Origin: a virus
Taxonomy: Duplodnaviria > Caudoviricetes
Direction: 5' to 3' (one strand)
IMG/VR virus record: IMGVR_UViG_3300047508_000126
Location: 1 to 61,879 of that record
DNA length: 61,879 bases
Shown: piece after piece, positions 1 to 61,879 of the stretch
Numbering within the stretch: the stretch's first letter is position 1
Layout: every line of letters begins with the position of its first letter
The notes under the pieces: generated by a model
Told to the model about the DNA's origin: nothing
What the model saw: only the letters and a program-made list of their open reading frames with translations
Database searches by the model: none
Program-made: the position numbers and the translations under genes

Positions 1-40
1 GGGGGTGGCCCCGGCCCCCCCCGGCCGGGGGGGGCGGGGG

Positions 41-158
41 GGGGGGGCCCGACGGCCGTCCCCGCCGGCTGCGTAACACGGCGAGGCCGCAGCCAGCGGG
101 GAACGAACAAGGCAGCCGCGAACAAGACGACGACGATGAGACCCAGCACGCCGGCCAT
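41..158 (-). CDS. 5' part of a small membrane protein that probably continues across the circular junction into 61879..61759
   Basis: ATG at 158 overlaps the stop of the upstream gene; reads MAGVLGLIVVVLFAAALFVPRWLRPRRVTQPAGTAVGPP (one TM helix) and is in frame with the window end. Confidence 0.6.
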
Positions 159-586
159 CAGGCACCATCCAGGAACCCGGCCGGCGACCGCAGCGGCCGG
201 TAGTCGAACAGCATCGGGAACCGGTGGTGCTCAGTCCGCAGGATGTGGGGGCGGAGCCGGCGGACGGTGTACGGGGCGAAATCCGTCACAGGGGCCCAGT
301 GCGCGGTCCAGTCGTCATCCATGGCCTCCACCAGGAGCCATGGGACATCCGTGCCCTCGTCGTCCCACCCGATGACCGTGTACCGTTCGGCCTCGTCGTT
401 GTCTTCCTCAGCGCGCAGGCACACATGCGCGCTGGGGCCGTACCAGCGACGGGTAGTGCGCAGCCGCCAGCCGCGGCGGGTGATCTCGTACTGGCCGGTG
501 AACCAGTCCTGGACGCCGGACAGGACGCCTCCGGCGAGCAGGCAGGCCAGGAGTCCCCAGCCAAGATTCGAGGTGGTGATGTTCAT
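158..586 (-). CDS. hypothetical protein with N-terminal TM segment
   Basis: 142-aa ORF with start/stop overlaps on both sides. Confidence 0.65.
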   Translation of the reverse strand: MNITTSNLGWGLLACLLAGGVLSGVQDWFTGQYEITRRGWRLRTTRRWYGPSAHVCLRAEEDNDEAERYTVIGWDDEGTDVPWLLVEAMDDDWTAHWAPVTDFAPYTVRRLRPHILRTEHHRFPMLFDYRPLRSPAGFLDGA

Positions 587-897
587 GCTGCGGCCTTCCG
601 GGGCTGCGGGATGGGTGATGGCGGGCGCTTCAGGCGGCGGCGTTCACGCTCGGACATGCCACCCCAGATCCCGAATTTCTGGTCGGTCTTCAGGGCGTAT
701 CCCAGGCACTCGAGCCGGACCTCGCAAGCACGGCAGATCCGCTTGGCTGCGCCGGTCGAGCCGCCCTTCTCCGGGAACCACGCTTCGGGATCGGCTTGGC
801 TGCAGAGCGCCTTGTCCTGCCACGTCAGGTCTTCGGGTGCGGCGGCCGGCTCGACGGCGAACTCCCGCAGGTAGGAACTGACGGCGTAAGGGTTCAT
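583..897 (-). CDS. whiB: WhiB-family Fe-S transcription regulator
   Basis: WQDKALCSQADPEAWFPEKGGS-AKRICRACEVRLECLGYAL-FGIWGGMSERERRRL: four Cys plus G(I/V)WGG turn; start placed at ATG 897. Confidence 0.95.
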   Translation of the reverse strand: MNPYAVSSYLREFAVEPAAAPEDLTWQDKALCSQADPEAWFPEKGGSTGAAKRICRACEVRLECLGYALKTDQKFGIWGGMSERERRRLKRPPSPIPQPRKAAA

Positions 898-1097
898 GCT
901 GCCGCTTCCTTGATGAGCGCGCCGTACACCAGCGCTAGCCCGAACCACTCCGGCGACCCCGACGGGAACGCCCGCACCGACGGCTCCAGCCCGTCGTCGA
1001 GCCACTTCCGGGCGCGGTCCTTCCGGCCGACCCGGATCGCGATGGCAGCCTGGTAGCCGTAGTCGAGGGCGTCGGTGAGGGCGGCCATGTCGGTCAC
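894..1097 (-). CDS. hypothetical protein
   Basis: 67-aa ORF with overlapping start/stop junctions. Confidence 0.6.
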   Translation of the reverse strand: MTDMAALTDALDYGYQAAIAIRVGRKDRARKWLDDGLEPSVRAFPSGSPEWFGLALVYGALIKEAAA

Positions 1098-1279
1098 CGC
1101 CGGGCCTGGGCGGCGCGCTCGTCCGCACGCCCCGCCTCGTAGAAGATGGCCAGCTCGGTGAGGGTCACGGTGAACGTGTCCTGGGTGGGCGTGTCGGGCA
1201 CCAGCTGAATGACAGCGGTGCGTGTTACCTTGGGCATGCAGCAGCCGTCCCTTTGGGTGGCTGAGGATCGCAACGGCAT
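1094..1279 (-). CDS. hypothetical protein
   Basis: AAGGAAGG RBS upstream of ATG 1279; stop overlaps next gene. Confidence 0.5.
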   Translation of the reverse strand: MPLRSSATQRDGCCMPKVTRTAVIQLVPDTPTQDTFTVTLTELAIFYEAGRADERAAQARR

Positions 1280-1332
1280 TGACTTCGTGTCCTTCCTTGC
1301 CGGGTGGAAACAGGTCGAGCTTTGCGGGTGGA

Positions 1333-1367
1333 GACGGGATCCGCGTTCGTGGCGCGGGTCCCGTTTT
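1333..1367 (+). terminator. intrinsic terminator-like hairpin
   Basis: ACGGGATCCGCG-loop-CGCGGGTCCCGT followed by TTT. Confidence 0.55.
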
Positions 1368-1385
1368 CGTCGTTCCAGGTGAGCG

Positions 1386-1556
1386 TCATGACGGGGTGTC
1401 CCCCGTGCGGCCGGTGTCGGGCTCGAGGATCAGGTAGATGCCGTCGGGCCGCTGGATGCGTTCGGCGCCCCTGAGCGGGCCCATGCCTTTGCCGATGTAG
1501 ATCTGCGCGTCCATCGGCTCGTCGAGAAGCGCCTGGATGAGTTCGCGGACTGTCAT
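1386..1556 (-). CDS. hypothetical protein
   Basis: MTVRELIQALLDEPMDAQIYIG..., ATGA overlap with the bldC-like gene. Confidence 0.65.
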   Translation of the reverse strand: MTVRELIQALLDEPMDAQIYIGKGMGPLRGAERIQRPDGIYLILEPDTGRTGDTPS

Positions 1557-1741
1557 GCTGCTACCTCTGCGCGGTCGGCGATCAGGGCGCGGATCTCGGA
1601 CTCGCGGTACCGGCGGTGACCGCCGAGGGTCCGCTGCGTGTTGAGCTTCCCCTCGCGGGCCCACCGGGCAACCGTGTGAGGGTGAACCTTGAGGATGGCC
1701 GCAACCTCAGCGGTCAGGAGCCATCTGCTTGGTGCGTCCAC
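1553..1741 (-). CDS. bldC: BldC-like (MerR/Xis-type) HTH DNA-binding protein
   Basis: LLTAEVAAILKVHPHTVARWAREGKLNTQRTLGGHRRYRESEIRAL closely resembles Streptomyces BldC, including the RTLGGHRRY motif. Confidence 0.85.
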   Translation of the reverse strand: MDAPSRWLLTAEVAAILKVHPHTVARWAREGKLNTQRTLGGHRRYRESEIRALIADRAEVAA

Positions 1742-1773
1742 AGTGTCCGTCCTGGGGTAGTCGGGTGGTTCGT

Positions 1774-1869
1774 CCGTCTAGTCAGTAGACGGTAACCGCC
1801 GACGCGCCAGCCGTCAAGTGGCTAGACGGTCCAGGGGGGACTGTACGGTACCGTCTAGGGGCTATACGC
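1774..1869. promoter_or_regulatory. divergent promoter region with three 19-bp operators (CCGTCTA-N5-TAGACGG)
   Basis: operators at 1774-1792, 1811-1829, 1851-1869; leftward TTGACG(1817-1812)-17bp-TACCGT(1794-1789). Confidence 0.8.
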
Positions 1870-2154
1870 TTGAAGACCGTGAACCAGGACAGCGGCGCGG
1901 GCGAAGAGCTCAACGCGCTATCGCGGGCGCTCGACCGCATCGAAGCCATGCCCGGCTCGCACGCCAAGACAGCAGCGATCCGCGACGCGGCCGTAGGGCT
2001 CGAGAAGCTCAGCGGCAGGGCGGCGGAGATCAGGAGGGCTGAGGTGCTGCGGCTACGCGACAAAGAGCAGCTCGCGCTCGCCCCGCTCGCGGAGCGGGTC
2101 GGCATGTCCAAGGCCCGCGCCGGCCAGATCGTCAAGGAGGCACGCAATGGGTGA
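1870..2154 (+). CDS. HTH repressor-like protein, candidate regulator of the leftward transfer genes
   Basis: C-terminal HTH LAPLAERVGMSKARAGQIVK; divergent from the bldC-like gene across the operator triplet (start may be GTG 1879). Confidence 0.7.
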   Translation: MKTVNQDSGAGEELNALSRALDRIEAMPGSHAKTAAIRDAAVGLEKLSGRAAEIRRAEVLRLRDKEQLALAPLAERVGMSKARAGQIVKEARNG

Positions 2155-2707
2155 GCTGATGACCGTGACCGTGGAAGTGTGGCCGGTGGCCGCCGATGAG
2201 GCGGGCATCTGGCTGGTCAGCGGCCGCGACGCCTGGCGGTTCGGCCCGGTCGAGGCGGCCAGCGACGTGCACTACGAGATCGAGCTGCTGCTGTTCCAGC
2301 ACGGCATCGACCCCGGCGACGCGGTTTTCCTCAAGCTTGCCCCCAGGGCACCGCGGGCGGAAGTGATCCACATGACGTCGGGGCGGCCGCAGGGCCCGAC
2401 GTACGTGCTGACCTACATGGCCGTCGTGGATGTTCCCGGCTACGTGCTGGAGACCTGGCCGGACGCCGCGCCCATCACCGCCGCGCTACCCGCGGCGGTC
2501 GGGAAGGCCCCGCCGCACGGAGCGGCTGAGGTGCCGGTGCCGAGGTGGGTTGACGTCCCTCTCCACGGGCTGCGGCACCTGAAGTTCCTTGCCGGCCCGG
2601 GCGGGGACGCTGAGACGGCGGCGGCGCTGGACGCGAACTGGCGGAGGCACCTGGCCCCGCTCGAGCCCGCGCTGTTCACGATGTTCAGCGAGCGGCTCGC
2701 CGGATGA
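2147..2707 (+). CDS. hypothetical protein, possibly degenerate NUDIX-like fold
   Basis: 186-aa ORF coupled to the HTH gene; no canonical Nudix box, so the fold call is weak. Confidence 0.55.
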   Translation: MGELMTVTVEVWPVAADEAGIWLVSGRDAWRFGPVEAASDVHYEIELLLFQHGIDPGDAVFLKLAPRAPRAEVIHMTSGRPQGPTYVLTYMAVVDVPGYVLETWPDAAPITAALPAAVGKAPPHGAAEVPVPRWVDVPLHGLRHLKFLAGPGGDAETAAALDANWRRHLAPLEPALFTMFSERLAG

Positions 2708-2853
2708 GCGGCTACCCGGAGGACTACCTCAAGGCCATCGAGCGCTGGCTGAACGAGGCGGCTGCGGACCTGCTGCCGGAGGGATACCGGCTCGAGTGGC
2801 GCGACACGCCGGCTACGGCAGAGCAGCCCGATCCGGGGCCGGCTGCGCAATGA
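2704..2853 (+). CDS. small hypothetical protein (49 aa)
   Basis: ATGA overlap; MSGYPEDYLKAIERWLNEAAADLLPEGYRLEWRD... Confidence 0.55.
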   Translation: MSGYPEDYLKAIERWLNEAAADLLPEGYRLEWRDTPATAEQPDPGPAAQ

Positions 2854-2895
2854 TGGACGCGACACCCTCAGGAGGCATGTCGTGACCTAGACATG

Positions 2896-2920
2896 AAAAT
2901 GGCCCGCCTATAGCGGGCCA
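2896..2920 (-). terminator. terminator-like hairpin
   Basis: TGGCCCGC-CTATA-GCGGGCCA preceded by AAAA (U-tract on the minus strand). Confidence 0.6.
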
Positions 2921-3383
2921 CGCTCACAATTCCATCCACCAGATCCGCGCTCACCGGCGACCAACCAAGTGCGCGGGCCCTACGTCAACCGAGGCAAACA
3001 TTACACGTTGCCGTCCGGTCTGCCTAGCACTGCCTGTTTCCCCCGGCGTGTCGCCAGGCCGCTCCCCACCTTGAGCCGTCCACGCTCAACTCAGCAGTCC
3101 TGTCAAGCAGGGCGGCGAGGGACGGCTAGAAGGCACACCGCACTATGGCGTGACCTCCCGTGCTCCGGCTGCCTCCGAGTTAGTGGCTTAAGCCTGGGAA
3201 ATCAGGCGTACCGCGGGGACATCCTCCGGTGGGTAATGGCGACGGGCACGGGCTCAGGCCCCTCATGATCTCTTGGGGGGTGAGGGGGGGCGTGCCCGGA
3301 GCCTTGGGAAAAAGCATCAGGACCGTAACGCGCGCGAGGAAAAAATGGTGGCCGCCGACAGCCCTGCCGGCGGCCACCACGCA

Positions 3384-3524
3384 TCAGATGCTGTCGCGGT
3401 CGTCGGACTGGTGCGCCTCTGCGGCTTCCTCTGCGGCCGCCTCGCCGACGAGGGTGATGAGCTCGGCCTGTTCGGCGGGTGGCAGGGTGCGGAAGATGTC
3501 TTTCAGGGTTACGTCGTAGTACAT
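3384..3524 (-). CDS. small acidic protein (46 aa)
   Basis: MYYDVTLKDIFRTLPPAEQAELITLVGE...; TGATG overlap with the upstream peptide gene. Confidence 0.55.
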   Translation of the reverse strand: MYYDVTLKDIFRTLPPAEQAELITLVGEAAAEEAAEAHQSDDRDSI

Positions 3525-3655
3525 CAGCCGTGGTACCAGGTGGTGGGGGCGCCGGCGTTGATGCTGCCGCCTGTGGTGGCGGATGCGGCGGCTCCGGCTC
3601 CCAGGAGGGCTGCGGCGGCGAGGGCGATTGCGGCGATCTTGCGACGTGCAGACAT
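3524..3655 (-). CDS. small secreted peptide (43 aa)
   Basis: MSARRKIAAIALAAAALLGAGAAASA is a Sec-type signal ending in an AxA site, followed by TTGGSINAGAPTTWYHG; GAGGA RBS upstream. Confidence 0.7.
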   Translation of the reverse strand: MSARRKIAAIALAAAALLGAGAAASATTGGSINAGAPTTWYHG

Positions 3656-3738
3656 TGAACGGGTCCTCTCTGTGACGGCGCTTGGCCTGACCGTAACACG
3701 CCATTGCGTGTCTGTCACCATGCGGTTACGCTCGGCTA

Positions 3739-4041
3739 ATGCATGAGTCACTTAACCGGCTCCGCGATCCGGACCTCGACCTCACCTCGGTGCTCTGCCA
3801 GCTGATCCTCGACATCCGCCGCATCCTCATCCACCCGGACCTCCAGAACCACGTGAAGCTGTCCGCGATCCAGACGGCGGTTGATGAGCTCGCACCGCCG
3901 CCGCCGGTACCGGATCCCTCAACGTCCCGCCGGCCGCCCCTGGCAGGCACCCGCCTGCCCGGCACCGTTGTCCCCTATGGCGGCCGGCGGGCTACTGGGC
4001 ACGGCCCGCCACCGGGCCTACCTGGTGCTACCGTGACCTGA
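3739..4041 (+). CDS. hypothetical protein
   Basis: 100-aa ORF divergent from the peptide gene. Confidence 0.5.
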   Translation: MHESLNRLRDPDLDLTSVLCQLILDIRRILIHPDLQNHVKLSAIQTAVDELAPPPPVPDPSTSRRPPLAGTRLPGTVVPYGGRRATGHGPPPGLPGATVT

Positions 4042-4134
4042 CCGGGTTCCGTCCCATCCGTGACGACGGGTGACGCCGCCGGATGCCGTGGCGCGGCTAG
4101 ACAGCGCCTCCAGTCCTAGATGGAGGCATGTCTC

Positions 4135-4491
4135 ATGCAGATTCTCGAAACGCTCTTCCCTGACTTCGAGCCGGAATACCGTACCCGCGTGTACTTCGGG
4201 CTCGGCCACGACATTGAACGAGTCAAGATCGGCATCACTGGCCGCGAGAACGGGCACCGCGGCGGCGAGATGCATTTCGATGAGCTCGCTTGCATCCCCG
4301 GCGACAGGCTGATCGAGCGGCGGTACCACAGGAAGTACGCAGCGGAGCGCATCGGGACGACGGAGTGGTTCAAGCTGTCTGACCGGCTGCTCATAGACCT
4401 GATCGTCATGTGCGTCCAGCAAGGGCGTCACGGGTCAACCGAGATCCTGAAGGGTATTATGCTCGCCCGGCTGCGGCAGGCGGCAGCGTGA
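4135..4491 (+). CDS. T5orf172/Mug113-type GIY-YIG-like protein
   Basis: VYF...VKIGIT...E..H..Y..ER...EWF signature; GGAGG RBS. Confidence 0.75.
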   Translation: MQILETLFPDFEPEYRTRVYFGLGHDIERVKIGITGRENGHRGGEMHFDELACIPGDRLIERRYHRKYAAERIGTTEWFKLSDRLLIDLIVMCVQQGRHGSTEILKGIMLARLRQAAA

Positions 4492-4910
4492 ACGAGAAGG
4501 GCGTGCATCCGGCAGGCTTCTACCCGAAGTACCCGGAGGTCACATGGGACCTAGCCGAGGAACGCTGGCTGGGGTACCGGTTTCCAAATAGCCGTTCGGA
4601 TGTGCTGGTGGGAGCCGTCTGCCTGACATGCGGCTGGAGCCCGGACCCTGGTGAGACGATCCTGGTCCTGGTGAAGCGCCGCCAGGTCACAGAGGTCATT
4701 ATCGAGAGCCAGCACTGGTATCAGTGCCCCGGTGATCCGCGGGTGAAGTTCTGGTGGCTTGACGAGATGAGCCGTGGCGAGGAAGGCGAGGGTAGCCCTC
4801 CGGCCACATCCGGCTTACCTTCGTTGCGTTACGGCGTGATTACGGTAACGTTAACCTGGTGCGGCGCCGGGCCCCTCCTGGCACCGCGCAGGGGCATCCG
4901 GGACGTTTGA
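4488..4910 (+). CDS. hypothetical protein (CxxC...HxxxC)
   Basis: GTGA overlap with the upstream gene. Confidence 0.5.
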   Translation: MNEKGVHPAGFYPKYPEVTWDLAEERWLGYRFPNSRSDVLVGAVCLTCGWSPDPGETILVLVKRRQVTEVIIESQHWYQCPGDPRVKFWWLDEMSRGEEGEGSPPATSGLPSLRYGVITVTLTWCGAGPLLAPRRGIRDV

Positions 4911-4934
4911 ACGGGCGGCCCGGATGCCCCCTTT
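4891..4934 (+). terminator. terminator hairpin between convergent genes
   Basis: GGGGCATCCGGG (4891-4902) / CCCGGATGCCCC (4919-4930) then CTTT. Confidence 0.6.
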
Positions 4935-4968
4935 CGCCTAGTACCTGCCAGGGCGTGGCGTAAACGCG

Positions 4969-5814
4969 TCACGGGCCGCCTGGGCACCCGGACGGGGTGT
5001 ACGACGGTGACGGATCGGTGCTGTGGTGCGGGCTCGGGGTGTCCGTGTATGACGGGGACGGGCTGCTGCCTGCGGCCGGGGGTGACGGGGTGTCCGTGGC
5101 CGCCGGGTCCGGTGCCGGGGCGGGCGTGTCCTGCCCGGCTGTCGCGGACGGCGACGGCTGGCCGTTCCCGTTCCCGTTCCCGTTCCCGTTCCCGTTGCCG
5201 GGCGGTGCGGAGGACTTCTTAGCCTGACCGGGCGGCGTGGGCTTCCCGGCCTGACCGGGCGGCGACGGGTTCCCGTTCCCGTTGCCGTTGTACGCCTGCG
5301 CCACGACGGACGACCCCTGATGCTGCCCCGGGGTATGAACGCGGAGCTCGGCGGTGTGCATCGCCGGGAGCGTCGCCACCACCAGCGCCGCCGCACCCAG
5401 CCCGGTCAGGGCCACCTTGTGACGGAACACGCGGCCCGCGGCGCTGCAGGCGGCCCCCGCTACGCCTACGACCCGCAGGTGCCGGCGGTCACCCGGCCCG
5501 GCGTACGGCGGTGGCGGCGCTGTTTCCTCCGCGATCCGCTGGTCATACCCGGCCCGCCAGCCCTCCGCACGCCCGGCCGCCGTAGCCTGCTCGCCGGCCT
5601 GCTGCTGCGCCTCCAGCAACGCCAGCATCTCCGAGACCCGGCCCTTCAGCAACTGCACCTGCGTGCGGAGCCCGGCCAGCTCCCGCTCCGTCGCCGCAGC
5701 CCTGCTGGCACGCTCCTGCTCGCACTCATCCAGCCGGGCACGCAGCTGCCTGATGACATCCTGCTCGCGGTCCTGCCCATGCCGCTCAACCGGCATATCC
5801 GGCACGACACCCAC
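4969..5814 (-). CDS. membrane protein with N-terminal coiled coil, one TM, Asn-Gly repeats and a Pro/Ser/Thr-rich tail
   Basis: 281-aa ORF downstream of the repressor on the same strand; GTTCCC tandem repeats at ~5164-5196 encode NGNGNG. Confidence 0.7.
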   Translation of the reverse strand: MGVVPDMPVERHGQDREQDVIRQLRARLDECEQERASRAAATERELAGLRTQVQLLKGRVSEMLALLEAQQQAGEQATAAGRAEGWRAGYDQRIAEETAPPPPYAGPGDRRHLRVVGVAGAACSAAGRVFRHKVALTGLGAAALVVATLPAMHTAELRVHTPGQHQGSSVVAQAYNGNGNGNPSPPGQAGKPTPPGQAKKSSAPPGNGNGNGNGNGNGQPSPSATAGQDTPAPAPDPAATDTPSPPAAGSSPSPSYTDTPSPHHSTDPSPSYTPSGCPGGP

Positions 5815-5932
5815 ACCCTTCCGTGTTCCCTGTGACGTGAGACGCCGGGGTCCCGGGCATCTCTCAGGCCGGTCAGCGGAACGGGTCGCCAGGCCAGCAG
5901 TCCCCTTGGTGAAGCAACAGCCCCCCAGGCTG

Positions 5933-6577
5933 CTAGCCCGCTAGCTCTATCGGCGGCGGCGGGCTGGTGTCGCTATTCGGGCGGCGGGGCCTGACCGACC
6001 GCAGTGCGGCGATGGCCAGGACCCGCTGGTCTTCCGGCGTGAGCTCGGTGAGCCATAGATTCCTCTCAAACTTGTCCTCGAAGATCTCACGTTCGGGGAT
6101 GCCATCTTCGCGGCGGGCGGCGATGTAGTCGCGGATCTCCGCGGCGATCTCGGTCAGCCTTACGGCGACTTCCTCGCCCCGGATCCTGGTCATCTCGTCG
6201 GCGATAGCCTGCCCGATGCGGACGGTGAGGGGGTCCGTCGCAGCGGGCGCGGGGAGGATGCCGGCCAGCGTGGGCTCGTCATCCGCCGCGAGAAGATCAG
6301 CCAGGACCGCGGCGGCGTCGGGACGGCACCCCTCCGCCGCGAGCTGGGCGGGTGTCACGCCGGCGGCTCGGGCCATCTTAGCGATCGTCGCGGCCGGCGC
6401 GTTCCTGACCGCCGCGTACTCGCCAGGGCTGACGTTCTGGTAGCCCTTGACGATCTGCCGCCACCGGCCGTAGCTGATGCCCGCGCGGCGTGCCGCCTCG
6501 CGGATGGAGATGTCCAGGAGCCTGGTGGCGGCTTCAATGAGCCTCCCCTCGGGGGGCGGTTCAGGGCGTGTGTCCAT
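5933..6577 (-). CDS. immunity repressor (cI-like, XRE HTH)
   Basis: ISIREAARRAGISYGRWRQIVKG HTH; divergent from the Cro-like gene and lytic operon. Confidence 0.8.
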   Translation of the reverse strand: MDTRPEPPPEGRLIEAATRLLDISIREAARRAGISYGRWRQIVKGYQNVSPGEYAAVRNAPAATIAKMARAAGVTPAQLAAEGCRPDAAAVLADLLAADDEPTLAGILPAPAATDPLTVRIGQAIADEMTRIRGEEVAVRLTEIAAEIRDYIAARREDGIPEREIFEDKFERNLWLTELTPEDQRVLAIAALRSVRPRRPNSDTSPPPPIELAG

Positions 6578-6583
6578 GTCCCT

Positions 6584-6914
6584 ACCTTCACACAGCTTCA
6601 CATGCGTGTCTACTTGTGACAGGAGTCCGCTCACAGTGTGAGCGTACAGTGCCGCGAAGGTGCTGGGAAGGTGCGTGAACACACTAGAGTTGGTCCCGTG
6701 GCGACCACCTGGGCTCACTTCCGCATCAGCGAAGAACTCCGCGACAAGGCGAAGAAGGCAGCTGCCGCCGACCGGCGGAGCCTGTCGAACTGGTTCGCCC
6801 TCACCGTCGAGCGCGCCCTTGAGGAAGCCCCCGAGCCGCAGCCTGACCAGCCCGTGCCGTGAAGGTGCGCGAAGGTGCTTGCGCTTTACGCACCTTCACA
6901 GTAGGGTGCGTGGC
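6584..6914. promoter_or_regulatory. lysis/lysogeny switch region with repeated GAAGGTGC operators and leaderless promoters
   Basis: GAAGGTGC at 6656, 6667, 6861, 6871; 11-bp IR 6859-6869/6889-6899; CGCTCAC-AGT-GTGAGCG at 6628-6644; -10 boxes TAGAGT 6685 and TAGGGT 6902. Confidence 0.7.
6698..6862 (+). CDS. ribbon-helix-helix (Arc-like) DNA-binding protein
   Basis: WAHFRISEELRDKAKKAAAADRRSLSNWFALTVERAL; GTG 7 nt after a TAGAGT -10 box. Confidence 0.75.
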   Translation: MATTWAHFRISEELRDKAKKAAAADRRSLSNWFALTVERALEEAPEPQPDQPVP

Positions 6915-7142
6915 ATGGGAAAGCCGAACCAGCCCCTGAACCATGAGCCCGAGGCGGTGACATACGCCCGCGAGAAAGCCGGGCTCACCCAGACCGAGCT
7001 CGCGCGGCGTCTCGGCGTCTCCGAAGCGCTCATAAGCCTGATCGAAAGCGGCGGCCGCAACGCCACCCCCGCGATGCTGCTCCGCCTCGCTGCCGCGCTC
7101 AACTGCCCCGTCGTCGTGCTCGAGCGCAAACGCGCCGCCTAG
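6915..7142 (+). CDS. Cro-like XRE HTH protein
   Basis: AREKAGLTQTELARRLGVSEALISLIESGGR. Confidence 0.85.
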   Translation: MGKPNQPLNHEPEAVTYAREKAGLTQTELARRLGVSEALISLIESGGRNATPAMLLRLAAALNCPVVVLERKRAA

Positions 7143-7147
7143 ACGGC

Positions 7148-7179
7148 AAAAAGGCGGGCCCCGCAACAGGGGGCCCGCC
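7148..7179 (-). terminator. terminator-like hairpin
   Basis: AAAAA-GGCGGGCCCC-loop-GGGGCCCGCC. Confidence 0.55.
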
Positions 7180-7214
7180 GGAACACGCACCACAACTTTA
7201 CCAAGGGACACGCA

Positions 7215-7532
7215 ATGAACGGCAACCTCACACCCGCCGGCCAGTACCAGTACGCCACCAGCCCCGCACGCCGCGCCGAATTCTTCGCGCTGCTCGCCAA
7301 CATCGGCGCCTTCTACGAAACCCACCCCCGCGCACCCCTCCCCGACCACATCGTCTTCAACATCGACAACCACGGCGACGACCCCGCCGACCGGGAACAC
7401 GACGTCAAGATGACCGCGATCGAACTCGGCGTCCCCGCCGTATGGCAGGACGGCCTCTTGTGCGCAGCCCGCCGGTTCGGCCCGGCGACCCTGGAAAAGC
7501 ACACCACCCCCGCCCGGAAGGCAGCAGCGTAA
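7215..7532 (+). CDS. hypothetical early protein
   Basis: 105-aa ORF with RBS and C-ending codon bias. Confidence 0.7.
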   Translation: MNGNLTPAGQYQYATSPARRAEFFALLANIGAFYETHPRAPLPDHIVFNIDNHGDDPADREHDVKMTAIELGVPAVWQDGLLCAARRFGPATLEKHTTPARKAAA

Positions 7533-7714
7533 TGACAGGCCCAGAGAACTACCGCGAGGCTGAACGGCTGATCGATGAGGCCAACCACGTCGGCCACAGC
7601 GACCCTCGGCGCAGCGACGGAATGATCGCCGCCGCCCTGGTGCATGCCACGCTCGCGCTCGCCGCCGCGACAGCGAACCCGCTGGCCAGCATGTGGCAGG
7701 ACGTGGCCGCATGA
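7532..7714 (+). CDS. hypothetical protein
   Basis: MTGPENYREAERL...ALVHATLALAAATA, a pattern common in actinophage early genes; TAATG overlap. Confidence 0.7.
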   Translation: MTGPENYREAERLIDEANHVGHSDPRRSDGMIAAALVHATLALAAATANPLASMWQDVAA

Positions 7715-8310
7715 TGAGCGCGACCTACGCCGAGAGCAACAGCGCCGCCCAGCCCCCCACCCTGCCCGGCGGCCGGTTCATCCCCGGCACCAGGCAGCCC
7801 ACCGTCTTCGCCTCCGTACTAGCCGACCCCGCATTCCCCGGCTGGGGCATCGACGCCTGCGGCCACTGCGGCACCGCGTTCACAGGCGAGGACCCCGGCC
7901 TGTTCTGCTGGGAACTCCCCCTCGAGCGGCTACGGGGGCTCGCCTACCAGGCCGGATGGGTGTACGACTCCCGGTGGATCTGGACATGCCCCGGCTGCCA
8001 GCAGGACCCTGGATGGCTGTCGCTGCACCGCACCCTGGAGGTCCGCACCCCGGACGCGCCGGCGGAACAGCCGGCCTGCGGCGGGCCCGGCGTCTCCGCC
8101 GGCCTGGCGGTTGACGTGATGCTGACATCCCACGACTACCCCGATCTGCTCCGCTCGTTCGACCGGCGGGCCAGGAAGATCCTGGGGCCGCACCGGCTCG
8201 GCGGCGAGTTCGACCCGTCGCGGTGGCGGGCGGGGCACCGGGCGCCCGTGTGGCGGCACGAGCCGCCGCTCCGGCTGCGCCGCGGCGGGCAGCGGCGGAG
8301 GGCCGCATGA
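7711..8310 (+). CDS. hypothetical Zn-finger protein
   Basis: CGHC...CPGC; ATGA overlaps. Confidence 0.6.
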   Translation: MMSATYAESNSAAQPPTLPGGRFIPGTRQPTVFASVLADPAFPGWGIDACGHCGTAFTGEDPGLFCWELPLERLRGLAYQAGWVYDSRWIWTCPGCQQDPGWLSLHRTLEVRTPDAPAEQPACGGPGVSAGLAVDVMLTSHDYPDLLRSFDRRARKILGPHRLGGEFDPSRWRAGHRAPVWRHEPPLRLRRGGQRRRAA

Positions 8311-8546
8311 CCGCGCTCCGCGCCATCATCCTCGACGGGCTCGGCGAAGCCGCCGACAACCGCCGCAGCAGCCACCGCCCCTGCCGCGACTGCACCCGCC
8401 ACGGCCCGTGCCCCGACCGGGCCGCCGACCTCGCCGCAGCCGACGCATTCGACGGCGCCGCAGCGCTCATCCGCCGCATCACCGGCGACCACTGGATCAT
8501 CTCCGTACTCCGCGGCGAAACCACCACCACCAGGGGGACAGCATGA
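8307..8546 (+). CDS. hypothetical Cys-rich protein
   Basis: CRDC...C; ATGA overlaps. Confidence 0.6.
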   Translation: MTALRAIILDGLGEAADNRRSSHRPCRDCTRHGPCPDRAADLAAADAFDGAAALIRRITGDHWIISVLRGETTTTRGTA

Positions 8547-9688
8547 CCGCCACAGACGCCGAACTCACCGTCTACCAGACCGCCCAGCCCGGCCAGTACC
8601 AGGCCGGGATCGTCATGACACCCGAGCAGGCCAAGGCCCTGGATGACCAGGTACGCGCCTGCACCCGCGCCGTCCTGCGCGAGGGCGTCGACTACGGCAC
8701 CACCCCCGGCACCGGCGACGACACCAAGACGCTAAAGAAGCCCGGCGCGGAAAAGCTACTCCAGTGGTTCGGCCTGGCCTACACCATGCACTGCCTCGAC
8801 ATCGACCGCGACGACGAGGGCCGCAAGCAAGGCGCCACCTACCGGTGCACCGTCGTCAAGCGGCTCGGTGACGGTCACACCGCCGAGGTTGCGACCTGCG
8901 AAGGCTACGCAGGGTTCGACGAGGCGAAGTTCTACAAGGCCGCCGAGCAGGCGCAGGCCGACGCCGAGGCCAAGGAGCGCTACTGGGCCGAGAAGGACAA
9001 GCGCGTGGCCAACCCGAACAAGTGGAAGTTCCTCGGCGAATACAAAGCGCCCTGGAACACCGTCATCAAGATGAGCCAGAAACGCGCCCTCGTCGGCGCC
9101 GCCATCGTGGCCACCGCCGCCGGCGGCCTATTCAGCCAGGAAGACGACGACGACCGCGATCCCGTGGCCGACGACGGCAGCACCTACTACGAGCAGGCCC
9201 TCGAAGCAGCCTTCACGTTCACCGACAAGGAGGCCGGGGACGCGATCTACGTCGGCGCCTTCGATGCCTACAGGAACGGCCTGTGCAACGGCAAGCAGAA
9301 GGACCACGTGCAGAACAAGGTCAGGCAGCGCCAGAAGCTTCTCAAGACCGCTAAGTCCGTCGCCGTGGAAGACCTCCCCCAGGCCGCGGACGGACCGGAC
9401 GACCCCGGCACGGCCACCACGCCGCAGATCGGCGCCATCTGGACAATCCTCACCACCGTGTTCAAGTTCGGCAAGGACGAGAAAGACCAGGCCCGCGCCG
9501 TCTGCTCCTACATCACGCAGCGCGCCATCAGCTCAACCAAGGACATGAGCCTGAACGAGGCGATGGCCGTCCTCGACACGCTGGCCAGCTGGCAGGAAAC
9601 CGCCGAGCAGCACGACGAGCAGCCCCGCGAGTTCCTGATCGAGCTGATGGCCACAGCCGAGGATGACGGCGGCGGCGATGAGCAATAG
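8543..9688 (+). CDS. putative single-strand annealing/recombination protein
   Basis: EGVDYG.PG...TL.KPGAEKL and NTVIKMSQKRALVGA motifs recall phage Rad52/RecT-like annealases; early-region position. Confidence 0.6.
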   Translation: MTATDAELTVYQTAQPGQYQAGIVMTPEQAKALDDQVRACTRAVLREGVDYGTTPGTGDDTKTLKKPGAEKLLQWFGLAYTMHCLDIDRDDEGRKQGATYRCTVVKRLGDGHTAEVATCEGYAGFDEAKFYKAAEQAQADAEAKERYWAEKDKRVANPNKWKFLGEYKAPWNTVIKMSQKRALVGAAIVATAAGGLFSQEDDDDRDPVADDGSTYYEQALEAAFTFTDKEAGDAIYVGAFDAYRNGLCNGKQKDHVQNKVRQRQKLLKTAKSVAVEDLPQAADGPDDPGTATTPQIGAIWTILTTVFKFGKDEKDQARAVCSYITQRAISSTKDMSLNEAMAVLDTLASWQETAEQHDEQPREFLIELMATAEDDGGGDEQ

Positions 9689-9827
9689 CGGGCCCGCGTA
9701 CGTCACCATCCCCGACGACGACTTCGGGTGGCTCGCGGCGGTCCTCAACATCCGGTACGCGCTCGCCGAGGCCGCCGCCCTCGGCGTGGCCATCCTCGAA
9801 GCCGCCGGGGCGGAGGCAACCCCGTGA
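9678..9827 (+). CDS. small hypothetical protein
   Basis: 49-aa ORF filling the operon gap with overlapping junctions. Confidence 0.5.
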   Translation: MSNSGPAYVTIPDDDFGWLAAVLNIRYALAEAAALGVAILEAAGAEATP

Positions 9828-10015
9828 ACGCGACAAGCCCCGCATGGGTTCTGTGCTGGGAACTCACCGCCATCGCCGTCGCAGCCGCCGCCGGCTACGG
9901 CCTCACCAAGCTCCGCGACCGCCGCCACACACGCGAGCGGGACCGCCGCGACGCCATGTTCTGCGCCGCCCACGACATCGACTGGACCCGCACCGCCGGG
10001 GAGAGGACACCGTGA
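9824..10015 (+). CDS. small membrane protein
   Basis: one TM segment; GTGA overlaps. Confidence 0.55.
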   Translation: MNATSPAWVLCWELTAIAVAAAAGYGLTKLRDRRHTRERDRRDAMFCAAHDIDWTRTAGERTP

Positions 10016-10383
10016 CCATCCGCCCCGACCTCACCAACAGCGACGAGCACATCCCCCTTGTGCTGCAGCAGCTAGCCGGAGCCATCGGCGAAGCGGCCCG
10101 CCGCCGGGAGGAAGCAGAACGCCGCCGGAAAGCGGAAGAGGACGCCCTGGGTGAGCTGATGATCCGGCGGCTCGCCAACCGCCACGACCACCGCCGCCTC
10201 CCGTGCCGGTCCGGCGGCTGGCATGAGGTCTGCCCCGACCCGCAAGCCCACGCCGCCGACGCCGCCGCCATGGCCACCGTCCTCGAGGCATGCGGATTCA
10301 TCCCCTACGAGCACGGCCGGCCCGACATCACCCCGGACGGGTGCAGGCGCACCATCACCAACTACCAGAGGCCAGGCCGGTGA
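10012..10383 (+). CDS. hypothetical protein
   Basis: GAGG RBS, GTGA overlaps. Confidence 0.6.
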   Translation: MTIRPDLTNSDEHIPLVLQQLAGAIGEAARRREEAERRRKAEEDALGELMIRRLANRHDHRRLPCRSGGWHEVCPDPQAHAADAAAMATVLEACGFIPYEHGRPDITPDGCRRTITNYQRPGR

Positions 10384-10607
10384 GCATGTTCCTGCGCGGT
10401 GAGCGTCCCCCGCGACCCGGCATACCCCGCGGCCACCCCCTCGCCGGGCTCCGCGTCGCCGACCCCGAGTGGCAGCCCGCCTGGTGCCGCGGCCCCGTCG
10501 ACCCGGAGTGGGATCCCTGCGGCCGCCCGGCCCCGCCATTCCAGGCACCCGGCCGCCGCAAGAGTGCCGCCACGCTCATCGCCGCCATGGGCCGGTACGC
10601 GCGGTGA
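10380..10607 (+). CDS. hypothetical Pro-rich protein
   Basis: GTGA overlaps on both sides. Confidence 0.45.
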   Translation: MSMFLRGERPPRPGIPRGHPLAGLRVADPEWQPAWCRGPVDPEWDPCGRPAPPFQAPGRRKSAATLIAAMGRYAR

Positions 10608-10963
10608 GCACCCCCGAAGACCGCGCGGACGACACCCCCCCCGTCCGCGCTGCCCGCACCGCAGCCCTCCGGGCTGGTGCGGGGTCACCGGCCGGCCCTG
10701 CCACCCCCCCGGCAGGGCCGGCCACCCGAACGTCCCCTCCGGTGCCGTCTCCCAAGACCCCCGCGCCGGAGGGGACCCAGACCCCGGCTAGGGCTGCGCT
10801 TGATGCGGACGGTGCAGCCCTAGCCGGCCAGGCATGGCGCAAGGCAGCCAAAGCCGCCCAGTCCGACTGGAACGCCGCCCTCAGACGCGGACGATTCACC
10901 CGGGCACCCAGGCGGACCGGCCCCGGCATGATCCGCAAACCCCCACCAGGTGATGCCACGTGA
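10604..10963 (+). CDS. hypothetical Pro/Ala-rich protein
   Basis: GTGA overlaps on both sides. Confidence 0.45.
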   Translation: MSTPEDRADDTPPVRAARTAALRAGAGSPAGPATPPAGPATRTSPPVPSPKTPAPEGTQTPARAALDADGAALAGQAWRKAAKAAQSDWNAALRRGRFTRAPRRTGPGMIRKPPPGDAT

Positions 10964-11106
10964 CCATCGACCAGCTCCGCGCCGCCATCAGCTGCACCCT
11001 CCGCTTCTACGGCGCCCCCGTAAGCCGCGACGTCCTCGACGAGCTCGTCAGCATCGCCGACCACCACGCCGCCGAAGAAGCAGCCGCAGCCGTTGAAATC
11101 CGCTAA
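10960..11106 (+). CDS. small hypothetical protein
   Basis: 48-aa ORF with typical codon usage. Confidence 0.5.
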   Translation: MTIDQLRAAISCTLRFYGAPVSRDVLDELVSIADHHAAEEAAAAVEIR

Positions 11107-11130
11107 CCGAGGGGACAGGACGGAGGCTAA

Positions 11131-11622
11131 GTGGCACGCCCCAACTGGAACTACATCCGCGTCGACGTAGACCTCCCCGACCACGAAAAGACCGACGACC
11201 TGTCCGACAAGGCATTCCGCACCCTGATCGAGATGTGGTGCTGGTGCGGCCGGCAACTCAACGACGGGTTCATCCGCGACGCCAAGTGGAAAACGTTCGG
11301 CACCCAGGTAGCCCGCGATCAGCTCCTGCGCGTTCCGCCGGGCTACGAGCACGGGTTCGCGGAACGGGTGACCGGCGGCTACCAGATGCACGACTACACC
11401 GGGCCGGATGGTCACCAGAGGTCACGCGCCGAAGTCGACGAGAAACGCGCGCAACGCTCCGAAGCGGGCAAGCGCAGTGCCGCCGCGCGGGCCGCAGCAC
11501 GTGCTTCGCCGCTACGGCTCGTTGAGCAAAACGGCAACGAGTCGTTGAACGGTTCGTCGCACGAGTCGTTCAACAAAACTCCAACAGAGGCAGAGGCAGA
11601 GGCAGATACAACCCGTTCCTGA
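11131..11622 (+). CDS. putative replication initiator
   Basis: YIRVDVDLPDHEK...LSDKAFR...WC.....DGFI...GY.MHDY..HQRSR N-terminus typical of actinophage initiators; internal repeats and EAEAEA linker. Confidence 0.7.
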   Translation: MARPNWNYIRVDVDLPDHEKTDDLSDKAFRTLIEMWCWCGRQLNDGFIRDAKWKTFGTQVARDQLLRVPPGYEHGFAERVTGGYQMHDYTGPDGHQRSRAEVDEKRAQRSEAGKRSAAARAAARASPLRLVEQNGNESLNGSSHESFNKTPTEAEAEADTTRS

Positions 11623-11712
11623 CGGAACGACGGGTGCAAGCACCTGTTTTTGATCTTGGAAGCGAAATGTCCGATCTGACGGTAACTGTCCCAGGAAAGC
11701 CGGATTTGAAAT
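11520..11712. repeat. candidate replication origin (iteron-like repeats plus AT-richer tract)
   Basis: CAACGAGTCGTTG and CACGAGTCGTTCAAC repeats, AGAGGC x3, then TGTTTTTGATCTT. Confidence 0.45.
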
Positions 11713-12049
11713 GATTTGCTTTGGCTGCCGCGCCGAAGGCCACATCGAGGCCAACTGCCCGAACGCCGCCATCGACGACGGCCGGCCGCCATGGTGCGGG
11801 TTCTGCGACGAGAAGACCCGCCTCATCGACCACGGCGACTCGGTTAGCCGCTGCCAGCAATGCCATCCGGCTGCCCGCAAGCAGCTGCGGCAGTGCCGCA
11901 AGTGCCCGCATTGCCACGTCACCGTCTACGAGTGGGACCAGGCCCCGTGCGGGAGCCACGCCGGTCCGTCGGCACCTGACCGGCGGCCGGACCGGGAAAC
12001 CATCCGTGGTGTCATCGCTGCTGAGTACGAGCCTAAGGACGCGGCGTGA
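11711..12049 (+). CDS. multi-Zn-finger protein
   Basis: CxxC-GH-C zinc knuckle followed by several CxxC pairs. Confidence 0.7.
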   Translation: MICFGCRAEGHIEANCPNAAIDDGRPPWCGFCDEKTRLIDHGDSVSRCQQCHPAARKQLRQCRKCPHCHVTVYEWDQAPCGSHAGPSAPDRRPDRETIRGVIAAEYEPKDAA

Positions 12050-12291
12050 TGGCGCCCCGCTGCGGTAAGCCCATGCGCCGCTACGAAGCCTGCGGACGAC
12101 CGGAGGGACACAACGGGCCGTGCCGGTCAGCTCCCGCGGTCGCGCGTTCATACAGGGCGTCGAATGCCCGGCTCGCCATGATCACCCAGCCGTGCGCGTG
12201 CGGCTGCGGGGAAATGGCGCTGTGGGGTCACCGGTACCGGAAAAATCACCAGCCGCGTGACGAGTGGGGCTGCTGGAGGGCTGCCGCGTGA
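12046..12291 (+). CDS. small Cys/His-rich protein
   Basis: C...CGRPEGHNGPC and CACGCG motifs. Confidence 0.55.
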   Translation: MMAPRCGKPMRRYEACGRPEGHNGPCRSAPAVARSYRASNARLAMITQPCACGCGEMALWGHRYRKNHQPRDEWGCWRAAA

Positions 12292-12713
12292 TGGCGTGGG
12301 AGGCGATCCGCCTCACCGTCATCCTCGCCGGGCTGCTGGTCGCCGCAGGCTGGGTGGGGTACACGGGTGCGGAGGCGGTGTTCGGCGGCACCCCGGTCAT
12401 GGTCCCGGCTGCGGTGTCCCCGTCAGCGTCTGCGGTGCCGAAGTGGCATCCGTCCCCGGCCCCGCACCGGTCGGCCATGGTGCCGGCGTCTGTGGGACCG
12501 GTGTCGGCGGTTCCCGTCCGCACCCGCCACCCGCCGAGAACACACGCACCTTCACCCCCCTGGACGACGCCCAGGACGACGGTGAGCGTTTCACCCACAC
12601 CGACCCCCACGCCCACCCCGCCAGCGCCGCCCACGGCCACGTCAGAGCCGCCCACGGCCACTCCCACCGAGACGCCGCCGCTACCTGGCGCCGGATCCGG
12701 GAGCGGCACATGA
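12291..12713 (+). CDS. membrane-anchored Pro/Thr-rich protein
   Basis: N-terminal TM, PT repeats. Confidence 0.55.
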   Translation: MAWEAIRLTVILAGLLVAAGWVGYTGAEAVFGGTPVMVPAAVSPSASAVPKWHPSPAPHRSAMVPASVGPVSAVPVRTRHPPRTHAPSPPWTTPRTTVSVSPTPTPTPTPPAPPTATSEPPTATPTETPPLPGAGSGSGT

Positions 12714-12862
12714 CCGGCTGCCCGTTCAGGACCATGTGCGAAGGCATGCGCCGGCTCTCCTGCCGCGACAACGCCAAGGGCACCATGCAGCAGGCCATCG
12801 AAGCCTGCACGGGCGGCGAGTGCTTCGTGATCTTCGGACGGGGGCCACATGAGCCCGATTAA
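12710..12862 (+). CDS. small Cys-rich protein
   Basis: ATGA overlap; MTGCPFRTMCEG... Confidence 0.45.
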   Translation: MTGCPFRTMCEGMRRLSCRDNAKGTMQQAIEACTGGECFVIFGRGPHEPD

Positions 12863-12981
12863 ACGAAACAAAGTAACAGGAACTCCGTCCGATCCCGCCG
12901 CCGCGCTCGGACCCAACCTCGCCCGCCCCCGCTACCCGCCACCGCTGCCCGCCGCCGGAAGCCCGCCATAAGGAGAACGAC

Positions 12982-13293
12982 ATGAGCCGCGCCTGCATCT
13001 GCGACCGCCCCCTACTCGCCCACACCGGAGGAAAACGACCCGACCGCACAGCCCTCCGCGACGCCATCAAAATCTGGCTCTGGCAGCACACCCAGAAATA
13101 CCCCCGCCTGTGGTTCACCCCCGTCGAACTCGCCCGCGTCATCGCCGAGCAGTACGCCTGCGAACCGCAGCCCTGGCGGGTCTCGTTCTGGGGCCGCGGC
13201 CGCACCGTCATCTCCTGCCTCGAGGAACTCGAAACCCTCGGCGACGTGATCCGCAGCGACGACGGCACGCAGTGGAAAGCCGCCCCCGCGTGA
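12982..13293 (+). CDS. hypothetical protein, possible winged helix
   Basis: AAGGAG RBS; FTPVELAR...VISCLEELE.LGDV. Confidence 0.6.
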   Translation: MSRACICDRPLLAHTGGKRPDRTALRDAIKIWLWQHTQKYPRLWFTPVELARVIAEQYACEPQPWRVSFWGRGRTVISCLEELETLGDVIRSDDGTQWKAAPA

Positions 13294-13457
13294 CCCCGGC
13301 ACCGGGCCAGGAGGCGCTGTTCGAACGCGCCGATGTCTGCCCTGACGACGGTGAGGATGACGCGGTGGCGGTGCCGGCCTACCCGGCGTCGCTCAAACGG
13401 GCAATCGCCGAGACGCGCCGCGCGCTGTTCGCCGACCCCCCGCAACCGCCGCCGTGA
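13290..13457 (+). CDS. small hypothetical protein
   Basis: GTGA overlaps on both sides. Confidence 0.45.
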   Translation: MTPAPGQEALFERADVCPDDGEDDAVAVPAYPASLKRAIAETRRALFADPPQPPP

Positions 13458-13675
13458 CCGCCGGCCCGGTTGCCGCGTTCGGATCCAACCTCACCCGCCA
13501 CCGCACCAGCCGCGGCTGGTCCCAGGAGGAAGCCGCCCTGCGGACCGGTCTCGGCATCGCCACCATCAACCGCACCGAGCACGGAGGCGGCTGCTACCTG
13601 TCCACCGCCATCGCCCTAGCGCAGGCGTACGGCACCACCATCGATGCCCTGCTGCATCAGGAGCCGCCACCATGA
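13454..13675 (+). CDS. XRE-family HTH protein
   Basis: FGSNLTRHRTSRGWSQEEAALRTGLGIATINRTEHG. Confidence 0.85.
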   Translation: MTAGPVAAFGSNLTRHRTSRGWSQEEAALRTGLGIATINRTEHGGGCYLSTAIALAQAYGTTIDALLHQEPPP

Positions 13676-14292
13676 CGGACATCGCTGATACGGTCGCCGA
13701 GCTCGCCGGCCTCTGGCATGCCCTCGCCGCCGCCCTCGCCCGCGACACCACCAGCACCGACGGCCCCGCAGCACGCACCTGGACAGCCGCAGCCGTCGTC
13801 AACCCCGACGTACTCGCCGCCATCATCACCCTCGACCAGGATGTCCCCGCCGCCGTCGCCAGGGCCTGCGCCGACATCAGCGAACCATGGCGGCATAGGG
13901 ACACCGACGGCTGCCTCCGCCAGCTCCCCAGACTCGCCTCCCGCATGCACGACCTCGGCCACATCAACGCCGAACAGCACCTCACCTGGCAGGCGGGCGG
14001 ATGGCTCCGCATGGTCAAACGCGCCCTCGGCCTCCGCAAACCAGACGTCCCAGTCGGCTATCCCTGCCCGTGGGCTGACAGCCGCCCCGAATGCCACCAG
14101 TACGGCGCGGTGATGCTGTTCATGGCCGGCCGCGACGGGTTCCTCCGCACCGGCCCGGACGGGCCGTGGGTGCAGTGGGTGGACTCCGGCCTGATCTACT
14201 GCACGTCGGACACGTGCGGGGCGTCATGGGGCCCGGCGCAATGGCCAATGCTAGGCCGTCTGCTGAAACAAGCAGCAGGCGAGGCAGCGTAG
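13672..14292 (+). CDS. hypothetical protein with C-terminal Cys cluster
   Basis: AGGAG RBS; CP...C...C....CG..W ending typical of actinophage genes just before the late region. Confidence 0.65.
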   Translation: MTDIADTVAELAGLWHALAAALARDTTSTDGPAARTWTAAAVVNPDVLAAIITLDQDVPAAVARACADISEPWRHRDTDGCLRQLPRLASRMHDLGHINAEQHLTWQAGGWLRMVKRALGLRKPDVPVGYPCPWADSRPECHQYGAVMLFMAGRDGFLRTGPDGPWVQWVDSGLIYCTSDTCGASWGPAQWPMLGRLLKQAAGEAA

Positions 14293-14375
14293 TGAATACG
14301 GTAAAATGTACGAATAGGCCCCGGCGACCGTGCGACCGGCCCCGGGGCGTGGCCACACCTGGTAAGAGGTGCAGC

Positions 14376-14915
14376 GTGCCTGATGCTACCCCCGAGTCCT
14401 GGAAGCCGATCGCCGGCTATGAGGGCTTTTACGAAGTCTCCGATCTCGGCCGAGTCCGCAATGTCCGCACGAGCCGCATCATCGCCCAATGCCTCAGGGG
14501 ATACAGCGGGATTACCGGAAGAGGCGTGGGTTATCTCACCGTCAAGCTATGCCGTGACGGGATAGTCAAGCGCTACAAGGTTCACCGGCTAGTCGGCGAG
14601 GCGTTCATCGGCCCGCTGCCGCCCGGCATGCAGACCCGCCATGGTCCGGGCCGGACGCTCGACAACCGGCTCGTCAACCTCTCCTACGGCACGCCACGTG
14701 AGAACATTCACGACCAGATACGCGATGGTGTGGACACCCGTGGCGGCGCTAACGCGCAGGCGAAGCTCACCAATAAGGCCGTCGCCGCTATCCGCGTCCG
14801 CTATGCGGCGGGTGAACTTCAGGATGCGCTGGCCCGCGAGTTCGGCGTCACCCAGACCACGATAAGTCGTGTGATCCGCGGCGCGAGCTGGACCGTAATC
14901 AGGGGAACGCCGTGA
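14376..14915 (+). CDS. NUMOD4-HNH homing endonuclease
   Basis: ESWKPIAGYEGFYEVSDLGRVR (NUMOD4); VHRLVGEAF...RH...DNRLVNL...EN (HNH); C-terminal HTH. Confidence 0.9.
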   Translation: MPDATPESWKPIAGYEGFYEVSDLGRVRNVRTSRIIAQCLRGYSGITGRGVGYLTVKLCRDGIVKRYKVHRLVGEAFIGPLPPGMQTRHGPGRTLDNRLVNLSYGTPRENIHDQIRDGVDTRGGANAQAKLTNKAVAAIRVRYAAGELQDALAREFGVTQTTISRVIRGASWTVIRGTP

Positions 14916-15676
14916 CCGATCCGTACTACGCCGACGAGCGCGTGACCCTCTACCACGGCGACATGCTGGAAACGCCGATTCCGGCCCTGGCCGATGCATT
15001 CATCGCCGATCCGCCATACTCCCGCGCTGGCGCTCTGCACACCGGCCGCATGAACAGCCAAGCCGACCTAGTCGGCTCCGATCAGTTCTGGCTGCACTGG
15101 TTCAACGCCGCAGCGAAGAGAATCACCGACCGGACTAGGCCCGACGGGCACGGATTCATCTTCACCGACTACCGCACGGTCGCACTGGTCGAACGCGCAT
15201 TCCTGGCCGCTGGCGCGGGCTGGTACGTCTCCCAGTGCCTTGTCTGGGACCGTGAGTCGATCGGCATGGGCTCACCGTTCCGCGCGTCCCACGAACTGAT
15301 CGCTTTCATCCGGGGGCCTAAGTTCGAATGGAAAGGCAAGCGCGACATGGGCAACGTCATCCGCTGCCGCTGGCCGTACCTCGCCCACGAGAACCACGAG
15401 GCGGAGAAGCCGGTGCCGCTACTGGAACGCTTGGCCGAGACGACTCCTGCCGGGGCGCTGATCCTTGACCCCTTCGCCGGGTCGGGGTCAACCCTCGTCG
15501 CGGCGCGGAACCTCGGCCGCCGTGCTCTCGGCGTTGAGCTTGAGGAACGCTATTGCGAGGTCGCCGTGCGGCGTCTCTCGCAGTCAACCCTCGGCGAGAC
15601 CGCCCCAGCGCCGGAGGTGGCCATGCCGGTCACGCCGACCACGTTTGACCTGTTCAATGATGACGATGCCGCATGA
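14912..15676 (+). CDS. DNA N6-adenine/N4-cytosine methyltransferase (beta class)
   Basis: DPPY precedes H.AEKP and ILDPFAGSGST. Confidence 0.92.
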   Translation: MTDPYYADERVTLYHGDMLETPIPALADAFIADPPYSRAGALHTGRMNSQADLVGSDQFWLHWFNAAAKRITDRTRPDGHGFIFTDYRTVALVERAFLAAGAGWYVSQCLVWDRESIGMGSPFRASHELIAFIRGPKFEWKGKRDMGNVIRCRWPYLAHENHEAEKPVPLLERLAETTPAGALILDPFAGSGSTLVAARNLGRRALGVELEERYCEVAVRRLSQSTLGETAPAPEVAMPVTPTTFDLFNDDDAA

Positions 15677-15718
15677 ACGATTCCCGCACCATGAGCCGCC
15701 TGCGGCACCATAGACGCC

Positions 15719-15931
15719 ATGCCGCACCTGGCCGACACCCAGGCCATCGCCTACATGCTCAAACGCAAACCCGCCACCATCCGCACCTGGGCGTTCCGCT
15801 ACCCCGACCTCATGCCACGCAGAGGCACCGGCAAACACCACAGAGCCCTCTACGACGTTGAAGAAGCCGAACTCATCGCCGCCCTCATCGACCACCATGG
15901 TGGGAACACGCGCCGAACTGTGCAACACTGA
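15719..15931 (+). CDS. small HTH protein (MerR-like), possible late-gene regulator
   Basis: DTQAIAYMLKRKPATIRTWAFR...G...RALYDVEE. Confidence 0.65.
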   Translation: MPHLADTQAIAYMLKRKPATIRTWAFRYPDLMPRRGTGKHHRALYDVEEAELIAALIDHHGGNTRRTVQH

Positions 15932-15974
15932 AAGTCCGCGCGGTAGCCTGCCCGGAAACGGAAGGAACCGCCCG

Positions 15975-16109
15975 ATGCTCACCGTCCACGGCCTCATGAT
16001 CGAGAACGCACCCGCGGACATCGACCTCAACGGTGCCATAGTCGAACTCCGCGTCGACGGCGACCTGTTCATCGCTGAGATCCGCATCCCCGGCCCCCCA
16101 GCACCCTGA
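15975..16109 (+). CDS. small hypothetical protein
   Basis: AAGGA RBS; 44 aa. Confidence 0.5.
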   Translation: MLTVHGLMIENAPADIDLNGAIVELRVDGDLFIAEIRIPGPPAP

Positions 16110-16112
16110 CCC

Positions 16113-16286
16113 ATGGCTGACCCGCTAACCGTGGCCTGCCCCCACTGCGGCCAACTGGCCGGTCAGCGGTGCGCATCCCTGTCCGACTGGGCACGCCAGC
16201 CGCACCGCGACCGCATCAAAGCAGCTGAGGCGCTCGACGCGTACCAGGAAGCGTCCAACGAGATCCACTACCTGACCGGAGACTGA
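16113..16286 (+). CDS. small Zn-finger protein
   Basis: VACPHCGQLAGQRC...H..R. Confidence 0.6.
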   Translation: MADPLTVACPHCGQLAGQRCASLSDWARQPHRDRIKAAEALDAYQEASNEIHYLTGD

Positions 16287-16305
16287 CCATGGGAGGCGAC
16301 GACCG

Positions 16306-16398
16306 ATGCCGCGCTGGCTGATCTTCCTCATCGCCATCCTCGTCATCCTGCTCATCGCCGTGATCATCGTCGAGCACACCCACTTCGGCATCCACTGA
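16306..16398 (+). CDS. 30-aa single-TM peptide
   Basis: GGGAGG RBS; MPRWLIFLIAILVILLIAVIIVEHTHFGIH. Confidence 0.6.
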   Translation: MPRWLIFLIAILVILLIAVIIVEHTHFGIH

Positions 16399-16400
16399 CC

Positions 16401-16550
16401 ATGGCCGGATGCAGTGCGACCATCCGATACACCGGGGGCCCGCCGTTCACATGCACCCTGACGGCCGGGCATAAAGGCCCGCACTGGGCCGCCGAAGCCC
16501 CGTTGAGCTGGACGTGCAGCGTCGCGGTCGTCCAGCCCCGGAAGTGGTGA
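16401..16550 (+). CDS. small Cys/His protein
   Basis: C...CTLTAGHKGPH motif. Confidence 0.45.
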   Translation: MAGCSATIRYTGGPPFTCTLTAGHKGPHWAAEAPLSWTCSVAVVQPRKW

Positions 16551-16552
16551 CC

Positions 16553-16843
16553 ATGCGCGTACCCCGGGGCAAGACAGCAGCCCGGGGATACGGCGGCCCC
16601 CACGCACGCCTCAGAGCCCAGTGGAAACCCACCGTAGACGCAGGCCAGGCCATCTGCCACGCCGCCATCTGCCTCCACCCCACCCGCTGGATCCAGCCAG
16701 GCACACCATGGCACCTCGGCCACACACCCGACCGCACCGCATGGACCGGCCCCGAACACGCCCTCTGCAATGACGCCGACGGTGGCAGGCGCTCCCGCAT
16801 GCAAGGCAGGCAGCGGCCATGGCAGACATCACGCGCATGGTGA
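16553..16843 (+). CDS. packaging-associated HNH-like endonuclease
   Basis: RGYG..H..LR...C....C...WHLGH.....GPEH..CN; position upstream of terminase. Confidence 0.75.
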   Translation: MRVPRGKTAARGYGGPHARLRAQWKPTVDAGQAICHAAICLHPTRWIQPGTPWHLGHTPDRTAWTGPEHALCNDADGGRRSRMQGRQRPWQTSRAW

Positions 16844-16879
16844 CCAGGCCGCAGGTAATGGCGAGGCAGTAACCATCAC

Positions 16880-17200
16880 AAGCCATGCATGCATAGTCAT
16901 GCATGATCATTAACAGATCATGATCATGATCATGAACGATTCAAGATCACGAACGGTCAAAGCCAGACCGCGACGGCTGACCACCCGCCACGGCTGACCA
17001 CCCGCCGGATGGTCGATGGTCAGCCCAACCACCCCAAGCAGGCATCGCCGCAGGTCAGGCGGGTAGGGGGGCGGGGTCACGACGTCACAGTGTGACCACA
17101 TGACCCACACGGTCATCTCGATATTTACTCGCCGGTAGATTTTCGGGGTGCGAGTAAACTTGACGTGACAGTCCGCGGTTGATCACCGCGGGTTAGGCGG
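16880..17200. other. probable cos/packaging-initiation region
   Basis: non-coding gap between HNH and terminase genes; G-run GGGTAGGGGGGCGGGG at 17061-17076; tandem CGGCTGACCACCCGCC x2; GATC cluster; palindromes. Confidence 0.55.
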
Positions 17201-17248
17201 CGCTCGTCTCCTGGAGAGCGGGCGCTGCCGCCATCTCCAGGAGGTTTC

Positions 17249-17881
17249 ATGCGCGGAGTCTGCGAGTCGTGCGGTGCTGCGACCAGCAACGAGGGAAGAG
17301 TCCTGTGCTGCAGGTGCAATCCATCGGACCGCGAGACGCCGCTGCCGCCTGGCTATATCGCGCCGAGCAGGCGCGGCACCTGCTCGCGGTGCGGGAAGAC
17401 CATTCAGCTCTGCCCAACCTCGGCTGCGGAGCCTGTGTGTCAGCCGTGCCGGCGAGAGATGCGGCCACAGCCCCAGCCGAGATCCTGTGAGTTGTGCGAG
17501 AGGATCTACACTCCCGGCGTGAGAGCGGACTCCCTGCCGCAGCAGCGATTCTGCTCGGCCTCTTGCGCGTGGGCGTGGAAGAACGGCGCGCGGCCTCCGT
17601 ATATCCGGGTAAAGCGGAAGAGGTCGTACGGCAAGAAAGCCAAGACGGTAGCCCGCGGTTATGGCGCACGTCACCAGGCCGAGCGGCAACGCCTCCTTAT
17701 GTTGTGGCAGCCAGGCGACCCGTGTGCCCGCTGCGGCCTGCCGATGTGGGGACCGTCGTCCATGATGGACCTCGGTCATACCGCTGACAGGTCGGGCTGG
17801 ACCGGGCTAGAGCACGCCTTGTGCAACCGCAGTGAAGCCGGCCGCCGGGGCAATCCCAAGCGATCAGGGGCCGTCGTGTGA
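17249..17881 (+). CDS. Zn-finger plus HNH-like endonuclease
   Basis: GGAGG RBS; many CxxC pairs; C-terminal KTVARGYG...CARC...DLGH...EHALCN. Confidence 0.7.
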   Translation: MRGVCESCGAATSNEGRVLCCRCNPSDRETPLPPGYIAPSRRGTCSRCGKTIQLCPTSAAEPVCQPCRREMRPQPQPRSCELCERIYTPGVRADSLPQQRFCSASCAWAWKNGARPPYIRVKRKRSYGKKAKTVARGYGARHQAERQRLLMLWQPGDPCARCGLPMWGPSSMMDLGHTADRSGWTGLEHALCNRSEAGRRGNPKRSGAVV

Positions 17882-18126
17882 GGACCACGAACCGGGGTCA
17901 GCTCGAGCAGACGCTGAAGGAGCTGCGCCGCCAGGAGCGCATCGGGAAGATCGACGCGGCGGCCGTGCAGGCGGTCCGGTCGATGGCCGCCGCGCTGGAC
18001 GGCGACCCGGTGAACGCGGCGCTGTGGCGGCAGTACCGGGAGGCGCTGAGGGAGCTGACGGCGGATGACGATCACGGCTCCGTCGACTCGGCTCTTGCCG
18101 ACCTGTTCGCCGAAGTGGGCGACTAG
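17878..18126 (+). CDS. terS: terminase small subunit
   Basis: small helical protein directly upstream of and overlapping terL. Confidence 0.7.
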   Translation: MRTTNRGQLEQTLKELRRQERIGKIDAAAVQAVRSMAAALDGDPVNAALWRQYREALRELTADDDHGSVDSALADLFAEVGD

Positions 18127-19651
18127 GCGCACCGGCCGGGAGTCGTTCGGCGGTGAGCTGGCGAAGATCGCGGCCAAGCTCGGGCAGCCGTTCATGCCGT
18201 GGCAGGGTGATGCGGCGATGGTCGGCTGCGAGATCGACGACGAGACTGGCCTTCCGGCGTACCGCAAGGTGATCATCACGGTACCCAGGCAGCAGGGGAA
18301 GACCACGCTGTACGTGTCGTGGCAGCTGGACCGGTGCCTGTCTCCGCGGTGGGCGCAGCCGCAGCGGTCGGTGTTCACCGCGCAGTCGGGTAAGGACGCG
18401 CGGGACAAGTGGATGGACGAGATTTTCCCGCTGATCCGCCGGTCCCGGGCGCTGAAACCGGGTGCGGGCCTGACAGCCCGGATTTACGAGGGCATGGGGA
18501 ACGAGTACATCAAGTTCACGAACGGGTCGCTGATCCGGCTGCTGTCCACCTCGTCATCGTCGGGGCATTCCAAGACGCTGCATCAGGCGGTGCTGGATGA
18601 GATCTGGCATGACCAGGACAGCCGGCGGGAGCAGGGGCTGGGGCCGTCGATGCTGACGATCGCGGATGCGCAGGTGCTGATGTGCTCGACGGCGGGGACG
18701 GACGCGTCGGTGGTCCTGGACCGGTACATGGAGCTGGGCCGGGCGGCTGTGCAGGCGGATTCGGGGAGCGGGATCGCGTATATCGAGTATTCGGCGCCGG
18801 ACGGGTGGGATCCGGCTGATGAGGATTCGTATTTCGGGTTCATGCCGGCGTTGTGCCCGGCTCCGCCGTGCCGCTGCGGCGGGGGGAAGTGGCGGCACAC
18901 GATCACGATGGACGCGATCCGCAGTGAGCGGGCGTCGATGGAGCCGGCGGAGTTCGCGCGGGCGTACGGGAACGTCCCGGACCGGTCGGGGCAGCGGGCG
19001 AGCATGATGTCAGGCGGGTGGGCGGCCCGCGCCGACCCGTCGTCGCAGATCAGCGGGCCGGTGGCGCTGGCGTTCGCGGTGGCGTCGGATGAGTCGCCGT
19101 GGGCGGGTGCCACGTCGATCGCCGTGTCCGGGCGGCGGGCTGACGGGCTGGGGCATGGTGAGCTGACGGAGCCGCCCCGGGCGGGGACGGCGGGGCTGGT
19201 GGACCGGCTGGTGGAGCTGGCCGGCCGGCATGACGCGTGCGTGCTGGTGATGAACGGGGCCGGCGCGGCTGCCGCGTTCGGCAAGGAGCTGCTCGAGCGC
19301 GGGTTCGCGGTGGTGGCGCCGGGGAAGGACCCGCCGCCGGGGAAGCGGCGGCTGCAGGTCGTGGGGGCGCGGGAGTACGCCCAGGGCTGCGGGGCGCTGG
19401 TGCAGGACGTGGGCAACGACCGGTGGCGTCACCTTGGCCAGGAGCCCCTGGATAAGGCTGTGGCGGGTGCGCGGACGCGGCCGCTGGCCGATGCGTGGGC
19501 GTGGTCGTGGCGGGGTGCCAAGGCCGATATAGGCCCGCTCGAGGCGGTCACCCTGGCCCGGCACGGGTTCATGACCCACGGGACGACCCCGCCAGCACCG
19601 TTTTTCGGATCGTGGCGCTTAGGAAGGTCTCACATTGACGTCTGTCACTGA
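18065..19651 (+). CDS. terL: terminase large subunit
   Basis: MPWQ, Walker A VPRQQGKTT, Walker B AVLDE, C-motif STAG, C-terminal DIGPLEAVTLA. Confidence 0.93.
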   Translation: MTITAPSTRLLPTCSPKWATRRTGRESFGGELAKIAAKLGQPFMPWQGDAAMVGCEIDDETGLPAYRKVIITVPRQQGKTTLYVSWQLDRCLSPRWAQPQRSVFTAQSGKDARDKWMDEIFPLIRRSRALKPGAGLTARIYEGMGNEYIKFTNGSLIRLLSTSSSSGHSKTLHQAVLDEIWHDQDSRREQGLGPSMLTIADAQVLMCSTAGTDASVVLDRYMELGRAAVQADSGSGIAYIEYSAPDGWDPADEDSYFGFMPALCPAPPCRCGGGKWRHTITMDAIRSERASMEPAEFARAYGNVPDRSGQRASMMSGGWAARADPSSQISGPVALAFAVASDESPWAGATSIAVSGRRADGLGHGELTEPPRAGTAGLVDRLVELAGRHDACVLVMNGAGAAAAFGKELLERGFAVVAPGKDPPPGKRRLQVVGAREYAQGCGALVQDVGNDRWRHLGQEPLDKAVAGARTRPLADAWAWSWRGAKADIGPLEAVTLARHGFMTHGTTPPAPFFGSWRLGRSHIDVCH

Positions 19652-19856
19652 GCGCATCCCCCTGGACCGCATCGAGGCGCGGGCGAGGCGGGCGCATCCC
19701 GGCCGCGTGCTGCTCACCGCGATCGCCGCGGTCCTGTTCGCCCTCGGCTGGCTCGCATTCAAACTCTGCGCGGTCGCGTGGCTCGCCGCCGCCTGGTGCG
19801 GTTCCGCGGTCATTGAAGGCTGGCAGCAGGCCCGCACCGGGCAGGAAGCACCCTAA
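19635..19856 (+). CDS. small membrane protein between terL and portal
   Basis: hydrophobic 73-aa ORF, AGGAAGG RBS. Confidence 0.65.
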   Translation: MTSVTERIPLDRIEARARRAHPGRVLLTAIAAVLFALGWLAFKLCAVAWLAAAWCGSAVIEGWQQARTGQEAP

Positions 19857-19877
19857 AACGGTCGAGGGAGGCCATCT

Positions 19878-21353
19878 ATGGGCGTCCTCGACCGGGTAAA
19901 CGCCCGCGCCGCACGCCGCGGCCGGGGTGACGAGTCCCGGTACTCGATCGACACGTGGATCAGTGATTTCCTGATCCCGTCGGGCGGCCAGTTCACCTAC
20001 GGGAACTCGAGCTACCCGTTCGGGCTGGGTCAGCAGTCCCTAGCGGGGAACCGGGCGGCGGAGATCGCGAACAGCCTCCCGGGGTACCGTGCGGCGCTGC
20101 AATCCTGCCCGCCGGCGTTCGCCGCGCAGATGGTCCGCGCCCTGGTCCTGTCCCAGGCCCGGTTTACGTTCAGGAACCCGCCGTGGCACCCGACGAAGCC
20201 GCGGCGGACGTTCGGCAACCCCGACCTGGGGCTGCTCGAGAGGCCGTGGACGAACGGGACGACCGGGGAGCTGGTCAGCCGGGCGGAGTGGCATGCCGGG
20301 CTGGCGGGGAACGCGTTCGTGTACCGGCAGGCGCAGCGGCTGCGGCTGCTGCGCCCCGACTGGACCGCGATCATCTACGGGTCGCAGTCGGAGCCGGAGT
20401 GGCCGTCGGGGGCTTTGGATGCGGAGCTGCTCGGCTACGTGTACGCGAACCGGGGCATCGGGGTGGGGAAACCCGAGTTCCTGCTGCCGAAAGACGTTGC
20501 CCACTGGGCTCCGCTGCCTGACCCGGAGATGACGGGTCTCGGGATGTCGTGGCTGACCCCGGCGATCCGCGAAATGCAGGGTGACCGGCTCGCGAGCGAG
20601 CACAAGATCCGTTTCTTCGAGAACGGGGCGACGCCGAACCTGGTGGTGAAGGGGATCCCGGCGCTAGACCGGCCGGTGTTCGAGCAGCTGGTGAACGACA
20701 TGGAGGAACGCCACGCGGGCGTATCCAACGCCTATCGCACCCTGTACCTGACGGCGGGCGCGGATGCCAGCGTGATCGGCAGCAATATGGCGGAGCTGGA
20801 CCTGAAGGCGGTTCAGGGGACGAACGAGACGCGGCTGTCGGTGCTGTCGCGGGTCCCGGCGGCGCTCTTGGGCATATCTGAGGGGCTGAGCGGCAGTTCA
20901 CTGAATGCCGGTAACTTCTCCGCGGCGCGGCGGAACTTCGCCGACACGTGGGTGTACCCGACATTGCAGGACCTGGCGAACTCCCTGGCCGCGGTGGTGA
21001 CCGTCCCGGCTGACGCGGAACTGTGGTTCGACCCGGCCGACATGCCCATTTTGCGTGAGGACGCGAAGGATGCCGCTGATATCGAGGCGGTGAAGGCGTC
21101 GACGATCAACAGTTACCTGCGGGAGGGGTTTACCGCGGAGTCGGCTATCGCGGCGGTCCGCGGGCAGGACGTCTCGCTCTTGCGGCACACGGGTTTGATC
21201 AGCGTTCAGCTTCAGCCGCCGGGGACGGTGCTGCCGGGCGGGGCCCCCGCGGCGCTGCCGCCAGGTAATGGCACGGTGCCCCCGGCTAAGCCGAAGCCGC
21301 CCCCGCCGGCGGTACCGGCAGCTAACGGCGCAGGAGGAACAGGCGATGGCTGA
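19878..21353 (+). CDS. portal protein (HK97-like)
   Basis: GNAFVY...LRPD, G.SWL, FFENGATP, RVP..LLG; position after terL. Confidence 0.92.
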   Translation: MGVLDRVNARAARRGRGDESRYSIDTWISDFLIPSGGQFTYGNSSYPFGLGQQSLAGNRAAEIANSLPGYRAALQSCPPAFAAQMVRALVLSQARFTFRNPPWHPTKPRRTFGNPDLGLLERPWTNGTTGELVSRAEWHAGLAGNAFVYRQAQRLRLLRPDWTAIIYGSQSEPEWPSGALDAELLGYVYANRGIGVGKPEFLLPKDVAHWAPLPDPEMTGLGMSWLTPAIREMQGDRLASEHKIRFFENGATPNLVVKGIPALDRPVFEQLVNDMEERHAGVSNAYRTLYLTAGADASVIGSNMAELDLKAVQGTNETRLSVLSRVPAALLGISEGLSGSSLNAGNFSAARRNFADTWVYPTLQDLANSLAAVVTVPADAELWFDPADMPILREDAKDAADIEAVKASTINSYLREGFTAESAIAAVRGQDVSLLRHTGLISVQLQPPGTVLPGGAPAALPPGNGTVPPAKPKPPPPAVPAANGAGGTGDG

Positions 21354-22353
21354 CAGCAAGCCCTACGGCAACGTGACCTACGCCGACCCGAAGAACGGCA
21401 AGTACCCCATCGACACGGCCGCCCACGCCAAAGCGGCCCTCTCGTATATCTCGATGCCGAAGAACGCCTCCCAGTACCCGCTGAACGGCGTGACCCTCGC
21501 GTCGGTGAAGGCGCGGATCATCGCGGCGTGCAAGAAGTTCGGCATCACCGTCAGCCAGTCGAACGCCGCCCACTTCGCGCCGGACCTGGATGTGGTCCGC
21601 TCCGGCGGCGACCTGGAACTCCGCGCCGCGGACGAGCCGCCGCCGGACGGGTCGCTGGGGACGCTGACCGGCCGGTTCAGCGAGACCGGCCGCTGGTACA
21701 AGGTGTCATCCCGGTATGAGGGCGACTTCATGGAGCGTGTCGCCGAGGGCGCGACCGCCGACACGATCCGCGACAACCGGGACGGGATGCGGGTCCTGTT
21801 CGATCACGGGATGGACGCCCAGATCGGCAACAAGGTGCTGGGCCCGATCGACACGCTCGAGGAAAAGTCCGACGGCCCGCATTATGAGGTGCCGCTGTTC
21901 GACACGTCCTACAACCGGGACCTGCTGCCGGGGCTGAAGGCAGGCGTGTACGGGGCGTCGATGCGGATGAGGGTCACCGCCGATGAGTGGGATGACGAGC
22001 CCGCCAAGTCCGATGCGAACCCGGACGGGATCCCGGAGCGGACGATCACCCGGATGAAGGTGCTCGAGTTCGGGCCGGTGACGTTCCCCGCTAACCCCGG
22101 CGCGTCGGCCGGGGTCCGGTCGGGCACCGACGAGTTCTACCACCGGCTTCAGCAGGTGAACGCCCCCGCGTTTGAGGACGCGGTGCGGGCGGCCGGCCTG
22201 AGCCTCGATGACTTCACCGGGCGGGACGGCGCGCGGAGCGCCCCCGGCGGCGAGGAAGACGACGCCAGCCAGGCAAACGGCGGGACGTCACCCACCCGAT
22301 CAGCGGTCCTGCGGGACCGCGCCTGGCGCATGAGAGGACAGCCACATGGCTGA
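21346..22353 (+). CDS. prohead protease (HK97 family) with an extra N-terminal domain
   Basis: FMERV..GA, VLFDHG, GASMRM, EFGPVTFPA; N-terminal YGNVTYADP...KYPIDT..H..AA.SY module. Confidence 0.9.
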   Translation: MADSKPYGNVTYADPKNGKYPIDTAAHAKAALSYISMPKNASQYPLNGVTLASVKARIIAACKKFGITVSQSNAAHFAPDLDVVRSGGDLELRAADEPPPDGSLGTLTGRFSETGRWYKVSSRYEGDFMERVAEGATADTIRDNRDGMRVLFDHGMDAQIGNKVLGPIDTLEEKSDGPHYEVPLFDTSYNRDLLPGLKAGVYGASMRMRVTADEWDDEPAKSDANPDGIPERTITRMKVLEFGPVTFPANPGASAGVRSGTDEFYHRLQQVNAPAFEDAVRAAGLSLDDFTGRDGARSAPGGEEDDASQANGGTSPTRSAVLRDRAWRMRGQPHG

Positions 22354-23827
22354 CAAGACCACCGACCCCCCCCAGGAGTTCATGCCGGAGAGCATGGACG
22401 ACCTCCGCGGCCGGACCCCCGATGAGCTCCGCAAGATGGCGGAAGTCCTGGACGCGCACCTGAAGGCGCTCCACCAGACCGACGAGGGCGAGCTCCGCGA
22501 CCTGTCCGACGACGAGGAATCCGCGTTCAACCTCGGGATGCAGCTCCGCACCGCGATCCTGGACCGGCTCGACGAGCACACCAAGATCGCCGAGGTGTTC
22601 CGCCGCCGTCCCGCCGTGGTGCAGCAGGCCATGGCGAACATCCGGTACGGCCTCGACGACCCGGCCGGGGACACCCGGCGGCTCACCAACCCGGAGGCCC
22701 GGGACAAGGCGCTGCGGGTCCTGGACTCCCGCGACGCCGGGGACCTGTCCGACGCGCAGAAGACGCAGGTGGACAAGATGCTCCGCCGCGACACGGTCAT
22801 GGCCCGCCGGATCCTCGTTACCGAGAACGAGGACTACCGGTCCGCGTGGATGAAGATGGTCACCGACGTCCACCCGGTCCTGACGCCGGAGGAGAACCGG
22901 GCGGTCCAGGCGTGGTACGAGTTCCGTGCGCTGGGTGACTGGACGACCACGGCGGGTGGTTTTGGCATCCCCGTTTTCATTGATCCTTCAATCATTTTGA
23001 CCGCACAGGAAAGCGGCAATCCGTTCCTGAGCATCGCCAAGCAGGTCACGGTCAACACGAACCAGTGGAAGGGCGTGTCGAGCGCGGGTGTCACCTGGGC
23101 ATTCCAGACTGAAGCCGCGACGACGACGGACAACTCCCCGGTCCTGGCGCAGCCGACCGTGCTGGTCCACATGGCCCGCGGGTTCATCCCCTACTCGATC
23201 GAGGTCGGGATGGACTACCCGGGGTTCGCCTCGGAAATGGGCACGCTCCTCGCCCAGGGGTACGACGAGCTGCTCGTGCAGAAGTTCACCGTCGGGTCCG
23301 GCACGAACGAGCCGAAGGGCATCCTCACCGCGATCTCCGCGGTGTCCGGGGACCGGGTGAAGGTCACCACCGGCGGCACCATCGGCGCCCCCGACCCCTA
23401 CCTGGTGTGGAAGGCGCTGCCGCAGAAGTACCGGCGGAACGCGTCCTGGCTGATGAGCGTGGGCGTGAACAACGCGATCCGGCAGATCGGCGCGGCCAAC
23501 GTGTTCCACGGCTACACCGTCAACCTGCCGGAAGGGTGGGCGGACCAGCTGTTCAACCGGCCCGTCTACGAGTCGGCGTACATGCCCGACACCACCACGT
23601 GGACGACCACCGCCGAGGGCCAGGCCATTGTCGGGGACTTCTCCAACTTCGTCGTGGCCCGGAACGGGGGGATGAGCGTCGAGCTCGTCCCGCAGCTGTT
23701 CCAGCAGGTCACGGCGGGCTCTGGGCCCGCGACTCCGACCGGCCAGCGCGGCTGGTTTGCGTACGCGAGGATCGGCAGCGATTCGAGCAACACGGCCGGG
23801 TTCCGCCTCCTGGTGGCGAACTCGTAA
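22346..23827 (+). CDS. major capsid protein (HK97 fold, N-terminal scaffold domain)
   Basis: GGFGIP, GSGTNEPKGI, IVGDFS motifs; position after the protease. Confidence 0.93.
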   Translation: MADKTTDPPQEFMPESMDDLRGRTPDELRKMAEVLDAHLKALHQTDEGELRDLSDDEESAFNLGMQLRTAILDRLDEHTKIAEVFRRRPAVVQQAMANIRYGLDDPAGDTRRLTNPEARDKALRVLDSRDAGDLSDAQKTQVDKMLRRDTVMARRILVTENEDYRSAWMKMVTDVHPVLTPEENRAVQAWYEFRALGDWTTTAGGFGIPVFIDPSIILTAQESGNPFLSIAKQVTVNTNQWKGVSSAGVTWAFQTEAATTTDNSPVLAQPTVLVHMARGFIPYSIEVGMDYPGFASEMGTLLAQGYDELLVQKFTVGSGTNEPKGILTAISAVSGDRVKVTTGGTIGAPDPYLVWKALPQKYRRNASWLMSVGVNNAIRQIGAANVFHGYTVNLPEGWADQLFNRPVYESAYMPDTTTWTTTAEGQAIVGDFSNFVVARNGGMSVELVPQLFQQVTAGSGPATPTGQRGWFAYARIGSDSSNTAGFRLLVANS

Positions 23828-24027
23828 TGGCCGAGCAGCCGAGGCAGGCCGACAAGCCGCAGCAGCAGGCGGGCAAGGCGCCGCTGGGCAGTGCGGGCGC
23901 GTCGAGCAGCCCGCTGGTGCACCAGCTGCTGGCGGAGCGGGCGATCATGGCCAGCGTCGACGACAAGGACGCGGTGAAGGCCCTGGACACGAAGCTGGCG
24001 GATCTCGGCGTCAGCGTCGAGGCCTGA
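23827..24027 (+). CDS. small head-associated protein
   Basis: TAATG overlap with the capsid stop. Confidence 0.65.
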   Translation: MAEQPRQADKPQQQAGKAPLGSAGASSSPLVHQLLAERAIMASVDDKDAVKALDTKLADLGVSVEA

Positions 24028-24050
24028 CGTAGGGGGAAGGGGCCAGGCCT

Positions 24051-24206
24051 GTGGCTACCTACCAGCCTGCGGGTGACTCGTGCAACGCCGCGGTGCAGTT
24101 CCTGATGGCGCAGTGGCTGATCTTCACCGAGAACGGCCAGGCGTCGCTGGCCGCCGGCGTGGAGACGCAGCTGAACGCGCTGGGCGCGTCGATGACCGGC
24201 GCGTGA
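24051..24206 (+). CDS. small protein, apparent paralog of the preceding gene
   Basis: AAVQFLMAQWLI...VETQLNALGAS resembles PLVHQLLAERAI...LDTKLADLGVS. Confidence 0.55.
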   Translation: MATYQPAGDSCNAAVQFLMAQWLIFTENGQASLAAGVETQLNALGASMTGA

Positions 24207-24211
24207 CAACT

Positions 24212-24247
24212 GGCGGCCCGGGGCTCCCCGAGGTGCCCCGGGCCGCC
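24212..24247 (+). terminator. GC-rich hairpin after the capsid genes
   Basis: 13-bp IR GGCGGCCCGGGGC / GCCCCGGGCCGCC. Confidence 0.55.
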
Positions 24248-24271
24248 GCCAGTCCCCGGGAGGGGTGACGC

Positions 24272-24682
24272 ATGGCGGTTATCGTGGCGACGGGCAGCCT
24301 GGTCCCGGGGAGCTTCGGCGTCAAGGCGCCGGGCACCAGCACGGCGAGCCTGTCATCGGCGCAGGCCGGCAACGGCCCGTCGGCGAACGTCCTGGACCGG
24401 GGCGGCTCCACCGGGCCTGTCCTGCTGCGGCTGACCACGGCCGCGGGCGCGACACCGACGTGCACGTACGCGGTGGAGGGGTCGCCGGACAACGTGAACT
24501 TCTTCGCGGTGCAGTACGCCGACTCGGCGTCCCCGCAGACGCTGGTCATCACCACGTTCGTCATCTCATCGGCGGTCACGGTGCTGAAGCTGATCCCGGC
24601 GCTGATCCCGGTGCGGTTCCTGCGGGTGACGTACAGCGCGAATACGAACGTGACGAACACGCTGGACGCCTTCGTCTACTAG
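24272..24682 (+). CDS. putative virion (decoration-like) beta-rich protein
   Basis: Thr/Val/Ala-rich; VEGSPD..NF and RFLRVTY motifs. Confidence 0.65.
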   Translation: MAVIVATGSLVPGSFGVKAPGTSTASLSSAQAGNGPSANVLDRGGSTGPVLLRLTTAAGATPTCTYAVEGSPDNVNFFAVQYADSASPQTLVITTFVISSAVTVLKLIPALIPVRFLRVTYSANTNVTNTLDAFVY

Positions 24683-24708
24683 GCGCGGGCCCTACCTCGG
24701 GAGTGATC

Positions 24709-24948
24709 ATGGATGTCGTGTACGTGAAGTACAACGCCTATGTGGCGGAGGCGCACCGGGCCATCCGCCAGGGTGAGCACTGGCCCGCTGATGACCCGGT
24801 GGTGAAGGCGATGCCGGACGCGTTCTCGCCGGACCCGCGGTACGGCGTCCAGTGGTCCGGCGACCCGCCGCCCGAGCTGGCCGAGCCGCCGGTGGAGCAG
24901 GCGACGGCCGGGCCGGGCGAGAAGCGGGCCGCGGTGCGGCGTGGCTGA
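24709..24948 (+). CDS. hypothetical head-region protein
   Basis: ends VEQATAGPGEKR, a pattern common after actinophage capsid genes. Confidence 0.65.
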   Translation: MDVVYVKYNAYVAEAHRAIRQGEHWPADDPVVKAMPDAFSPDPRYGVQWSGDPPPELAEPPVEQATAGPGEKRAAVRRG

Positions 24949-26368
24949 GGTCACCCCGGAGGACCGGGCGGGCGCGGTCGCCGTCGGGTACGTCTACAAC
25001 GGCAAGGACGTCGCCTACTCCTGGCACCACTCCGTCATCGAGCTGATCGGGTGGGACTTCGCGCATGAGGCGCGGATCCTGCGCGGCGGGTACGTGGCGT
25101 ACAAGTGCGGCACCGACGGGCTCGCCTCCGCGCGGAACAACGCGGTGAGGCTGTTCCTCGAGGAACGGCAGGCCGACTGGCTGTTCTGGATCGACACCGA
25201 CATGGGGTTCGCCCCGGACACCATAGACCGGCTCCTCGCCGCGGCCGACCCCGTAGAGCGCCCGATCGTCGGCGGCCTGGCGTTCACCCAGCAGGAAGTC
25301 GACCCCGACGGGATGGGCGGGTGGCGGTGCCGCGCCGCGCCTACCGTGTTCGACTGGGCGGTCCTGGACGACGGGCAGATGGGCTTCGTGATCCGGTGGA
25401 AGTACCCGCCGGACGCCCTGACCCGGGTCGGCGGTACCGGCTCGGCGTGCGTCCTGATCCACCGCAGCGTGTTCGAGCGGGTGCAGGAGAAATTCGGGCC
25501 CGTCTGGTATGACCGGGTGCCGAACACGACGACCGGGCAGCTCCTGTCCGAGGACCTGGCGCTGTGCCTGCGCGCCGGGGCGCTGGACATCCCGATCCAC
25601 GTCCACACCGGGGTGCAGACGACGCACCAGAAGACGCTGTGGCTCGCGCAGGACGACTACTACGGGCAGGTCGCGCTGTCGCAGCTGACCCCGCCGGTGC
25701 CGCCTGCGACGGAGGAGACGGCGGTCATCGTCCCCGTGCTGGGCCGGCCGCAGAACGCAGCCCCGTTCATGGCGTCGCTGGTGGCGTCCGACACGCTCGC
25801 GCGGGTGTACGCGGTCGCCGATGCTGACGACGAGGAGACGGCGCGGGCCTGGAAGGAAGCCGGGGCGCAGGTCCTGACCTGGCACGGCCCCAGTCCGGGG
25901 ACGTTCGCGCAGAAGGTCAACATCGGCTACGCGGTCACAGACGAGCCGTGGCTGCTGCTGACCGGCGACGACGTGAAGTTCCACCCGGGCTGGCTTGACC
26001 AGGCGCAGCACGCCGCCCGCGACGGTGCGGACGTGGTCGGCACGAACGACCTGCACAACCCGCGGGTGACCGCCGGGGAGCACTCGCCGCACCCGATGAT
26101 CCGCCGCGCCTACATCGACGAGCAGGGCGCCTCCTGGGACGGCCCGGGGGTCGTCTGTCATGAGGGGTACGGGCACTGGTTTGTTGACGATGAGCTGGTG
26201 ACGGCGGCGAAGCAGCGGGGCGCGTGGGCAGCGGCCCCGCACGCCAAGGTCGAGCACCTGCACCCGCTGTGGGGCCTGGCCGCCGACGACGAGACATACG
26301 CGCTGGGCCGCGGGCACATCGAGGCCGACAAGGCGCTGTTCGAGAAGCGGCTGGCCGAGCACAGCTAG
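24941..26368 (+). CDS. two-domain GT-A (GT2-like) glycosyltransferase
   Basis: domain 1 ARN...WLFWIDTD...SEDLALC; domain 2 AVIVPV...LLLTGDD...WFVDDE...VEHLHP. Confidence 0.85.
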   Translation: MAEVTPEDRAGAVAVGYVYNGKDVAYSWHHSVIELIGWDFAHEARILRGGYVAYKCGTDGLASARNNAVRLFLEERQADWLFWIDTDMGFAPDTIDRLLAAADPVERPIVGGLAFTQQEVDPDGMGGWRCRAAPTVFDWAVLDDGQMGFVIRWKYPPDALTRVGGTGSACVLIHRSVFERVQEKFGPVWYDRVPNTTTGQLLSEDLALCLRAGALDIPIHVHTGVQTTHQKTLWLAQDDYYGQVALSQLTPPVPPATEETAVIVPVLGRPQNAAPFMASLVASDTLARVYAVADADDEETARAWKEAGAQVLTWHGPSPGTFAQKVNIGYAVTDEPWLLLTGDDVKFHPGWLDQAQHAARDGADVVGTNDLHNPRVTAGEHSPHPMIRRAYIDEQGASWDGPGVVCHEGYGHWFVDDELVTAAKQRGAWAAAPHAKVEHLHPLWGLAADDETYALGRGHIEADKALFEKRLAEHS

Positions 26369-26386
26369 CCGCCCCACCAAGATCTG

Positions 26387-26422
26387 GGAGCCCGTCATCC
26401 TTCCCTGGAGTGGCGGGCTTCC
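26387..26422. terminator. hairpin upstream of an inserted gene pair
   Basis: GGAGCCCGTCA...TGGCGGGCTTCC. Confidence 0.45.
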
Positions 26423-26458
26423 TCATATCCACATCCAGGGAGATCCAGGGAGACGACT

Positions 26459-27115
26459 ATGAGGCTCGGAGAGTACGGCAGGATCGAACGCGAGATCTCG
26501 GCGGCCGGGAACGGCACCATCTACCACCGCTGGCGCTATGGGCGGCGGATGCTGTGCGACACGGAAGTCACCACGCCGAACGGAAATTTCAGGCACGGTG
26601 TCATCGAGAAGATAGTGCGCGCGAGTGGCGGAAAGCTCACAGAGCGCGAGCTTCGTGCCCGTCGCCAGTGCGGTAAGGCGTATCCAGGGCGGTCTCAAAT
26701 CCGTCAGGCTCTGACGGATTTCGAGACCTGGAATCAGCTCCTGGACGCCAGTTTTCCGCCCTACGACGGCGAGGAAGACGAGCTGCCGCACAACCCGCTC
26801 GACACCGAGGAACTCATCAAGCAGCACGGGACCGAAGAGAGCCGGCGCGACGAAGACAGCCGGTACGAAGAAGGCGGCCTCTACCCGCGCGATGAGTGCG
26901 GGACAGAAGCCATCATCCCGCGCGACACCTACGGCGACAGCACGCCGCTGCATGAGGTCGACAGGTGGGCCGATGAAGAACTCGAACTCGCTGCTCGCCA
27001 CACCGGCCGCGCCGAGAAGCGCCGCCGCTACGTCGACAGCCTCATCAAGGCCGTCAACGGCGACCTGAACGTCACCCTCGGCGAGGCCGAGCGCCGCCTG
27101 CACGGCAATGACTGA
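26459..27115 (+). CDS. hypothetical non-structural protein
   Basis: 218-aa charged ORF with GGGAG RBS and atypical codon usage in the 5' half. Confidence 0.7.
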   Translation: MRLGEYGRIEREISAAGNGTIYHRWRYGRRMLCDTEVTTPNGNFRHGVIEKIVRASGGKLTERELRARRQCGKAYPGRSQIRQALTDFETWNQLLDASFPPYDGEEDELPHNPLDTEELIKQHGTEESRRDEDSRYEEGGLYPRDECGTEAIIPRDTYGDSTPLHEVDRWADEELELAARHTGRAEKRRRYVDSLIKAVNGDLNVTLGEAERRLHGND

Positions 27116-27398
27116 GCGGGGCCTCCAGGCGAGCATCATTGAGATGTGCAGGCTCTTTGGCGTCGCCTGGTATCACACCTTCGACAGCCGCCGGTCCGCT
27201 AGAGGCTGGCCCGACCTGGCCCTATGCGGCAATCGCGGATTCATCACGCGCGAGCTCAAGTCCGACAGCGGGGCCGTGACCGCCGAGCAGGAGAGCTGGG
27301 GAGTCAGGCTCCGGCAAGCGGGCGTCGACTGGGGCGTGTGGCGCCCGGCCGATCTCCGTTCGGGACGGATCGAGAACGAGCTGCGGGCGATCAGATGA
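27108..27398 (+). CDS. VRR-NUC domain nuclease
   Basis: MTE..LQ...YHT.DSRRS..GWPDL...ELK...G.VT.EQ..W...VWRP.D. Confidence 0.88.
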   Translation: MTERGLQASIIEMCRLFGVAWYHTFDSRRSARGWPDLALCGNRGFITRELKSDSGAVTAEQESWGVRLRQAGVDWGVWRPADLRSGRIENELRAIR

Positions 27399-27407
27399 GG
27401 TGCCGCG

Positions 27408-27941
27408 ATGCATGATGCGGCCCTGGAGTGGATCAGGAAGCAGTACGCGCCGGTGCTCCGCAAACGGCTGCAGCTCGGTATCGAGCGGGCGACGGTGCTG
27501 GACATCGGGGGCCGGGACGTGAACGGCTCCCTCAGGAAACTGCTCTTCGACGCGAACGCCTGCACGGTGCTGGACATCCGGCCGGGTGACGGCGTGGACA
27601 TCGTGGCTGACGCCGCCACCTGGGACCCGGCCGGGCAGCAGTGGGATCTGATCATCGCGGCCGAGACGTTCGAGCACACCGCGAACTGGCGGGCGATCTG
27701 CCGCACCGCGTACGCGGCATGCGCCCCGGGCGGCCGGCTCATCGTCACCACGGCCGCGCCAGGCCGCCCGCCGCATTCGGCGGTGGACGGGGAGTTCCGG
27801 CTGCTGCCCGGCGAGCATTACGCCAACATCCGCCCCGCCGAACTTGAGCGGGTGCTGACGGCTGCGGGCTGGGCGGATGTGGTGATCGACGTCCAGCCCG
27901 CCCCGGCAGACGTCCGCGCCACCGCAGTGAAGGAGCCCTAG
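27408..27941 (+). CDS. class I SAM-dependent methyltransferase
   Basis: VLDIGGRDVNGS, GVDIVADA, ETFEH, PGGRLIVT. Confidence 0.88.
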   Translation: MHDAALEWIRKQYAPVLRKRLQLGIERATVLDIGGRDVNGSLRKLLFDANACTVLDIRPGDGVDIVADAATWDPAGQQWDLIIAAETFEHTANWRAICRTAYAACAPGGRLIVTTAAPGRPPHSAVDGEFRLLPGEHYANIRPAELERVLTAAGWADVVIDVQPAPADVRATAVKEP

Positions 27942-28142
27942 ATGCATCTGCTCGGCACCGCGAAGCTCGTGCTGCCCGAATGGGAACCCGACCAGGGATG
28001 GCGGGTCCTCGACCCCGACGGGCACCTGGTCGACGCGGGCGGCCGGACGATCATCCGGGTGGAGCTCTCGTTCACGCATGAGTTCACGGATGAGTTCGGC
28101 GTGGACGGTAACCGGGTGCCGCTGCTGCGGCAGGTGTCCTGA
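27942..28142 (+). CDS. small hypothetical protein (GWRVLDPDGH motif)
   Basis: AAGGAG RBS; motif shared with the next gene. Confidence 0.55.
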   Translation: MHLLGTAKLVLPEWEPDQGWRVLDPDGHLVDAGGRTIIRVELSFTHEFTDEFGVDGNRVPLLRQVS

Positions 28143-28274
28143 ATGACTGAGGGGCTGGCGTTCGAGCCGGAAGACGAGACGGAAGGCTGGCGGGTTCTCG
28201 ACCCGGACGGCCACGTGGTCGCGTCCGGCGGGCAGACGGTGACGGAAGCGTCCGCGGACGCAGGGCAGGAGTAA
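28143..28274 (+). CDS. small hypothetical protein (GWRVLDPDGH motif)
   Basis: MTEGLAFEPEDETEGWRVLDPDGHVVASGG... Confidence 0.55.
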   Translation: MTEGLAFEPEDETEGWRVLDPDGHVVASGGQTVTEASADAGQE

Positions 28275-28277
28275 TAA

Positions 28278-28721
28278 ATGGCAGCCATCGACAACACCCT
28301 GATCGCGACCCTGCTGAACTACCTGACGCCGACCGGGGTGGCGGGCGTCAACGGGACCGCGATCGGCACCCCGCTGGGCACCACCGCGATGAAACTCCGG
28401 CTCAACACGACGCTGAGCACGGGTGCGGCGTTCGGCACCGAGATCGCCAACGGCACCGGGTACGCGGCGGGCGGGTTCACGTCGCTGGGACAGTCCACCT
28501 CGACTGGCACCCCGATCGTGGTGGGCGTGCCGCTCACCACCCAGTCAGCGACGGCCACGTCCGCCTGGTCGATCGCGTCGTTCGACCTGACCGGCAACGC
28601 GGCCCAGCGGGGGTTCTGGGGGCCGTTCAACGCCCAGCCCGTCGTCGTGGGAATCGGGAACACGTTCCAGATCACGGGCGGCGCGGCTGCGGCCGCGGGC
28701 ATCCAGATCTCCCTGACGTGA
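28278..28721 (+). CDS. putative virion structural protein
   Basis: Thr/Gly-rich; KLRL...GTEI...GY.AGG shared with 45475..45924. Confidence 0.7.
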   Translation: MAAIDNTLIATLLNYLTPTGVAGVNGTAIGTPLGTTAMKLRLNTTLSTGAAFGTEIANGTGYAAGGFTSLGQSTSTGTPIVVGVPLTTQSATATSAWSIASFDLTGNAAQRGFWGPFNAQPVVVGIGNTFQITGGAAAAAGIQISLT

Positions 28722-28730
28722 GGTGACAGC

Positions 28731-29315
28731 ATGCCGGCAACGTTCTGGTCCGCCCCGACGCAGGAGGGCAACCCGGCGCCGTTCGTCCAGTCCACCATCA
28801 CTGCTGCGGTGCTGGACGTCTCCCCCGGCCAGTACCTGATCCCGGCGGGGATGCTGGACGTGGGCACCCGGCTGCGGATCTCCGCGTGGGGCCAGTACAT
28901 CGCCACCACCACCGCCTCCACGATCACGTGGGGGTTCTACATGGGCAACGTCGGCGGGACGATCCTGGCGACCCCGGTAACGCTGACCCTCGGCCCGGCT
29001 ATCACCTGCGTGGCCACAACGATGCCGTGGGAACTGGAGTACAAGGGCACCATCTCGGCGGCGTCGGTGGCCGCGAACGCGACCACCGGGCAGGTCATCG
29101 GCCGGGGCCGGTTCTTCTGCCCTGTGACCAGCTGGGTGACGGGAGGGAACTGGGTGATCACCCCGCAGTCGGCCGCTAACCAGACCGTCCAGCAGACCAC
29201 CGGCGGGATGAACACCGCCACCACGCAGAACATCTTCGTCGGCGCCACGGTCACCACCGCCACCGGCCTGACGTCCATCACCACGAATGAGCTGACCTGC
29301 GAGATCCTCGGCTGA
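28731..29315 (+). CDS. putative virion structural protein
   Basis: Thr-rich beta-type composition; GAGG RBS. Confidence 0.7.
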   Translation: MPATFWSAPTQEGNPAPFVQSTITAAVLDVSPGQYLIPAGMLDVGTRLRISAWGQYIATTTASTITWGFYMGNVGGTILATPVTLTLGPAITCVATTMPWELEYKGTISAASVAANATTGQVIGRGRFFCPVTSWVTGGNWVITPQSAANQTVQQTTGGMNTATTQNIFVGATVTTATGLTSITTNELTCEILG

Positions 29316-29327
29316 CAGGAGTTTTAC

Positions 29328-29702
29328 GTGGCCACGACCCTGACTATCCCGCTGCTCACTCTCCCGGTGGGGTCGCGGACATTCGGGCCGCACACCGCCG
29401 CCGACGCCGAGACGAAGATCACCCTCTCGATTGACCGGACCGTGACCGGGGGGCTGAACTCGCTCACCGCCGCGTCCGCGATCGAGGTGGATGTGCAGCA
29501 GTCCGCCGATGGCGGCGCGACCTGGCAGGACCTGGGTGCCTGGACATCAGTCGGCGGTATCTACATCGACCGTCACGGCATCACAGGCGCCGTGTCGCTG
29601 GGTATCTGGCCGCTGTTCCCGGGGACATCCCGGAAGCTGCAGGCCACGGTCACAGTCGCCGGCACTCCGATCGCTGTGGCGGGGAGCCTCGTCACGCAGT
29701 AA
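29328..29702 (+). CDS. putative virion structural protein
   Basis: QQSADGGATWQD Asp-box-like motif; AGGAG RBS. Confidence 0.65.
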   Translation: MATTLTIPLLTLPVGSRTFGPHTAADAETKITLSIDRTVTGGLNSLTAASAIEVDVQQSADGGATWQDLGAWTSVGGIYIDRHGITGAVSLGIWPLFPGTSRKLQATVTVAGTPIAVAGSLVTQ

Positions 29703-29714
29703 CGGGGTGAGCGC

Positions 29715-31871
29715 GTGGCCGTCGCCTTCGACGCGGTAGGCCCGGTTGGCGGCGGCGGCACGTTCTCCACCGTTGTCACGTCCATTACCTGGACGCACAC
29801 GAACGTCGCGTCCGGGGTCGCGGTGGCCGCCGGGGTCGCCTACAGCGGGGCCGGGACCGTCTCGCTGACCATCGGCGGGTCGGCGGCGACGCTGCTGTCC
29901 GGCACGGTAAATAACGCCCAGCTGTTCGGGCGGGCTAACGTCGGGTCCGGGGCGCAGACCGTCGTCTACACGGCCTCGTCCCTCGGCGACATGATCGGCG
30001 GGTCGGTTTCCTACACGGGGGCCGGGGCTACGGTGGGGGCGGCGTTCGGGACCCCCGCGACGCCCACGACCGGGAACAGCACCGCCCCGGCGATCACCCT
30101 GGCCGGCACGACCGCCGGGAACATGGTGACCGGGGCGTGCGCGTGCGGCAGCGGCGTCCTGACGAACCCGGCGACGAGCCGGTGGGTTGACAACGCGTCT
30201 ACCGGGTCGGGGATCGGCAACGCGGGGCAGGCGGATAAGGCCGCTGGCGGGTCGGTTACGTTCACCTGGGCGCAGTCGTCCGGTGATATCTGGGCGTGCG
30301 CCGCGGTTGAGGTGCTGGCCGGTGCCGCTGCGGCTGCGGCTGCCGTGACCGCTGCCCCGCGGTACGCTCCCGGCTGGCATCCGGGCTGGCGGCTGCCGGG
30401 CCTGCCAGGCGGGACGCCGTTCTGGACGCCGCCCTCCAGCGCCGCCGCCGGCGCGGTCACCTTCACCGGCACCGCCTCGGCCGCCGGCGCGGCCGCTGTC
30501 ACGGCGGTTGTCACGCAGGACGCTGGCATATTGACGTCCGCGGCGGGTGCGGGCGCGGCTACCGCCGCGGGAACGCAGATCGCGGCGGCTACGGCGGCTG
30601 GTGCGGGGTCGGTCACGGCGAAGGCCGTCCAGATCGCCCCGGCCGCCGCGGCTGGCGCTGGCACGGTAGCCGCAGTCCCTGTTACCCAGATCGCTGTCGC
30701 ATCGGCCGCCGGCGCCGGGTCGGCCGCTACGGTCGTCACCCAGATCGCCCCGGGCGCCGCGGCTGGCGCGGGGTCTGTTACGGCGGCCGTCACGCAGATC
30801 GCCCCGGCTACGGCGGCCGGGGCGGGTGCCGTCACTGATGTCGTCACGCAGATCGCTACGGCGTCCGCTGCTGCCGCGGGCGCGTGCACGGCGGCGGGGT
30901 CGGTGTCGGGCGCGTCTACCGCCTCAGTCGCCGGCGCGGGGTCTGTCACCGCGGTTGTCACGCAGATCGCCCCCGCGACCGGGGCTGGCGCGGGTGCTGT
31001 CACTACGGCTGTCACCCAGGCCGCGACGGCAGCCGCGGCGGGTGCCGGGACGGCCGGTCCCGCCCCTGTCACGCAGATCGTCCCCGCGACCGCCGCGGGT
31101 GCCGGCGCTGTCACGACAGCCGTCACCCAGGCTGTCATCGCGTCCGCCGCCGGGGCAGGGTCTGTCACGGCCAAGGCCGTCCAGATCGCCGGTGCCGCCG
31201 CCGCCGGCGCCGGGCTGGCGGGGCCGTCACCTGCCACCCAGATCGCCCCCGCGACGTCGGCTGGCGCCGGGGCCGTCACTGATGTCGTCACCCAGATCGC
31301 TGTCGCGTCAGCAGCGGCCGCCGGGTCGGTCACCGCTGCGGGCAGCGTCACCGGCGCCGGCGCCACCGCGTCCGCCGCCGGGGCCGGGGCCACCTCAGCC
31401 GTCGTCACGCAGATCGCCCCGGCTACGGCGGCCGGGGCGGGTGCCGTCACCGCTGCCGCGACCCAGATCGCCGGGGCTACGGCGGCTGGCGCGGGGTCGG
31501 TCACGGCGGCCGGGCAGATCACCGGCACCGCGAGCGTGGCCGGGGCGGGCGCGGCCACCGCCAAGGCCGCCCAGGCTGCCCCAGCCTCGGCGGCTGGCGC
31601 CGGGGTCCTGTCCGCCCTGGCCACCCAGCGGGCTATCGCCGTCCTCACCGCCGCCGGGTCGGTCACCGCCGCTGCGACCAGCACGGCACCCATCACGTAC
31701 GGGACCGCCCGGCAAGCCGTCATGACCATCCCCGCCGCGACCGCCGGGCAGTCTGCCCTCGCGCACGCCGGGTCCGGGACCGCCAGCCTGGCCACCCCGG
31801 CCGCCAGGTCCGGGCAGACCACCAGCCCGCACGCCCAGGACGGGCAGATGCCGCAGCCCCGCGCACAGTAA
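29715..31871 (+). CDS. repetitive Ala/Gly/Thr fibre-like virion protein
   Basis: globular N-terminal domain then ~20 imperfect TQIA..AAGAG.VTA repeats. Confidence 0.75.
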   Translation: MAVAFDAVGPVGGGGTFSTVVTSITWTHTNVASGVAVAAGVAYSGAGTVSLTIGGSAATLLSGTVNNAQLFGRANVGSGAQTVVYTASSLGDMIGGSVSYTGAGATVGAAFGTPATPTTGNSTAPAITLAGTTAGNMVTGACACGSGVLTNPATSRWVDNASTGSGIGNAGQADKAAGGSVTFTWAQSSGDIWACAAVEVLAGAAAAAAAVTAAPRYAPGWHPGWRLPGLPGGTPFWTPPSSAAAGAVTFTGTASAAGAAAVTAVVTQDAGILTSAAGAGAATAAGTQIAAATAAGAGSVTAKAVQIAPAAAAGAGTVAAVPVTQIAVASAAGAGSAATVVTQIAPGAAAGAGSVTAAVTQIAPATAAGAGAVTDVVTQIATASAAAAGACTAAGSVSGASTASVAGAGSVTAVVTQIAPATGAGAGAVTTAVTQAATAAAAGAGTAGPAPVTQIVPATAAGAGAVTTAVTQAVIASAAGAGSVTAKAVQIAGAAAAGAGLAGPSPATQIAPATSAGAGAVTDVVTQIAVASAAAAGSVTAAGSVTGAGATASAAGAGATSAVVTQIAPATAAGAGAVTAAATQIAGATAAGAGSVTAAGQITGTASVAGAGAATAKAAQAAPASAAGAGVLSALATQRAIAVLTAAGSVTAAATSTAPITYGTARQAVMTIPAATAGQSALAHAGSGTASLATPAARSGQTTSPHAQDGQMPQPRAQ

Positions 31872-31883
31872 GGGAGGACCGCC

Positions 31884-32021
31884 GTGAAGACCGCCACATG
31901 CCGGTGCGGCCACGGCCGGTCCGTGCATGCCCACTACCGGGCCGGTGACGACTGCGGACTGTGTGACTGCCGCCGCTGGCGCCGCCGGATCCGGTCACTC
32001 TGGCCCTGGAACGGGGGGTAA
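31884..32021 (+). CDS. small Cys/His protein
   Basis: GGGAGG RBS; CRCGH...HAHYR...CGLCDC. Confidence 0.55.
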   Translation: MKTATCRCGHGRSVHAHYRAGDDCGLCDCRRWRRRIRSLWPWNGG

Positions 32022-32024
32022 GCC

Positions 32025-32870
32025 ATGATCAGCGCCGGCGGGATGTACCAGATTGCCTTTGACGTTCTCGACGCTTCGGGCGTCCTCACCCACGCCGCCA
32101 CGGTCACCCTCACGATCACCCTGCCCGACGGGACCACCGCCACCCCCGTCATCACCGACACGGTAACCGGGCAGTACCGGCTCACCTACCAGACGACCAT
32201 CCCCGGCCGGTACACCGCCCACGCCGTCACCACCTCGCCGGTCACGTCCTGGGACGATGAGTGGGACGCCGCCGCGACGCCGTGGCCCGCGATGGTCAGC
32301 CTCACCGACGCGAAGAACCACCTGAACCTGCCCCTGTCCGTCCACACCTACGACGACGAACTCCGCGACTACATCGCCGGCGTCACCGGCGCCGTCGAAG
32401 AGTACAAGCACGAGACGATCGTCCGCCGCACCGTCACCGACGAACTCGACCTGTGGAACCAGGCCGGCTACGGGTACGGCTACGGGTACGGGCAGCGGCG
32501 GCAGCAGAAGTTCTGGCTCCGCCGCGCCCCGGTGATCTCCCTGACCTCCGTCATCTCCTGGGACGGCGCCGTCACCTGGGACGTCACCCAGATGCGGGTG
32601 TCCCCGTCGGGGCTGGTCAAGGTCATGGGCGGCCTCCCCGTCAGCGGCCTCACCGACATCACCTATGTTGCCGGGCTGACCGTGATCCCGGCCCGGTACA
32701 AGATCGGCGCCCTCGTCGTGCTGGCTCACGTGTGGGAGACCCAGCGGGGGCAGGGCGGCGTCATGTCCGGGGTCACCGGCCCCGAGGAATTCCGGCAGCC
32801 CCGCGAGTTTTATACGATTCCCGGCAAGGCGAAGGAATACCTCGGGCCGCCGCTGGTGATGATGGCGTGA
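32025..32870 (+). CDS. head-tail adaptor with N-terminal Ig-like extension
   Basis: VSLTDAKNHLN...DDELRDYI, PVISLTSV, ITYVAG, HVWETQRG. Confidence 0.8.
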   Translation: MISAGGMYQIAFDVLDASGVLTHAATVTLTITLPDGTTATPVITDTVTGQYRLTYQTTIPGRYTAHAVTTSPVTSWDDEWDAAATPWPAMVSLTDAKNHLNLPLSVHTYDDELRDYIAGVTGAVEEYKHETIVRRTVTDELDLWNQAGYGYGYGYGQRRQQKFWLRRAPVISLTSVISWDGAVTWDVTQMRVSPSGLVKVMGGLPVSGLTDITYVAGLTVIPARYKIGALVVLAHVWETQRGQGGVMSGVTGPEEFRQPREFYTIPGKAKEYLGPPLVMMA

Positions 32871-33334
32871 CCTATTACTCGTCGGTTCCCGCCGCGATGG
32901 CCGGCCTGGTGGCCGCGTTCAGGACGTCGACGGGGCTGGGTCTCGCCGGGGTGGTGGTCCGCGACGGCCCCGTGGTCACCGCCGACCCCGCCCTGGAAGC
33001 CGTCGCCGTCGGGTACGCCGGCGACCCGAACCAGGATGTCGTGACCGGCACTGCATCCCCGGAGGGCATGGGCGGGGGGCAGGACCGGGAACGGTACGCG
33101 GTCACCTGCACCATTGAGGTTCTCGACCCGGGCGGTGACATCGTGGCGGCGCGGGTGCGGGCGTACCAGCTCCATGCGGCGTGCGGCGCGGCGGTCGGGA
33201 CGGACCGGAAGCTGGGCGGCGCGGTGCTGCAGGCGTCGATCGGGATCGGGTCGCTGCGGCAGCAGCAGACACCAGGCGGCGCCCTGGCCCGGGTCTCGTT
33301 CCCCGTTAATTGCGAGGCGTACACCGTCCGCTGA
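32867..33334 (+). CDS. tail terminator/neck protein
   Basis: SSVPAA..LV...V.DGP...VAVG...D..LGG.V pattern; GTGA overlap. Confidence 0.7.
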   Translation: MTYYSSVPAAMAGLVAAFRTSTGLGLAGVVVRDGPVVTADPALEAVAVGYAGDPNQDVVTGTASPEGMGGGQDRERYAVTCTIEVLDPGGDIVAARVRAYQLHAACGAAVGTDRKLGGAVLQASIGIGSLRQQQTPGGALARVSFPVNCEAYTVR

Positions 33335-33338
33335 CCTG

Positions 33339-33653
33339 TCATCCGTCAGCGACGACGTACCGGTCGCCCTTGCTGTCGATGCCGGTGAACTGGCTGGCCG
33401 CGGCTATCCACTTGTCCCGCAGGGCATCGGTGCGGAACGTCGCGATGTCCACCGTCTTCCCGTGCAGGGTGGCGGTCACCTCGTCGTAGGCGTACAGCGT
33501 CGGGTCCATGGCCTGCACGTCAGTGGCACCGAGCTGGTCGGCGATCACCGATGCGGCCGGCGGCGCGGCGGCCGTGCTGGTCGCGGCTGATCCGCCGCAT
33601 CCGGCGAGGGCGAGCACGGCGATGGCTAGCGCGGCGATCCTGGTCCTGTTCAC
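33339..33653 (-). CDS. lipoprotein (moron, possible superinfection exclusion)
   Basis: basic N-terminus, hydrophobic stretch, lipobox LAGC. Confidence 0.75.
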   Translation of the reverse strand: MNRTRIAALAIAVLALAGCGGSAATSTAAAPPAASVIADQLGATDVQAMDPTLYAYDEVTATLHGKTVDIATFRTDALRDKWIAAASQFTGIDSKGDRYVVADG

Positions 33654-33835
33654 GGCTTCTGCTTCCCGTTCTCCCGGATCGGCTCGAACTCCGCGCAGAT
33701 GGCCCTGGCCGCCTGATGGTAGACCGTCGGCACGAGCTTGATGTAGGCCGCGTTCCAGCCGTCGCCGTGGATGCTGTCCCATTCGGCGAATGACTTCTCG
33801 ATCAGGAACGCGATGCGTTTCCCGGCCTCTGTCAT
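33650..33835 (-). CDS. small hypothetical protein (moron)
   Basis: MTEAGKRIAFLIEKSF...; overlapping junctions. Confidence 0.55.
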   Translation of the reverse strand: MTEAGKRIAFLIEKSFAEWDSIHGDGWNAAYIKLVPTVYHQAARAICAEFEPIRENGKQKP

Positions 33836-33996
33836 GGCTTCTCTTCCTGCTCTTTTTCCATGATCGCGATGGCCGCGTTGATGGCGGCGACGGCGATCTG
33901 ATTCATGGGCGTATGGGCCTCGAAGGCGAGGCGGCGCAGCTTCTCGTATGTCGGTCCTGGTAGCCGGATGGTCATCGGCTGCACGTCTCCTGTCAT
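33832..33996 (-). CDS. ribbon-helix-helix protein (moron)
   Basis: MTIRLPGPTYEKLRRLAFEAHTPMNQIAVAAI; ATG 6 nt after a TAGCGT -10 box. Confidence 0.7.
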   Translation of the reverse strand: MTGDVQPMTIRLPGPTYEKLRRLAFEAHTPMNQIAVAAINAAIAIMEKEQEEKP

Positions 33997-34033
33997 GCCA
34001 CCACGCTACCACGCAACCGGAGGTACCTAAACC

Positions 34034-34387
34034 ATGGCGGCAACCGCTTTCACGGTGCAGGTCGCACCGCACGCAGGATTGAACCCGGTAACCCAGACAG
34101 CCGGGCTCGCCACGTTCACCCACACCGCGCCCTGCGGCGCCGGCATCGGCCTCATGCTCATCAACGGCGCCGCGTCCACCGTCGCGATCACGCTCCACGT
34201 CCCGGCCGCCACCACGTTCGACGGGCTGGTCATCCCCAACCGGACGGTGACGCTCCCGGCGACCATCGGCGCCATCACCATCATCCCGCTGCCCGCCGTC
34301 ACCTACGGCGACCCCGTAACCGGGCTCTGCACGTTCGACGTCGCAGCGGGCACCGTCAGCGGCGCCGTCGTCTTCATCAGCAGCTAG
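34034..34387 (+). CDS. putative virion structural protein
   Basis: GGAGG RBS; beta-rich, Thr/Val/Ala composition. Confidence 0.65.
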   Translation: MAATAFTVQVAPHAGLNPVTQTAGLATFTHTAPCGAGIGLMLINGAASTVAITLHVPAATTFDGLVIPNRTVTLPATIGAITIIPLPAVTYGDPVTGLCTFDVAAGTVSGAVVFISS

Positions 34388-34401
34388 AAGGGGAGCCTCC
34401 A

Positions 34402-34608
34402 GTGAGCGAGCCCGCAGTGAGCGAATGGGTGCAGGTCATCCACCCGGAAACCGGCGGCACCGCCGAGGTGAACCGGTCATCCCTCACCCAGCTTTACGCG
34501 TCGGGGTGGCGGCTGCTCGCCCCGGACGAGATACCGGACCCGGAACCGCCGCCGGTGCCGCCGCCGATGACCAGGGCCGAGGCCACCGACCCCGAAACGG
34601 AGAACTGA
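34402..34608 (+). CDS. small tail-region protein
   Basis: V..IHPETGG...SGW motif upstream of the major tail gene. Confidence 0.6.
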   Translation: MSEPAVSEWVQVIHPETGGTAEVNRSSLTQLYASGWRLLAPDEIPDPEPPPVPPPMTRAEATDPETEN

Positions 34609-34609
34609 C

Positions 34610-35089
34610 ATGCCCCCGTCGCCATTGACGCCCACCGTCCGGTACGTCCCCCTCGGCACCCGGAAGGTCTACTGGATCACCACGATCGCCACCTACACGT
34701 CGCCGTCCCGCGGTGAGCTGAACGCCGGGATCGACCTCACCCCGGAGCTGGCGGAGATGAACGGGTTCTCCGTCACCTCCGCGAGCGTGGACACCCCGGA
34801 CCTGTCCAGCAGGTTCACGTCCAAGATCCCCGGGCCGATCACCGCGGACAACTCGTCGATCACCTGCTGGGCGTCCTCGACGTCCAACGACGTGCGGACG
34901 GTGCTGCCCCGTGACACGTCCGGGTTCGTCGTGATCTTGCCGGAGGGTGATGTCACGTCACAGAAGATGGACGTCTACCCGGCGAAGGTCGCCTCGACGG
35001 CGGTTGACACCACCATCGGGGACCCGTCGAAGGTGCTGGTCACGTTCACGATCACCAAGGTTCCGGCGCTGAACGTGGCGATCCCGTAG
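34610..35089 (+). CDS. major tail (tube) protein
   Basis: PSR.ELNAG.DL...GF...TPDL.SRF..KIPG pattern of actinophage tube proteins; precedes the chaperones. Confidence 0.85.
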   Translation: MPPSPLTPTVRYVPLGTRKVYWITTIATYTSPSRGELNAGIDLTPELAEMNGFSVTSASVDTPDLSSRFTSKIPGPITADNSSITCWASSTSNDVRTVLPRDTSGFVVILPEGDVTSQKMDVYPAKVASTAVDTTIGDPSKVLVTFTITKVPALNVAIP

Positions 35090-35466
35090 TGGGGTCATAT
35101 CTCGGGCGGGACGCGATCCTGAAGGCCGCCGCCCTCAAGACCGAGGACGTGCCGGTCCCCGAATGGGGCGGGTCGGTCCTCGTCCGGGAGCTCCGCGGGC
35201 GCGAACGGGACGAGTGGGAAGCCAGCCTGGCGGTGCAGCGGGGCCGTCAGATGGTCCCCGACGTCGCGAACATGCGCGCCAAGCTCGCCGCCCGCACCAT
35301 CGTCGACGCCGACGGCGAGCCGCTGTTCACCCAGCAGGACGTCGCCGCCCTCGGCGAATTGTCCGCCGCCGCGCTCGACCGCGTGTTCGAGGTCGCGTCC
35401 CGGCTGTCCGGGCTTAACCCGGCCGACGTGGAAGAGATGGGAAAAGCCTCCGCTCCAACCCCGTGA
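35089..35466 (+). CDS. tail assembly chaperone G
   Basis: V.VPEWGG.V.VREL.G.ERD..E...RLSG; GGGAAAA slippery site at its 3' end. Confidence 0.88.
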   Translation: MGSYLGRDAILKAAALKTEDVPVPEWGGSVLVRELRGRERDEWEASLAVQRGRQMVPDVANMRAKLAARTIVDADGEPLFTQQDVAALGELSAAALDRVFEVASRLSGLNPADVEEMGKASAPTP

Positions 35467-35633
35467 GGCGGTTCTGCTTCGGGCTGGCGTCCGAGCTGGG
35501 CTGCACCGTCGCCGAGCTCCTGGACCGCATCTCATCGGCGGAGCTGACCGAGTGGATGGCGTGGTACCGGGTGGAGGACGAGGACCGGGCTGAGGCGGAG
35601 AAACGCGAGCAGGGAAGGCGGCGGGATGGCTGA
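35439..35633 (+). CDS. -1 frameshift extension of the tail assembly chaperone (GT)
   Basis: GGGAAAA at 35439-35445; the -1 frame reads SLRSNPVRRFCFGLASELGCTVAELLDRISSAELTEWMAWYRVE to TGA 35633. Confidence 0.85.
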   Translation, partial: GKSLRSNPVRRFCFGLASELGCTVAELLDRISSAELTEWMAWYRVEDEDRAEAEKREQGRRRDG

Positions 35634-36105
35634 CCTGGCGAGCGAACTGGAGGCTGTCGCGTTCCGGCTGCGCCGCGCGGGCGATGAGGATCTGGGCCGG
35701 GAGCTCACCAAGGCGATGCGCGACGCGGTTGATCCGGTGCCGGATGAGATCCGCGCCGGGCTGCGGTCGCGCCTGCCCGACCGGTACGCCGACACCCTCA
35801 ACACCGACCTGGACATCAAGACCATCACCCGGAACAGCGGCGGGGCCGATGCTGACGCCGCGGTGTCGGTCTACGCGCAGAACAGCGGGAAGAGCCGCGC
35901 GCTCAGGAAGCTCGACGCCGGCATCCTCCGGCATCCCCTGTTCGGCGACCGGGAGCACTGGTACACGCAGGCCGGCGGGGCCGGCACGGGACCGGGGATG
36001 CATTCCGGCTGGTTCACCAGCCCCTGCGAGGACGCCGCGTCCCGGGTCGCCGCCGGCCTCGAGCAGGCGCTGGGCGACGTCTCCGGTAAAGCGGCTGGCG
36101 GGTGA
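35626..36105 (+). CDS. HK97 gp10-like tail completion protein
   Basis: helical N-terminus, G.LRHPLFGDR..W..Q...GWF motif. Confidence 0.7.
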   Translation: MADLASELEAVAFRLRRAGDEDLGRELTKAMRDAVDPVPDEIRAGLRSRLPDRYADTLNTDLDIKTITRNSGGADADAAVSVYAQNSGKSRALRKLDAGILRHPLFGDREHWYTQAGGAGTGPGMHSGWFTSPCEDAASRVAAGLEQALGDVSGKAAGG

Positions 36106-36108
36106 CCG

Positions 36109-39102
36109 GTGGCCACCCAGTCGATCCGGTTTGACTTCCTGTCCTCCGGCGCCGCGCGTCTCGCAGCCGACTTCCGCAACACCGGCGACTCGGCGTCCTC
36201 CGCGGCGCGGGGCGCGGGGGTCCTGCAGAAGGTCATCGCGGACCTGGGGCAGAAGGAGAACCGCACCGCGGCGGAGTCGGTGGCCCTAGCGAAGGCGCTG
36301 CGGCTGACCGGCGACGCGGAAGACCGGGCCGCCGCGAAGGCCCTGGCGGCTGACATCGCGATCCGGCGACTCGACGACGCGCTGAAGGACTCAGGCAAGA
36401 GCGCTGGCGGAGCCAGGGGCGGGTTCGCGAGCCTGGCCGGGGAGGTCACCGGGTTCGGCGCCGCCTCCGACGCCGCGACCAGCGGGGGCAACAAGTTCAA
36501 GCTCGCCCTGGCCGGGATCAACCTCGCGTCCGGGGTCCTCGAGCCCGCCCTGGCCGGGGCCGTGGTAGCCGTCGGCGGGCTGGCGGCGGGCCTCGCGGCG
36601 GCCGGCGCGGGGATCGGCGTGTTCGGGATCGTCGCCAAGACGGTGTTCTCGGAGGCGTCCAAGGCAGCCACCGCCTATGCCACCGCCCAGGCCAAGTACG
36701 CGTCGGCCACTACCTCCGCGCAGCGCACAGCCGCGCTGAAAGCCGAGGCGGCCGCGTACGCCGGATTGTCCCCGCCCATCAAGACCCTCGCCGTCGAACT
36801 CGGCACCGCCCAGAGCCAGTGGCAGAAGTTCACCGACGCCGCCGCACCCGGCGTCGTCGGGGTCATCAGCGGCGGCCTCGGGCTGCTGCCGAAGATCCTC
36901 GCGTCGATGAAACCGTTCCTCGCCCCCGTCGAGGCGGCGCTGCGCGGCATCATCGGGCAGCTGAACACCGGCCTGTCATCGACGGGGTTCAAGTCGTTCA
37001 TCGACCTGCTCGCGAAGAACACGGGACCGGCGATCACGAAAATCGCCATTGCGGTCGGTAACGTGATCAAGGGGGTCGCCGGGATCCTGTCGGCGTTCAT
37101 GCCGGTGTCGCAGGGGATGCTGTCCGGGATCGACAAGATCACCGCGAAGTTCGCGGAGTGGGGCAAGTCCCTGTCCGGCGGTACCGGGTTCCAGTCCCTG
37201 ATGACCACCTTCAAGACGGAGACGCCGCAGGCCCTGAAGATCCTGACGAACCTCGGCGCGGTGATCGCCAACGTCGGCAAGGCCATGTTCGGCCTGTCCA
37301 CGTTCTCGAACTCGCGGTTGCTGCTGGGCGCGCTGCTGCCCCTGTCCGGGGTCCTCGCGTCGCTGTCGAAGAACACGGACCTGGTGCGGGTCGCGATGTA
37401 CGCGCTGCTCGCGGTGAAGATCGGGCAGCAGTTCTCCTGGATCGCCCCCGCATGGCAGGGCCTCGTCAAGTTCGCCGCCGCCGCCGACGGCGCCACCATC
37501 GCGGAGACGATCGCCGCCGCCGCGACCCGGGCGTGGGGCCTGGCGATGGATGCCCTGCCGTGGGTCGCGCTCGCCGCCGCCGTCATCGCCGTCGCGGTGC
37601 TGATCATCAAGTACCACCAGCAGATCTGGGTGTTCGCGCAGAAGGTGTGGCATGACGTCCTCGCCGTGATCATGGCCGTGTGGACCTGGGTGAAGGTCAA
37701 CTGGCCGCTGCTGCTCGCCATCATCACCGGGCCGATCGGCCTGGCGATCTTGTGGGTCGTTACCCATTTCGGTGAGATCACCACCGCGGTCAAGACGGTC
37801 CTGACCGCCGTCAAGACGGCGTGGGACGTCGCGTGGGCTGCGATCACGGCCGCGTTCCGCACGGTCATCAGCGCCGGGATCATCGCCCCGTTCAATACGA
37901 TCACGGGTGCGGTCAGGACAGTGCTGGGTGCCGTGTCGTCGGCGTGGAACTCGACGTGGAACACGCTGAAGGCCGCGTTCCGCGTGTTCGTCGTCGACGG
38001 GATCCTCGGCCCGCTGGGGCTGATCATCAACGGGGCCGCGGCGGCGTTCGGGTGGATCCCCGGCCTGGGCTCCAAGCTGAAGACGGCCGCGGCGGCGTTC
38101 AACACGTTCCGCGCCGGGGTGAACGCGGCGCTGGGCGGGATCAACGGGCGGACCGTCACCCTCACCGTCGCGATGCTGTCCGGGCAGGGCCTGGGCGTGC
38201 AGGGCCCCCCGCCGGGAGTGAAGAAGGCGGCGGGCGGCATCATCACCGGCGGCATCCCCGGCCGGGATTCCGTGCTGATCCGGGCGATGCCCGGCGAGGT
38301 TGTCGTCCCCACGAACATGGTGCGGGCCGGGGCTGTGGATCACCTCCGCGGGAAACTGCCCGGGTTCGCGGCCGGCGGCGTGGTCGGCGTGAACGTCGCC
38401 ACGCACACCCCGACACCCGCGCAGGTCCAGTCGACGCTGATGGCCCCCCTGATGAAGCTGGCCGTCGCGTTCGCGAAAGCCGCCGTGGCCGCGGCGAAGG
38501 CGGCATCCGGCGGCGTCTCCGGGGCCGGGCCGACCGGTGGCGACGCCGCGGTGAACCTGGCGCTGGCCAAGAAAATGTTCCCGTGGGGCGCGTCCCAGTG
38601 GGCTCCGTTCAACACCCTGGAAATGCACGAGGCCGGATACAACCGGTTCGCCCGTAATGCCAGCTCGGGAGCGTACGGCATCCCGCAGGCATATCCCCCC
38701 ACGAAGATGCCGTTCGCGGCGCAGGCCGGCGGCGGATCGCACGCCGGGCCGCAGCTGTCATGGATGTTCAGCTACATAGCCGGCCGGTACGGCACCCCGT
38801 CGGCGGCGTGGGCGCAGTATTTCCAGCACCCCGGCGGGGAGGGCTCGTATGACCAGGGCGGGTGGCTCATGCCCGGCGCGACCCTCGCGGTGAATAACAC
38901 CGGCCGGCCGGAGGCGGTCATCACCGGCGCCGGCCTCGACGGGATCACCGCCGAGCTGCGGGCGCTCCGCGCGGAGCTCCGGCAGCTCACCGGCGTCGCC
39001 GCCGGGATCCCCGCCGCGACCGGCCGCCACGTCGGCGGGGCCATCAGCGGCTCCGCCGGCGCGGCGTCGTTCCGGAACAGGTATCCAGTCGGGGGAGCCT
39101 GA
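36109..39102 (+). CDS. tape measure protein with C-terminal lytic-transglycosylase-like domain
   Basis: 997-aa Ala-rich protein with W/F-spaced repeats; HEAGYN..A.N.SSGAYGIPQA...YIAGRYGTP..AW. Confidence 0.92.
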   Translation: MATQSIRFDFLSSGAARLAADFRNTGDSASSAARGAGVLQKVIADLGQKENRTAAESVALAKALRLTGDAEDRAAAKALAADIAIRRLDDALKDSGKSAGGARGGFASLAGEVTGFGAASDAATSGGNKFKLALAGINLASGVLEPALAGAVVAVGGLAAGLAAAGAGIGVFGIVAKTVFSEASKAATAYATAQAKYASATTSAQRTAALKAEAAAYAGLSPPIKTLAVELGTAQSQWQKFTDAAAPGVVGVISGGLGLLPKILASMKPFLAPVEAALRGIIGQLNTGLSSTGFKSFIDLLAKNTGPAITKIAIAVGNVIKGVAGILSAFMPVSQGMLSGIDKITAKFAEWGKSLSGGTGFQSLMTTFKTETPQALKILTNLGAVIANVGKAMFGLSTFSNSRLLLGALLPLSGVLASLSKNTDLVRVAMYALLAVKIGQQFSWIAPAWQGLVKFAAAADGATIAETIAAAATRAWGLAMDALPWVALAAAVIAVAVLIIKYHQQIWVFAQKVWHDVLAVIMAVWTWVKVNWPLLLAIITGPIGLAILWVVTHFGEITTAVKTVLTAVKTAWDVAWAAITAAFRTVISAGIIAPFNTITGAVRTVLGAVSSAWNSTWNTLKAAFRVFVVDGILGPLGLIINGAAAAFGWIPGLGSKLKTAAAAFNTFRAGVNAALGGINGRTVTLTVAMLSGQGLGVQGPPPGVKKAAGGIITGGIPGRDSVLIRAMPGEVVVPTNMVRAGAVDHLRGKLPGFAAGGVVGVNVATHTPTPAQVQSTLMAPLMKLAVAFAKAAVAAAKAASGGVSGAGPTGGDAAVNLALAKKMFPWGASQWAPFNTLEMHEAGYNRFARNASSGAYGIPQAYPPTKMPFAAQAGGGSHAGPQLSWMFSYIAGRYGTPSAAWAQYFQHPGGEGSYDQGGWLMPGATLAVNNTGRPEAVITGAGLDGITAELRALRAELRQLTGVAAGIPAATGRHVGGAISGSAGAASFRNRYPVGGA

Positions 39103-42100
39103 TGACGAGTTCGCTCATACTCGGCAACGCGATCGAGCTCCTGGGTGCTGAGGGCGGCGTCCCGTCGGTCAACCCCGCATGTGCCGGGGCGATCTTCCTC
39201 CTGGCGGATGACGGGTCCTACGACCTGGGTGCTGCCCAGCCCACCTCGAGCTACGTCGCGTCGCTGATCCTCGACGGCGAGCGGCCGTTCGGGCGGCGTG
39301 CCAGCAACAGGCAGATCGTGCTGCCGGTGAAGATCGTCGCGCCTAACGGCAGCCTGCAGCTCCTGGCCGCCGCCCGGGAGTTTTTGCAGCAGACCGTCGA
39401 CCAGGACGTGTGGACGATCACCTGGGTGCGTGACCCCGGGCCCGGCGGGACGCCGACGCCGCTGATCATCGACTGTTTCCGCGCTCAGCCGTCCAAGCCG
39501 GCGTATGCGCCGCTGGCTGAGGCGCAGGGTGTCATGCGGATCAACCTGGTCATCCCGGCGTTGCCCTACGGCCGGTCTGATGTGCAGTCGCAGATCGCGT
39601 TCGCGGCGCCGATCCCGCAGACCCCCCCGCCACCCCCCGCACCGGTTGTCATCGACACGTTCTCGACGATCTCGAGCACGCAGCATTTCCAGTCGGACCG
39701 GTGCATCGTCGGCCCCCGCTCGTGCGGGTGGGATCCTGATGATGCGCGGGTGGGTGACCCGGGCGGGCAGGCTAACCGGTTCCTGTACACGAACGCCAGC
39801 CTGGCGACGACGCTGAACCTGACGGGCATGACATCCGTCGCGATGTGGCTCGGGTTCGGCAGCAGGTATTACACCGCGTTGGAATACCACGGGAAGATCC
39901 ACGGGGTTTCCCTGTATGTCACGCTGGCGGACACGAGCGGGAACACGCTCGGGATGAGCCGCACCGGGCTGCGTCTCCCGGTGTCCCCGGATGCGCAGCA
40001 GCCCGTGTTCTCCCGGGTGTCGATGCCCATCCCGGCCAGCACCACGTTCAATTACTCGAGCGTGGGCGGGTACACGATCGAGATCCTCAACCGTCACGAC
40101 CGGATCCGGCGGCTGTCCTGGGTGACCGCGTTCGTCGACGCGCTCACCGCCTATCCGCCGTCGCAGACCGCGAACCCGGTGACCCGCGGCGCCCTCTACA
40201 CGCTGTACGGGCTGCAGGGGACGGCTAGGTCGGCGATGACGCTGGCGTTCCAGCAGCCCCCCACCGCCGGGACGGTGGTCCCGGTCACCTTGACGGGGGC
40301 CGGGAACTTCACCGTCCCGGCGCTGACCTCGTGGCTGAAAGTGGAGGCGGTCGGCGGCGGGGGTGCCGGGTCGTCGCTGACCGCGACCGGGAACGGCGGA
40401 GGCGGCGGCGGAGGCGGTTACGCCGCCGAATACGTGTTCCCCGCTACGCCGGGCCAGGTCATCCCGTATTACGTGGGTCTCGGCGGCACGGCCGGCGCTT
40501 CTCCGGTTGACGGGCAGCCGACCGTGTTCGGCCCGGGGCCGTCCGGCCCGATGGCCGTCACCGCGAACGGCGGGAAGTCCGCCCTGCAGAACTCCGCGAC
40601 CGGGGCGCTCGGCGGGCTGGCGTCCGGGAACGCGGTCACCTTCCCCGGCGGCACCGGCCGGACCGCCACCGGCAGCGTGGGCGGCGGCGGCGGCAGCTCC
40701 GGCGGGAACGCCTCGGCGGGCCTGTCCCCCACCGGCACCGCCGCGACCGTGTTCACCTCACCCGGCACCGCGACTTGGACGTGCCCGGCCGGAGTGACCC
40801 AGGTCTACGCGGAATGCTGGGGGTCCGGCGGGTCCGGGGCCCTGGGAGCGTCCGGCGGCGGGAACGGCGGCGGCGGAGGCGGAGGCGAGTACGCGGCCGC
40901 CTTCGTCAATGTCACGCCAGCGGGTGTGTACTCATATACGGTCGCGGCGGGCGGCGCGGCCGTGTCCACCTCCGGCACGAACGGGAACAACGGGGCCAGC
41001 TCGACGTTCACCGGGGACGCCGCCGTCACGGTCACCGGGCACGGCGGCGGCGCGGGCCTGTACCGGACCAGCAGCGGCGGCAACGGGGCCGCTGGCACCG
41101 GGTCGTCCGGTATCCATTTCAACGGCGGCACGGGCGGGTCCGCCTTTCCGTACAGCGGGTCGGGCGGGTCCTCGGCTGGCCAGGCGTCGGCGGGCAACAA
41201 CGGCAACGGGTACGGCAGCGCGACCCCGGCCCCGACCGGCGGCGGCGCGGGCGGTGCCGGGACCGGGGCGACCACCGGCAACGGCACCGCCGGGACGGCA
41301 CCCGGCGGCGGCGGCGGCGGCACCTACACCAGCCCGGGAACCTCCGGGGCGGGCGCACCCGGCCAGGTCAGGCTCACCTTCCCCGGCGGCCTGGGCGCCC
41401 CGACGAACAACGGCGCCGCAGCCGTGTCCGGCGGGGGTGCTGGCGGGGCGGGCGGCCCGTCCGCCAACACCGTCGGGTCCGCGGGATCCCAGCCGGGAGG
41501 CGCGGGCGGCGGGGCGTGCTCCACCGGCACCGCCGAGGCAGGCGGCGCCGGCGGGGCCGGGAAGATCACCATCACCCCCTACTCGTCCGCCCCGTTCAAG
41601 AGCTTGATCGTGCACCGGCCGCCGCTCGGCGCGCTGAAGACATTCGTGCCGCTCATCCCGGTCGGCGCCGGGATCGACGCGCCGGACGGCACCCACCAGT
41701 ACACGGTGCCGCAGCCTGTGACCGGCGTGAACGCCGACTTCGGCGGGACCTACACCCTGTACCTGATCGCCTCGTCGCTGCACGGCAGCGCGGCCAGGAC
41801 GATCACCGTCACCGTGACGCAATATGAGTACGCGGGCGGCCCGTCGTACTCGGTCAGCACCCTGCCGGTCACCGTCACCCCAGCGCAGATCACCAATAAC
41901 ATCCTGACCGCAGGCGTTCTGACGCTTCCGGTCAAGGCGGTCGCGGCCGACAACTCAGGCGGCTACTACAGCGTCTCAGTTACTGACAGTGACACTCTAG
42001 ACCGCTGGAATGACTGCCTGGCGCTTGATACCCAGGGCCAGACGGTGGTGATCAACGGCACCGGCAGTTACATCAACTACTACCTCGACGCGCCGGAACC

Positions 42101-42311
42101 CAACCTGGACCTGGGCCTGATCATGGGGTCCTCCCAGGGCCGCCCCTCTGCGGTGTCCGTGTTCGACGCCTGCCAGGCGATCAGCGGCGGCGCCATGGCC
42201 ATCGAGCCCGCTGACGGGGAGAACGCCTTGTTTGCCTACAGCGCGGATGCGTCGGCTCCTAATATCTCCGTCAGCTACTACCCGTCCTGGTTCTTTGACC
42301 GGACCCAGTGA
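39102..42311 (+). CDS. minor tail protein (Dit position) with long Gly-rich insertions
   Basis: directly after the tape measure gene; repeated GGGGGG(G/E)YAA domains. Confidence 0.8.
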   Translation: MTSSLILGNAIELLGAEGGVPSVNPACAGAIFLLADDGSYDLGAAQPTSSYVASLILDGERPFGRRASNRQIVLPVKIVAPNGSLQLLAAAREFLQQTVDQDVWTITWVRDPGPGGTPTPLIIDCFRAQPSKPAYAPLAEAQGVMRINLVIPALPYGRSDVQSQIAFAAPIPQTPPPPPAPVVIDTFSTISSTQHFQSDRCIVGPRSCGWDPDDARVGDPGGQANRFLYTNASLATTLNLTGMTSVAMWLGFGSRYYTALEYHGKIHGVSLYVTLADTSGNTLGMSRTGLRLPVSPDAQQPVFSRVSMPIPASTTFNYSSVGGYTIEILNRHDRIRRLSWVTAFVDALTAYPPSQTANPVTRGALYTLYGLQGTARSAMTLAFQQPPTAGTVVPVTLTGAGNFTVPALTSWLKVEAVGGGGAGSSLTATGNGGGGGGGGYAAEYVFPATPGQVIPYYVGLGGTAGASPVDGQPTVFGPGPSGPMAVTANGGKSALQNSATGALGGLASGNAVTFPGGTGRTATGSVGGGGGSSGGNASAGLSPTGTAATVFTSPGTATWTCPAGVTQVYAECWGSGGSGALGASGGGNGGGGGGGEYAAAFVNVTPAGVYSYTVAAGGAAVSTSGTNGNNGASSTFTGDAAVTVTGHGGGAGLYRTSSGGNGAAGTGSSGIHFNGGTGGSAFPYSGSGGSSAGQASAGNNGNGYGSATPAPTGGGAGGAGTGATTGNGTAGTAPGGGGGGTYTSPGTSGAGAPGQVRLTFPGGLGAPTNNGAAAVSGGGAGGAGGPSANTVGSAGSQPGGAGGGACSTGTAEAGGAGGAGKITITPYSSAPFKSLIVHRPPLGALKTFVPLIPVGAGIDAPDGTHQYTVPQPVTGVNADFGGTYTLYLIASSLHGSAARTITVTVTQYEYAGGPSYSVSTLPVTVTPAQITNNILTAGVLTLPVKAVAADNSGGYYSVSVTDSDTLDRWNDCLALDTQGQTVVINGTGSYINYYLDAPEPNLDLGLIMGSSQGRPSAVSVFDACQAISGGAMAIEPADGENALFAYSADASAPNISVSYYPSWFFDRTQ

Positions 42312-42317
42312 GCGGCG

Positions 42318-42542
42318 CTAGCCGTCCACGGTGCGCTTGATTACGCGCACGCAGTCGCCCTCCGTGCCGTAGGGGATATAGAGCACCCAGCCGGCTTTGC
42401 GCATGGCTTCGTTGAGCTCGGCAGGCAGGTCCCCGTCGTCCACCTGGGACCGGGCGTACGCGGCGGCGCGATCCTCGCTGCTGAACGGCACCGGGTCAAC
42501 ATCGGAATGCCGGTCCTCGACCAGGACGATCCAGATTTCCAC
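42318..42542 (-). CDS. small hypothetical protein (moron)
   Basis: 74-aa ORF on the strand opposite the tail operon. Confidence 0.6.
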   Translation of the reverse strand: MEIWIVLVEDRHSDVDPVPFSSEDRAAAYARSQVDDGDLPAELNEAMRKAGWVLYIPYGTEGDCVRVIKRTVDG

Positions 42543-42551
42543 CAGCCGATC

Positions 42552-42839
42552 TTACCGGCGAGACGGAATGGCGACAGTAGCCATCGGCGGGAACTCCTGC
42601 GAGTGATGCCAGTGGCCGCAGGGACGGTTCGGCTTGTCCCACGTCCCGTACGGCTCGCCGGGCATCCCGCCGTTACAGAACCGCCATTGCCAGTGCTCGA
42701 CGGTGCCTAGGTAGCTGGTGTGATCGAAGTGCTGCCAGCAGCACGTCCAGTCCAGCCAGGGCGCGTGTGCCAGCACGTTCAGGTCGCTGGCGAGGCGGCC
42801 GAGCATCGACTGCCTGGCGGCGGCCCTTAGATCACCCAC
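42552..42839 (-). CDS. Trp/Cys/His-rich hypothetical protein (moron)
   Basis: GTG 6 nt after a TAGAAT -10 box (42851-42846). Confidence 0.55.
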   Translation of the reverse strand: MGDLRAAARQSMLGRLASDLNVLAHAPWLDWTCCWQHFDHTSYLGTVEHWQWRFCNGGMPGEPYGTWDKPNRPCGHWHHSQEFPPMATVAIPSRR

Positions 42840-42901
42840 CGCCGCATTCTAACGCTGGCGGAGCCTGATGCCGACCCGCTGTACGTGGAGGTGAGCGCGG
42901 C

Positions 42902-45061
42902 GTGAGCCTGTCCTACCGGGCCGCCCCCGCGTTCACCAACACCGGCAGCACCGGCGTCACCAGCACCAGCGTCACCAAGCAGGCCGGCACCGCGGCCGGC
43001 GACTGGATCTTCATCTACGTGTTCGCCGGCACCGCCTCGATGGCGTGCACGGGGTTCACCTCCAAACCCGACGGGAACGGGTTCGGCGGCCTGCTGTACC
43101 GCCTCGCGGACGGCTCCGAAGGATCCTCGTTCAGCATCACCGGGCTGGCCGGGAACCGGGCCAGCACGATGATCGTCACGGTCGCCGGCGGGGCCGCGAC
43201 GCTCGACCCGGCCACCGTCGGGACGCCCACGTCCGGCGGGGCGGGCACATCCATCGCCGTCGCGTCGATCACCCTGGCCAACAGCACCGACTGGCTCCTG
43301 TGGTTCGCCGCGAACCAGAACGGCTACTCCGGCGCGGGGATGGCGATCACCCCGCCGTCCGGGTTCTCGAGCCAGGGCACCAACGGGGCCCTCGCCTCCA
43401 ACTCGACCATCATGCTGGCCGACAACGAGTCGGTTGCCAGCGGGGCGACCGGCACGAAGACCGGCACGTTCACCAGCTCCACGTTCTACTCCGGCGTGAT
43501 GGTCGGGATCACCCCCGCCGCGGGCACGACGCACAGCGCCACGGCCGCCCTGTCCGGTTCCGGGACCCTGGGCGGGGCGGGGGTGTTCGCCGGGGCGGCG
43601 GCGCTGTCCGGGATCGGGACGCTGGGCGGGACCGCGACCCACGTTACCGGCCACGGCCGCGGCACCGCCGCGCTGTCCGGCTCCGGGACCCTGGGCGCCT
43701 CCCGGACCTTCGCGTTCTCCCGGGTCGCCGCGCTTGACGGCAACGGCACCCTGAACGCCACCTGGACCGGCGTCCTCGCCCAGCCCCCCGCCGTCCTGTC
43801 CGGCACCGGCACCCTGAACCTGTCCGGGTTCATCCTCAGCGTCCCGGCCGGGCTGTCCGGCAACGGCACCCTGTCCGTCCTGCAGGCCACCGGCGGGCTC
43901 GTGTTCGCCAGCCCCGGCGCGGCCGTCCCGTACGCCTACCCGCTGTCGTCCCAGGTGATGGTCGCCCCCCCGGGCACGTCGGCGTGGCGGCCCCTCGGAT
44001 CCGTCGGCTCCGTCACCGCCCTCACCTACTCCTACACCTGCCCCGGCGGGGCCGACAAGATGACCTGCACCGTCATGGCCCCCGCCGCCTACCGCACCCA
44101 GCTGTTCAACCCGGGATGGCAGGTGAAGATCACTAGGGGCGGCCACCAGGTGTGGACCGGGAAACTCGACGAGCCGCAGCCATCCGCCGCCGGGTGGACG
44201 CTCACCGCCGTCGGCACCGGGAACCGCGGCACCGACTTCACCGCCGTCTACACCAGCACCTGGCCATCCGGCGAACCAGACCAGGCCATCAACGCCGCGA
44301 TAGGACGCGGGCTCCCCTGGATCAACCCCGGTGTCGGCACCCCGTCCGGGGCCTGGTTCGGGCAGGAAGTCGACCCCGGCTCCCAGACCATCACCGGGCT
44401 GCTCAACCTCATCTGCACTAGGGGCGGCCTCACCTGGTACGTCAACAGCCAGCCCGGCGGGATCCCCGGCGACGACCTGGCTGTTTTCCCCCTCCCCACC
44501 GTGGTGAACCGGCTGCTGGTCTGCACGCAGCCCGTAGCCAGGACCCTCGGCGGGGACATCAACACCATCCAGATCCGCTACCAGTCCGCCGCCGACGACA
44601 CCACCAGCGGCACCCCCGCCACCTACGCCCTCACCTCCGTGACCAGCGCCGCCAGCGTCACCGCCCACGGCGTCATCGAGACGTACATTGACCTGTCCAG
44701 TGCCGGGGTCATGTCCGCGGGCGCCGCGCAGGCGGTCGGCAATAAGGTGCTGGCCATCTACCAGCGGGCGTCGTTTGCGGGTCCATTTGTGGCCCGCTAT
44801 GGGCAGCTCACCACCACCGGCGGAGTCCCGCTTGACCCCGGCACCGACCAAGCCGGGACTGCGGTCAAGCTGATCCTCACCGACTTCGGCTACGGCGGGG
44901 AAGTGCTGCCGAACCTGCCCATCACGTTCATCGTCGGCTCATACGAGTGGGATGACCTGGCGCAGACCGCCACCATCACGCCGTATCAATCAGTGAACGC
45001 CAGCCTTCAAGGCCTGCTCTCCCTGGCCAGCCAAGGACTGACACCGATCACGGTCGCCTAA
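42902..45061 (+). CDS. minor tail protein (N-terminal fibre-like repeats, C-terminal Tal-like hub region)
   Basis: GGAGG RBS; ALSG.GTL repeats then L.YS...PGG...VWTG.L.EP. Confidence 0.78.
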   Translation: MSLSYRAAPAFTNTGSTGVTSTSVTKQAGTAAGDWIFIYVFAGTASMACTGFTSKPDGNGFGGLLYRLADGSEGSSFSITGLAGNRASTMIVTVAGGAATLDPATVGTPTSGGAGTSIAVASITLANSTDWLLWFAANQNGYSGAGMAITPPSGFSSQGTNGALASNSTIMLADNESVASGATGTKTGTFTSSTFYSGVMVGITPAAGTTHSATAALSGSGTLGGAGVFAGAAALSGIGTLGGTATHVTGHGRGTAALSGSGTLGASRTFAFSRVAALDGNGTLNATWTGVLAQPPAVLSGTGTLNLSGFILSVPAGLSGNGTLSVLQATGGLVFASPGAAVPYAYPLSSQVMVAPPGTSAWRPLGSVGSVTALTYSYTCPGGADKMTCTVMAPAAYRTQLFNPGWQVKITRGGHQVWTGKLDEPQPSAAGWTLTAVGTGNRGTDFTAVYTSTWPSGEPDQAINAAIGRGLPWINPGVGTPSGAWFGQEVDPGSQTITGLLNLICTRGGLTWYVNSQPGGIPGDDLAVFPLPTVVNRLLVCTQPVARTLGGDINTIQIRYQSAADDTTSGTPATYALTSVTSAASVTAHGVIETYIDLSSAGVMSAGAAQAVGNKVLAIYQRASFAGPFVARYGQLTTTGGVPLDPGTDQAGTAVKLILTDFGYGGEVLPNLPITFIVGSYEWDDLAQTATITPYQSVNASLQGLLSLASQGLTPITVA

Positions 45062-45073
45062 AAACCTGTGAGA

Positions 45074-45221
45074 GCCGGGAGAGTAGGCGCGTAGCGGCGC
45101 CTCGTTCTTAAGCCGCAGCCAAGACGCCATCCTCCGCCCGGTTTCCCGGACATCACCAAGCTCTGGCCTGCCTGCTCGTTTAGGGGACCTGCCCTAGTAC
45201 CCGGCGGCGGCCTCTCCCGGC
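45074..45221 (-). ncRNA. candidate structured RNA or regulatory element
   Basis: closing stem GCCGGGAGAG/CTCTCCCGGC enclosing at least three hairpins, one with a GAAA tetraloop on the minus strand. Confidence 0.35.
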
Positions 45222-45270
45222 CCCCGCTGCATCTTAACGAGGACCGGGAACCAGGACAAAGGAGTATCCG

Positions 45271-45471
45271 ATGGCACGCGTCATCACCTGCAAGGGCTGC
45301 GGGACCTCAGTCACCCTGTATGCAGATGAAGATCCGCACGCCGCGCTGACGTGCGGGTGCTGCGAAGAGGACCACCACCACGGGCAGGCCACCGAAGCCA
45401 CCGGCGTGCCCTGCCGGCCAGTCCACCACATCTACACCGGCCAGCTGGGCGCGCCGGGAACCGGAGGCTGA
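45271..45471 (+). CDS. small Cys/His-rich protein
   Basis: AAGGAG RBS; CKGC...CGCC..DHHH...CRP. Confidence 0.65.
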   Translation: MARVITCKGCGTSVTLYADEDPHAALTCGCCEEDHHHGQATEATGVPCRPVHHIYTGQLGAPGTGG

Positions 45472-45474
45472 CCC

Positions 45475-45924
45475 ATGGCCAACATGACAGAGCAGCTGCG
45501 GGTCAACGCCATCCTGCAGGCCCTGTTCACCAGCTCCACCACGTTCACGATCACCCCGGGCACCGGCGGCGGCTCCGCGTTCATCATCACCCCCCCGTAC
45601 AAGCTGCGGCTCATGAACGCGCAGGGCTCCAACGCCTCCAACGGCACCGAGATCACCACCTCCCCCGGGTACACCGCCGGCGGGAACAGCCTCGGCACCA
45701 CGTTCTGCGCCGCGCCGTCCGCCGGCACCCAGTCCAACTCCAACGCCGTGTCCTGGTCCGCCACCGGCACCTGGCAGACCGTCAACGCCATCGAGATCTG
45801 GGACTCCGCCGGCACCCCCCTGCGGTGGCTACAGGGAGCTATCACCGCGATCACCGGGGTAGTCAACGGTGACACTGTGAGTTTTGCTATAGGCTCGATT
45901 ACAATAAATAGCTCGCAGTGGTAA
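45475..45924 (+). CDS. putative virion structural protein, paralog of 28278..28721
   Basis: KLRL...GTEI...GYTAGG...IWDSAG. Confidence 0.72.
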   Translation: MANMTEQLRVNAILQALFTSSTTFTITPGTGGGSAFIITPPYKLRLMNAQGSNASNGTEITTSPGYTAGGNSLGTTFCAAPSAGTQSNSNAVSWSATGTWQTVNAIEIWDSAGTPLRWLQGAITAITGVVNGDTVSFAIGSITINSSQW

Positions 45925-45982
45925 TGGCTGGTCAGAAGATATAAATCGAACAATCGAGCCTATAGAAGTTGAAGACAAGCTG

Positions 45983-45998
45983 TGCTATAGTTACTGTA
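45983..45998 (+). promoter_or_regulatory. extended -10 leaderless promoter of the HNH gene
   Basis: TGcTATAGT, ATG 6 nt downstream. Confidence 0.6.
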
Positions 45999-46948
45999 TG
46001 ACCAAAGAATACACGCATGACAATGATGCCGAGATCGCGGCCCTTTACCTATCCGGTGAGACCGGTAAGGCGCTCGGGCGCCGGTTCGGCACCACCGATG
46101 TGACTGTCTTCAGGGCACTGGAGCGGCAGGGGATCCCCCGGCGGCCAGCTCACCCGCGGCTTGGCTGGGAAGCCACCGAAGACAATCGCCGGGCACTGGT
46201 CGCCGCGTATGAGGCCGGGGAATCTATCCGGGCCATAGCCAAACGCCTGCACACCAATTCAAGTCGGGTGATGCGGGTCCTGGACGAGTCCGGACTGGGC
46301 TGGCGCCACCCCGGCGGGAAACGCCGGTTCGGTGACGATGAGGCGGCAGAGTTTGCCCGCGCTTACCGGTCAGGTGAGAGCCTGACGCAGATCGCCCTCC
46401 AGCACGAGGTAAGCGCCAAGGTCGTCCGTGATTACCTGATCCGGTCCGGTGTCCAGATCCGCCCGCTAGGGGCGCCTGCGTTCTGGACGGACGAGCGGAA
46501 AGCCGAGGCGACCCGCCGGTACCAGGCCGGGGAGCAACTGCAGGACATAGCGAAGGTAATGGGCTGCGGAACCAGCACCCTGACGAGGACCCTCGTGGAG
46601 CTAGGCGTCCATGAGAAGCCGCCGAGGCGGAGCGGGGAGACCCATCATTCCTGGCAGGGCGGCCGGGTCGTCAGAGAAGACGGGTACGTCCAGGTCAGGG
46701 TGACTGACGCCGATCGTCACCTGGCGGATCCAGTCAGAAACGGCTACATGCTGGAGCACCGGCTGGTGATGGCCCGGATGCTCGGCCGCCGCCTGCTGCC
46801 CGGCGAGACGGTGCATCACATCGACAATGACCGGCAGCACAACGATCCCGGGAACCTCCAGCTGCGGCAGGGTAAGCACGGTAAGGGCGCTGTCTTCCGC
46901 TGTGCGTCCTGCGGGTCGCGCGATATCGAGGCCGTCGCCCTGACCTGA
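45998..46948 (+). CDS. free-standing HNH homing endonuclease with four N-terminal HTH repeats
   Basis: Y..GE....IA repeats; WQGGR...GY..EHRLVM...LGR.L...E.VHHID.DR..N...NL. Confidence 0.88.
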   Translation: MTKEYTHDNDAEIAALYLSGETGKALGRRFGTTDVTVFRALERQGIPRRPAHPRLGWEATEDNRRALVAAYEAGESIRAIAKRLHTNSSRVMRVLDESGLGWRHPGGKRRFGDDEAAEFARAYRSGESLTQIALQHEVSAKVVRDYLIRSGVQIRPLGAPAFWTDERKAEATRRYQAGEQLQDIAKVMGCGTSTLTRTLVELGVHEKPPRRSGETHHSWQGGRVVREDGYVQVRVTDADRHLADPVRNGYMLEHRLVMARMLGRRLLPGETVHHIDNDRQHNDPGNLQLRQGKHGKGAVFRCASCGSRDIEAVALT

Positions 46949-46972
46949 CGGCACGTAGACAAGGAGAACCCG

Positions 46973-47638
46973 GTGGGCGTGCGCGTGACCCTGCTGATCC
47001 TGGCCCGCCGCGCAGCCGGGCCCGCATGGGCGGTCACCGCGGAACTCGCCTGGCACCTCGCCGGGCAGGCGTGGGCGTTCACCGTCCTCGCCGCCGGCCT
47101 GGGCTGGCTCGCCACCCGGCTGCCCGCCGCAGTCGCCGCCGCGTCGTCGAAGGCGTACGCGGTCGAGGCGCGGGTCGACGGCCTCGTCCCCGCCGTCGCC
47201 AACGCGAAGGGCCTCGCGCAGACCGCCCAGTCCACCGCATCCACCGCCCAGTCCGCCGCGAACTCCGCGATGACCGTCGCGAACAATGCGCTGCCCAAAG
47301 GCGGCGGGACCGTCAGCGGGTCGCTCACCGTCAACGGCGACCTGAACGTCAACGGCACCCTGACCGGGTTCTCCAGCTTCGGCATCCACGGCAACGCGAC
47401 CATCCTGGGGACTCTCGGCGTGCAGTCCGACACGACACTCCAGACGCTGACCTCGGGGAACCTCGGCGTGCACGGCGGTGCGACCGTCACCGGCGGGCTG
47501 AATGCCGGCGGGGACATCAACGGGAACACGGTCACCGGCAGCTTCCTGGTGTCGAATAACTCGACGACTGTGTTTGGCGCCCTGGGTGTTCACGGGAACA
47601 CGACGATGCTGGGGAACCTGAACGGGCACACCCCGTAA
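46973..47638 (+). CDS. short tail fibre/spike-like protein
   Basis: coiled coil, LPKGGGTVSGSLTV motif, beta-helix-like LGVHG repeats. Confidence 0.65.
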   Translation: MGVRVTLLILARRAAGPAWAVTAELAWHLAGQAWAFTVLAAGLGWLATRLPAAVAAASSKAYAVEARVDGLVPAVANAKGLAQTAQSTASTAQSAANSAMTVANNALPKGGGTVSGSLTVNGDLNVNGTLTGFSSFGIHGNATILGTLGVQSDTTLQTLTSGNLGVHGGATVTGGLNAGGDINGNTVTGSFLVSNNSTTVFGALGVHGNTTMLGNLNGHTP

Positions 47639-47656
47639 GACGCCCGGGAGGGGGCC

Positions 47657-48421
47657 ATGAGCGAGACGCACCCGCCGGGGCAGGGCTGGTGGGTCACCCA
47701 GGACCCCACCGCCCTGACCAACTCAGCCGTGGACGCGGCCAAGGACGACCTCCGCCGCGAGCTCGCCAGCATGCAGCAGCTCCTGTCTGAGCGGATCCTG
47801 CGGACCGAGACGATCCTGCGGGACCTCGACATCCGCTCCAAGGCCGAGATCTCCGACAGCATCAACGCCCTCGAGGCGATCCTGTCCCAGCGGATCGCCG
47901 GGCTCGAGAAGATCCTGAAGCTCCTGGACACCGCGCTGAACCGGGGACCGGAACAGGCCGATGATCTCCGGGAACGGCTCCAGACCGACATCAAGATCGC
48001 CGTCGAAGGCCTCCGCCAGCTGCATGAGGAACGCTTCAACGCGATCCAGCAGCAGTTCAACGAACGCGACACGCGAGGCGACCAGGAGAAAAAGGCATCC
48101 AAGGAGGCACTCGACGCGGCGCTGCTCGCCCAGAAAGAATCGGTGGCGCAGCAGAACGACGCGAACACCACCGCCGCCGCGAAAACTGAGCTGAACTTCA
48201 CCAAGCAAAACGATCAGACTGCTGTCCTGATTTCCACCCTGGAGAAGAGCCTCTCGGATCGGCTGACCGAGCTGAAGGAGAGAATCGACCGGGGGGAAGG
48301 CAGCAACGCGGGCGCCGCTGGCACCCGCATCGACCAGCGGGCCAGCATCGGCACGATCATCGCGGCTGTCGCCACCCTCGTCGCCGTGATCAGCTTCGTG
48401 TTGTACGTCGTGAAGAAATAG
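47657..48421 (+). CDS. coiled-coil protein with C-terminal TM (lysis region)
   Basis: long heptad-rich region, terminal hydrophobic helix followed by KK. Confidence 0.75.
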   Translation: MSETHPPGQGWWVTQDPTALTNSAVDAAKDDLRRELASMQQLLSERILRTETILRDLDIRSKAEISDSINALEAILSQRIAGLEKILKLLDTALNRGPEQADDLRERLQTDIKIAVEGLRQLHEERFNAIQQQFNERDTRGDQEKKASKEALDAALLAQKESVAQQNDANTTAAAKTELNFTKQNDQTAVLISTLEKSLSDRLTELKERIDRGEGSNAGAAGTRIDQRASIGTIIAAVATLVAVISFVLYVVKK

Positions 48422-48540
48422 ACGAAGGCCGCGCCGAGGGGGTTGGCGCGGCCTCGCATCCCTTCCGATGTTGCGTGGCCCGCAATGGCGTACTTCTAGC
48501 GGAGCACGCCGCAGGCGTCCTGTAAAGAGGCGGAGGCCCA

Positions 48541-48849
48541 GTGGCACAGGTCGAACGCAAAGTCACGGCCAGCACGGGGGCGGCAGCGGTATCCGGGCTC
48601 GCGCTCTGGGCGCTTGGAACGTACGTGTTCAAAGGCGCTGTGCCGGATGTGGTGGTGTCCTGGACGTATGTGATCGTCCCGGCGGTGCTGACGTTCGCTG
48701 CGGGGTACCTCGCGAAGCACACGCCGCGGGGCGGCCCGGCCGTGCTGCCGGGCATCCCGTACGCGCCCGCATGGCCGCCCAAGACGCTGATCCCCCCGGA
48801 TCCGGCACCCCCGGCCGGGACACCGCAGCCTCCCGCCGCCCCGGAGTGA
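48541..48849 (+). CDS. holin
   Basis: VERKVTAST, two TM helices, AGYLAKHTPR; GGAGG RBS; upstream of the lysin. Confidence 0.75.
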   Translation: MAQVERKVTASTGAAAVSGLALWALGTYVFKGAVPDVVVSWTYVIVPAVLTFAAGYLAKHTPRGGPAVLPGIPYAPAWPPKTLIPPDPAPPAGTPQPPAAPE

Positions 48850-48934
48850 CCCGCCGCGGCGGGAGCCAGGCGGACACCACCCGATCCCTGCTGCCCCGGA
48901 CCCTGGCAGCCCTGGCCGCCTGAAGGGGGCTGCC

Positions 48935-49072
48935 ATGGCCTACTGCTGCCGCTGCGGCAACTGGGCCGCCCTCGAGCCGGACACTAAGATGTGCTGGCGC
49001 TGCCGTCTCGGCTGGCGGCCGTCCGCACCGGCAGGCCCCGACCTCGGAACCCGCAGGCAGCCGAGAGGCTAG
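48935..49072 (+). CDS. small Zn-finger peptide
   Basis: CCRCG...MCWRC, 45 aa. Confidence 0.4.
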   Translation: MAYCCRCGNWAALEPDTKMCWRCRLGWRPSAPAGPDLGTRRQPRG

Positions 49073-49353
49073 GGCTCCCAGTCCTGCAGGTAGTCTGGGT
49101 GATCGCTGTCGACGGCGGCGAGGTTCGGCAGCACGAAATCCTCATATTCCCGCGCCTGGTCCCTGGCCACCCCCGCCGGGTAGTCGTCGTCCTCCATCCG
49201 CGCCAGGGTGTCGGCGTACCGCGCCAGGATCATCCGCCCGGCATGGACCTCGCGGAGCACGCGAGCCCGGTTCTTAGCGGGCAGCCGGGCAACGCGGGCG
49301 AACTGCTCCTTCTCGTTGAGGCGGGCGTTCAGGAACGCCACTACGTCATCCAT
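49069..49353 (-). CDS. DUF6221-like protein (moron in the lysis cassette)
   Basis: MDD.VAFL.ARL.E...ARVLREV.A.R.IL...LA...DHPDY..DW.P. Confidence 0.75.
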   Translation of the reverse strand: MDDVVAFLNARLNEKEQFARVARLPAKNRARVLREVHAGRMILARYADTLARMEDDDYPAGVARDQAREYEDFVLPNLAAVDSDHPDYLQDWEP

Positions 49354-49391
49354 GCCGTCATCGTCTCACCCGCCGCGTCGTTAGGAGCCCT

Positions 49392-50156
49392 ATGACGATC
49401 GCCACCACCACAGTCTGCGACGCCATCAGGACCAATATCAGCCACCTCCCCAAAGGCCCCGCCGCCGGCTACACAACCGGCTCCGGGCCGGTGCCGTGGG
49501 GTCCGGCTGACTGGCGGGCGCACCCCGGCGCGGTCCGCATCTGCCAGGACCCCTCCGCCAGCGACACCACCGCCGACGTACTTGACGTCGAGGCAGGCGC
49601 TGCGACCATCCGTGTCGCCGCGCCCTGGGCTGAGGCCGCCGCCACCAACGTCGCCAGCGGCCGCAGACCCGGGCAGCGGCACCCCGCCGTCTACATGAGC
49701 CTCGCCAGCGTCACCCCCGTCGTCAACGCGCTGGCCGCCGGCGGGATCAGCTCCGGCGTGTCCCTGTGGGTGGCGAACTGGAACCTCACCTCCGCTGAGG
49801 CCACCGCGCTCGTCCAGCACGCTGGCGGCCCCTTCCCCATCGTGGCCGTCCAGTACCGCAACGCCGGCCTGTACGACGTCAGCGTGTTCAGCAAGCCGTG
49901 GCTGTCGGCCGTCTCCGGCGACCCGCCCGCACCGCCCCCGGCGAAGTTCCACGGCGAATGGGTCACCAAGGGGGAACTGTCCCTCGCCCAGCTCGCCGCC
50001 ACGTTCAGCCTGAAACCATCCACCCTGCTCCGCGAGACTGCCGTGCACTACGGCCAGTTCGGGCCCGAGCTCGCCGGGTACATCAACGCGGTCCACGACG
50101 GCACCCTGCGCGTCTCGTCACCGCTCCCGGCGGGTAGCAAACTGTGGGTGGACTGA
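49392..50156 (+). CDS. endolysin, GH25-like muramidase
   Basis: N-terminal Asp, LDVE motif, PAVY, LWVANW, AVQY, YDVS; adjacent to the holin. Confidence 0.7.
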   Translation: MTIATTTVCDAIRTNISHLPKGPAAGYTTGSGPVPWGPADWRAHPGAVRICQDPSASDTTADVLDVEAGAATIRVAAPWAEAAATNVASGRRPGQRHPAVYMSLASVTPVVNALAAGGISSGVSLWVANWNLTSAEATALVQHAGGPFPIVAVQYRNAGLYDVSVFSKPWLSAVSGDPPAPPPAKFHGEWVTKGELSLAQLAATFSLKPSTLLRETAVHYGQFGPELAGYINAVHDGTLRVSSPLPAGSKLWVD

Positions 50157-50236
50157 CAGGAGGCGACTGAGGTGAGACGACGGAACCAGCCCGAAACCCG
50201 GCACTGCGACGGCGGCGCATTACCAGCGAACAACGG

Positions 50237-50273
50237 GACCGGCCCGGGAGGCATCACGCCCCCGGGCCGGTTT
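50237..50273. terminator. hairpin between the convergent late and recombinase operons
   Basis: ACCGGCCCGGG...CCCGGGCCGGT followed by TT. Confidence 0.6.
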
Positions 50274-50281
50274 CCGCATGT

Positions 50282-50461
50282 TCAGGGGCCGGGGACTTCC
50301 TTGACGCCGAGGAACTGCAGGGGCGTCCGCTTGCCGGGATCGGTCCACCCGCAGCGCGGACAGGGGTTCTGCACCCCGTCGTGCGGGCAGTGGTTCGTGA
50401 TCCGCGAGTGGCCGCAGGCCGGGCAGGTGTACGGGTAGTCGAACGGGCAGTCGCAGTTCAT
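50282..50461 (-). CDS. small Zn-ribbon protein
   Basis: CPACGH...CPH...CPRCG; TGATG overlap with the recombinase stop. Confidence 0.55.
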   Translation of the reverse strand: MNCDCPFDYPYTCPACGHSRITNHCPHDGVQNPCPRCGWTDPGKRTPLQFLGVKEVPGP

Positions 50462-51456
50462 CAGGTGTCCTTTCTGGAGCCGAACCGGGTGGCGAGGACG
50501 TGGGCGGGGTGCCGGTCGAGGTTGTGGCGGGACCGGTCGTAGCGGCGGGTGGTGCGCGGGTCGGCGTGTCCCATGGCGTCCTGAAGGTCGCGGAGGTTCC
50601 CGCCGGCGTCGAGGTAGTCGGTGGCGAACGTGTGCCGCAGCGAGTGGGGTGACAGGTCCGGGGCGGCGGGGATGCCGGCGTTGCGGGCGAGGCGGCGTAC
50701 GAGGTCGTACAGGTACGGTTCGCTGAGCCTGCGGCCGGTGCGGGTGACGAACAGCAGCCCCCGGGCGGGGTTCCCCCGGGCGGCGAGGTAGGTGTCGAGG
50801 GCGTCACCGAGCGCGGGGACGATGGGGACCTTGCGGACCTTGCCGCCTTTCATGCGGACGGTCAGGGTGCGGTACCCCCGGTCATGGCCGAGATCCGTGA
50901 TGTTGGCGGTGAGCGCGGACCCGCAGCGGAGACCGCCGTACAGCAGGAGGCGGATGAGGGCGGACGAGCGGGGCCCGTCAGCGTCGGCGGCCTGGCACAG
51001 CCGGTCGGCCTCGGCGGTGGACAGGCCGACGGTCTCGGAGTTGTCGGGGTCGATGATGGGCCGGCCGTCGGTGTCGGCAGGGTTGGTGAACGCGAGCGGG
51101 CGGGGGTCGTCTTTGGTGTTGCGGTAGAGGTATTTGTACCAGGATGAGACGGCGGCGACCCTGCGGGCGATGCTGGCCTCGGCGGCGGGGCGGCCGTCGC
51201 CGCGGACGCCGTCCTGCCGCTGGGTGGCGATCCAGGCGTCCATGTGCATCATCCGGGCGGCCATCGGGCTGACGTGACAGTGGTCGCACCACCGCCACCA
51301 GTGGCCGAGATCCTGGCGGTACTCGCGCTGGGTGTTAGGGCTGCGCCGGGCGAGCCACGCGGCGGTGAGTGCCCTGATCCGGTCGGCGTCATCCGGCCAC
51401 GCGACGCCAACGTCAACGGCGGGGAGGACACGCCCGGACAGCTCAAGGTCAGTCAC
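50461..51456 (-). CDS. tyrosine recombinase (XerC/D-like integrase or resolvase)
   Basis: SPNT...Y SAM-like domain; catalytic GLR, KGGK, HSLRH, MGH, RRYD; no clear arm-binding domain. Confidence 0.93.
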   Translation of the reverse strand: MTDLELSGRVLPAVDVGVAWPDDADRIRALTAAWLARRSPNTQREYRQDLGHWWRWCDHCHVSPMAARMMHMDAWIATQRQDGVRGDGRPAAEASIARRVAAVSSWYKYLYRNTKDDPRPLAFTNPADTDGRPIIDPDNSETVGLSTAEADRLCQAADADGPRSSALIRLLLYGGLRCGSALTANITDLGHDRGYRTLTVRMKGGKVRKVPIVPALGDALDTYLAARGNPARGLLFVTRTGRRLSEPYLYDLVRRLARNAGIPAAPDLSPHSLRHTFATDYLDAGGNLRDLQDAMGHADPRTTRRYDRSRHNLDRHPAHVLATRFGSRKDT

Positions 51457-51605
51457 GGCTTCCACTCGGAGTGGCTCGCGTCTAGGTGGCAGTTGCACTC
51501 GCACCTGCGCGACGAGCAGGTGCCGCATTCACCGCGAGCGCACGCGGCAGACAGGGTGAGGCAGCAGCCCGGCAGGTGGATGCCGATGCGGTGCAGAATG
51601 CCCAT
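51453..51605 (-). CDS. small Cys-rich protein
   Basis: MGILHRIG...CECNCH; GTGA overlap with the recombinase. Confidence 0.4.
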   Translation of the reverse strand: MGILHRIGIHLPGCCLTLSAACARGECGTCSSRRCECNCHLDASHSEWKP

Positions 51606-51877
51606 AACCCGGGGCCAACGACCGTGACGCGGACTCGACCCCGGCGAGCCATCAGGGATTGATCCGGGCCGTGCACGGCGGGGTCGTAGTCTTCCGGGTC
51701 GACGCCGCCGCATGTCAGGCACATGTCTCCCTGGATGAGGCACGGGCTGCCGGGCCAGAACGCGGGACCGTGCATGCCGGGGTTCAGTGCTAGCCACGTG
51801 GTGAGGTAGCTGTCGTAGGCGTCTAGTTCGCACGGGACCGGGTGAACCGGCACGTAGTCCGGGAACAGGTCAGTCAT
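51482..51877 (-). CDS. hypothetical protein (3' end uncertain)
   Basis: MTDLFPDYVPVHPVPCELD...; overlaps the next ORF. Confidence 0.4.
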   Translation of the reverse strand: MTDLFPDYVPVHPVPCELDAYDSYLTTWLALNPGMHGPAFWPGSPCLIQGDMCLTCGGVDPEDYDPAVHGPDQSLMARRGRVRVTVVGPGLWAFCTASASTCRAAASPCLPRALAVNAAPARRAGASATAT

Positions 51878-52058
51878 GGTGGACGGCACATGCCGGGTTC
51901 TGCTCGATCAGGTGCCATCCTCCGCCGTCGAACCACGCCGGGCAGATGCAGCCCTCGGCGGCGAGGTTCCGGCCGGGAGCGTAATGATGCCGGCAGCCGG
52001 GCAGTTCGCAGCCGGATTCAGACGTTGCGGAGGCGAGGGCTATCTTAGCGTCATTCAT
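51870..52058 (-). CDS. small Cys-rich protein
   Basis: GGAGG RBS; GCICP...CAVH. Confidence 0.5.
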   Translation of the reverse strand: MNDAKIALASATSESGCELPGCRHHYAPGRNLAAEGCICPAWFDGGGWHLIEQNPACAVHHD

Positions 52059-52087
52059 GTTTTCCTCCAGTGTTAAGAGGGTGGCTG

Positions 52088-52276
52088 ATGCTTGTGTCTT
52101 GGGGCTGGGACGAGCCGGTTAAGTGCGCCGAGCATGGCTTGCTTACGAACGAACCGCTGGAGACCCACGACGCGGGAATCGTGGCGCTCAAGCATCTGCG
52201 TGACGTGCACGGCATGAGCGCGGAGAGTGCCGACGGTGCAATCGCGAAGGTGGAAGCCCACCAGGCCCAGACATAG
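52088..52276 (+). CDS. small hypothetical protein
   Basis: C..H...H....H motif; its 3' end overlaps a convergent ORF. Confidence 0.4.
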   Translation: MLVSWGWDEPVKCAEHGLLTNEPLETHDAGIVALKHLRDVHGMSAESADGAIAKVEAHQAQT

Positions 52277-52430
52277 GCTCGACGTCCGCATGCATTGCAC
52301 ACCACTCATGCTCGCCGATGTGCTCGTGGATGCATCCGGCGGTGATGATCTCGACGACCGGCATCGGGCACGGGCGGCGGTCGATCCGGTCGGAACCGCT
52401 GAAAGCGGTATAGCCGTCACAGGTTTTCAT
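52188..52430 (-). CDS. small Cys/His protein
   Basis: ATG 6 nt after a TAGACT -10 box; GCIHEH...C..H. Confidence 0.45.
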   Translation of the reverse strand: MKTCDGYTAFSGSDRIDRRPCPMPVVEIITAGCIHEHIGEHEWCAMHADVEPMSGPGGLPPSRLHRRHSPRSCRARHADA

Positions 52431-52483
52431 GCCTATAGTCTAACGTGCATTATCCCGTACCTTCGGGCGGCGCGCTTACCGGA

Positions 52484-52534
52484 TACTTGACGGCTACTTG
52501 ACAGGCCCCCCCTTGTGATGTAGAGTGATGCACA
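52484..52534 (+). promoter_or_regulatory. consensus housekeeping-sigma promoter, leaderless
   Basis: TTGACA (52498-52503), 17 bp, TAGAGT (52521-52526), ATG 7 nt later; tandem TACTTGAC x2. Confidence 0.8.
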
Positions 52535-52677
52535 TGGATGAACTACGGAGCGAGCGGTTCTCCGTCAGCCTCACCCCGTCCGCGCTGGCGAAGCTGGACG
52601 CCTACGCGGCGGAGCACCGCTGGACACGAAGCACCGCAGCCGCCGACCTGATCGAGCGCGGACTGGAAGAGGACTGA
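52534..52677 (+). CDS. CopG-like ribbon-helix-helix protein
   Basis: RFSVSLTPSALAKLDAYAAEHRWTRSTAAADLIERGL. Confidence 0.8.
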   Translation: MDELRSERFSVSLTPSALAKLDAYAAEHRWTRSTAAADLIERGLEED

Positions 52678-52680
52678 CCC

Positions 52681-53115
52681 ATGCCCGATGTGACCCACGA
52701 CCCCCGCGCCGAATCGCGCATCGTATCGTTCGACCTGATACCCAAAGACCCCGACTACTACTTCGTCCTGACCGAGGCGCTCCGCGAGTTCGCCGCCCGC
52801 CAGCACGCCGAAGCCGAGGATGAGGCCGAGACCGATCCGGCGGAGTCACGCTGGCGGTGGGCCAAGACCGCCGAGGCGATGCTCGACCAGATCGAGAAAA
52901 CACTGAGCGCGCCCGCCGCGGTGCCTGATGACCTGACCGCCTTTGAGTACGCCTCCGAAGAAGTAGGCGAGGCGTTCACCGAATGGTGCGGCAGCGAAGG
53001 CATCGAAGCGCGCGACGACCAGGAGTACCGGGTGATACGTAGCGCCTTCACGGCGGGCATGAACGAGGTAAGCAGGTACGTCCGGTTCCGCGAGATCATC
53101 GGGAAGGAGTCATGA
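52681..53115 (+). CDS. acidic hypothetical protein
   Basis: 144-aa ORF co-transcribed with the RHH gene. Confidence 0.65.
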   Translation: MPDVTHDPRAESRIVSFDLIPKDPDYYFVLTEALREFAARQHAEAEDEAETDPAESRWRWAKTAEAMLDQIEKTLSAPAAVPDDLTAFEYASEEVGEAFTEWCGSEGIEARDDQEYRVIRSAFTAGMNEVSRYVRFREIIGKES

Positions 53116-53208
53116 CCAACCCATGATCTGGCGTGTCCGGCTGGTCTGCATTATCCCGCGTTCCCCGTCCCTGACTGCCCGAGCCGCTAGCAGCACTAGC
53201 CTTGTCTC

Positions 53209-53439
53209 GTGCGTCCCTCCGACCTCGCCACCGCCAACCGCACCCGCGCCGAGCTCCACTCGGGAGCCGCCCGGAAGCAGCGGGAAGCAGCCGGAGTCAC
53301 CATGGCAGACATCGCTAGGGTCCTCGGCGTCACCAAACAGGCCGTCCACTACTGGGAGACCTACAAGTCCGTCCCCACCGTCGAGCACGCCCTCGCCTAC
53401 GGCCGCCTCCTCACCGCACTCACCCGGAAAGCCGCCTAG
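53209..53439 (+). CDS. XRE-family HTH protein
   Basis: REAAGVTMADIARVLGVTKQAVHYWET; GTG 6 nt after TAGCCT. Confidence 0.82.
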   Translation: MRPSDLATANRTRAELHSGAARKQREAAGVTMADIARVLGVTKQAVHYWETYKSVPTVEHALAYGRLLTALTRKAA

Positions 53440-53442
53440 CGC

Positions 53443-53970
53443 CTACGGGAAGTTCAGCCTCGCGAAAGCACCGAAGAACTCGCGTGCCGCAGCGTCATAG
53501 GCACGGGCAGCATCGTCCTCGTCAGCGAAGTACCCGAGATGCTTATAGTGGCCATTCTGTGTCATGTAAGCGCGCCATCTTCCGGCGGGCTTAAACCAGC
53601 CCACGCCCTTCCATCGCGAGGAGACAACTCGGCCGTCATGGGACCGGGCTTTGCGGCGGTTTCCCTGGTTCTGCCTGCCGGTGGCGGCCCGCAGGTTCGA
53701 CCGCTGATTGTTCAGGCCGTCGGTGTCTTCATGGTCGACATTGGAAGCGCCGGGCATCAGCAGCTGGTGCATCCACACGATGCGAGTGCGTCCGTCGTCA
53801 CGCGGCACGCTCGTGAAGGCGTACGGGCCGATCTTGCGCTGCCCATTCGAGCGCTGACGTTCCTGTACATTCCAGCGGTGCTGCATGACCAGCTCATAGT
53901 CGGCGTCATCAACCATGGCTACCCGCCCAGCCGCGACCTTGCCGTACAGCGGTACTGTCTTCACAGCCAC
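53443..53970 (-). CDS. HNH-AP2 homing endonuclease
   Basis: MH..L...VDH.D.DGLNNQRSNLR.AT..QN plus AP2 domain KGV.W...WRA....HLGYF...AARAYD.AA...FG.FA.LNFP. Confidence 0.92.
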   Translation of the reverse strand: MAVKTVPLYGKVAAGRVAMVDDADYELVMQHRWNVQERQRSNGQRKIGPYAFTSVPRDDGRTRIVWMHQLLMPGASNVDHEDTDGLNNQRSNLRAATGRQNQGNRRKARSHDGRVVSSRWKGVGWFKPAGRWRAYMTQNGHYKHLGYFADEDDAARAYDAAAREFFGAFARLNFP

Positions 53971-54047
53971 TCCTAGCTAGTGGTCAGGTCCGGGAGCAAC
54001 GGCGTTCCAGCGCCGCCCGGGCCGTTCTATTCTACCTGGTCAGATGA

Positions 54048-54080
54048 CTCAGCCCCGGCATGGAGAAGGCCGGGGCTGAG
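54048..54080 (-). terminator. hairpin downstream of the secreted-protein gene
   Basis: 12-bp IR CTCAGCCCCGGC / GCCGGGGCTGAG, flanked by a GGTCAGATGA direct repeat. Confidence 0.55.
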
Positions 54081-54101
54081 CGGAGAAGCTAGGTCAGATG
54101 A

Positions 54102-54941
54102 TCAGGGGCATAGCTGGTATGAGCCGACGTTCAGCAGGTCCGCCGGGTGGGTGCACCCCAAGACCGTCCACTCTTCCCACAGCGCGTCATGCCCCGGGAA
54201 CGCCAGCAGCCGCGACCCCGCACCCCCAGCACCCTGGATGTCGAGCACGTAGTCCACGTTGAACTTGTTCCGCAGGCTCGTGTTGATCAGCTCGAGGCCG
54301 TTCGACCCGATCGCGGGGGCCCATAGCTGCCACCGGTTCGCGTGGCTGAACGTGACGGCGTTCTCGGTGGGGGCGGCGGCGGTGTCGGTGCCGATGGTGA
54401 AGCTGCCGTTCGTGTTGCAGTTCCGGAGGACGGCGGCCCAGCGGAGCGCGCCGTGCGGGCCGACCGGCTGCTGGGTGACGGATACGCAGAAGTCGGTGGC
54501 GCCCGCGGTGAACGTCTCGCCGGGGGCGGGCTGCGACACGCCCGTCGGGCCGGAGACGTGGGTCCAGGACTGGATGTGGCCGAGGGGCGTGTACATGGCG
54601 ACGTACCGGCCGAGGTTGCCGGGGCCGCCGGTGATCGCGCCGGACAGCGCGAACACGGTGAAGTCCTCGCGGCTGTTGCCCTGAGAGTCGGCCTGGACGC
54701 CGACGGGGCTGTTGTAGTAGTTGCCGCTGGCGGTGCCGGTGCCGAGGACGGCCATGTCGAGAGTGCCGTGGGCGGTGTAGGCGGACTGGGCGCCGCCGCA
54801 TCCGATGGGGACGGTGACCGCCCCGGCGAGGTGGGTGCAGGTGAGGGTGGTCGCTCCGGCGCCGGTGGCCAGGCCGGCTGCGGCCAGGAGCCCGGCGGCG
54901 GCCGCGACGGCGGCACCCCAGATGGTGGTACGTCTGCGCAT
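54102..54941 (-). CDS. secreted protein, possibly ricin-type beta-trefoil
   Basis: signal peptide MRRRT..AGA; paired Cys; L.NC, QLW, VLDI, EEW motifs. Confidence 0.7.
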   Translation of the reverse strand: MRRRTTIWGAAVAAAAGLLAAAGLATGAGATTLTCTHLAGAVTVPIGCGGAQSAYTAHGTLDMAVLGTGTASGNYYNSPVGVQADSQGNSREDFTVFALSGAITGGPGNLGRYVAMYTPLGHIQSWTHVSGPTGVSQPAPGETFTAGATDFCVSVTQQPVGPHGALRWAAVLRNCNTNGSFTIGTDTAAAPTENAVTFSHANRWQLWAPAIGSNGLELINTSLRNKFNVDYVLDIQGAGGAGSRLLAFPGHDALWEEWTVLGCTHPADLLNVGSYQLCP

Positions 54942-55055
54942 TGCGGGTACTCCCGGTGTGTGGGGTTGTGTCAGGTTCCGGGGGTACCGTACCGCAACCG
55001 GGGTATCCCCCGGTTAGACGCGCCGGGATGTGTCCAGGTTGACACCCGCCGCTGG

Positions 55056-55325
55056 TCAGTCCGGCCACTCGCCGACATATGCGCGGTGGAGGGGCACATA
55101 CTCGCCGATGCGGTAGATCACGGTGCGGTTGACCGCGCGGATCTTCAGCAGGTCACCGTCATAAGTGGCGCACCCGGCTAGGTCCAACCACGCCGTGCGC
55201 GGGCCAGCGCCGTTGACGGCATCGAGCAGCTCGGCGGCGATGAGAACGCGCGGGTCGGCGCGGACGATGCGGAGGCCGCCATCCGCGAGCCGGGTCATGA
55301 TGCATTCACCGTCCACAACCCCCAT
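55056..55325 (-). CDS. hypothetical protein
   Basis: ADPRVLIAAELL...LKIRAVNRTVIYRI. Confidence 0.6.
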   Translation of the reverse strand: MGVVDGECIMTRLADGGLRIVRADPRVLIAAELLDAVNGAGPRTAWLDLAGCATYDGDLLKIRAVNRTVIYRIGEYVPLHRAYVGEWPD

Positions 55326-55331
55326 CCTCCC

Positions 55332-55493
55332 TCACGCCGCCAGCTGGCCGCCCTCACCCGGATCCGGCTCCAGGACCATCAGCTCCGCATCCGCCACATC
55401 CGGGACAGCCGGCGGCCGGCCCGTCGTGCACGCGTAACCGATCAGCCCGCACATCAGCGCGAAGTAGACGGCGAACAGCAGGAAGGGCAGCAC
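55332..55493 (-). CDS. small membrane protein
   Basis: GAGG RBS; one TM segment. Confidence 0.5.
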   Translation of the reverse strand: MLPFLLFAVYFALMCGLIGYACTTGRPPAVPDVADAELMVLEPDPGEGGQLAA

Positions 55494-55552
55494 AGCGCCT
55501 CACACGCGGGGTCCGGGCGTGACAGGTGGTGGCCGAGTGGCCGGGGATAATC

Positions 55553-55711
55553 CTACTGATCCGGCTCGGGCGGCTTGACCGCTACCAGCGTGTAGTCCTC
55601 GAACCCGACGTTCTCGTCCTCGCACTCCACACAGAACCCGTCACCGCCGAGGCCGAACGCGACCATCCCGCCGCAGCCGTTATGGAAGGCCCGGTACCCA
55701 GAATTAGTCAT
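55553..55711 (-). CDS. small Zn-binding protein
   Basis: H..CGG...CVEC; GGAGG RBS. Confidence 0.55.
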   Translation of the reverse strand: MTNSGYRAFHNGCGGMVAFGLGGDGFCVECEDENVGFEDYTLVAVKPPEPDQ

Positions 55712-55826
55712 CGTTGTCCTCCGGTGCGTGTGAGTGGTAGTACCAGACGGCCCACGCGACCACCAGCAGCAGCCCCGCGAACCACACAAAGTCAACACGG
55801 GGCCACCCGAACAGGTCACCCGTCAT
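55704..55826 (-). CDS. small membrane protein
   Basis: one TM segment, overlapping junctions. Confidence 0.5.
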   Translation of the reverse strand: MTGDLFGWPRVDFVWFAGLLLVVAWAVWYYHSHAPEDNDD

Positions 55827-56202
55827 CGCCGGCCTCTTCGGCGGCGGCCTCCGCGCACGTCCCGCACAGAGGACCGCGGCTGAGGTCCACGTCCGGGCTG
55901 CCGCAGCCAGGACACACCAGGCCGGGACCGTCCTCCCGGGCACGCTCGAGCAGCTCAGCCGACCGGCCCATCGCGATGTCATCGCTGACCCGCATCTCCG
56001 ACACCAGCCGGACCCGCATCACATGCAGCGCGGCGAGCATCTCATCGATCGCGGCCAGGGCGTCGCCCGCGGCGTGGCGGAGATGCGGCTGCGCCCTGGT
56101 TTCGTCGCGGGTCTCCCACTGGGCCAGGCCGACAGCCGCGACGCCTAGCATGTCTTCCAGCGAGCCCGTGTCGTAGGGGATGCGGTCCGTGGCGTCACTC
56201 AT
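55816..56202 (-). CDS. hypothetical protein with C-terminal CxxC pairs
   Basis: starts inside the conserved junction repeat. Confidence 0.65.
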   Translation of the reverse strand: MSDATDRIPYDTGSLEDMLGVAAVGLAQWETRDETRAQPHLRHAAGDALAAIDEMLAALHVMRVRLVSEMRVSDDIAMGRSAELLERAREDGPGLVCPGCGSPDVDLSRGPLCGTCAEAAAEEAGDDG

Positions 56203-56531
56203 GACGTGCTCCTGTCGTCGGGTGGCGGGATCCGGGTGACGCCCAGGATGAACCGGGCCATCCTCCCCGCCGCAGTAGACATGCCATGCTGCGCCCAGAA
56301 CCCCGCGCAGACAGCAGGGCCGAAGTCCGGGTGACCGCCATACGGGAGCGTGGCATGGCAGGTGAGAAGCGCCCCGGCGTCCACGTTACGGCGGACGACA
56401 TCCTCGAACCGGGCCTGCGTCAGGTGCATCAGCGCGCCGGGCCGGAAAATGCACGTGCCGCAGCGGCGAGACAGGACCCGGACCTGGCCGTCGTCGCCGA
56501 GCATATCGGTGGCGGCGCGGGCGTCACTCAT
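56199..56531 (-). CDS. Cys-rich hypothetical protein
   Basis: CGTCIFRPG...CH.TL...CAGF. Confidence 0.7.
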   Translation of the reverse strand: MSDARAATDMLGDDGQVRVLSRRCGTCIFRPGALMHLTQARFEDVVRRNVDAGALLTCHATLPYGGHPDFGPAVCAGFWAQHGMSTAAGRMARFILGVTRIPPPDDRSTS

Positions 56532-56773
56532 GTCGCGCTCCCGTCTGCGGCAGCCTTGGCGCCGGCCGGGGTGAGCCTGTAATACCGGCGGTGACTGTGG
56601 GCATCCTCCCAATCGCTGGTCACCCAGCCCACCCGCTCGAGCCACGCCAGCGCCGCGTAAATGCTGCCAGGCTTCAGCCCCGCAGCCTCGGCTATCTCCA
56701 GGCCATAGTGGTCCCGGTCCGGGTGCGCCAGGAACACGCCCAGGACAGCAGCCTTCCGGTCCGTCTCGCTCAT
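56528..56773 (-). CDS. PadR-like winged-helix regulator
   Basis: YGLEI...GL.PGSIY..L..LE..GWV.S.WE...RRYYRLT..G. Confidence 0.85.
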   Translation of the reverse strand: MSETDRKAAVLGVFLAHPDRDHYGLEIAEAAGLKPGSIYAALAWLERVGWVTSDWEDAHSHRRYYRLTPAGAKAAADGSAT

Positions 56774-56994
56774 GTCGTGCTCCTGTCTGCGGCGGCCTTG
56801 GCGGGATTTTCGGCGTGGCGGCAGCGGTCCCGCCAGTAATCGGAGTTGCTGGCGCTGACAACTATCGTGCAGGCGAGCAGGATGATCTCGGCTGTCGTGG
56901 CGGCATGGCCGCCGGTTAGCGCTGACACGATTACGCCTGCCATCAGCACCGCCATCACGGCGGTCCGCCAGTACTTCTTTATGAACGGGGTCAT
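56770..56994 (-). CDS. small two-TM membrane protein
   Basis: two hydrophobic helices. Confidence 0.65.
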   Translation of the reverse strand: MTPFIKKYWRTAVMAVLMAGVIVSALTGGHAATTAEIILLACTIVVSASNSDYWRDRCRHAENPAKAAADRSTT

Positions 56995-57884
56995 GTCGTG
57001 CTCCTGCTCTTGGCGCGGCGACGCTGGACGGTACGCACCGACACGTTGTCACGCGCCGCCTCCGCCTCAACCGTCAGTCTCGGCTTCACGGTGACGGGCT
57101 TGTCGCGGGCTGGCGGCGGGGGTGACACGGTGTCGTCCTGCGTGTCGTCCTGCGTGTCGCCGGGCATGTCACCCCCCGTTACCAGCGCAGGCGCGGCGGC
57201 CGGCGGGAACCGGCCGGCGATGGCCTCACCCGGCTTAGTCACCCCATGCCACGTCGCCCACGACATGACACGCACCGCCCGGACCGGATGCCACAGCCAC
57301 CGCGTCATCCCCAGCCTGACAGCATGCTTCTCCAGATCCCCGGTAGCCAGCAGCGCATCCCGGCTCACCCGCCGCGAATGCACCGACCACAGCCACGGCG
57401 ACGACACCGACATCAGCCCGAACGTCACCGCCGCGAACGTCGGCCGCCAATGTGGCGCCATCCAATGCGAGTAGTTCATCACCCCGATGACCAGCGCAAA
57501 CCCGTATGCGGCCAGCCGCAGCCGCAGGGCGCTGTCACCCGCGACCAGGGCGAGGTGCGCCTGCCACGCCAGGTAGACGGCCACGGACTCGAGGGTGACA
57601 GCGACCAGTACCTGACCCGCGAGGGGCCATGGGAGGTGGACGCGGAGGAACGCCATCTGCCCGCAGAACGCGACAGCGTTGACCAGGACGATGGGGACGG
57701 CGGCGAGCCACGGTAGCGACACGGTGAGGGCGGGGCTGCCGCGGCGAGGGTGTCGCCCGCGGCCCGCGTGCACTCGGTTGCCCCGCCTGTCATCCACCAT
57801 ACGGCGTCCGGGGTCGTCCTGCGGCATGGCCGCCGGCGGCCATGGGGGCGTGCCGTTGGCGTGCCCGTTCAACGTCGCCGTCAT
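56991..57884 (-). CDS. Spd-like (DUF2637-type) multi-TM protein with C-terminal HTH-like tail
   Basis: four TM helices, Pro-rich linker, AARDNVSVRTVQRRR; lies downstream of the traB-like gene as spd genes do. Confidence 0.65.
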   Translation of the reverse strand: MTATLNGHANGTPPWPPAAMPQDDPGRRMVDDRRGNRVHAGRGRHPRRGSPALTVSLPWLAAVPIVLVNAVAFCGQMAFLRVHLPWPLAGQVLVAVTLESVAVYLAWQAHLALVAGDSALRLRLAAYGFALVIGVMNYSHWMAPHWRPTFAAVTFGLMSVSSPWLWSVHSRRVSRDALLATGDLEKHAVRLGMTRWLWHPVRAVRVMSWATWHGVTKPGEAIAGRFPPAAAPALVTGGDMPGDTQDDTQDDTVSPPPPARDKPVTVKPRLTVEAEAARDNVSVRTVQRRRAKSRSTT

Positions 57885-58033
57885 GACGGGTCAGCCTTGA
57901 TTACCTCAAATGCCTGAACCTTCCTCATGATCGTCTCGTTCGCGACCCGCATCGCGTCGATCTCGTCGGCATAGACACCGATGATCTTTATGGTCCCGAG
58001 CATCGTCATCTCGAGCACTACGTGCACTGTCAT
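57881..58033 (-). CDS. small hypothetical protein
   Basis: VHVVLE...IIGVYADE.DA; AAGGGG RBS. Confidence 0.55.
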   Translation of the reverse strand: MTVHVVLEMTMLGTIKIIGVYADEIDAMRVANETIMRKVQAFEVIKADPS

Positions 58034-58137
58034 GCGTGTCCCCTTCGTGGCGGGAGTGGTGCCGCCCATCCTGCCCCCCGGCCGTGACGGAGCCGGGTAG
58101 GCCAGCCCTCGTGTCGCACCCGTTCATCGCCGTCCGT

Positions 58138-58263
58138 AACTGTCGCCAACTGTCCAGACTGTCCGCAGGAAGTGTCCAGATGGACAGTTCCTCGCGCGCA
58201 CGCGCGTACGCCTGCGCGCGTAGGGACACGGGACGGGACGCCCGCGGACAGTCCCGGACAGTT
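58138..58263. repeat. 8-bp repeat array, candidate clt (cis-acting locus of transfer)
   Basis: RACTGTCC-like copies at 58138, 58148, 58157/8, 58170 and inverse GGACAGTY-like copies at 58182, 58224, 58246, 58256, immediately 3' of the traB-like gene. Confidence 0.6.
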
Positions 58264-58264
58264 G

Positions 58265-60424
58265 TCACGCTGCGTTGACCTTCTGCCGGGCTTCCCGGGC
58301 CAGCCTGGCATTCCGCGCCTTGATCTCAGCTAGGCCCTGCCGGATGCTCATGCCGGGCACCGGGGCGTACTGACCGTAGCTGACCTGGGTGACATAGCCG
58401 ATCTCGAGCAGGGCGCCGACCTGATCATGGACCCAGCTGCGGCTCCGCCCGGATTCCCGGCTGAGGTCCCTCGGCGTTGCGGGGGAGTCCGCCGCCGCGC
58501 CCTGCAGCGCCTCAGCGAACCGTTCCTCCTGCCCGGCGATCACCTGGGGGAGACGCCTGACGAGCTCCGGGTCGGGGCGGAAATCATCCGGGACGCGGGC
58601 CATCAGGGCGGCACCGTCGGCGGCGATCCTGGCGGCGGCTTCCTGCCCGGTGCCGGCGCCGGGGGCGGGGGAGGGCACGGTCCCGGCGGCCTGCCGCGCC
58701 TCAGCGGCCACCGCCGCCGCGGCGTGCGGGGAGTCCGCGACAGCAGCCTGATACTGGGGGCTGATCGCATGGAACGCGTCGTCGAGGCGGAGCCAGCGGG
58801 TGTCCCACCATTCCTGCCAGGTGACATCCCGGTCCCCGGCCCGGAACGCGGTCTCAGCACCGCAGTACAGCCGCAGCGGCGGCCGGGCGCCGATCAGCGC
58901 CACGTTCTGCGCGGCGACCCGGTAGAACAGGTCGTGGTCCATCTTCGGGGCGCGGACCTGCTCCGGGAACATGTCCGGGCCGTCCTTGATGTAGCAGGTG
59001 CCCTTTTCCTCGAGCCGGGACGCGTCGAGCCGCTGGTACTCGGGGATCACGTAGGCGCCGTGGCGGGCCTCCGCGACCCGGTAGGCGACACGGCACAGCA
59101 GGTTCCCGCGGGTCTGCTCGGTCTGGACCGATTCCTCCAGGGAGCCGTTCTGGGTGTAGACCTCCACGTAGCCTTCCAGGCCGCTGGCAAGGCTGGATAC
59201 CAGGGCGAGCAGCTTCGCGCATTCGCTGTCCCCGTTCGCCGCCGAGGTCAGGCCGTGGGTCTCGTCGATCATCGTGTGCAGCGCGGGGGTGTCCTCGTCG
59301 GCCAGGAGCTGCTCATCACCGGTGTAGGCGTACTTGGCGCGGGCCTTCCCCTCGGCCACGGCCATCCGCAGGTACGTCCGCGCCTCGTCGATCTCGGTGA
59401 TCACGTACTCGGCGCTGGCGGCTTTCAGGACCGGGCGGGCGGACCGGCCGCCCTTCAGGTCAATGAGGATCTGCCGGTCATCCCGGCACCCGGACAGGCC
59501 GGCGAGGCGGACGAGCAGGTGGTTGCTCTTCCCGGTGCGGGTGGCGCCGATGACGAAGCAGTTGACCCGCTGGGAGAGCATCTTCCACGCGCCCGTCTCG
59601 GACTTCCCGATCGGCGCGGCCTCGTGGACGGAGCGGGGGGCGAGGCTCATGTCGTACTCGATGATCTCGCGGAGCGGGTTCTCCTGCTTCAGGAAGATGT
59701 CGACCTCGGACGGGTACCCCTTGACGGGTTCGATGCGGACGAGGCCGATGTCGGCGTGGCCTTCGGCGGCCGATTCGATCAGCGGGAGGGCCTGCCGGAA
59801 GTGCTGCAGCGTATGGAGGCCGGGGATGCCCCTGACCCTGATGCGGAGGGTAACGCCAGACACCTGCGCGTCCTTCGCGAACGAGCCGCCCAGGTTCCAC
59901 CGCCAGCAGTGGGACTGCCACCACGTGTCGGCCTGGGCGATGAGCCGGTCCCGTTTACGCTGCCCCCTAGGGCGTTTGTGCCGCCACCAGAAGAACCCCC
60001 ACGCGGCACCCCCGGCGGCCAGGGTGCTGGCCAGGACGATGCCGGTCACCTCGCCGCTGAGCGGGCCCGCCGTGGAGGCGGCGATGAGCCACAGCACGGC
60101 CCCGATGACGGACAGCCGGGCATACCAGACCTCTGGTTCCCGGTCCCATTTGTGCGGGGCGAAGTAGCAGACGGCGACAGCGAGGATGATCCCGGCGCCG
60201 GCGACGTAGCCAGCGAGATACGCCTGGTAGAACACCAGGCCGGCCAGCCACATGACGGGCGGGATGGCGAGCGGGACGGTGACATGCCCGTTCCGCCGCA
60301 CCCACCGGGCGATCGTCTTGACCGCCGCCTCGGACTCGCGGGGCTTGTCCTGCGGCCACGGCGGCGAGGCCACGGCGGCGGGCGCGTACCCGGACGGGCT
60401 GAGCACGATTTCCTTGCCGGACAT
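58265..60424 (-). CDS. traB: TraB-type FtsK/SpoIIIE conjugative DNA translocase
   Basis: four N-terminal TM helices, Walker A GATRTGKS, LIDLKGG, Walker B MIDE, C-terminal wHTH with GRSRSWV recognition helix. Confidence 0.85.
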   Translation of the reverse strand: MSGKEIVLSPSGYAPAAVASPPWPQDKPRESEAAVKTIARWVRRNGHVTVPLAIPPVMWLAGLVFYQAYLAGYVAGAGIILAVAVCYFAPHKWDREPEVWYARLSVIGAVLWLIAASTAGPLSGEVTGIVLASTLAAGGAAWGFFWWRHKRPRGQRKRDRLIAQADTWWQSHCWRWNLGGSFAKDAQVSGVTLRIRVRGIPGLHTLQHFRQALPLIESAAEGHADIGLVRIEPVKGYPSEVDIFLKQENPLREIIEYDMSLAPRSVHEAAPIGKSETGAWKMLSQRVNCFVIGATRTGKSNHLLVRLAGLSGCRDDRQILIDLKGGRSARPVLKAASAEYVITEIDEARTYLRMAVAEGKARAKYAYTGDEQLLADEDTPALHTMIDETHGLTSAANGDSECAKLLALVSSLASGLEGYVEVYTQNGSLEESVQTEQTRGNLLCRVAYRVAEARHGAYVIPEYQRLDASRLEEKGTCYIKDGPDMFPEQVRAPKMDHDLFYRVAAQNVALIGARPPLRLYCGAETAFRAGDRDVTWQEWWDTRWLRLDDAFHAISPQYQAAVADSPHAAAAVAAEARQAAGTVPSPAPGAGTGQEAAARIAADGAALMARVPDDFRPDPELVRRLPQVIAGQEERFAEALQGAAADSPATPRDLSRESGRSRSWVHDQVGALLEIGYVTQVSYGQYAPVPGMSIRQGLAEIKARNARLAREARQKVNAA

Positions 60425-60449
60425 GGATCACTCCAGAGAAAAGGGCGGG

Positions 60450-61295
60450 TCAGCGGGCGCCGGACTCAGACAGTTCCTGATGGTGCGGGGCCTGCCGCGG
60501 GGACTTCGCCAGGTCACCGACCGTCATGTTGATCAGCGTCGAGATGGCCGCGTCGGCTTCGGACAGGGACATCGCGGCGGCCTGGTGATGCTGCCCCGCC
60601 TGCCCGAGGGGCTCGGTGATCTCCGGGCCGTAGTTCTGGCCCGGCTCGGACATCTGCCGGGCGAGCATCTGCACCATCGCGGCGAACCGGACCGACCCCT
60701 CATGGGCGGCCTTGACGGCTTCCTGCTTGGCGTGGATGCCGCCGGCCTGGGCGTGGGCGTGGATCTCGTTGATGCCCTCGATGAGCTTCTCCGCGCTGGC
60801 CGTGCTCGTTCCTGCTGCCACTGGGTTTCCTCCGTTATATCTGGGTTTGCCGCCAGCCCCGTAATTGGGCGTCGCTATATTGCCGGGAGTTCCTGCCACT
60901 GGGTTTCCTCCGTTAGTGCTAGGCGGTGCTTGCGGCGGCGGGGACGCGGCCGGGGTGGACCGGGTGAGCCGCTGGCGCAGGGTCTGCCTCGGCGGAGCGG
61001 CCGCCGTGGTGGTGCCGTTCGTGCGGGCGTGACGCTGCTGCTCAATCCAGTCCGTCGTAATCGCCTGCGTCCACAACCGGTGCGCGTCGGCTTTCGCCTG
61101 GGCGCGGATAGCGGCAGCCGCCGACCGGATGGGTGTCCGGCCCGGACCCGGGGACCGGGACTGACCGCGGGGCGCCGGAGAACGCGACCGCATCCCCTTG
61201 GTCCGCGGGCCCGTCCACGCGCGGCGGCGGGCATCCTGGATGGCCTTGTTCGCGAAGTACGCGCAGACGACTACGACGATGATCCCGAGCAGCAT
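60450..61295 (-). CDS. transfer-associated protein in the TraA position (N-terminal TM, C-terminal helical domain)
   Basis: directly upstream of traB; two internal GGAGG+GTG sites within a 23-bp direct repeat. Confidence 0.65.
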   Translation of the reverse strand: MLLGIIVVVVCAYFANKAIQDARRRAWTGPRTKGMRSRSPAPRGQSRSPGPGRTPIRSAAAAIRAQAKADAHRLWTQAITTDWIEQQRHARTNGTTTAAAPPRQTLRQRLTRSTPAASPPPQAPPSTNGGNPVAGTPGNIATPNYGAGGKPRYNGGNPVAAGTSTASAEKLIEGINEIHAHAQAGGIHAKQEAVKAAHEGSVRFAAMVQMLARQMSEPGQNYGPEITEPLGQAGQHHQAAAMSLSEADAAISTLINMTVGDLAKSPRQAPHHQELSESGAR

Positions 61296-61297
61296 GA

Positions 61298-61762
61298 CTA
61301 ACCCCCAGCCCACGTCGAGATACTCGACACGACATGCTGCGCCGGCGCGGCGGTAGCCACGAACAGGTTGTGGGCCGCGCCCGCCGGGGCGAGGGCGAAG
61401 ACAAGCGGGGCGGCCAGCGCAACATAGGCGTACTGCGCTGACGGCGACCAGATCAGCGCCACGATCACGGTGGCAGCCATCGCCAGCGCCGCAAGAGTGA
61501 TCAGCGCCCATCCCAGGCCGCTGCCCGGCGCGGTGGACGCGCCGACAAGACCGAAAGCGCTCTCGATATGGGAGATGACCCACTGGCCGCCGGGGGTGAG
61601 GACCGCGACGGCACCAGCGCAGTACATGCCGATGATCACGAGGCGGTGCAGCCACGGGTGAGTGCCGGACGGCAGGTGGTTCAGGTGGCGGAGCAGCAGC
61701 CAGCACACCCCTGCCGTGACGAGCGCGACACCTGAACCGACCAGGGAAACGATCCCGCTCAC
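61298..61762 (-). CDS. four-TM membrane protein of the transfer region
   Basis: 154-aa hydrophobic ORF coupled to its neighbours. Confidence 0.7.
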   Translation of the reverse strand: MSGIVSLVGSGVALVTAGVCWLLLRHLNHLPSGTHPWLHRLVIIGMYCAGAVAVLTPGGQWVISHIESAFGLVGASTAPGSGLGWALITLAALAMAATVIVALIWSPSAQYAYVALAAPLVFALAPAGAAHNLFVATAAPAQHVVSSISTWAGG

Positions 61763-61879
61763 GGCTTATCCCCGATCTTCAGGCCGTCGTCGTAAGCGAA
61801 CGGGCGGGTCGCCTCATCGCGCGGCGGTGCTGGTACCGTCGTCCCCCCCGCAGCTGGCGGACGCTGCGGGGGGCCGACG
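61759..61879 (-). CDS. 3' part of the gene spanning the circular junction
   Basis: reads VGPPQRPPAAGGTTVPAPPRDEATRPFAYDDGLKIGDKP*, GTGA overlap with the next gene. Confidence 0.55.
   Translation of the reverse strand, partial: VGPPQRPPAAGGTTVPAPPRDEATRPFAYDDGLKIGDKP

Follow-up and report, generated by a model that had tools for sequence, protein, structure and literature searches.

Three conserved palindromic candidate operators lie over a putative divergent promoter pair, apart from the CI/Cro-like region, in a phage-like element from soil

Organization of the locus

The window, that is, the whole 61,879-base stretch of DNA analysed here, carries within its first 2 kb three 19-bp inverted repeats (O1, O2 and O3) that are situated between two small divergent genes (Table 1). 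The rightward unit is composed of a gene for a 91-aa helix-turn-helix (HTH) protein, which is the candidate repressor, a gene for a 186-aa Nudix-fold protein, and a 49-aa ORF that has no homologue in the related loci. The leftward genes begin with one for a 62-aa BldC-family or excisionase-type protein and, once the two ends of the record are joined, lead towards a gene for an FtsK/TraB-like membrane DNA translocase. The whole is best read as a temperate, siphovirus-like element of about 62 kb, circularly permuted and derived from soil Actinomycetota, with a tyrosine integrase (PF00589, positions 50461-51528, E 7.4e-30) and genes for terminase, portal, protease, capsid, tail tube and tape-measure proteins at 18-42 kb.

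A different operator set is located at the CI/Cro-like region. Five of the eight exact copies of its motif, GAAGGTGC, are clustered at 6.6-6.9 kb, and none occurs in positions 1-3000. The motif of O1-O3 is unrelated to this cluster, as the earlier note had claimed, and the element thus has two separate operator sets.

Table 1. Positions of the genes, operators and putative promoters discussed in the text.
Feature	Position	Strand	Remarks
Operator O1	1774..1792		right end overlaps the -10 of P_L
Operator O2	1811..1829		left half is the -35 of P_L
Operator O3	1851..1869		overlaps the -10-like TATACG/TACGCT of the rightward promoter
Leftward promoter P_L (putative)	1789..1817	-	-35 TTGACG 1817-1812, 17-nt spacer, -10 TACCGT 1794-1789
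Rightward promoter P_R (putative)	1841..1870	+	CTGTACGG 1841-1848 and TACGCT 1865-1870
Gene of 91-aa HTH protein, candidate repressor	1879..2154	+	alternative TTG start at 1870 gives 94 aa
Gene of 186-aa Nudix-fold protein	2147..2707	+	start overlaps the regulator's stop (ATGGGTGA)
49-aa ORF, last of rightward unit	2704..2853	+	followed by a hairpin at 2899-2921
62-aa BldC-family/excisionase-type HTH_17 protein, first leftward gene	1553..1741	-	HTH_17 E 1.6e-13
57-aa ORF, leftward operon	1386-1559	-	
61-aa ORF, leftward operon	1094-1279	-	
67-aa ORF, leftward operon	894-1097	-	
WhiB, leftward operon	583-897	-	PF02467 E 1.4e-24
142-aa ORF, leftward operon	158-586	-	
Junction ORF, 5' part, cut by the record start	1..158	-	with ends joined continues at 61879..61759, 92 aa
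Junction ORF, 3' part	61759-61879	-	
154-aa membrane-protein gene	61298-61762	-	homologues in loci L006 and L007
719-aa FtsK/TraB-like membrane DNA translocase, C-terminal winged-helix-like region	58265..60424	-	PHROG 31069 FtsK/SpoIIIE-like, E 6.9e-11
62-aa ORF downstream of translocase gene	57881-58069	-	
297-aa membrane protein downstream of translocase gene	within 56991..58069	-	weak DUF2637 match
Other operator set, five copies of GAAGGTGC	6656..6897		flanked by a 261-aa leftward HTH gene and rightward RHH/HTH_3 genes

Operators and promoters

O1, CCGTCTAGTCAGTAGACGG, is a perfect 7-5-7 palindrome (CCGTCTA-GTCAG-TAGACGG). Relative to the consensus CCGTCTA-N5-TAGACGG, O2, CCGTCAAGTGGCTAGACGG (CCGTCAA-GTGGC-TAGACGG), has one mismatch and O3, CCGTCTAGGGGCTATACGC (CCGTCTA-GGGGC-TATACGC), has two; all three stand in the sequence exactly as the earlier note had written them, starting at 1774, 1811 and 1851. 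A search of both strands of the window for this consensus with at most two mismatches returned three matches, which are O1-O3 only. Shuffled sequences gave a mean of 0.11 matches at the same threshold, and none of 100 shuffles reached three. When three mismatches were allowed, five matches were obtained against 2.01 expected and six of 100 shuffles reached five, so that the count alone is not significant at this threshold; the strength of the operator set is its cluster of zero-, one- and two-mismatch sites inside 96 bp. Other 7-N(0-12)-7 arrangements with up to two mismatches yielded nothing in the window besides two N1 matches at 8568 and 23562, and TGTACGG-N2-CCGTCTA forms a further inverted pair with two mismatches. 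No additional operator copy was found in the window or in the related loci, and the regulon is therefore this one locus.

The operators coincide with promoter-like elements. The spaced motif TTGACG-17-TACCGT occurs once in the window and in none of 100 shuffles, which bears out the description of a leftward promoter overlapped by the first two sites, and the single departure of O2 from the palindrome, A for T, is what yields the TTGACG hexamer of the -35 on the minus strand. A generic E. coli-type promoter scan of positions 1-4000 returned 0 sites and did not flag P_L, whose -10 fits only the actinobacterial TANNNT type; P_L is a putative promoter. On the rightward side, CTGTACGG is a candidate -35 or an extra half-site, and TACGCT is the candidate -10 of P_R. 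The last base of O3, 1869, immediately precedes a TTG codon at 1870 and lies 10 nt ahead of the GTG codon at 1879. The homologue alignment favours the GTG codon as the start of the 91-aa protein. The P_R mRNA would be leaderless or almost so.

Conservation in related loci

Conservation was measured over nine distinct sequences, namely the window and eight non-identical loci from soil metagenomes. Mean column identity is 0.99, 0.96 and 0.97 in O1, O2 and O3, respectively; the intervening stretches give 0.82, 0.83 and 0.44, and the 5' region of the left gene gives 0.69. Eighteen of the 19 columns of O1 are invariant, CGTCAAG of O2 is unchanged in all nine sequences, and both P_L hexamers are invariant in the relatives, in keeping with a conserved divergent promoter pair. 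Column identity for CTGTACGG is 0.97, with an alteration in L011 only. Conservation extends to the bases that depart from the palindrome, and these fall on the hexamers (TTGACG in O2 and TATACG/TACGCT in O3). Because the relatives are close (64-82% identity), part of this conservation reflects short divergence time.

The spacing of the sites is informative as well. O1 and O2 are 37 bp apart in all 11 sequences compared, and the start of O3 precedes the GTG start codon by 28 nt in all 12, but the distance between O2 and O3 is 36, 40, 50, 51 or 121 bp depending on the relative. The two fixed registers and the variable one between them indicate two promoter-operator units, and the variable O2-O3 spacing argues against the three sites forming one lambda-like cooperative unit. 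Two more distant loci, L013 and L014 (38% identity), have a different gene order and contain neither the sites, nor an equivalent palindrome, nor the divergent layout. Relatives were found in metagenome contigs only: protein-pattern and exact O1 scans of IMG/VR viral contigs and of named-genome contigs returned none, and megablast of window positions 1-4000 gave no match in the phage collection. The phage lineage is known from soil metagenomes only. Parts of window positions 1-4200 are present in four soil-metagenome DNA runs, one of which is probably the source, and no RNA run is listed for this stretch.

The proteins of the rightward unit

Homologues of the 91-aa protein number 82, and the motif K-A-R-A-x-Q-I in the last helix is invariant in all 78 aligned family members. 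The Pfam family Sigma70_r4 is matched by 51 of these 78 at E <= 0.01 (best E 1.4e-6); the protein of the window itself scores below the cut-off of 24.1 (18.9-19 bits, E 1.1e-3). Its AF2 model contains four helices (pLDDT 91.7), and superposition identifies a tri-helical HTH fold: residues 46-91 align with the DNA-binding domains of DeoR, LsrR and SorC at Z 7.2 (rmsd 1.8-2.1 A over 46-49 residues), a score that over about 46 residues lies in the range the tool calls common, and across DeoR, LsrR, SorC, resolvase and Lrp domains the values are Z 6.4-7.2 and rmsd 1.0-2.5 A over 43-49 residues. A Foldseek search of the PDB with the model returned no match at E <= 0.001, and no match to Peptidase_S24 was found in the protein. 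The half-site TAGACGG or TTGACGG appears to resemble a -35 box, the target of region-4-type HTH domains. The neighbouring regulator had been thought to be of the Kor/TraR type; this assignment is not borne out, as a six-frame search of the record for the GntR domain PF00392 at E <= 1 found nothing and the protein is a 91-residue one with a sigma-70-region-4-like HTH. It is 64-80% identical across loci in which the operators are unchanged.

The gene for the Nudix-fold protein, which the earlier note did not mention, adjoins the regulator gene in 11 related loci, and its cotranscribed product is a rival candidate for the DNA binder or a sensor. The protein does not contain the catalytic REx2EE box, as judged from the sequence and the invariant columns in the region of helix 41-51. 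Its AF2 model (pLDDT 87.9) has its best Foldseek matches in AraR (5deq, E 2.3e-3), NadQ and NudC, and VIA-align gives Z 8.7 for AraR (5dd4, 135 residues aligned, rmsd 3.4), 8.5 for NrtR (3gz5) and 7.4 for NadQ, nearly all of the 50 matches listed being Nudix proteins. The alignments to Nudix-type transcription factors extend to model residues 171-174. The three C-terminal helices (residues 136-178), in which Arg143 and His144 are invariant and Trp165, Arg167 and His168 nearly so, align only partly to AraR and NrtR. A complex prediction for the 91-aa and 186-aa proteins, run without controls, had a score of 0.00 and counts neither for nor against binding.

The leftward operon

The first leftward protein passes the cut-offs of both NF033787 HTH_BldC (79.0 bits, cut-off 77) and TIGR01764 excise (31.5 bits, cut-off 28.8) and is the sole HTH_17 match and the sole excisionase-type protein in the record. 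Beside unchanged operators, it occurs in two forms that are 37-40% or 66% identical to the protein of the window and that differ in their HTH residues. Most of the leftward ORFs in 158..1559 have overlapping stop and start codons, and no terminator-like site was found on the minus strand of positions 1-1800. A 106-bp gap with a hairpin (1280-1385) follows the second leftward gene and might stop or process the leftward transcript; as a terminator the hairpin was rejected, because a minus-strand U-tract is absent and the folding is no better than in shuffled sequences (z -0.23).

The ORF interrupted by the start of the record is restored in frame, with no stop, when the ends are joined, and it terminates at 61759 in a stop that overlaps the start codon of the ORF for the 154-aa membrane protein. 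In L006 and L007, homologues of this protein are on the same strand, between WhiB and the TraB-like gene. These two loci have, on one contig and one strand, the operators, the BldC-like gene, WhiB, a 151-aa membrane protein, a 312-aa ORF and a 709-aa translocase homologue that is 53% identical to the translocase of the window. Synteny in the relatives and the in-frame join thus indicate that the leftward operon continues into the FtsK/TraB-like gene, and the claim that the promoter faces that gene is upheld. Beyond the translocase gene, the 297-aa membrane protein matches DUF2637 at E 5.2e-4 and 20.4 bits, below the 22.8 cut-off.

The translocase contains recognizable Walker A (GATRTGKS) and Walker B (MIDE) motifs, hydrophobic stretches at about residues 50-150, and an HTH_IclR match (E 1e-3) at 643-681. 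Its family profile finds PDB entry 6o1w, a 'DNA translocase coupling protein' (E 8.4e-5), with the Walker A and B motifs aligned, and FtsK 2iuu at E 0.18. [quoted passage not shown] The neighbours of the translocase in the Atlas carry PF01580 together with HTH_IclR/MarR, and the nearest Atlas clusters are mostly viral. The protein had no single-sequence match in the PDB and no NCBIfam match, and tblastn gave no match in 72,556 plasmids or in the phage collection. No clt-like cluster of 8-mers was detected near its gene; the scan returned only coding repeats elsewhere and the GAAGGTGC set.

Proposed mechanism and alternatives

Taken together, the 91-aa protein is probably a dimeric repressor that uses O1 and O2 to shut P_L and O3 to restrain its own promoter. 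The putative dimer, in which an N-terminal helical hairpin precedes a C-terminal sigma-70-region-4/DeoR-type HTH, would place one subunit on each CCGTCTA half-site. Repressor bound at O1 and O2 would cover the -10 and -35 of P_L and silence a long, translationally coupled operon for the BldC/Xis-like protein, small proteins, WhiB, membrane proteins, the FtsK/TraB-like translocase and further membrane proteins. Binding at the weaker O3, over the -10 of its own promoter, would limit synthesis of the repressor and of the cotranscribed Nudix-fold protein, and the graded match of the sites (O1 perfect, O2 with one mismatch, O3 with two) would shut P_L at a lower repressor level than P_R. The Nudix-fold protein, lacking a catalytic box, may serve as signal input or immunity partner, a role suggested by the regulator-Nudix pairing in actinomycete integrative conjugative elements. 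The leftward operon may function in excision and in virion-free DNA transfer or spread.

The palindromes could instead be bound by the 186-aa protein, acting as a small NrtR/AraR/NadQ-like dimer, in which a non-catalytic Nudix domain would be the sensor and the C-terminal helices would contact DNA, and that a nucleotide-derived ligand releases, with the 91-aa protein as a second regulator or co-factor. Its best structural matches, AraR, NrtR and NadQ, are Nudix-type transcription factors that bind palindromes themselves; the REx2EE residues are absent, as in sensor-type Nudix regulators; its gene is always cotranscribed and beside the operators; and its C-terminal helices carry the conserved residues described above. 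Against this, the protein is shorter than the 214-290-residue chains of NrtR, AraR and NadQ among the matches listed, the secondary structure of the model includes no wing or complete winged helix, Pfam and NCBIfam gave no HTH match, and the Z values of 7-8.7 are middling for the tool, with plain Nudix hydrolases scoring almost as high, and we regard such binding as unlikely. Still less probable is a CI/Cro-like bistable switch in which the 91-aa and BldC/Xis-like proteins share the sites with opposite operator preference, or use of the sites by the BldC/Xis-like protein alone for architecture or control of excision. Three operators between divergent promoters, a small DNA-binding protein as the first gene on each side, and the BldC-family and excisionase-domain matches of the left protein, the only one of its type in the record, would suit such an arrangement, but that protein is strongly divergent beside identical operators, and the O2-O3 spacing of 36-121 bp does not favour a lambda-like cooperative three-site unit. 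In addition, BldC is described as monomeric and as binding head to tail on direct repeats that are rich in AT and have the form AATTNNNN(C) (PMC5859096), whereas the sites here are three GC-rich inverted repeats. That the repeats are fortuitous or non-regulatory (a recombination site, replication iterons or the clt of the translocase) is very improbable. Direct and inverted repeats do occur in the clt loci of Streptomyces plasmids (PMC3583192), but clt is described there as adjoining or inside tra, and the sites analysed here stand where the operon begins, with several kb between them and the translocase gene. Moreover, the shuffles of the operator and P_L motifs exclude chance, and the sites match conserved -35 and -10 hexamers base for base and keep a fixed distance to the start codon.

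The alternative that carries most weight accepts the operators and changes the biology. P_L would then drive an ordinary early or host-takeover phage operon, used in lytic growth or to spread phage DNA within the mycelium and not for conjugation to other cells, and the locus would be a second immunity or timing circuit in the lysis-lysogeny decision with no independent third state; we consider this a substantial possibility, though short of probable. FtsK/SpoIIIE-like and WhiB genes are described in virulent Streptomyces phages (PMC13587820), and such genes also in Thermobifida phage P1312 (PMC4569894). The translocase falls below the Pfam cut-off, its nearest Atlas clusters are mostly viral, the plasmids searched hold no tblastn match, and the 8-mer scan detected no clt-like cluster beside it. 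On the other hand, most AICEs are described as carrying a regulator, an excisionase, a transfer protein and a Nudix hydrolase (PMC2440964), and the regulator, Nudix-like, excisionase-type and FtsK-like genes together with the tyrosine integrase amount to such a content. Among solved structures, the translocase profile comes closest to a conjugative coupling protein. Conjugal transfer is also on record for a plasmid-phage, pZL12 (cited in PMC3583192 and PMC4487206), and the operator set is distinct from that of the CI/Cro-like region.

Returning to repression by the 91-aa protein, its fullest extension would be a family of soil actinobacterial temperate phages with two independent switches, a CI/Cro-like one for lysis and a second one, split between the HTH protein and a non-catalytic Nudix ligand sensor, by which excision and the virion-free, TraB-driven transfer or spread of the phage genome would be controlled. 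We offer this composite reading tentatively and hold it to be rather doubtful as a whole; 'conjugation' and 'three states' are terms that we infer, because FtsK-like genes also occur in virulent actinophages. If it is correct, the element could choose among dormancy, conjugation-like spread and lysis. How actinomycete TraB modules are switched on is poorly understood even in model plasmids, an AICE review gives the trigger of transfer as unknown (PMC2440964), and little work exists on tailed phages with modules of this type. The locus offers a compact, conserved and completely delimited test object, in which three operators and two promoters are accompanied by two small candidate proteins whose families are uncharacterised. 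Should the Nudix-like protein be the signal input, it would provide a handle on the ligand that licenses transfer; should the operon be only an early phage operon, the locus would still serve as a clear case of an additional immunity region under its own control.

Comparison with known systems

In the OR region of lambda (OR1-OR3 with PR and PRM), as in the present locus, three graded operators are situated between divergent promoters, two of them cover the promoter to be silenced, the weakest is on the regulator's own promoter, and the regulator mRNA has, or here would have, little or no leader. The two differ in that CI has a RecA-cleavable C-terminal domain and the candidate repressor does not, in that OR is a cooperative unit of fixed spacing whereas O2 and O3 are 36-121 bp apart among the relatives, and in that the CI/Cro-like region of the element stands apart and carries a different motif. 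NrtR, AraR and NadQ share with the 186-aa protein the Nudix fold and a degenerate catalytic box. As dimers, these regulators recognize palindromic operators, and their ligands are sugars or are derived from nucleotides. They combine sensor and winged helix in one chain of about 215-290 residues, whereas here a separate HTH protein is encoded immediately upstream, with overlapping codons.

The pairing of a Nudix protein with a repressor is described for actinomycete elements, in Pif and KorSA of pSAM2 and in the Nudix/HTH-XRE clusters of pMEA100 and pSE211, where it keeps an integrative, TraB-type element quiescent (PMC2440964). Immunity conferred by Pif depends on an intact Nudix motif; the protein described here has a degenerate one. 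A tailed-phage genome with a Streptomyces-type transfer gene has a precedent in pZL12 (cited in PMC3583192 and PMC4487206), the conjugal transfer of which needs a major tra gene (as cited in PMC3583192; title of Zhong et al. 2010). The passages on pZL12 in this citing literature report no operator switch of the present kind, and pZL12 is a free plasmid with ParAB, whereas the present element has a tyrosine integrase. An integrase of the tyrosine or serine type is also a feature of AICEs, which are defined by Int, Rep and Tra (PMC3218068); they are small elements devoid of virion genes, whereas virion genes occupy 18-42 kb here.

A further parallel is with the kil-kor systems of pSVH1, pIJ101 and pSAM2 (TraR, KorA and KorSA), in which, as here with the candidate repressor, the gene stands beside (and here diverges from) a long, translationally coupled operon for small membrane proteins and an FtsK-like protein, sites are repeated in the intergenic promoter, and a potentially toxic transfer operon is presumably silenced (PMC4447253, PMC2440964). 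TraR of pSVH1 is described as binding repeats in the traR-spdB3 intergenic region and overriding TraB toxicity, and is thought to control the long spd-traB transcript (PMC4447253). The kil-kor repressors are GntR-family proteins of about 28 kDa and the candidate here is a 91-aa sigma-r4-like HTH protein; in pSVH1, TraR recognizes 14-bp direct repeats, as against the 19-bp 7-5-7 palindromes here; and the kil-kor hosts are plasmids or AICEs, whereas the host here is a full tailed-phage genome. By analogy, the locus resembles a kil/kor (TraR/KorSA) module with a candidate repressor that is not of the GntR type.

The operator region

The three palindromic sequences on which the earlier note had built a second genetic switch (O1, O2 and O3) occur in the window exactly as described. 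They are the only matches to CCGTCTA-N5-TAGACGG on either strand when up to two mismatches are allowed; shuffled windows gave a mean of 0.11 matches at this tolerance and reached three in 0 of 100 cases. Four of the window's 12 exact half-sites lie within the 96 bases of O1-O3, and other half-site spacings (0-12, up to two mismatches) yielded two N1 matches elsewhere in the window and nothing else.

A metagenome scan for relatives returned 14 loci. O1 and O2 are present in eleven sequences, the window and ten of these loci; two pairs (L002/L005 and L006/L007) are identical in the operator region, leaving nine distinct sequences for alignment, all of which also carry O3. L003 begins inside the operator region and has O3 only, L015 comes without upstream DNA, and in the 38%-identity relatives L013 and L014 the sites are absent and the gene order is different. 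Departures from a perfect palindrome are conserved as well: an invariant A in the left arm of O2 creates the -35 hexamer, and the TATACGC arm of O3 is mostly invariant across the nine sequences. The O1-O3 region is a genuine, conserved regulatory element. O1 and O2 lie 37 bp apart in all 11 sequences and the start of O3 lies 28 nt from the GTG codon in 12 of 12, while O2 and O3 are 36, 40, 50, 51 or 121 bp apart; these fixed and free distances argue that the region is built as two back-to-back promoter-operator units, not as one rigid three-site unit. In one relative (L009:650-740), ~70 bp are inserted between O2 and O3 and the sites themselves are unchanged, showing that the two units tolerate separation.

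Features of the window, with database matches and mean column identities (the latter across nine distinct sequences)
Feature	Coordinates	Strand	Match or identity
O1	1774-1792		0.99
O1-O2 interval			0.82
O2	1811-1829		0.96
O2-CTGTACGG interval			0.83
CTGTACGG, immediately left of O3			0.97
Interval	1849-1850		0.44
O3	1851-1869		0.97
Left gene 5' region			0.69
62-aa protein, first leftward gene	1741-1553	minus	HTH_17
281-aa protein	4969-5814	minus
261-aa HTH protein	5933-6718	leftward
RHH-like protein	6638-6862	rightward
DNA methylase gene	14912-15676
Large terminase	18065-19651		Pfam
Portal	19878-21353		Pfam
Prohead protease			Pfam
Major capsid	22346-23827		Pfam
Glycosyltransferase family 2	24941-26368
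SAM-methyltransferase	27408-27941
Tail tube	34610-35089		Pfam
997-aa ORF			tape-measure-sized
Tyrosine integrase	50461-51528	minus	Pfam, E 7.4e-30
719-aa protein	58265-60424	minus	PHROG 31069 'FtsK/SpoIIIE-like', E 6.9e-11

The leftward operon

The leftward TTGACG-17-TACCGT element is present and unique in the window, its -35 coinciding with the left arm of O2 and its -10 overlapping the right end of O1. A looser TANNNT type of -10 is known for actinobacteria. Because the element fits only this type and a generic sigma-70 scan did not flag it, we treat it as a putative promoter (PL). The 62-aa product of the first leftward gene scores above the NCBIfam BldC-family cut-off (79.0 vs 77), passes an excisionase-domain model too, and gives the sole HTH_17 match of the record. 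After this gene come ORFs of 57, 61 and 67 aa, a WhiB gene (E 1.4e-24) and a 142-aa ORF, with overlapping stop and start codons in most cases. A simple scan found no terminator-like sites on the minus strand in 1-1800 or 53000-61879. A hairpin in the 106-bp gap at 1280-1385 was rejected as a terminator, because it has no U-tract and its fold is no better than those of shuffled sequences.

The next leftward ORF is cut by the record start. Joining the record ends yields an in-frame ORF of 92 codons, the stop of which overlaps the start of a 154-aa ORF at 61762. In L006 and L007, a single contig holds on one strand the operators, a BldC-like gene, WhiB, a 154-aa ORF homologue, a 312-aa ORF and a 709-aa protein that shares 53% identity (over 719 residues) with the 719-aa protein of the window. 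The in-frame join and, independently of it, this synteny argue that the record is a circular permutation in which PL faces the 719-aa gene. The record is listed as linear, and CheckV estimates it to be 57% complete; given the same join, that label probably understates a circularly permuted, near-complete genome.

The 719-aa protein has Walker A (GATRTGKS) and Walker B (MIDE) motifs and, near its C-terminus, a weak HTH_IclR match. Its Atlas neighbours combine FtsK_SpoIIIE and wHTH domains and come from Actinomycetota, the nearest clusters being mostly viral. With the Pfam FtsK_SpoIIIE model the protein scores only 11.6 bits, the cut-off being 24. When 32 family members were combined in a profile, this matched PDB 6o1w ('DNA translocase coupling protein', E 8.4e-5), in an alignment that includes both Walker motifs, and an FtsK structure at E 0.18. 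We therefore call the protein FtsK/TraB-like, a designation short of established membership of the plasmid TraB family; the proposal that the promoter faces transfer genes holds to the extent that it faces this gene. Beyond the translocase gene lies a 297-aa membrane protein with a sub-threshold DUF2637 match.

A ~20-bp direct repeat, CCACTGGGTTTCCTCCGTTA on the plus strand (60821-60839 and 60898-60917), lies ahead of two minus-strand ORFs that follow one another upstream of the translocase gene, and reads on the minus strand as a duplicated ribosome-binding and start region. In L004 (160-2250), where operators and regulator are the same as in the window, the large leftward protein has 696 aa and lacks both a Pfam match and similarity to the window translocase (tblastn E > 1e-4); operon cargo thus appears to vary.

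The candidate regulator and its neighbours

The earlier note had O3 abutting the divergent HTH gene. That gene does lie directly beside O3, but a start at GTG 1879 is likelier than one at 1870, since many homologues start at the residue matching GTG 1879 and the two codons between TTG 1870 and GTG 1879 differ non-synonymously among relatives; the product would then have 91 aa. With either start, a -10 inside O3 would leave no space for a leader that includes a ribosome-binding site, which suggests that the right-hand mRNA is leaderless or nearly so. Of 100 candidates, 82 are homologues of the 94-aa form of the ORF at E <= 0.01, nearly all of them metagenomic; protein-pattern scans of IMG/VR and species-representative genomes found none.

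The predicted structure of the 91-aa protein (pLDDT 91.7) consists of a helical hairpin (residues 7-23 and 28-63) and two short helices. Foldseek returned no PDB match at E <= 0.001. An exhaustive aligner placed residues 46-91 on DNA-binding domains of DeoR, LsrR, SorC, resolvase and Lrp type (Z 6.4-7.2, rmsd 1.0-2.5 Å, 43-49 residues), a range common enough for this tool that the alignment identifies an HTH and no more. Sigma70_r4 matched 51 of 78 family members (best E 1.4e-6), and K, A, R, A, Q and I are invariant in the last helix of the family.

The start of the adjoining 186-aa gene overlaps the regulator's stop codon, and the two genes are adjacent in 11 related loci. The 186-aa protein (213 homologues) has a predicted Nudix fold (pLDDT 87.9), and structurally it matches best with AraR (Foldseek E 2.3e-3; VIA Z 8.7), NrtR (Z 8.5) and NadQ (Z 7.4), all Nudix-type transcription factors; many Nudix hydrolases come next at Z ~7. 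Judged from its sequence and the invariant columns, the catalytic REx2EE residues are missing.

As the candidate binder of O1-O3 we favor the 91-aa protein, because a confident HTH protein is encoded directly beside O3, because invariant operators always go together with an invariant recognition helix of this protein, and because the -35-like half-site (TAGACGG; TTGACGG in O2) would suit an HTH type that reads -35-like hexamers. The BldC/Xis-like 62-aa protein could also be proposed for this role but is disfavored: where the operators are identical it exists in two forms, with 37-40% or 66% identity to that of the window and a differing HTH, and BldC itself, according to a passage of PMC5859096, binds AT-rich direct repeats as a monomer, head to tail. 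The Nudix-like protein, which the earlier note does not mention, matters twice, as a possible rival binder of the palindromes and through its likeness to regulator-Nudix pairs of actinomycete integrative conjugative elements (AICEs), for which passages of PMC2440964 describe Pif and KorSA (pSAM2) and Nudix/HTH-XRE clusters (pMEA100, pSE211).

With the 91-aa protein as repressor, occupancy of O1 and O2 would occlude the -10 and -35 of PL, and a weaker O3 would provide negative autoregulation of the putative rightward promoter; the graded site quality would shut PL first. Release, possibly via a ligand sensed by the Nudix-like protein, would lead to expression of the excisionase-type protein, WhiB, the membrane proteins and the translocase. 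We infer this whole mechanism from anatomy and analogy.

Two control regions in a phage genome

Five of the eight exact copies of GAAGGTGC cluster at 6656-6897, between the leftward 261-aa HTH gene and the rightward RHH-like and HTH_3 genes, which lead into replication and structural genes; this looks like a phage CI/Cro-type control region. Two tandem pairs and a single inverted copy, palindromic with the second pair, make up the five. Each motif is absent from the other's locus, in agreement with the claim that the two are unrelated, and this mutual exclusion argues that the window truly has two separately addressed control regions. That three stable states result from them is hypothetical; the proposal as a whole we regard as confirmed in its observation and partly supported in its interpretation.

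The complete record (61,879 bases; G+C 69%) contains, by its Pfam matches, a tailed-phage gene set, and also encodes several small HTH genes and one WhiB gene; no tRNA was found in the window. Queries from the window found no similar sequence in phage and plasmid collections; a homologue of one gene is labeled at NCBI as a Streptosporangiaceae MAG, and the sequencing runs containing window DNA are soil metagenomes only. The record ends (1-60, 61840-61879) are rich in G/C homopolymers, without terminal repeat. The glycosyltransferase and SAM-methyltransferase encoded within the virion-gene block are unusual cargo between head and tail genes. At 30570-31000 the 8-mer CAGATCGC repeats at ~54-bp steps, indicating tandem 18-residue repeats in a large structural gene (tail or fiber region, 29.7-32 kb) that the GC3-based gene list does not resolve. 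Hexanucleotide repeats at 5160-5280 encode Gly-Asn runs (GNGNGN...) in the 281-aa protein, which has no family match. Overlapping, non-coding CATGATCATGATCATG repeats at 16900-16935, ~1 kb upstream of a small ORF and the terminase genes, are a possible packaging site or methylase-related site.

Comparison with known systems

Functionally, the closest known arrangement is kil-kor of Streptomyces plasmids. As described in PMC4447253, the pSVH1 repressor TraR binds to repeats between traR and spdB3 and probably controls a long spdB3...traB transcript, and traR cannot be deleted because unregulated TraB is toxic. The parallel with Kor/TraR repressors drawn in the earlier note does not extend to the protein family: the record contains no GntR domain, which places the locus outside the pSVH1-TraR-type repressor family. 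In layout the region resembles lambda OR, but its O2-O3 spacing is variable and the repressor candidate lacks a cleavage domain.

That a phage may carry a Streptomyces-type transfer gene is an idea with a precedent in the plasmid-phage pZL12, the conjugal transfer of which needs a major tra gene, as cited in a passage of PMC3583192; PMC4487206 lists the title of its report (Zhong et al., 2010) among its references. PMC4447253 mentions actinophage homologues of SpdB2. FtsK/SpoIIIE-like and WhiB genes are also carried by virulent Streptomyces phages (a passage of PMC13587820) and by phage P1312 (a passage of PMC4569894), so the leftward operon need not mean conjugation. Phage-borne TraB-like modules have precedents; the regulator and Nudix-like families are uncharacterized, and their biology is testable. 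What appears to be new here, with partial support, is a repressor-guarded transfer or spread operon inside a phage, in which the repressor candidate is not of GntR type and has a Nudix-like partner.

Follow-up and report, generated by a model that had tools for sequence, protein, structure and literature searches.

In Streptomyces, TraB, clt sites and Spd proteins move plasmids. The TraB/Tra translocases of these plasmids and of AICEs (pSVH1, pIJ101, NZ_CP108178) have a membrane anchor, an FtsK-like motor and a C-terminal winged helix, and element-specific short repeats adjoin the 3' end of the translocase gene. Chromosomal FtsK (KOPS/dif) and SpoIIIE have the same motor fold, an N-terminal membrane domain and a winged helix for an 8-bp-class motif. 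Streptococcal phage–ICE tandems use a relaxase together with type IV secretion for their transfer. These tandems are described as joined, co-transferring units of phage and ICE, and with the conjugative prophage Phi1207.3 they set a precedent for a prophage moving by conjugation. Neither is a single phage-encoded dsDNA pump.

FtsK-like and SpdB2-like genes of Streptomyces phages are already in records and print. Phage Hiyaa (Hiyaavirus, 83 kb) was deposited with an FtsK-like translocase; its gp102 ('FtsK DNA translocase') and gp98, a DUF2637-like membrane protein, are encoded a few kb apart. Among other isolated Streptomyces phages, Spocter has both matches, and Keanu and Galactica have the membrane protein only. 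Thoma et al. (2015, PMC4447253) mentioned that two actinophages, phiC31 and VWB, have SpdB2 homologues, which might spread phage DNA; that remark concerns the spread protein alone, and no translocase, cis site or conserved cassette is described in it. With Hiyaa and this proposal on record, virion-free spread is less new than an earlier sequence-only reading of the DNA studied here had stated. Our literature search found no functional study on the Hiyaa translocase.

Here we analysed the whole record IMGVR_UViG_3300047508_000126 (61,879 bp; the window), which carries a module predicted to be a phage-borne, self-addressed dsDNA pump.

Results

The window is a complete tailed-phage genome

The virion module (18065..42311, plus strand) was identified by PHROG matches of 4.1e-35 to 1.1e-15. 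It contains TerL (18065-19651), portal (19878-21353), protease (21346-22353), major capsid (22346-23827), adaptor (32025-32870), tape measure (36109-39102) and minor tail (39102-42311) genes. TerL, portal, HK97-type capsid with protease and tape measure place the phage in Caudoviricetes. The full head, tail and lysis set claimed earlier was confirmed for head and tail, and the lysis part was not, as endolysin and holin families were absent among the candidate proteins scanned. The record ends abut one another, and the window is therefore a closed, permuted circle. It is the complete, circularly permuted genome, about 61.9 kb, of a temperate tailed soil phage with a presumed Actinomycetota host.

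The sole tyrosine integrase is encoded at 50461..51528 on the minus strand (PHROG 1, 1.7e-46), and a six-frame search gave this single PF00589 match. The sequence-only reading had likewise seen no second integrase, and it had seen no att-like borders and no AICE-type RepSA/Prim-pol. Here, no long direct repeats bound the module, and the six-frame search of the window for Prim-Pol was empty. The window also contains no tRNA. A six-frame search with MOB relaxase PF03432, the sole relaxase family tried, was empty, and Rep families had no match among the left-arm proteins scanned, a subset of the ORFs. As given by Ghinet et al. (2011), AICEs are recognised by Int, Rep and Tra together; AICE identity was rejected for the window, where neither Prim-Pol in six frames nor a Rep match among the left-arm proteins scanned was found beside Int and Tra.

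Genes of the cassette

Reading frames were selected by codon-position GC. Next to the integrase lies an operon read leftward, with genes for a WhiB regulator, a 4-TM protein, a TM/helical protein and a 719-aa membrane ATPase. Past the ATPase stop codon come a repeat site, the gene of a small protein and that of a membrane protein of DUF2637 type. Every gene named in the sequence-only reading was present, on the minus strand. The limits it gave for the module (56991-61879) were too narrow, since the module runs over the record ends to the WhiB gene. The genes below are all on the minus strand.

The first conserved cassette gene (583..897) encodes a WhiB-family transcription factor (Pfam Whib, 1.4e-24). 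Of the 28 related loci that could be evaluated, 27 have a homologue of it upstream of their cassette. The WhiB family is linked to septation and sporulation in actinomycetes. Between the WhiB and 4-TM genes lies the gene of a conserved 142-aa protein, p142 (158..586), for which Pfam, PHROG and PADLOC searches gave no match. Homologues of p142 were found in eight related loci; seven have the order WhiB, p142, 4-TM, and in the eighth (L026) the contig ends before WhiB. The 4-TM protein (61298..61762, 154 aa) has four hydrophobic segments in a hydropathy scan and homologues in 31/32 evaluable loci; family searches with it gave no match. The next protein (60450..61295, 281 aa, best start ATG 61295) has an N-terminal TM helix by hydropathy, then a low-complexity linker and a helical C-terminal domain. 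This domain is conserved and terminates in SPRQAPHH.ELSE (alignment A3, 20 sequences), and homologues of the protein occur in 44 of the 46 loci that could be evaluated.

Downstream of the ATPase gene (58265..60424) and the cis site (58130..58264), a 62-aa protein (57881..58069) had a DUF7336 match below threshold (Pfam 4e-5, 23.8 bits, cut-off 25). It occupies the position of the small ORF between the Tra and DUF2637/SpdB genes of plasmids. The following 297-aa protein (56991..57884) is a polytopic membrane protein of DUF2637 type with a short, HTH-like C-terminal tail, which is common to the downstream membrane proteins of relatives. The gene order is thus ATPase, 62-aa ORF, DUF2637-type protein, compared with Tra, 96-aa ORF, DUF2637 in NZ_CP108178 and tra, spdA, spdB in pIJ101. 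The protein had been called Spd-like: its SpdB position is as in plasmids, whereas its DUF2637 match (5.2e-4, 20.4 bits) is below the cut-off of 22.8. BLASTP against pIJ101 SpdB and against the plasmid DUF2637 protein was not significant, and tblastn gave matches in 70 plasmid records (66 from Streptomyces) and in 4 Streptomyces phages.

Two further genes follow. One encodes a 74-aa protein with two hydrophobic segments by hydropathy (56770..56994), and it overlaps each neighbouring gene by 4 bp. The other encodes a PadR-family winged-helix regulator (56528..56773; Pfam PadR 3e-10, above cut-off). A scan of 10 module proteins gave no match to a GntR-type TraR, the kil-kor partner; the window has WhiB and PadR regulators where TraB systems have TraR. 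It also differs from TraB systems in two further conserved membrane proteins upstream of the ATPase, and in its carrier, which is a tailed phage with terminase, portal and capsid and not a Rep-bearing plasmid or AICE. The PF03432 result, for the one family tried, agrees with TraB systems, which have no relaxase.

The ATPase resembles plasmid Tra proteins

The ATPase carries the Walker A motif GATRTGKS (residues 293-300) and the Walker B motif MIDE; GATRTGKS and the D387/E388 pair of MIDE are invariant in 26 homologues. Its AlphaFold model (mean pLDDT 80.5) shows four helices near the N-terminus (46-149) and a winged helix at the C-terminus (651-688), and model and hydropathy together suggested 3-4 transmembrane helices. 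The motifs and domains reported from the letters alone were thus recovered. The domain order, from the model and hhalign, is that of TraB: membrane anchor, FtsK-like motor and C-terminal winged helix. In Foldseek, the fold matched the TcpA coupling protein (3.5e-16) and the FtsK motor with dsDNA (3.7e-15). A TcpA/VirD4-type coupling protein system was considered and rejected, as the search with PF03432, the one relaxase family tried, was empty.

The nearest PHROG of the ATPase was 31069 (6.9e-11), and PF01580 (FtsK_SpoIIIE) scored 11.6 bits, below its curated cut-off of 24, although 27 of 38 distant relatives match this model. A Pfam scan at E 0.01 matched neither PF01580 nor the separate models for the FtsK N-terminal membrane, alpha and gamma domains. 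NCBIfam gave no match. A tblastn search of 72,556 plasmid records was also empty; the ATPase is too distant from plasmid sequences for this method.

With hhalign, the family profile aligned to Tra of the Streptomyces RCR plasmid NZ_CP108178 (18 kb) at 98.6% and E 9.4e-16. The 437 aligned columns take in the pre-motor domain, the motor and the winged helix, nearly end to end. Against E. coli FtsK, only 153 columns were aligned, all in the motor. In a quick 45-row motor tree, whose rows were chosen by similarity to the query and whose outgroup was one FtsK and two EccC-like rows, the ATPase family fell inside a clade with Streptomyces plasmid proteins and Hiyaa gp102 (SH-aLRT 95), split from E. 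coli FtsK and EccC-like domains (SH-aLRT 80). The profile and phylogeny that the sequence-only reading had proposed for 58265..60424 against TraB, FtsK and EccC thus grouped it with plasmid Tra. These comparisons support the placement of the ATPase with Streptomyces plasmid Tra/TraB-type translocases, not with chromosomal FtsK or EccC.

Hiyaa gp102 groups with the wider clade; it matches 19% of the ATPase at 31.7% identity and aligns in 144 hhalign columns. The gene order of Hiyaa is unlike that of the window, and a k-mer scan of its translocase locus showed no comparable repeat site. Three relatives of the ATPase contain an intein; in P0085, the sole one aligned, it splits the P-loop precisely, between GK and S/T.

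A mirrored repeat site covaries with the winged helix

The cis site, recognised by repeat counts and by an architecture shared with relatives, begins right behind the ATPase gene. Its left repeats are ACTGTCC on the gene's strand (58246-58262). The centre is a GC-rich core (58190-58222), extremely rich in G and C and of CGCGCGCA type, followed by a palindromic pair, and the right repeats (58138-58189) have the opposite orientation. Exact ACTGTCC copies number 9 in the window, 5 of them within 58149-58262, a non-random distribution; the four copies outside the site show no skew. The 8-bp repeat array of the sequence-only reading was therefore real, but its form was not a simple direct 8-bp one: a 7-bp core is mirrored around the GC-rich centre. 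It is not a clt of the direct-repeat type. Plasmid clt sites, in contrast, are described in Thoma et al. (2015, mBio, PMC4447253) as direct 8-bp repeats.

Mirrored 7-8-bp repeats flanking a conserved GC core were also present in relatives, and the repeat sequence varied by locus. Of 40 distinct downstream sequences from related loci, 37 share the architecture (alignment A4), with the core 40-67 nt past the ATPase stop; 23/40 passed a strict mirror-repeat test. Repeats and winged helices differed in pairs. L023 and the window share the winged helix GRSR[ST]W...SYGQY and the repeat GACAGT, and L022 has GRGRTW...SRGQY and GAACAA. Across 27 distinct loci, the partial Mantel correlation between repeats and winged helix given the motor was 0.41 (reached by 0/5000 permutations), and that between repeats and motor given the winged helix was -0.03, in a test that is liberal for related sequences. 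By these values the repeats change together with the winged helix, not with the motor.

The cassette recurs in other phage genomes

The cassette and its site architecture were found in 65 further loci of viral, metagenomic or MAG origin. Three of these are complete phage genomes of 98-131 kb with unrelated virion genes. In G002 (97.8 kb, 127-bp terminal overlap) the cassette is accompanied by TerL, portal, tape measure and serine integrase genes that are its own, and G001 and G003 also have TerL. The search for genomes with both TerL and a TraB-like cassette, suggested in the sequence-only reading, thus yielded three. None of G001-G005 shares the TerL or capsid of the window.

The record ends of the window interrupt the cassette. 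The two halves fit, with a gap of 274 bp compared with 236-341 bp in six relatives (about 330 bp for L026, which is cut at its start). The earlier view of phage and module as one molecule agrees with this join and with the recurrence. The recurrence in complete phages and the fit of the cassette halves support a module native to phage genomes, neither an adjacent AICE nor a chimeric join.

Discussion

The homology, domain order, cis site, winged-helix covariation and recurrence in independent phage genomes are observed features of this family. The winged helix is paired with repeats right behind its own gene, and the predicted pump would therefore be addressed to the phage's own dsDNA. A TraB-related pump and its DNA address tag lie in one phage genome, so spread without virions may be possible; by analogy with plasmids, we regard it as plausible.

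In the reading we favour, the operon carries a conserved module of a WhiB-like regulator, three membrane proteins and the ATPase. The C-terminal winged helix would read the 7-8-bp mirrored repeats around the GC-rich core, directly past the ATPase stop codon. The ATPase would most likely assemble there as a ring, presumably a hexamer, and thread phage dsDNA across a membrane or septum, which could be a cross-wall of the hypha, the junction to an adjacent cell or a septum formed during sporulation. The genome would then spread without virions, as plasmids do with TraB, clt and Spd proteins. Hexamer formation, DNA pumping, the barrier, the transport direction and any benefit to fitness are inferred. 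We judge the chances of this phage-borne pump acting on its own DNA for virion-free spread to be evenly balanced. Inter-hyphal transfer would be one among several uses of a self-addressed pump, others being cross-wall spread and spore loading. A bolder version is possible but doubtful: temperate tailed actinophages across lineages may form a set of true 'conjugative phages', whose TraB-like pump and phage-specific clt-like site export the whole dsDNA genome via septa or junctions, the mirrored arrays loading two rings that move both arms of the circle together. We found no published experiment on any member of this ATPase or cassette family.

The pump may instead act like SpoIIIE/FtsK at the host's own septa, clearing or loading replicating or excised phage DNA for daughters or spores, with no recipient. 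Its architecture equals that of FtsK/SpoIIIE in Foldseek, mirrored repeats around a centre resemble oriented guide motifs converging on one site, and a gene of the septation- and sporulation-linked WhiB family heads the cassette. We still consider segregation or trapping unlikely, because the profile match to plasmid Tra is far better and longer than that to FtsK, an integrated prophage requires no such help, and the repeats, unlike genome-wide guide motifs, are gathered at a single 130-bp site, with only four copies elsewhere.

Host take-over, exclusion or regulation is distinctly unlikely. Here the repeats would be operators for the downstream membrane-protein genes, and ATPase and membrane proteins would target the envelope, division or competitor DNA, not the phage genome. 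The site does directly precede the ribosome-binding site of the next gene and has a conserved CACGCACAGTGACC box, the operon includes WhiB and PadR regulators, and the PHROG category of the nearest family is 'moron, auxiliary metabolic gene and host takeover'. A simple scan of the region, however, showed no promoter-like site, and PADLOC defence models gave nothing notable (a marginal P-loop match, mad8, 0.0091, and PadR-type matches). A membrane-tethered translocase whose winged helix co-evolves with a self-specific site resembles TraB/clt and FtsK/KOPS, whereas repressors are built otherwise.

An iteron replication origin, with the ATPase as initiator or helicase, is very improbable: short-repeat clusters beside the gene of their binding protein are typical of such origins, but the centre here is GC-rich and not an AT-rich, easily melted one, and the ATPase has transmembrane helices and the fold of an FtsK/TcpA dsDNA pump. 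An artefact, be it a chimera made in assembly or a prophage with an AICE or plasmid beside or within it, is hardly credible. In its favour, the source record is a metagenome contig labelled 'linear' and 57% complete, and Logan contig depth drops from ~15 to ~12.5 near 50.56 kb. Against it, the cassette halves join within the gap range of relatives, complete phages with different virion genes share the cassette, one integrase and no Prim-Pol or PF03432 relaxase were found, and Logan contigs of the probable source run, though not independent of the assembly, tile 42150-61842 mismatch-free.

If the favoured pump acts on the genome of its phage, spread without lysis, adsorption or receptors may be open to phages of filamentous or septate actinomycetes. 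Views of host range, of receptor-based resistance, of how hyphal compartments contain plaques and of how prophages spread in soil would then change, and the boundary between phage and conjugative element would blur in a group where conjugation takes a single protein. Whatever the function, dozens of natural protein/site pairs with differing 7-8-bp specificities are a data set for DNA reading by FtsK/TraB winged helices. Hiyaa, an isolated relative, opens the question to bench testing on S. lividans.

The host of the phage need not be hyphal, and its filamentous growth may be doubted. Close relatives were detected in only 1 of 185,579 species genomes by a pattern scan, and a sample of 401 Actinomycetota genomes likewise gave 1.

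Relationship of the ATPase to plasmid Tra proteins

The module ATPase (58265-60424, minus strand, 719 aa) was searched against family models. As a single sequence it scored 11.6 bits against Pfam FtsK_SpoIIIE, below the cut-off of 24, and it matched PHROG 31069 ('FtsK/SpoIIIE-like') at 6.9e-11. Separate Pfam models of the FtsK N-terminal membrane, alpha and gamma domains did not match it at E 0.01. Among the candidates scored, 191 homologues were found at E <= 0.001, nearly all metagenomic; an NCBI source was given for 2 of the 120 homologues listed. A profile built from 26 homologues retrieved 1,059 cluster representatives at E <= 0.001, and PF01580 was present in 27 of 38 distant representatives. 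The Walker A and Walker B residues were invariant among the aligned homologues. A tblastn search of the ATPase against plasmids returned no match, and phmmer with the single sequence against the PDB returned chance TM matches only.

The ATPase was modeled with AlphaFold (pLDDT 80.5). In the model, four N-terminal helices precede an alpha/beta motor, and residues 651-688 form a winged helix. The best Foldseek matches were the coupling protein TcpA (3.5e-16) and the dsDNA-bound FtsK motor (3.7e-15), with EccC, HerA and viral packaging ATPases far lower. A packaging ATPase of the PRD1/STIV2 membrane-phage type was dropped, as the B204 fold match was only 5.7e-5 and the genome has its own TerL. 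Three relatives (P0025, P0064 and P0085, 1070-1087 aa) contain a LAGLIDADG intein. The intein of P0085, the sole one aligned, interrupts the Walker A loop between GK and S/T, which corresponds to residues 299/300 of the window ATPase (about 59527-59530). Inteins favor this P-loop position because the site cannot drift.

Profile–profile comparison gave the longest alignment with Tra of NZ_CP108178, an 18-kb Streptomyces RCR plasmid (98.6%, E 9.4e-16, 437 columns), spanning the pre-motor domain through the winged helix. The alignment with pIJ101 Tra (90%, E 1.4e-6, 309 columns) covered the pre-motor domain and the motor, that with E. coli FtsK (94.8%, E 5.1e-8, 153 columns) covered the motor alone, and that with gp102 of phage Hiyaa (95.8%, E 6.9e-9, 144 columns) lay around the Walker A/B region. 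A motor-domain tree of 45 rows, chosen by query similarity and with a small outgroup, was made with the quick method of IQ-TREE. The family nested in a clade (SH-aLRT 95) that also held Hiyaa gp102 and two proteins from large Streptomyces plasmids, and a branch of modest support (SH-aLRT 80) parted this clade from two EccC-like domains and E. coli FtsK. The TraB assignment made in the sequence-only reading was supported by both comparisons.

Composition and spread of the cassette

The ATPase gene lies in a leftward operon with 4-bp overlaps between most neighboring genes, all on the minus strand. In transcription order, a WhiB gene (583-897, Pfam 1.4e-24) comes first, followed by p142 (158-586, without a family match), a 154-aa protein with four hydrophobic segments (4-TM protein, 61298-61762), a 281-aa helical protein (60450-61295), whose single TM helix is N-terminal and whose C-terminal domain is helical and conserved, and the ATPase. 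After a 195-bp gap containing the repeat site, the operon continues with a 62-aa protein (DUF7336, 23.8 bits, below the cut-off of 25), a 297-aa membrane protein (56991-57884; DUF2637, 20.4 bits, below the cut-off of 22.8), a 74-aa protein with two hydrophobic segments and, last, a PadR regulator (3e-10), which was the sole NCBIfam match among the module proteins. The 4-TM protein, TM/helical protein, ATPase, repeat array and downstream membrane protein that had been read from the sequence were all confirmed on the phage record. In the ESM Atlas, the helical and 4-TM proteins fell in Uroviricota/Actinomycetota clusters without names, giving no functional lead. Complex prediction with the cytoplasmic part of the ATPase (155-560) and the C-terminal domain of the helical protein scored 0.00, which was uninformative either way.

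A tblastn search with the DUF2637-type protein matched 70 plasmid records (66 from Streptomyces) and four Streptomyces phages. In pairwise comparison it was not significantly similar to pIJ101 SpdB or to the DUF2637 protein of NZ_CP108178. Gene order agreed with both plasmids: NZ_CP108178 has Tra, a 96-aa ORF and DUF2637, and pIJ101 has tra, spdA and spdB, where the window has the ATPase, the 62-aa ORF and the DUF2637-type protein. In the Tra regions of two Streptomyces plasmids (L019, 5882-6592; L088, 7851-8303), the DUF2637-type or large membrane protein directly adjoins a gene with the annotation 'Pycsar system effector family protein', which may be a genuine defence gene or a spread protein under the wrong label.

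Related loci were collected from viral (9), metagenomic (56) and MAG (1) sequences. Among evaluable loci, the helical protein was found upstream in 44 of 46, the 4-TM protein in 31 of 32 and WhiB in 27 of 28. A polytopic membrane protein lay downstream in 31 of 43 loci, not de-duplicated, and fell into clusters c0 (19) and c1 (12); one c1 member matched DUF2637 (3.4e-12). The c0 and c1 proteins and the window DUF2637-type protein have a short C-terminal HTH-like tail in common, and hhalign joined them over the C-terminal 20-36 residues only, not over the membrane parts. In 8 loci a YdjM-type inner-membrane protein followed the downstream membrane protein (e.g. L021:6142-6852, Pfam 9.1e-19); it is absent from the window.

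Viral genomes carrying both TerL and the cassette, which the sequence-only reading had proposed to look for, were found. Besides the cassette, G002 (97.8 kb, 127-bp terminal overlap, rated 100% complete) encodes a TerL, portal, tape measure, serine integrase and repressor-like regulator of its own. TerL lies 4-11 kb from the cassette in G001 (98 kb) and in G003 (131 kb), which are likewise rated complete. No relatives of the window TerL or capsid were found in the five related viral genomes (G001-G005). The same cassette thus occurs in phages with unrelated virion genes, so we regard it as a mobile module of the phage gene pool. A pattern scan of 185,579 species genomes found close relatives in one, an uncultured Actinomycetota MAG (G007), and a profile search found the same MAG as the only carrier among 401 sampled Actinomycetota genomes. 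This sole genome-borne ATPase relative, on contig C236 (L016/L090/L091), is split into frames of 212 and 328 aa and may be a decayed copy.

A mirrored site that covaries with the winged helix

The site between the ATPase and the 62-aa ORF (58130-58264) was analyzed on the strand of the gene. From the ATPase stop it comprises two ACTGTCC copies, a G+C-rich spacer, the core TACGCGCGCAGGCGTACGCGCGTGCGCGCGAGG, a palindromic pair and three to four opposite-oriented copies. Five of the nine exact ACTGTCC copies in the whole record fall within a 115-bp stretch of it. The 8-bp repeat array of the sequence-only reading was real as a cluster; its arrangement is mirrored around a GC core, not that of a simple direct array.

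Enough sequence was available for 48 loci, the window counted, giving 40 distinct downstream sequences. The GC core was present 40-67 nt past the stop in 37 of them, and the remaining three came from loci with an unreliable stop extension. A strict mirror-repeat test, requiring at least two copies on the right, at least one inverted copy on the left and no same-sense copy on the left, was passed by 23 of the 40. In an alignment of 33 sequences, the CAGGCG centre was invariant, and a conserved CACGCACAGTGACC box preceded the ribosome-binding site of the next gene.

The repeat itself varied by locus (GACAGT, GAACAA, GGACGA/GGACAA, GGACAT, GGACAC, GTGGACT, GGAGG, GGAAA and CCGGAA). L022, 78% identical to the window overall, has the winged helix GRGRTW...SRGQY and GAACAA repeats; L023, 76% identical, has, like the window, GRSR[ST]W...SYGQY and GACAGT repeats. 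The two residues that covary with the repeat are S/G ahead of the helix and Y/R within the wing. Partial Mantel tests were performed with 27 distinct loci. The repeat k-mer spectrum correlated with distance in residues 650-690 when motor distance was controlled (r 0.41, 0/5000 permutations), and not with motor distance when the helix was controlled (r -0.03, 3138/5000 permutations). This covariation is good evidence that the winged helix reads the repeats; it is not final, because Mantel tests are liberal with related sequences. A k-mer cluster scan at the translocase genes of Hiyaa, pIJ101 and plasmid loci found no convincing comparable repeat site.

Proposed function and alternatives

A membrane-anchored FtsK-type ring, a site-specific winged helix and a matching site on the same genome together suggest a dsDNA-moving device for that genome. 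We give roughly an even chance to the proposal that the ATPase and site form a pump for the phage's own dsDNA. It would move the genome through a membrane-bounded barrier, which might be a cross-wall within the mycelium, a neighboring cell or a spore. With the arrays mirrored, two rings might leave the site in opposite directions, each carrying one arm of the circle. TraB and clt of Streptomyces plasmids move plasmid dsDNA in the same manner, and Thoma et al. 2015 (PMC4447253) describe Spd membrane proteins as required for spread within the recipient mycelium. The earlier interpretation is supported in part: a TraB/clt/Spd-like module is native to phages; virion-free transfer between hyphae stays a proposal.

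Instead, the motor might act as SpoIIIE does, solely in segregation or the loading of spores, which we consider unlikely. A function in regulation, host take-over or exclusion appears slightly less probable still: PADLOC gave no support for a defence system, and a simple promoter/terminator scan of the site found nothing relevant. That the repeats are an iteron replication origin is very improbable.

Parts of such a module have been recorded before. In the deposited genome of Streptomyces phage Hiyaa, gp102 is annotated as an FtsK DNA translocase and gp98 is a DUF2637-like membrane protein, and PHROG already has a family for FtsK/SpoIIIE-like phage proteins (31069). According to Thoma et al. 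2015 (PMC4447253), SpdB2 homologues on actinophages phiC31 and VWB might aid the spread of phage DNA. Conjugative prophages and phage-ICE tandems are described for streptococci. In the literature searched, with subscription journals and supplementary files outside its scope, no paper described or tested a TraB-type translocase and matching site carried by a tailed phage. What is new here, as judged from sequence, is a predicted phage-native TraB/clt/Spd-like module with a mirrored, apparently co-evolving site and extra conserved membrane partners.

Gene content and probable closure of the phage genome

The whole IMG/VR virus record (61,879 bp) is labeled 'linear' with a CheckV completeness of 57%. 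Its G+C content is about 69%, and reading frames were therefore picked by codon-position G+C and a codon model. PHROG profiles identified TerL (18065-19651), portal (19878-21353), protease (21346-22353), major capsid (22346-23827), head-tail adaptor (32025-32870), tape measure (36109-39102), minor tail (39102-42311) and tyrosine integrase (50461-51528) genes, as well as a DNA methyltransferase. A 475-aa glycosyltransferase-like protein (24941-26368, plus strand, PHROG 2.5e-18) is encoded among the head genes. Of two HNH endonucleases (45998-46948, plus strand, and 53443-53970, minus strand), one is fused to DNA-binding domains. The head and tail genes claimed in the sequence-only reading were thus recovered, and the lysis set was not: no endolysin or holin family matched among the candidates, and those at 47657-48421, 49392-50156 and 42902-45061 had no PHROG, Pfam or PDB match. 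No tRNA was found in the window, and no near-identical DNA was found in the phage collection searched. An Rfam search of 55000-61879 gave a single miRNA match, put down to chance. In the virion region, a 718-aa ORF without a family match (29715-31871, plus strand) lies in a stretch of about 77% G+C and contains a degenerate tandem repeat of 54 nt (18 aa) in about 17 copies, especially at 30426-31616.

The cassette of related loci starts with WhiB, followed in some by p142, and continues with the 4-TM, helical-protein and ATPase genes. The window splits this cassette, with WhiB and p142 at its left end and the 4-TM gene at its right end. A p142 homologue directly precedes the 4-TM gene in all eight loci having p142, with WhiB ahead of it in seven; in the eighth, L026, the contig ends before WhiB. 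Match coordinates put the p142-to-4-TM gap at 236-341 bp in six relatives and at about 330 bp in L026, leaving out L041, a repeat of L040. The two terminal pieces of the window sum to 274 bp, and each end, aligned separately to L022, left no space for missing sequence. The record, whose ends (1-60 and 61840-61879) fit together by comparison with relatives, was therefore read as a closed, permuted circle of about 61.9 kb, for which 'linear, 57% complete' is probably an underestimate. A probable reason for the 57% value is that the nearest relatives by shared genes are phages of 98-131 kb. The G/C homopolymer-rich stretch at the record start (1-60) probably broke the assembly. The circle has a lambda-like layout: a divergent control region (near 1.6-1.9 kb) is followed by early genes read rightward, then by the virion genes and the integrase, and last by the leftward module operon. 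Four CCGTCTA copies at 1774-1851, in the divergent intergenic region between leftward and rightward operons, are candidate operator sites.

Three soil DNA sequencing runs matched the window; one is the probable source, and the other two (X2 and X3) have small shares only. No RNA sequencing run holding window sequence was listed. Positions 42150-61842 are spanned by mismatch-free Logan contigs from the probable source run (depth 10-14.5), which fits a single molecule but is not evidence independent of the assembly. Six-frame family searches of the window found exactly one tyrosine integrase, no Prim-Pol and no MOB relaxase (a Rep_1 search, its control silent, carried no information), and no long direct repeat flanks the module, in agreement with the earlier statements that a second integrase, a Prim-pol and att-like borders were missing; that the module is an artefact or an AICE is hardly credible.

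Within the 3' part of the integrase gene (50512-50629), the source-run contigs break and depth steps from about 15 to about 12.5. Short contigs of the two other soil runs match this segment with 0-2 mismatches, two at a depth of about 8 and the rest at 3-5. The break may mark an attachment core common with host sequence, or strain variation.
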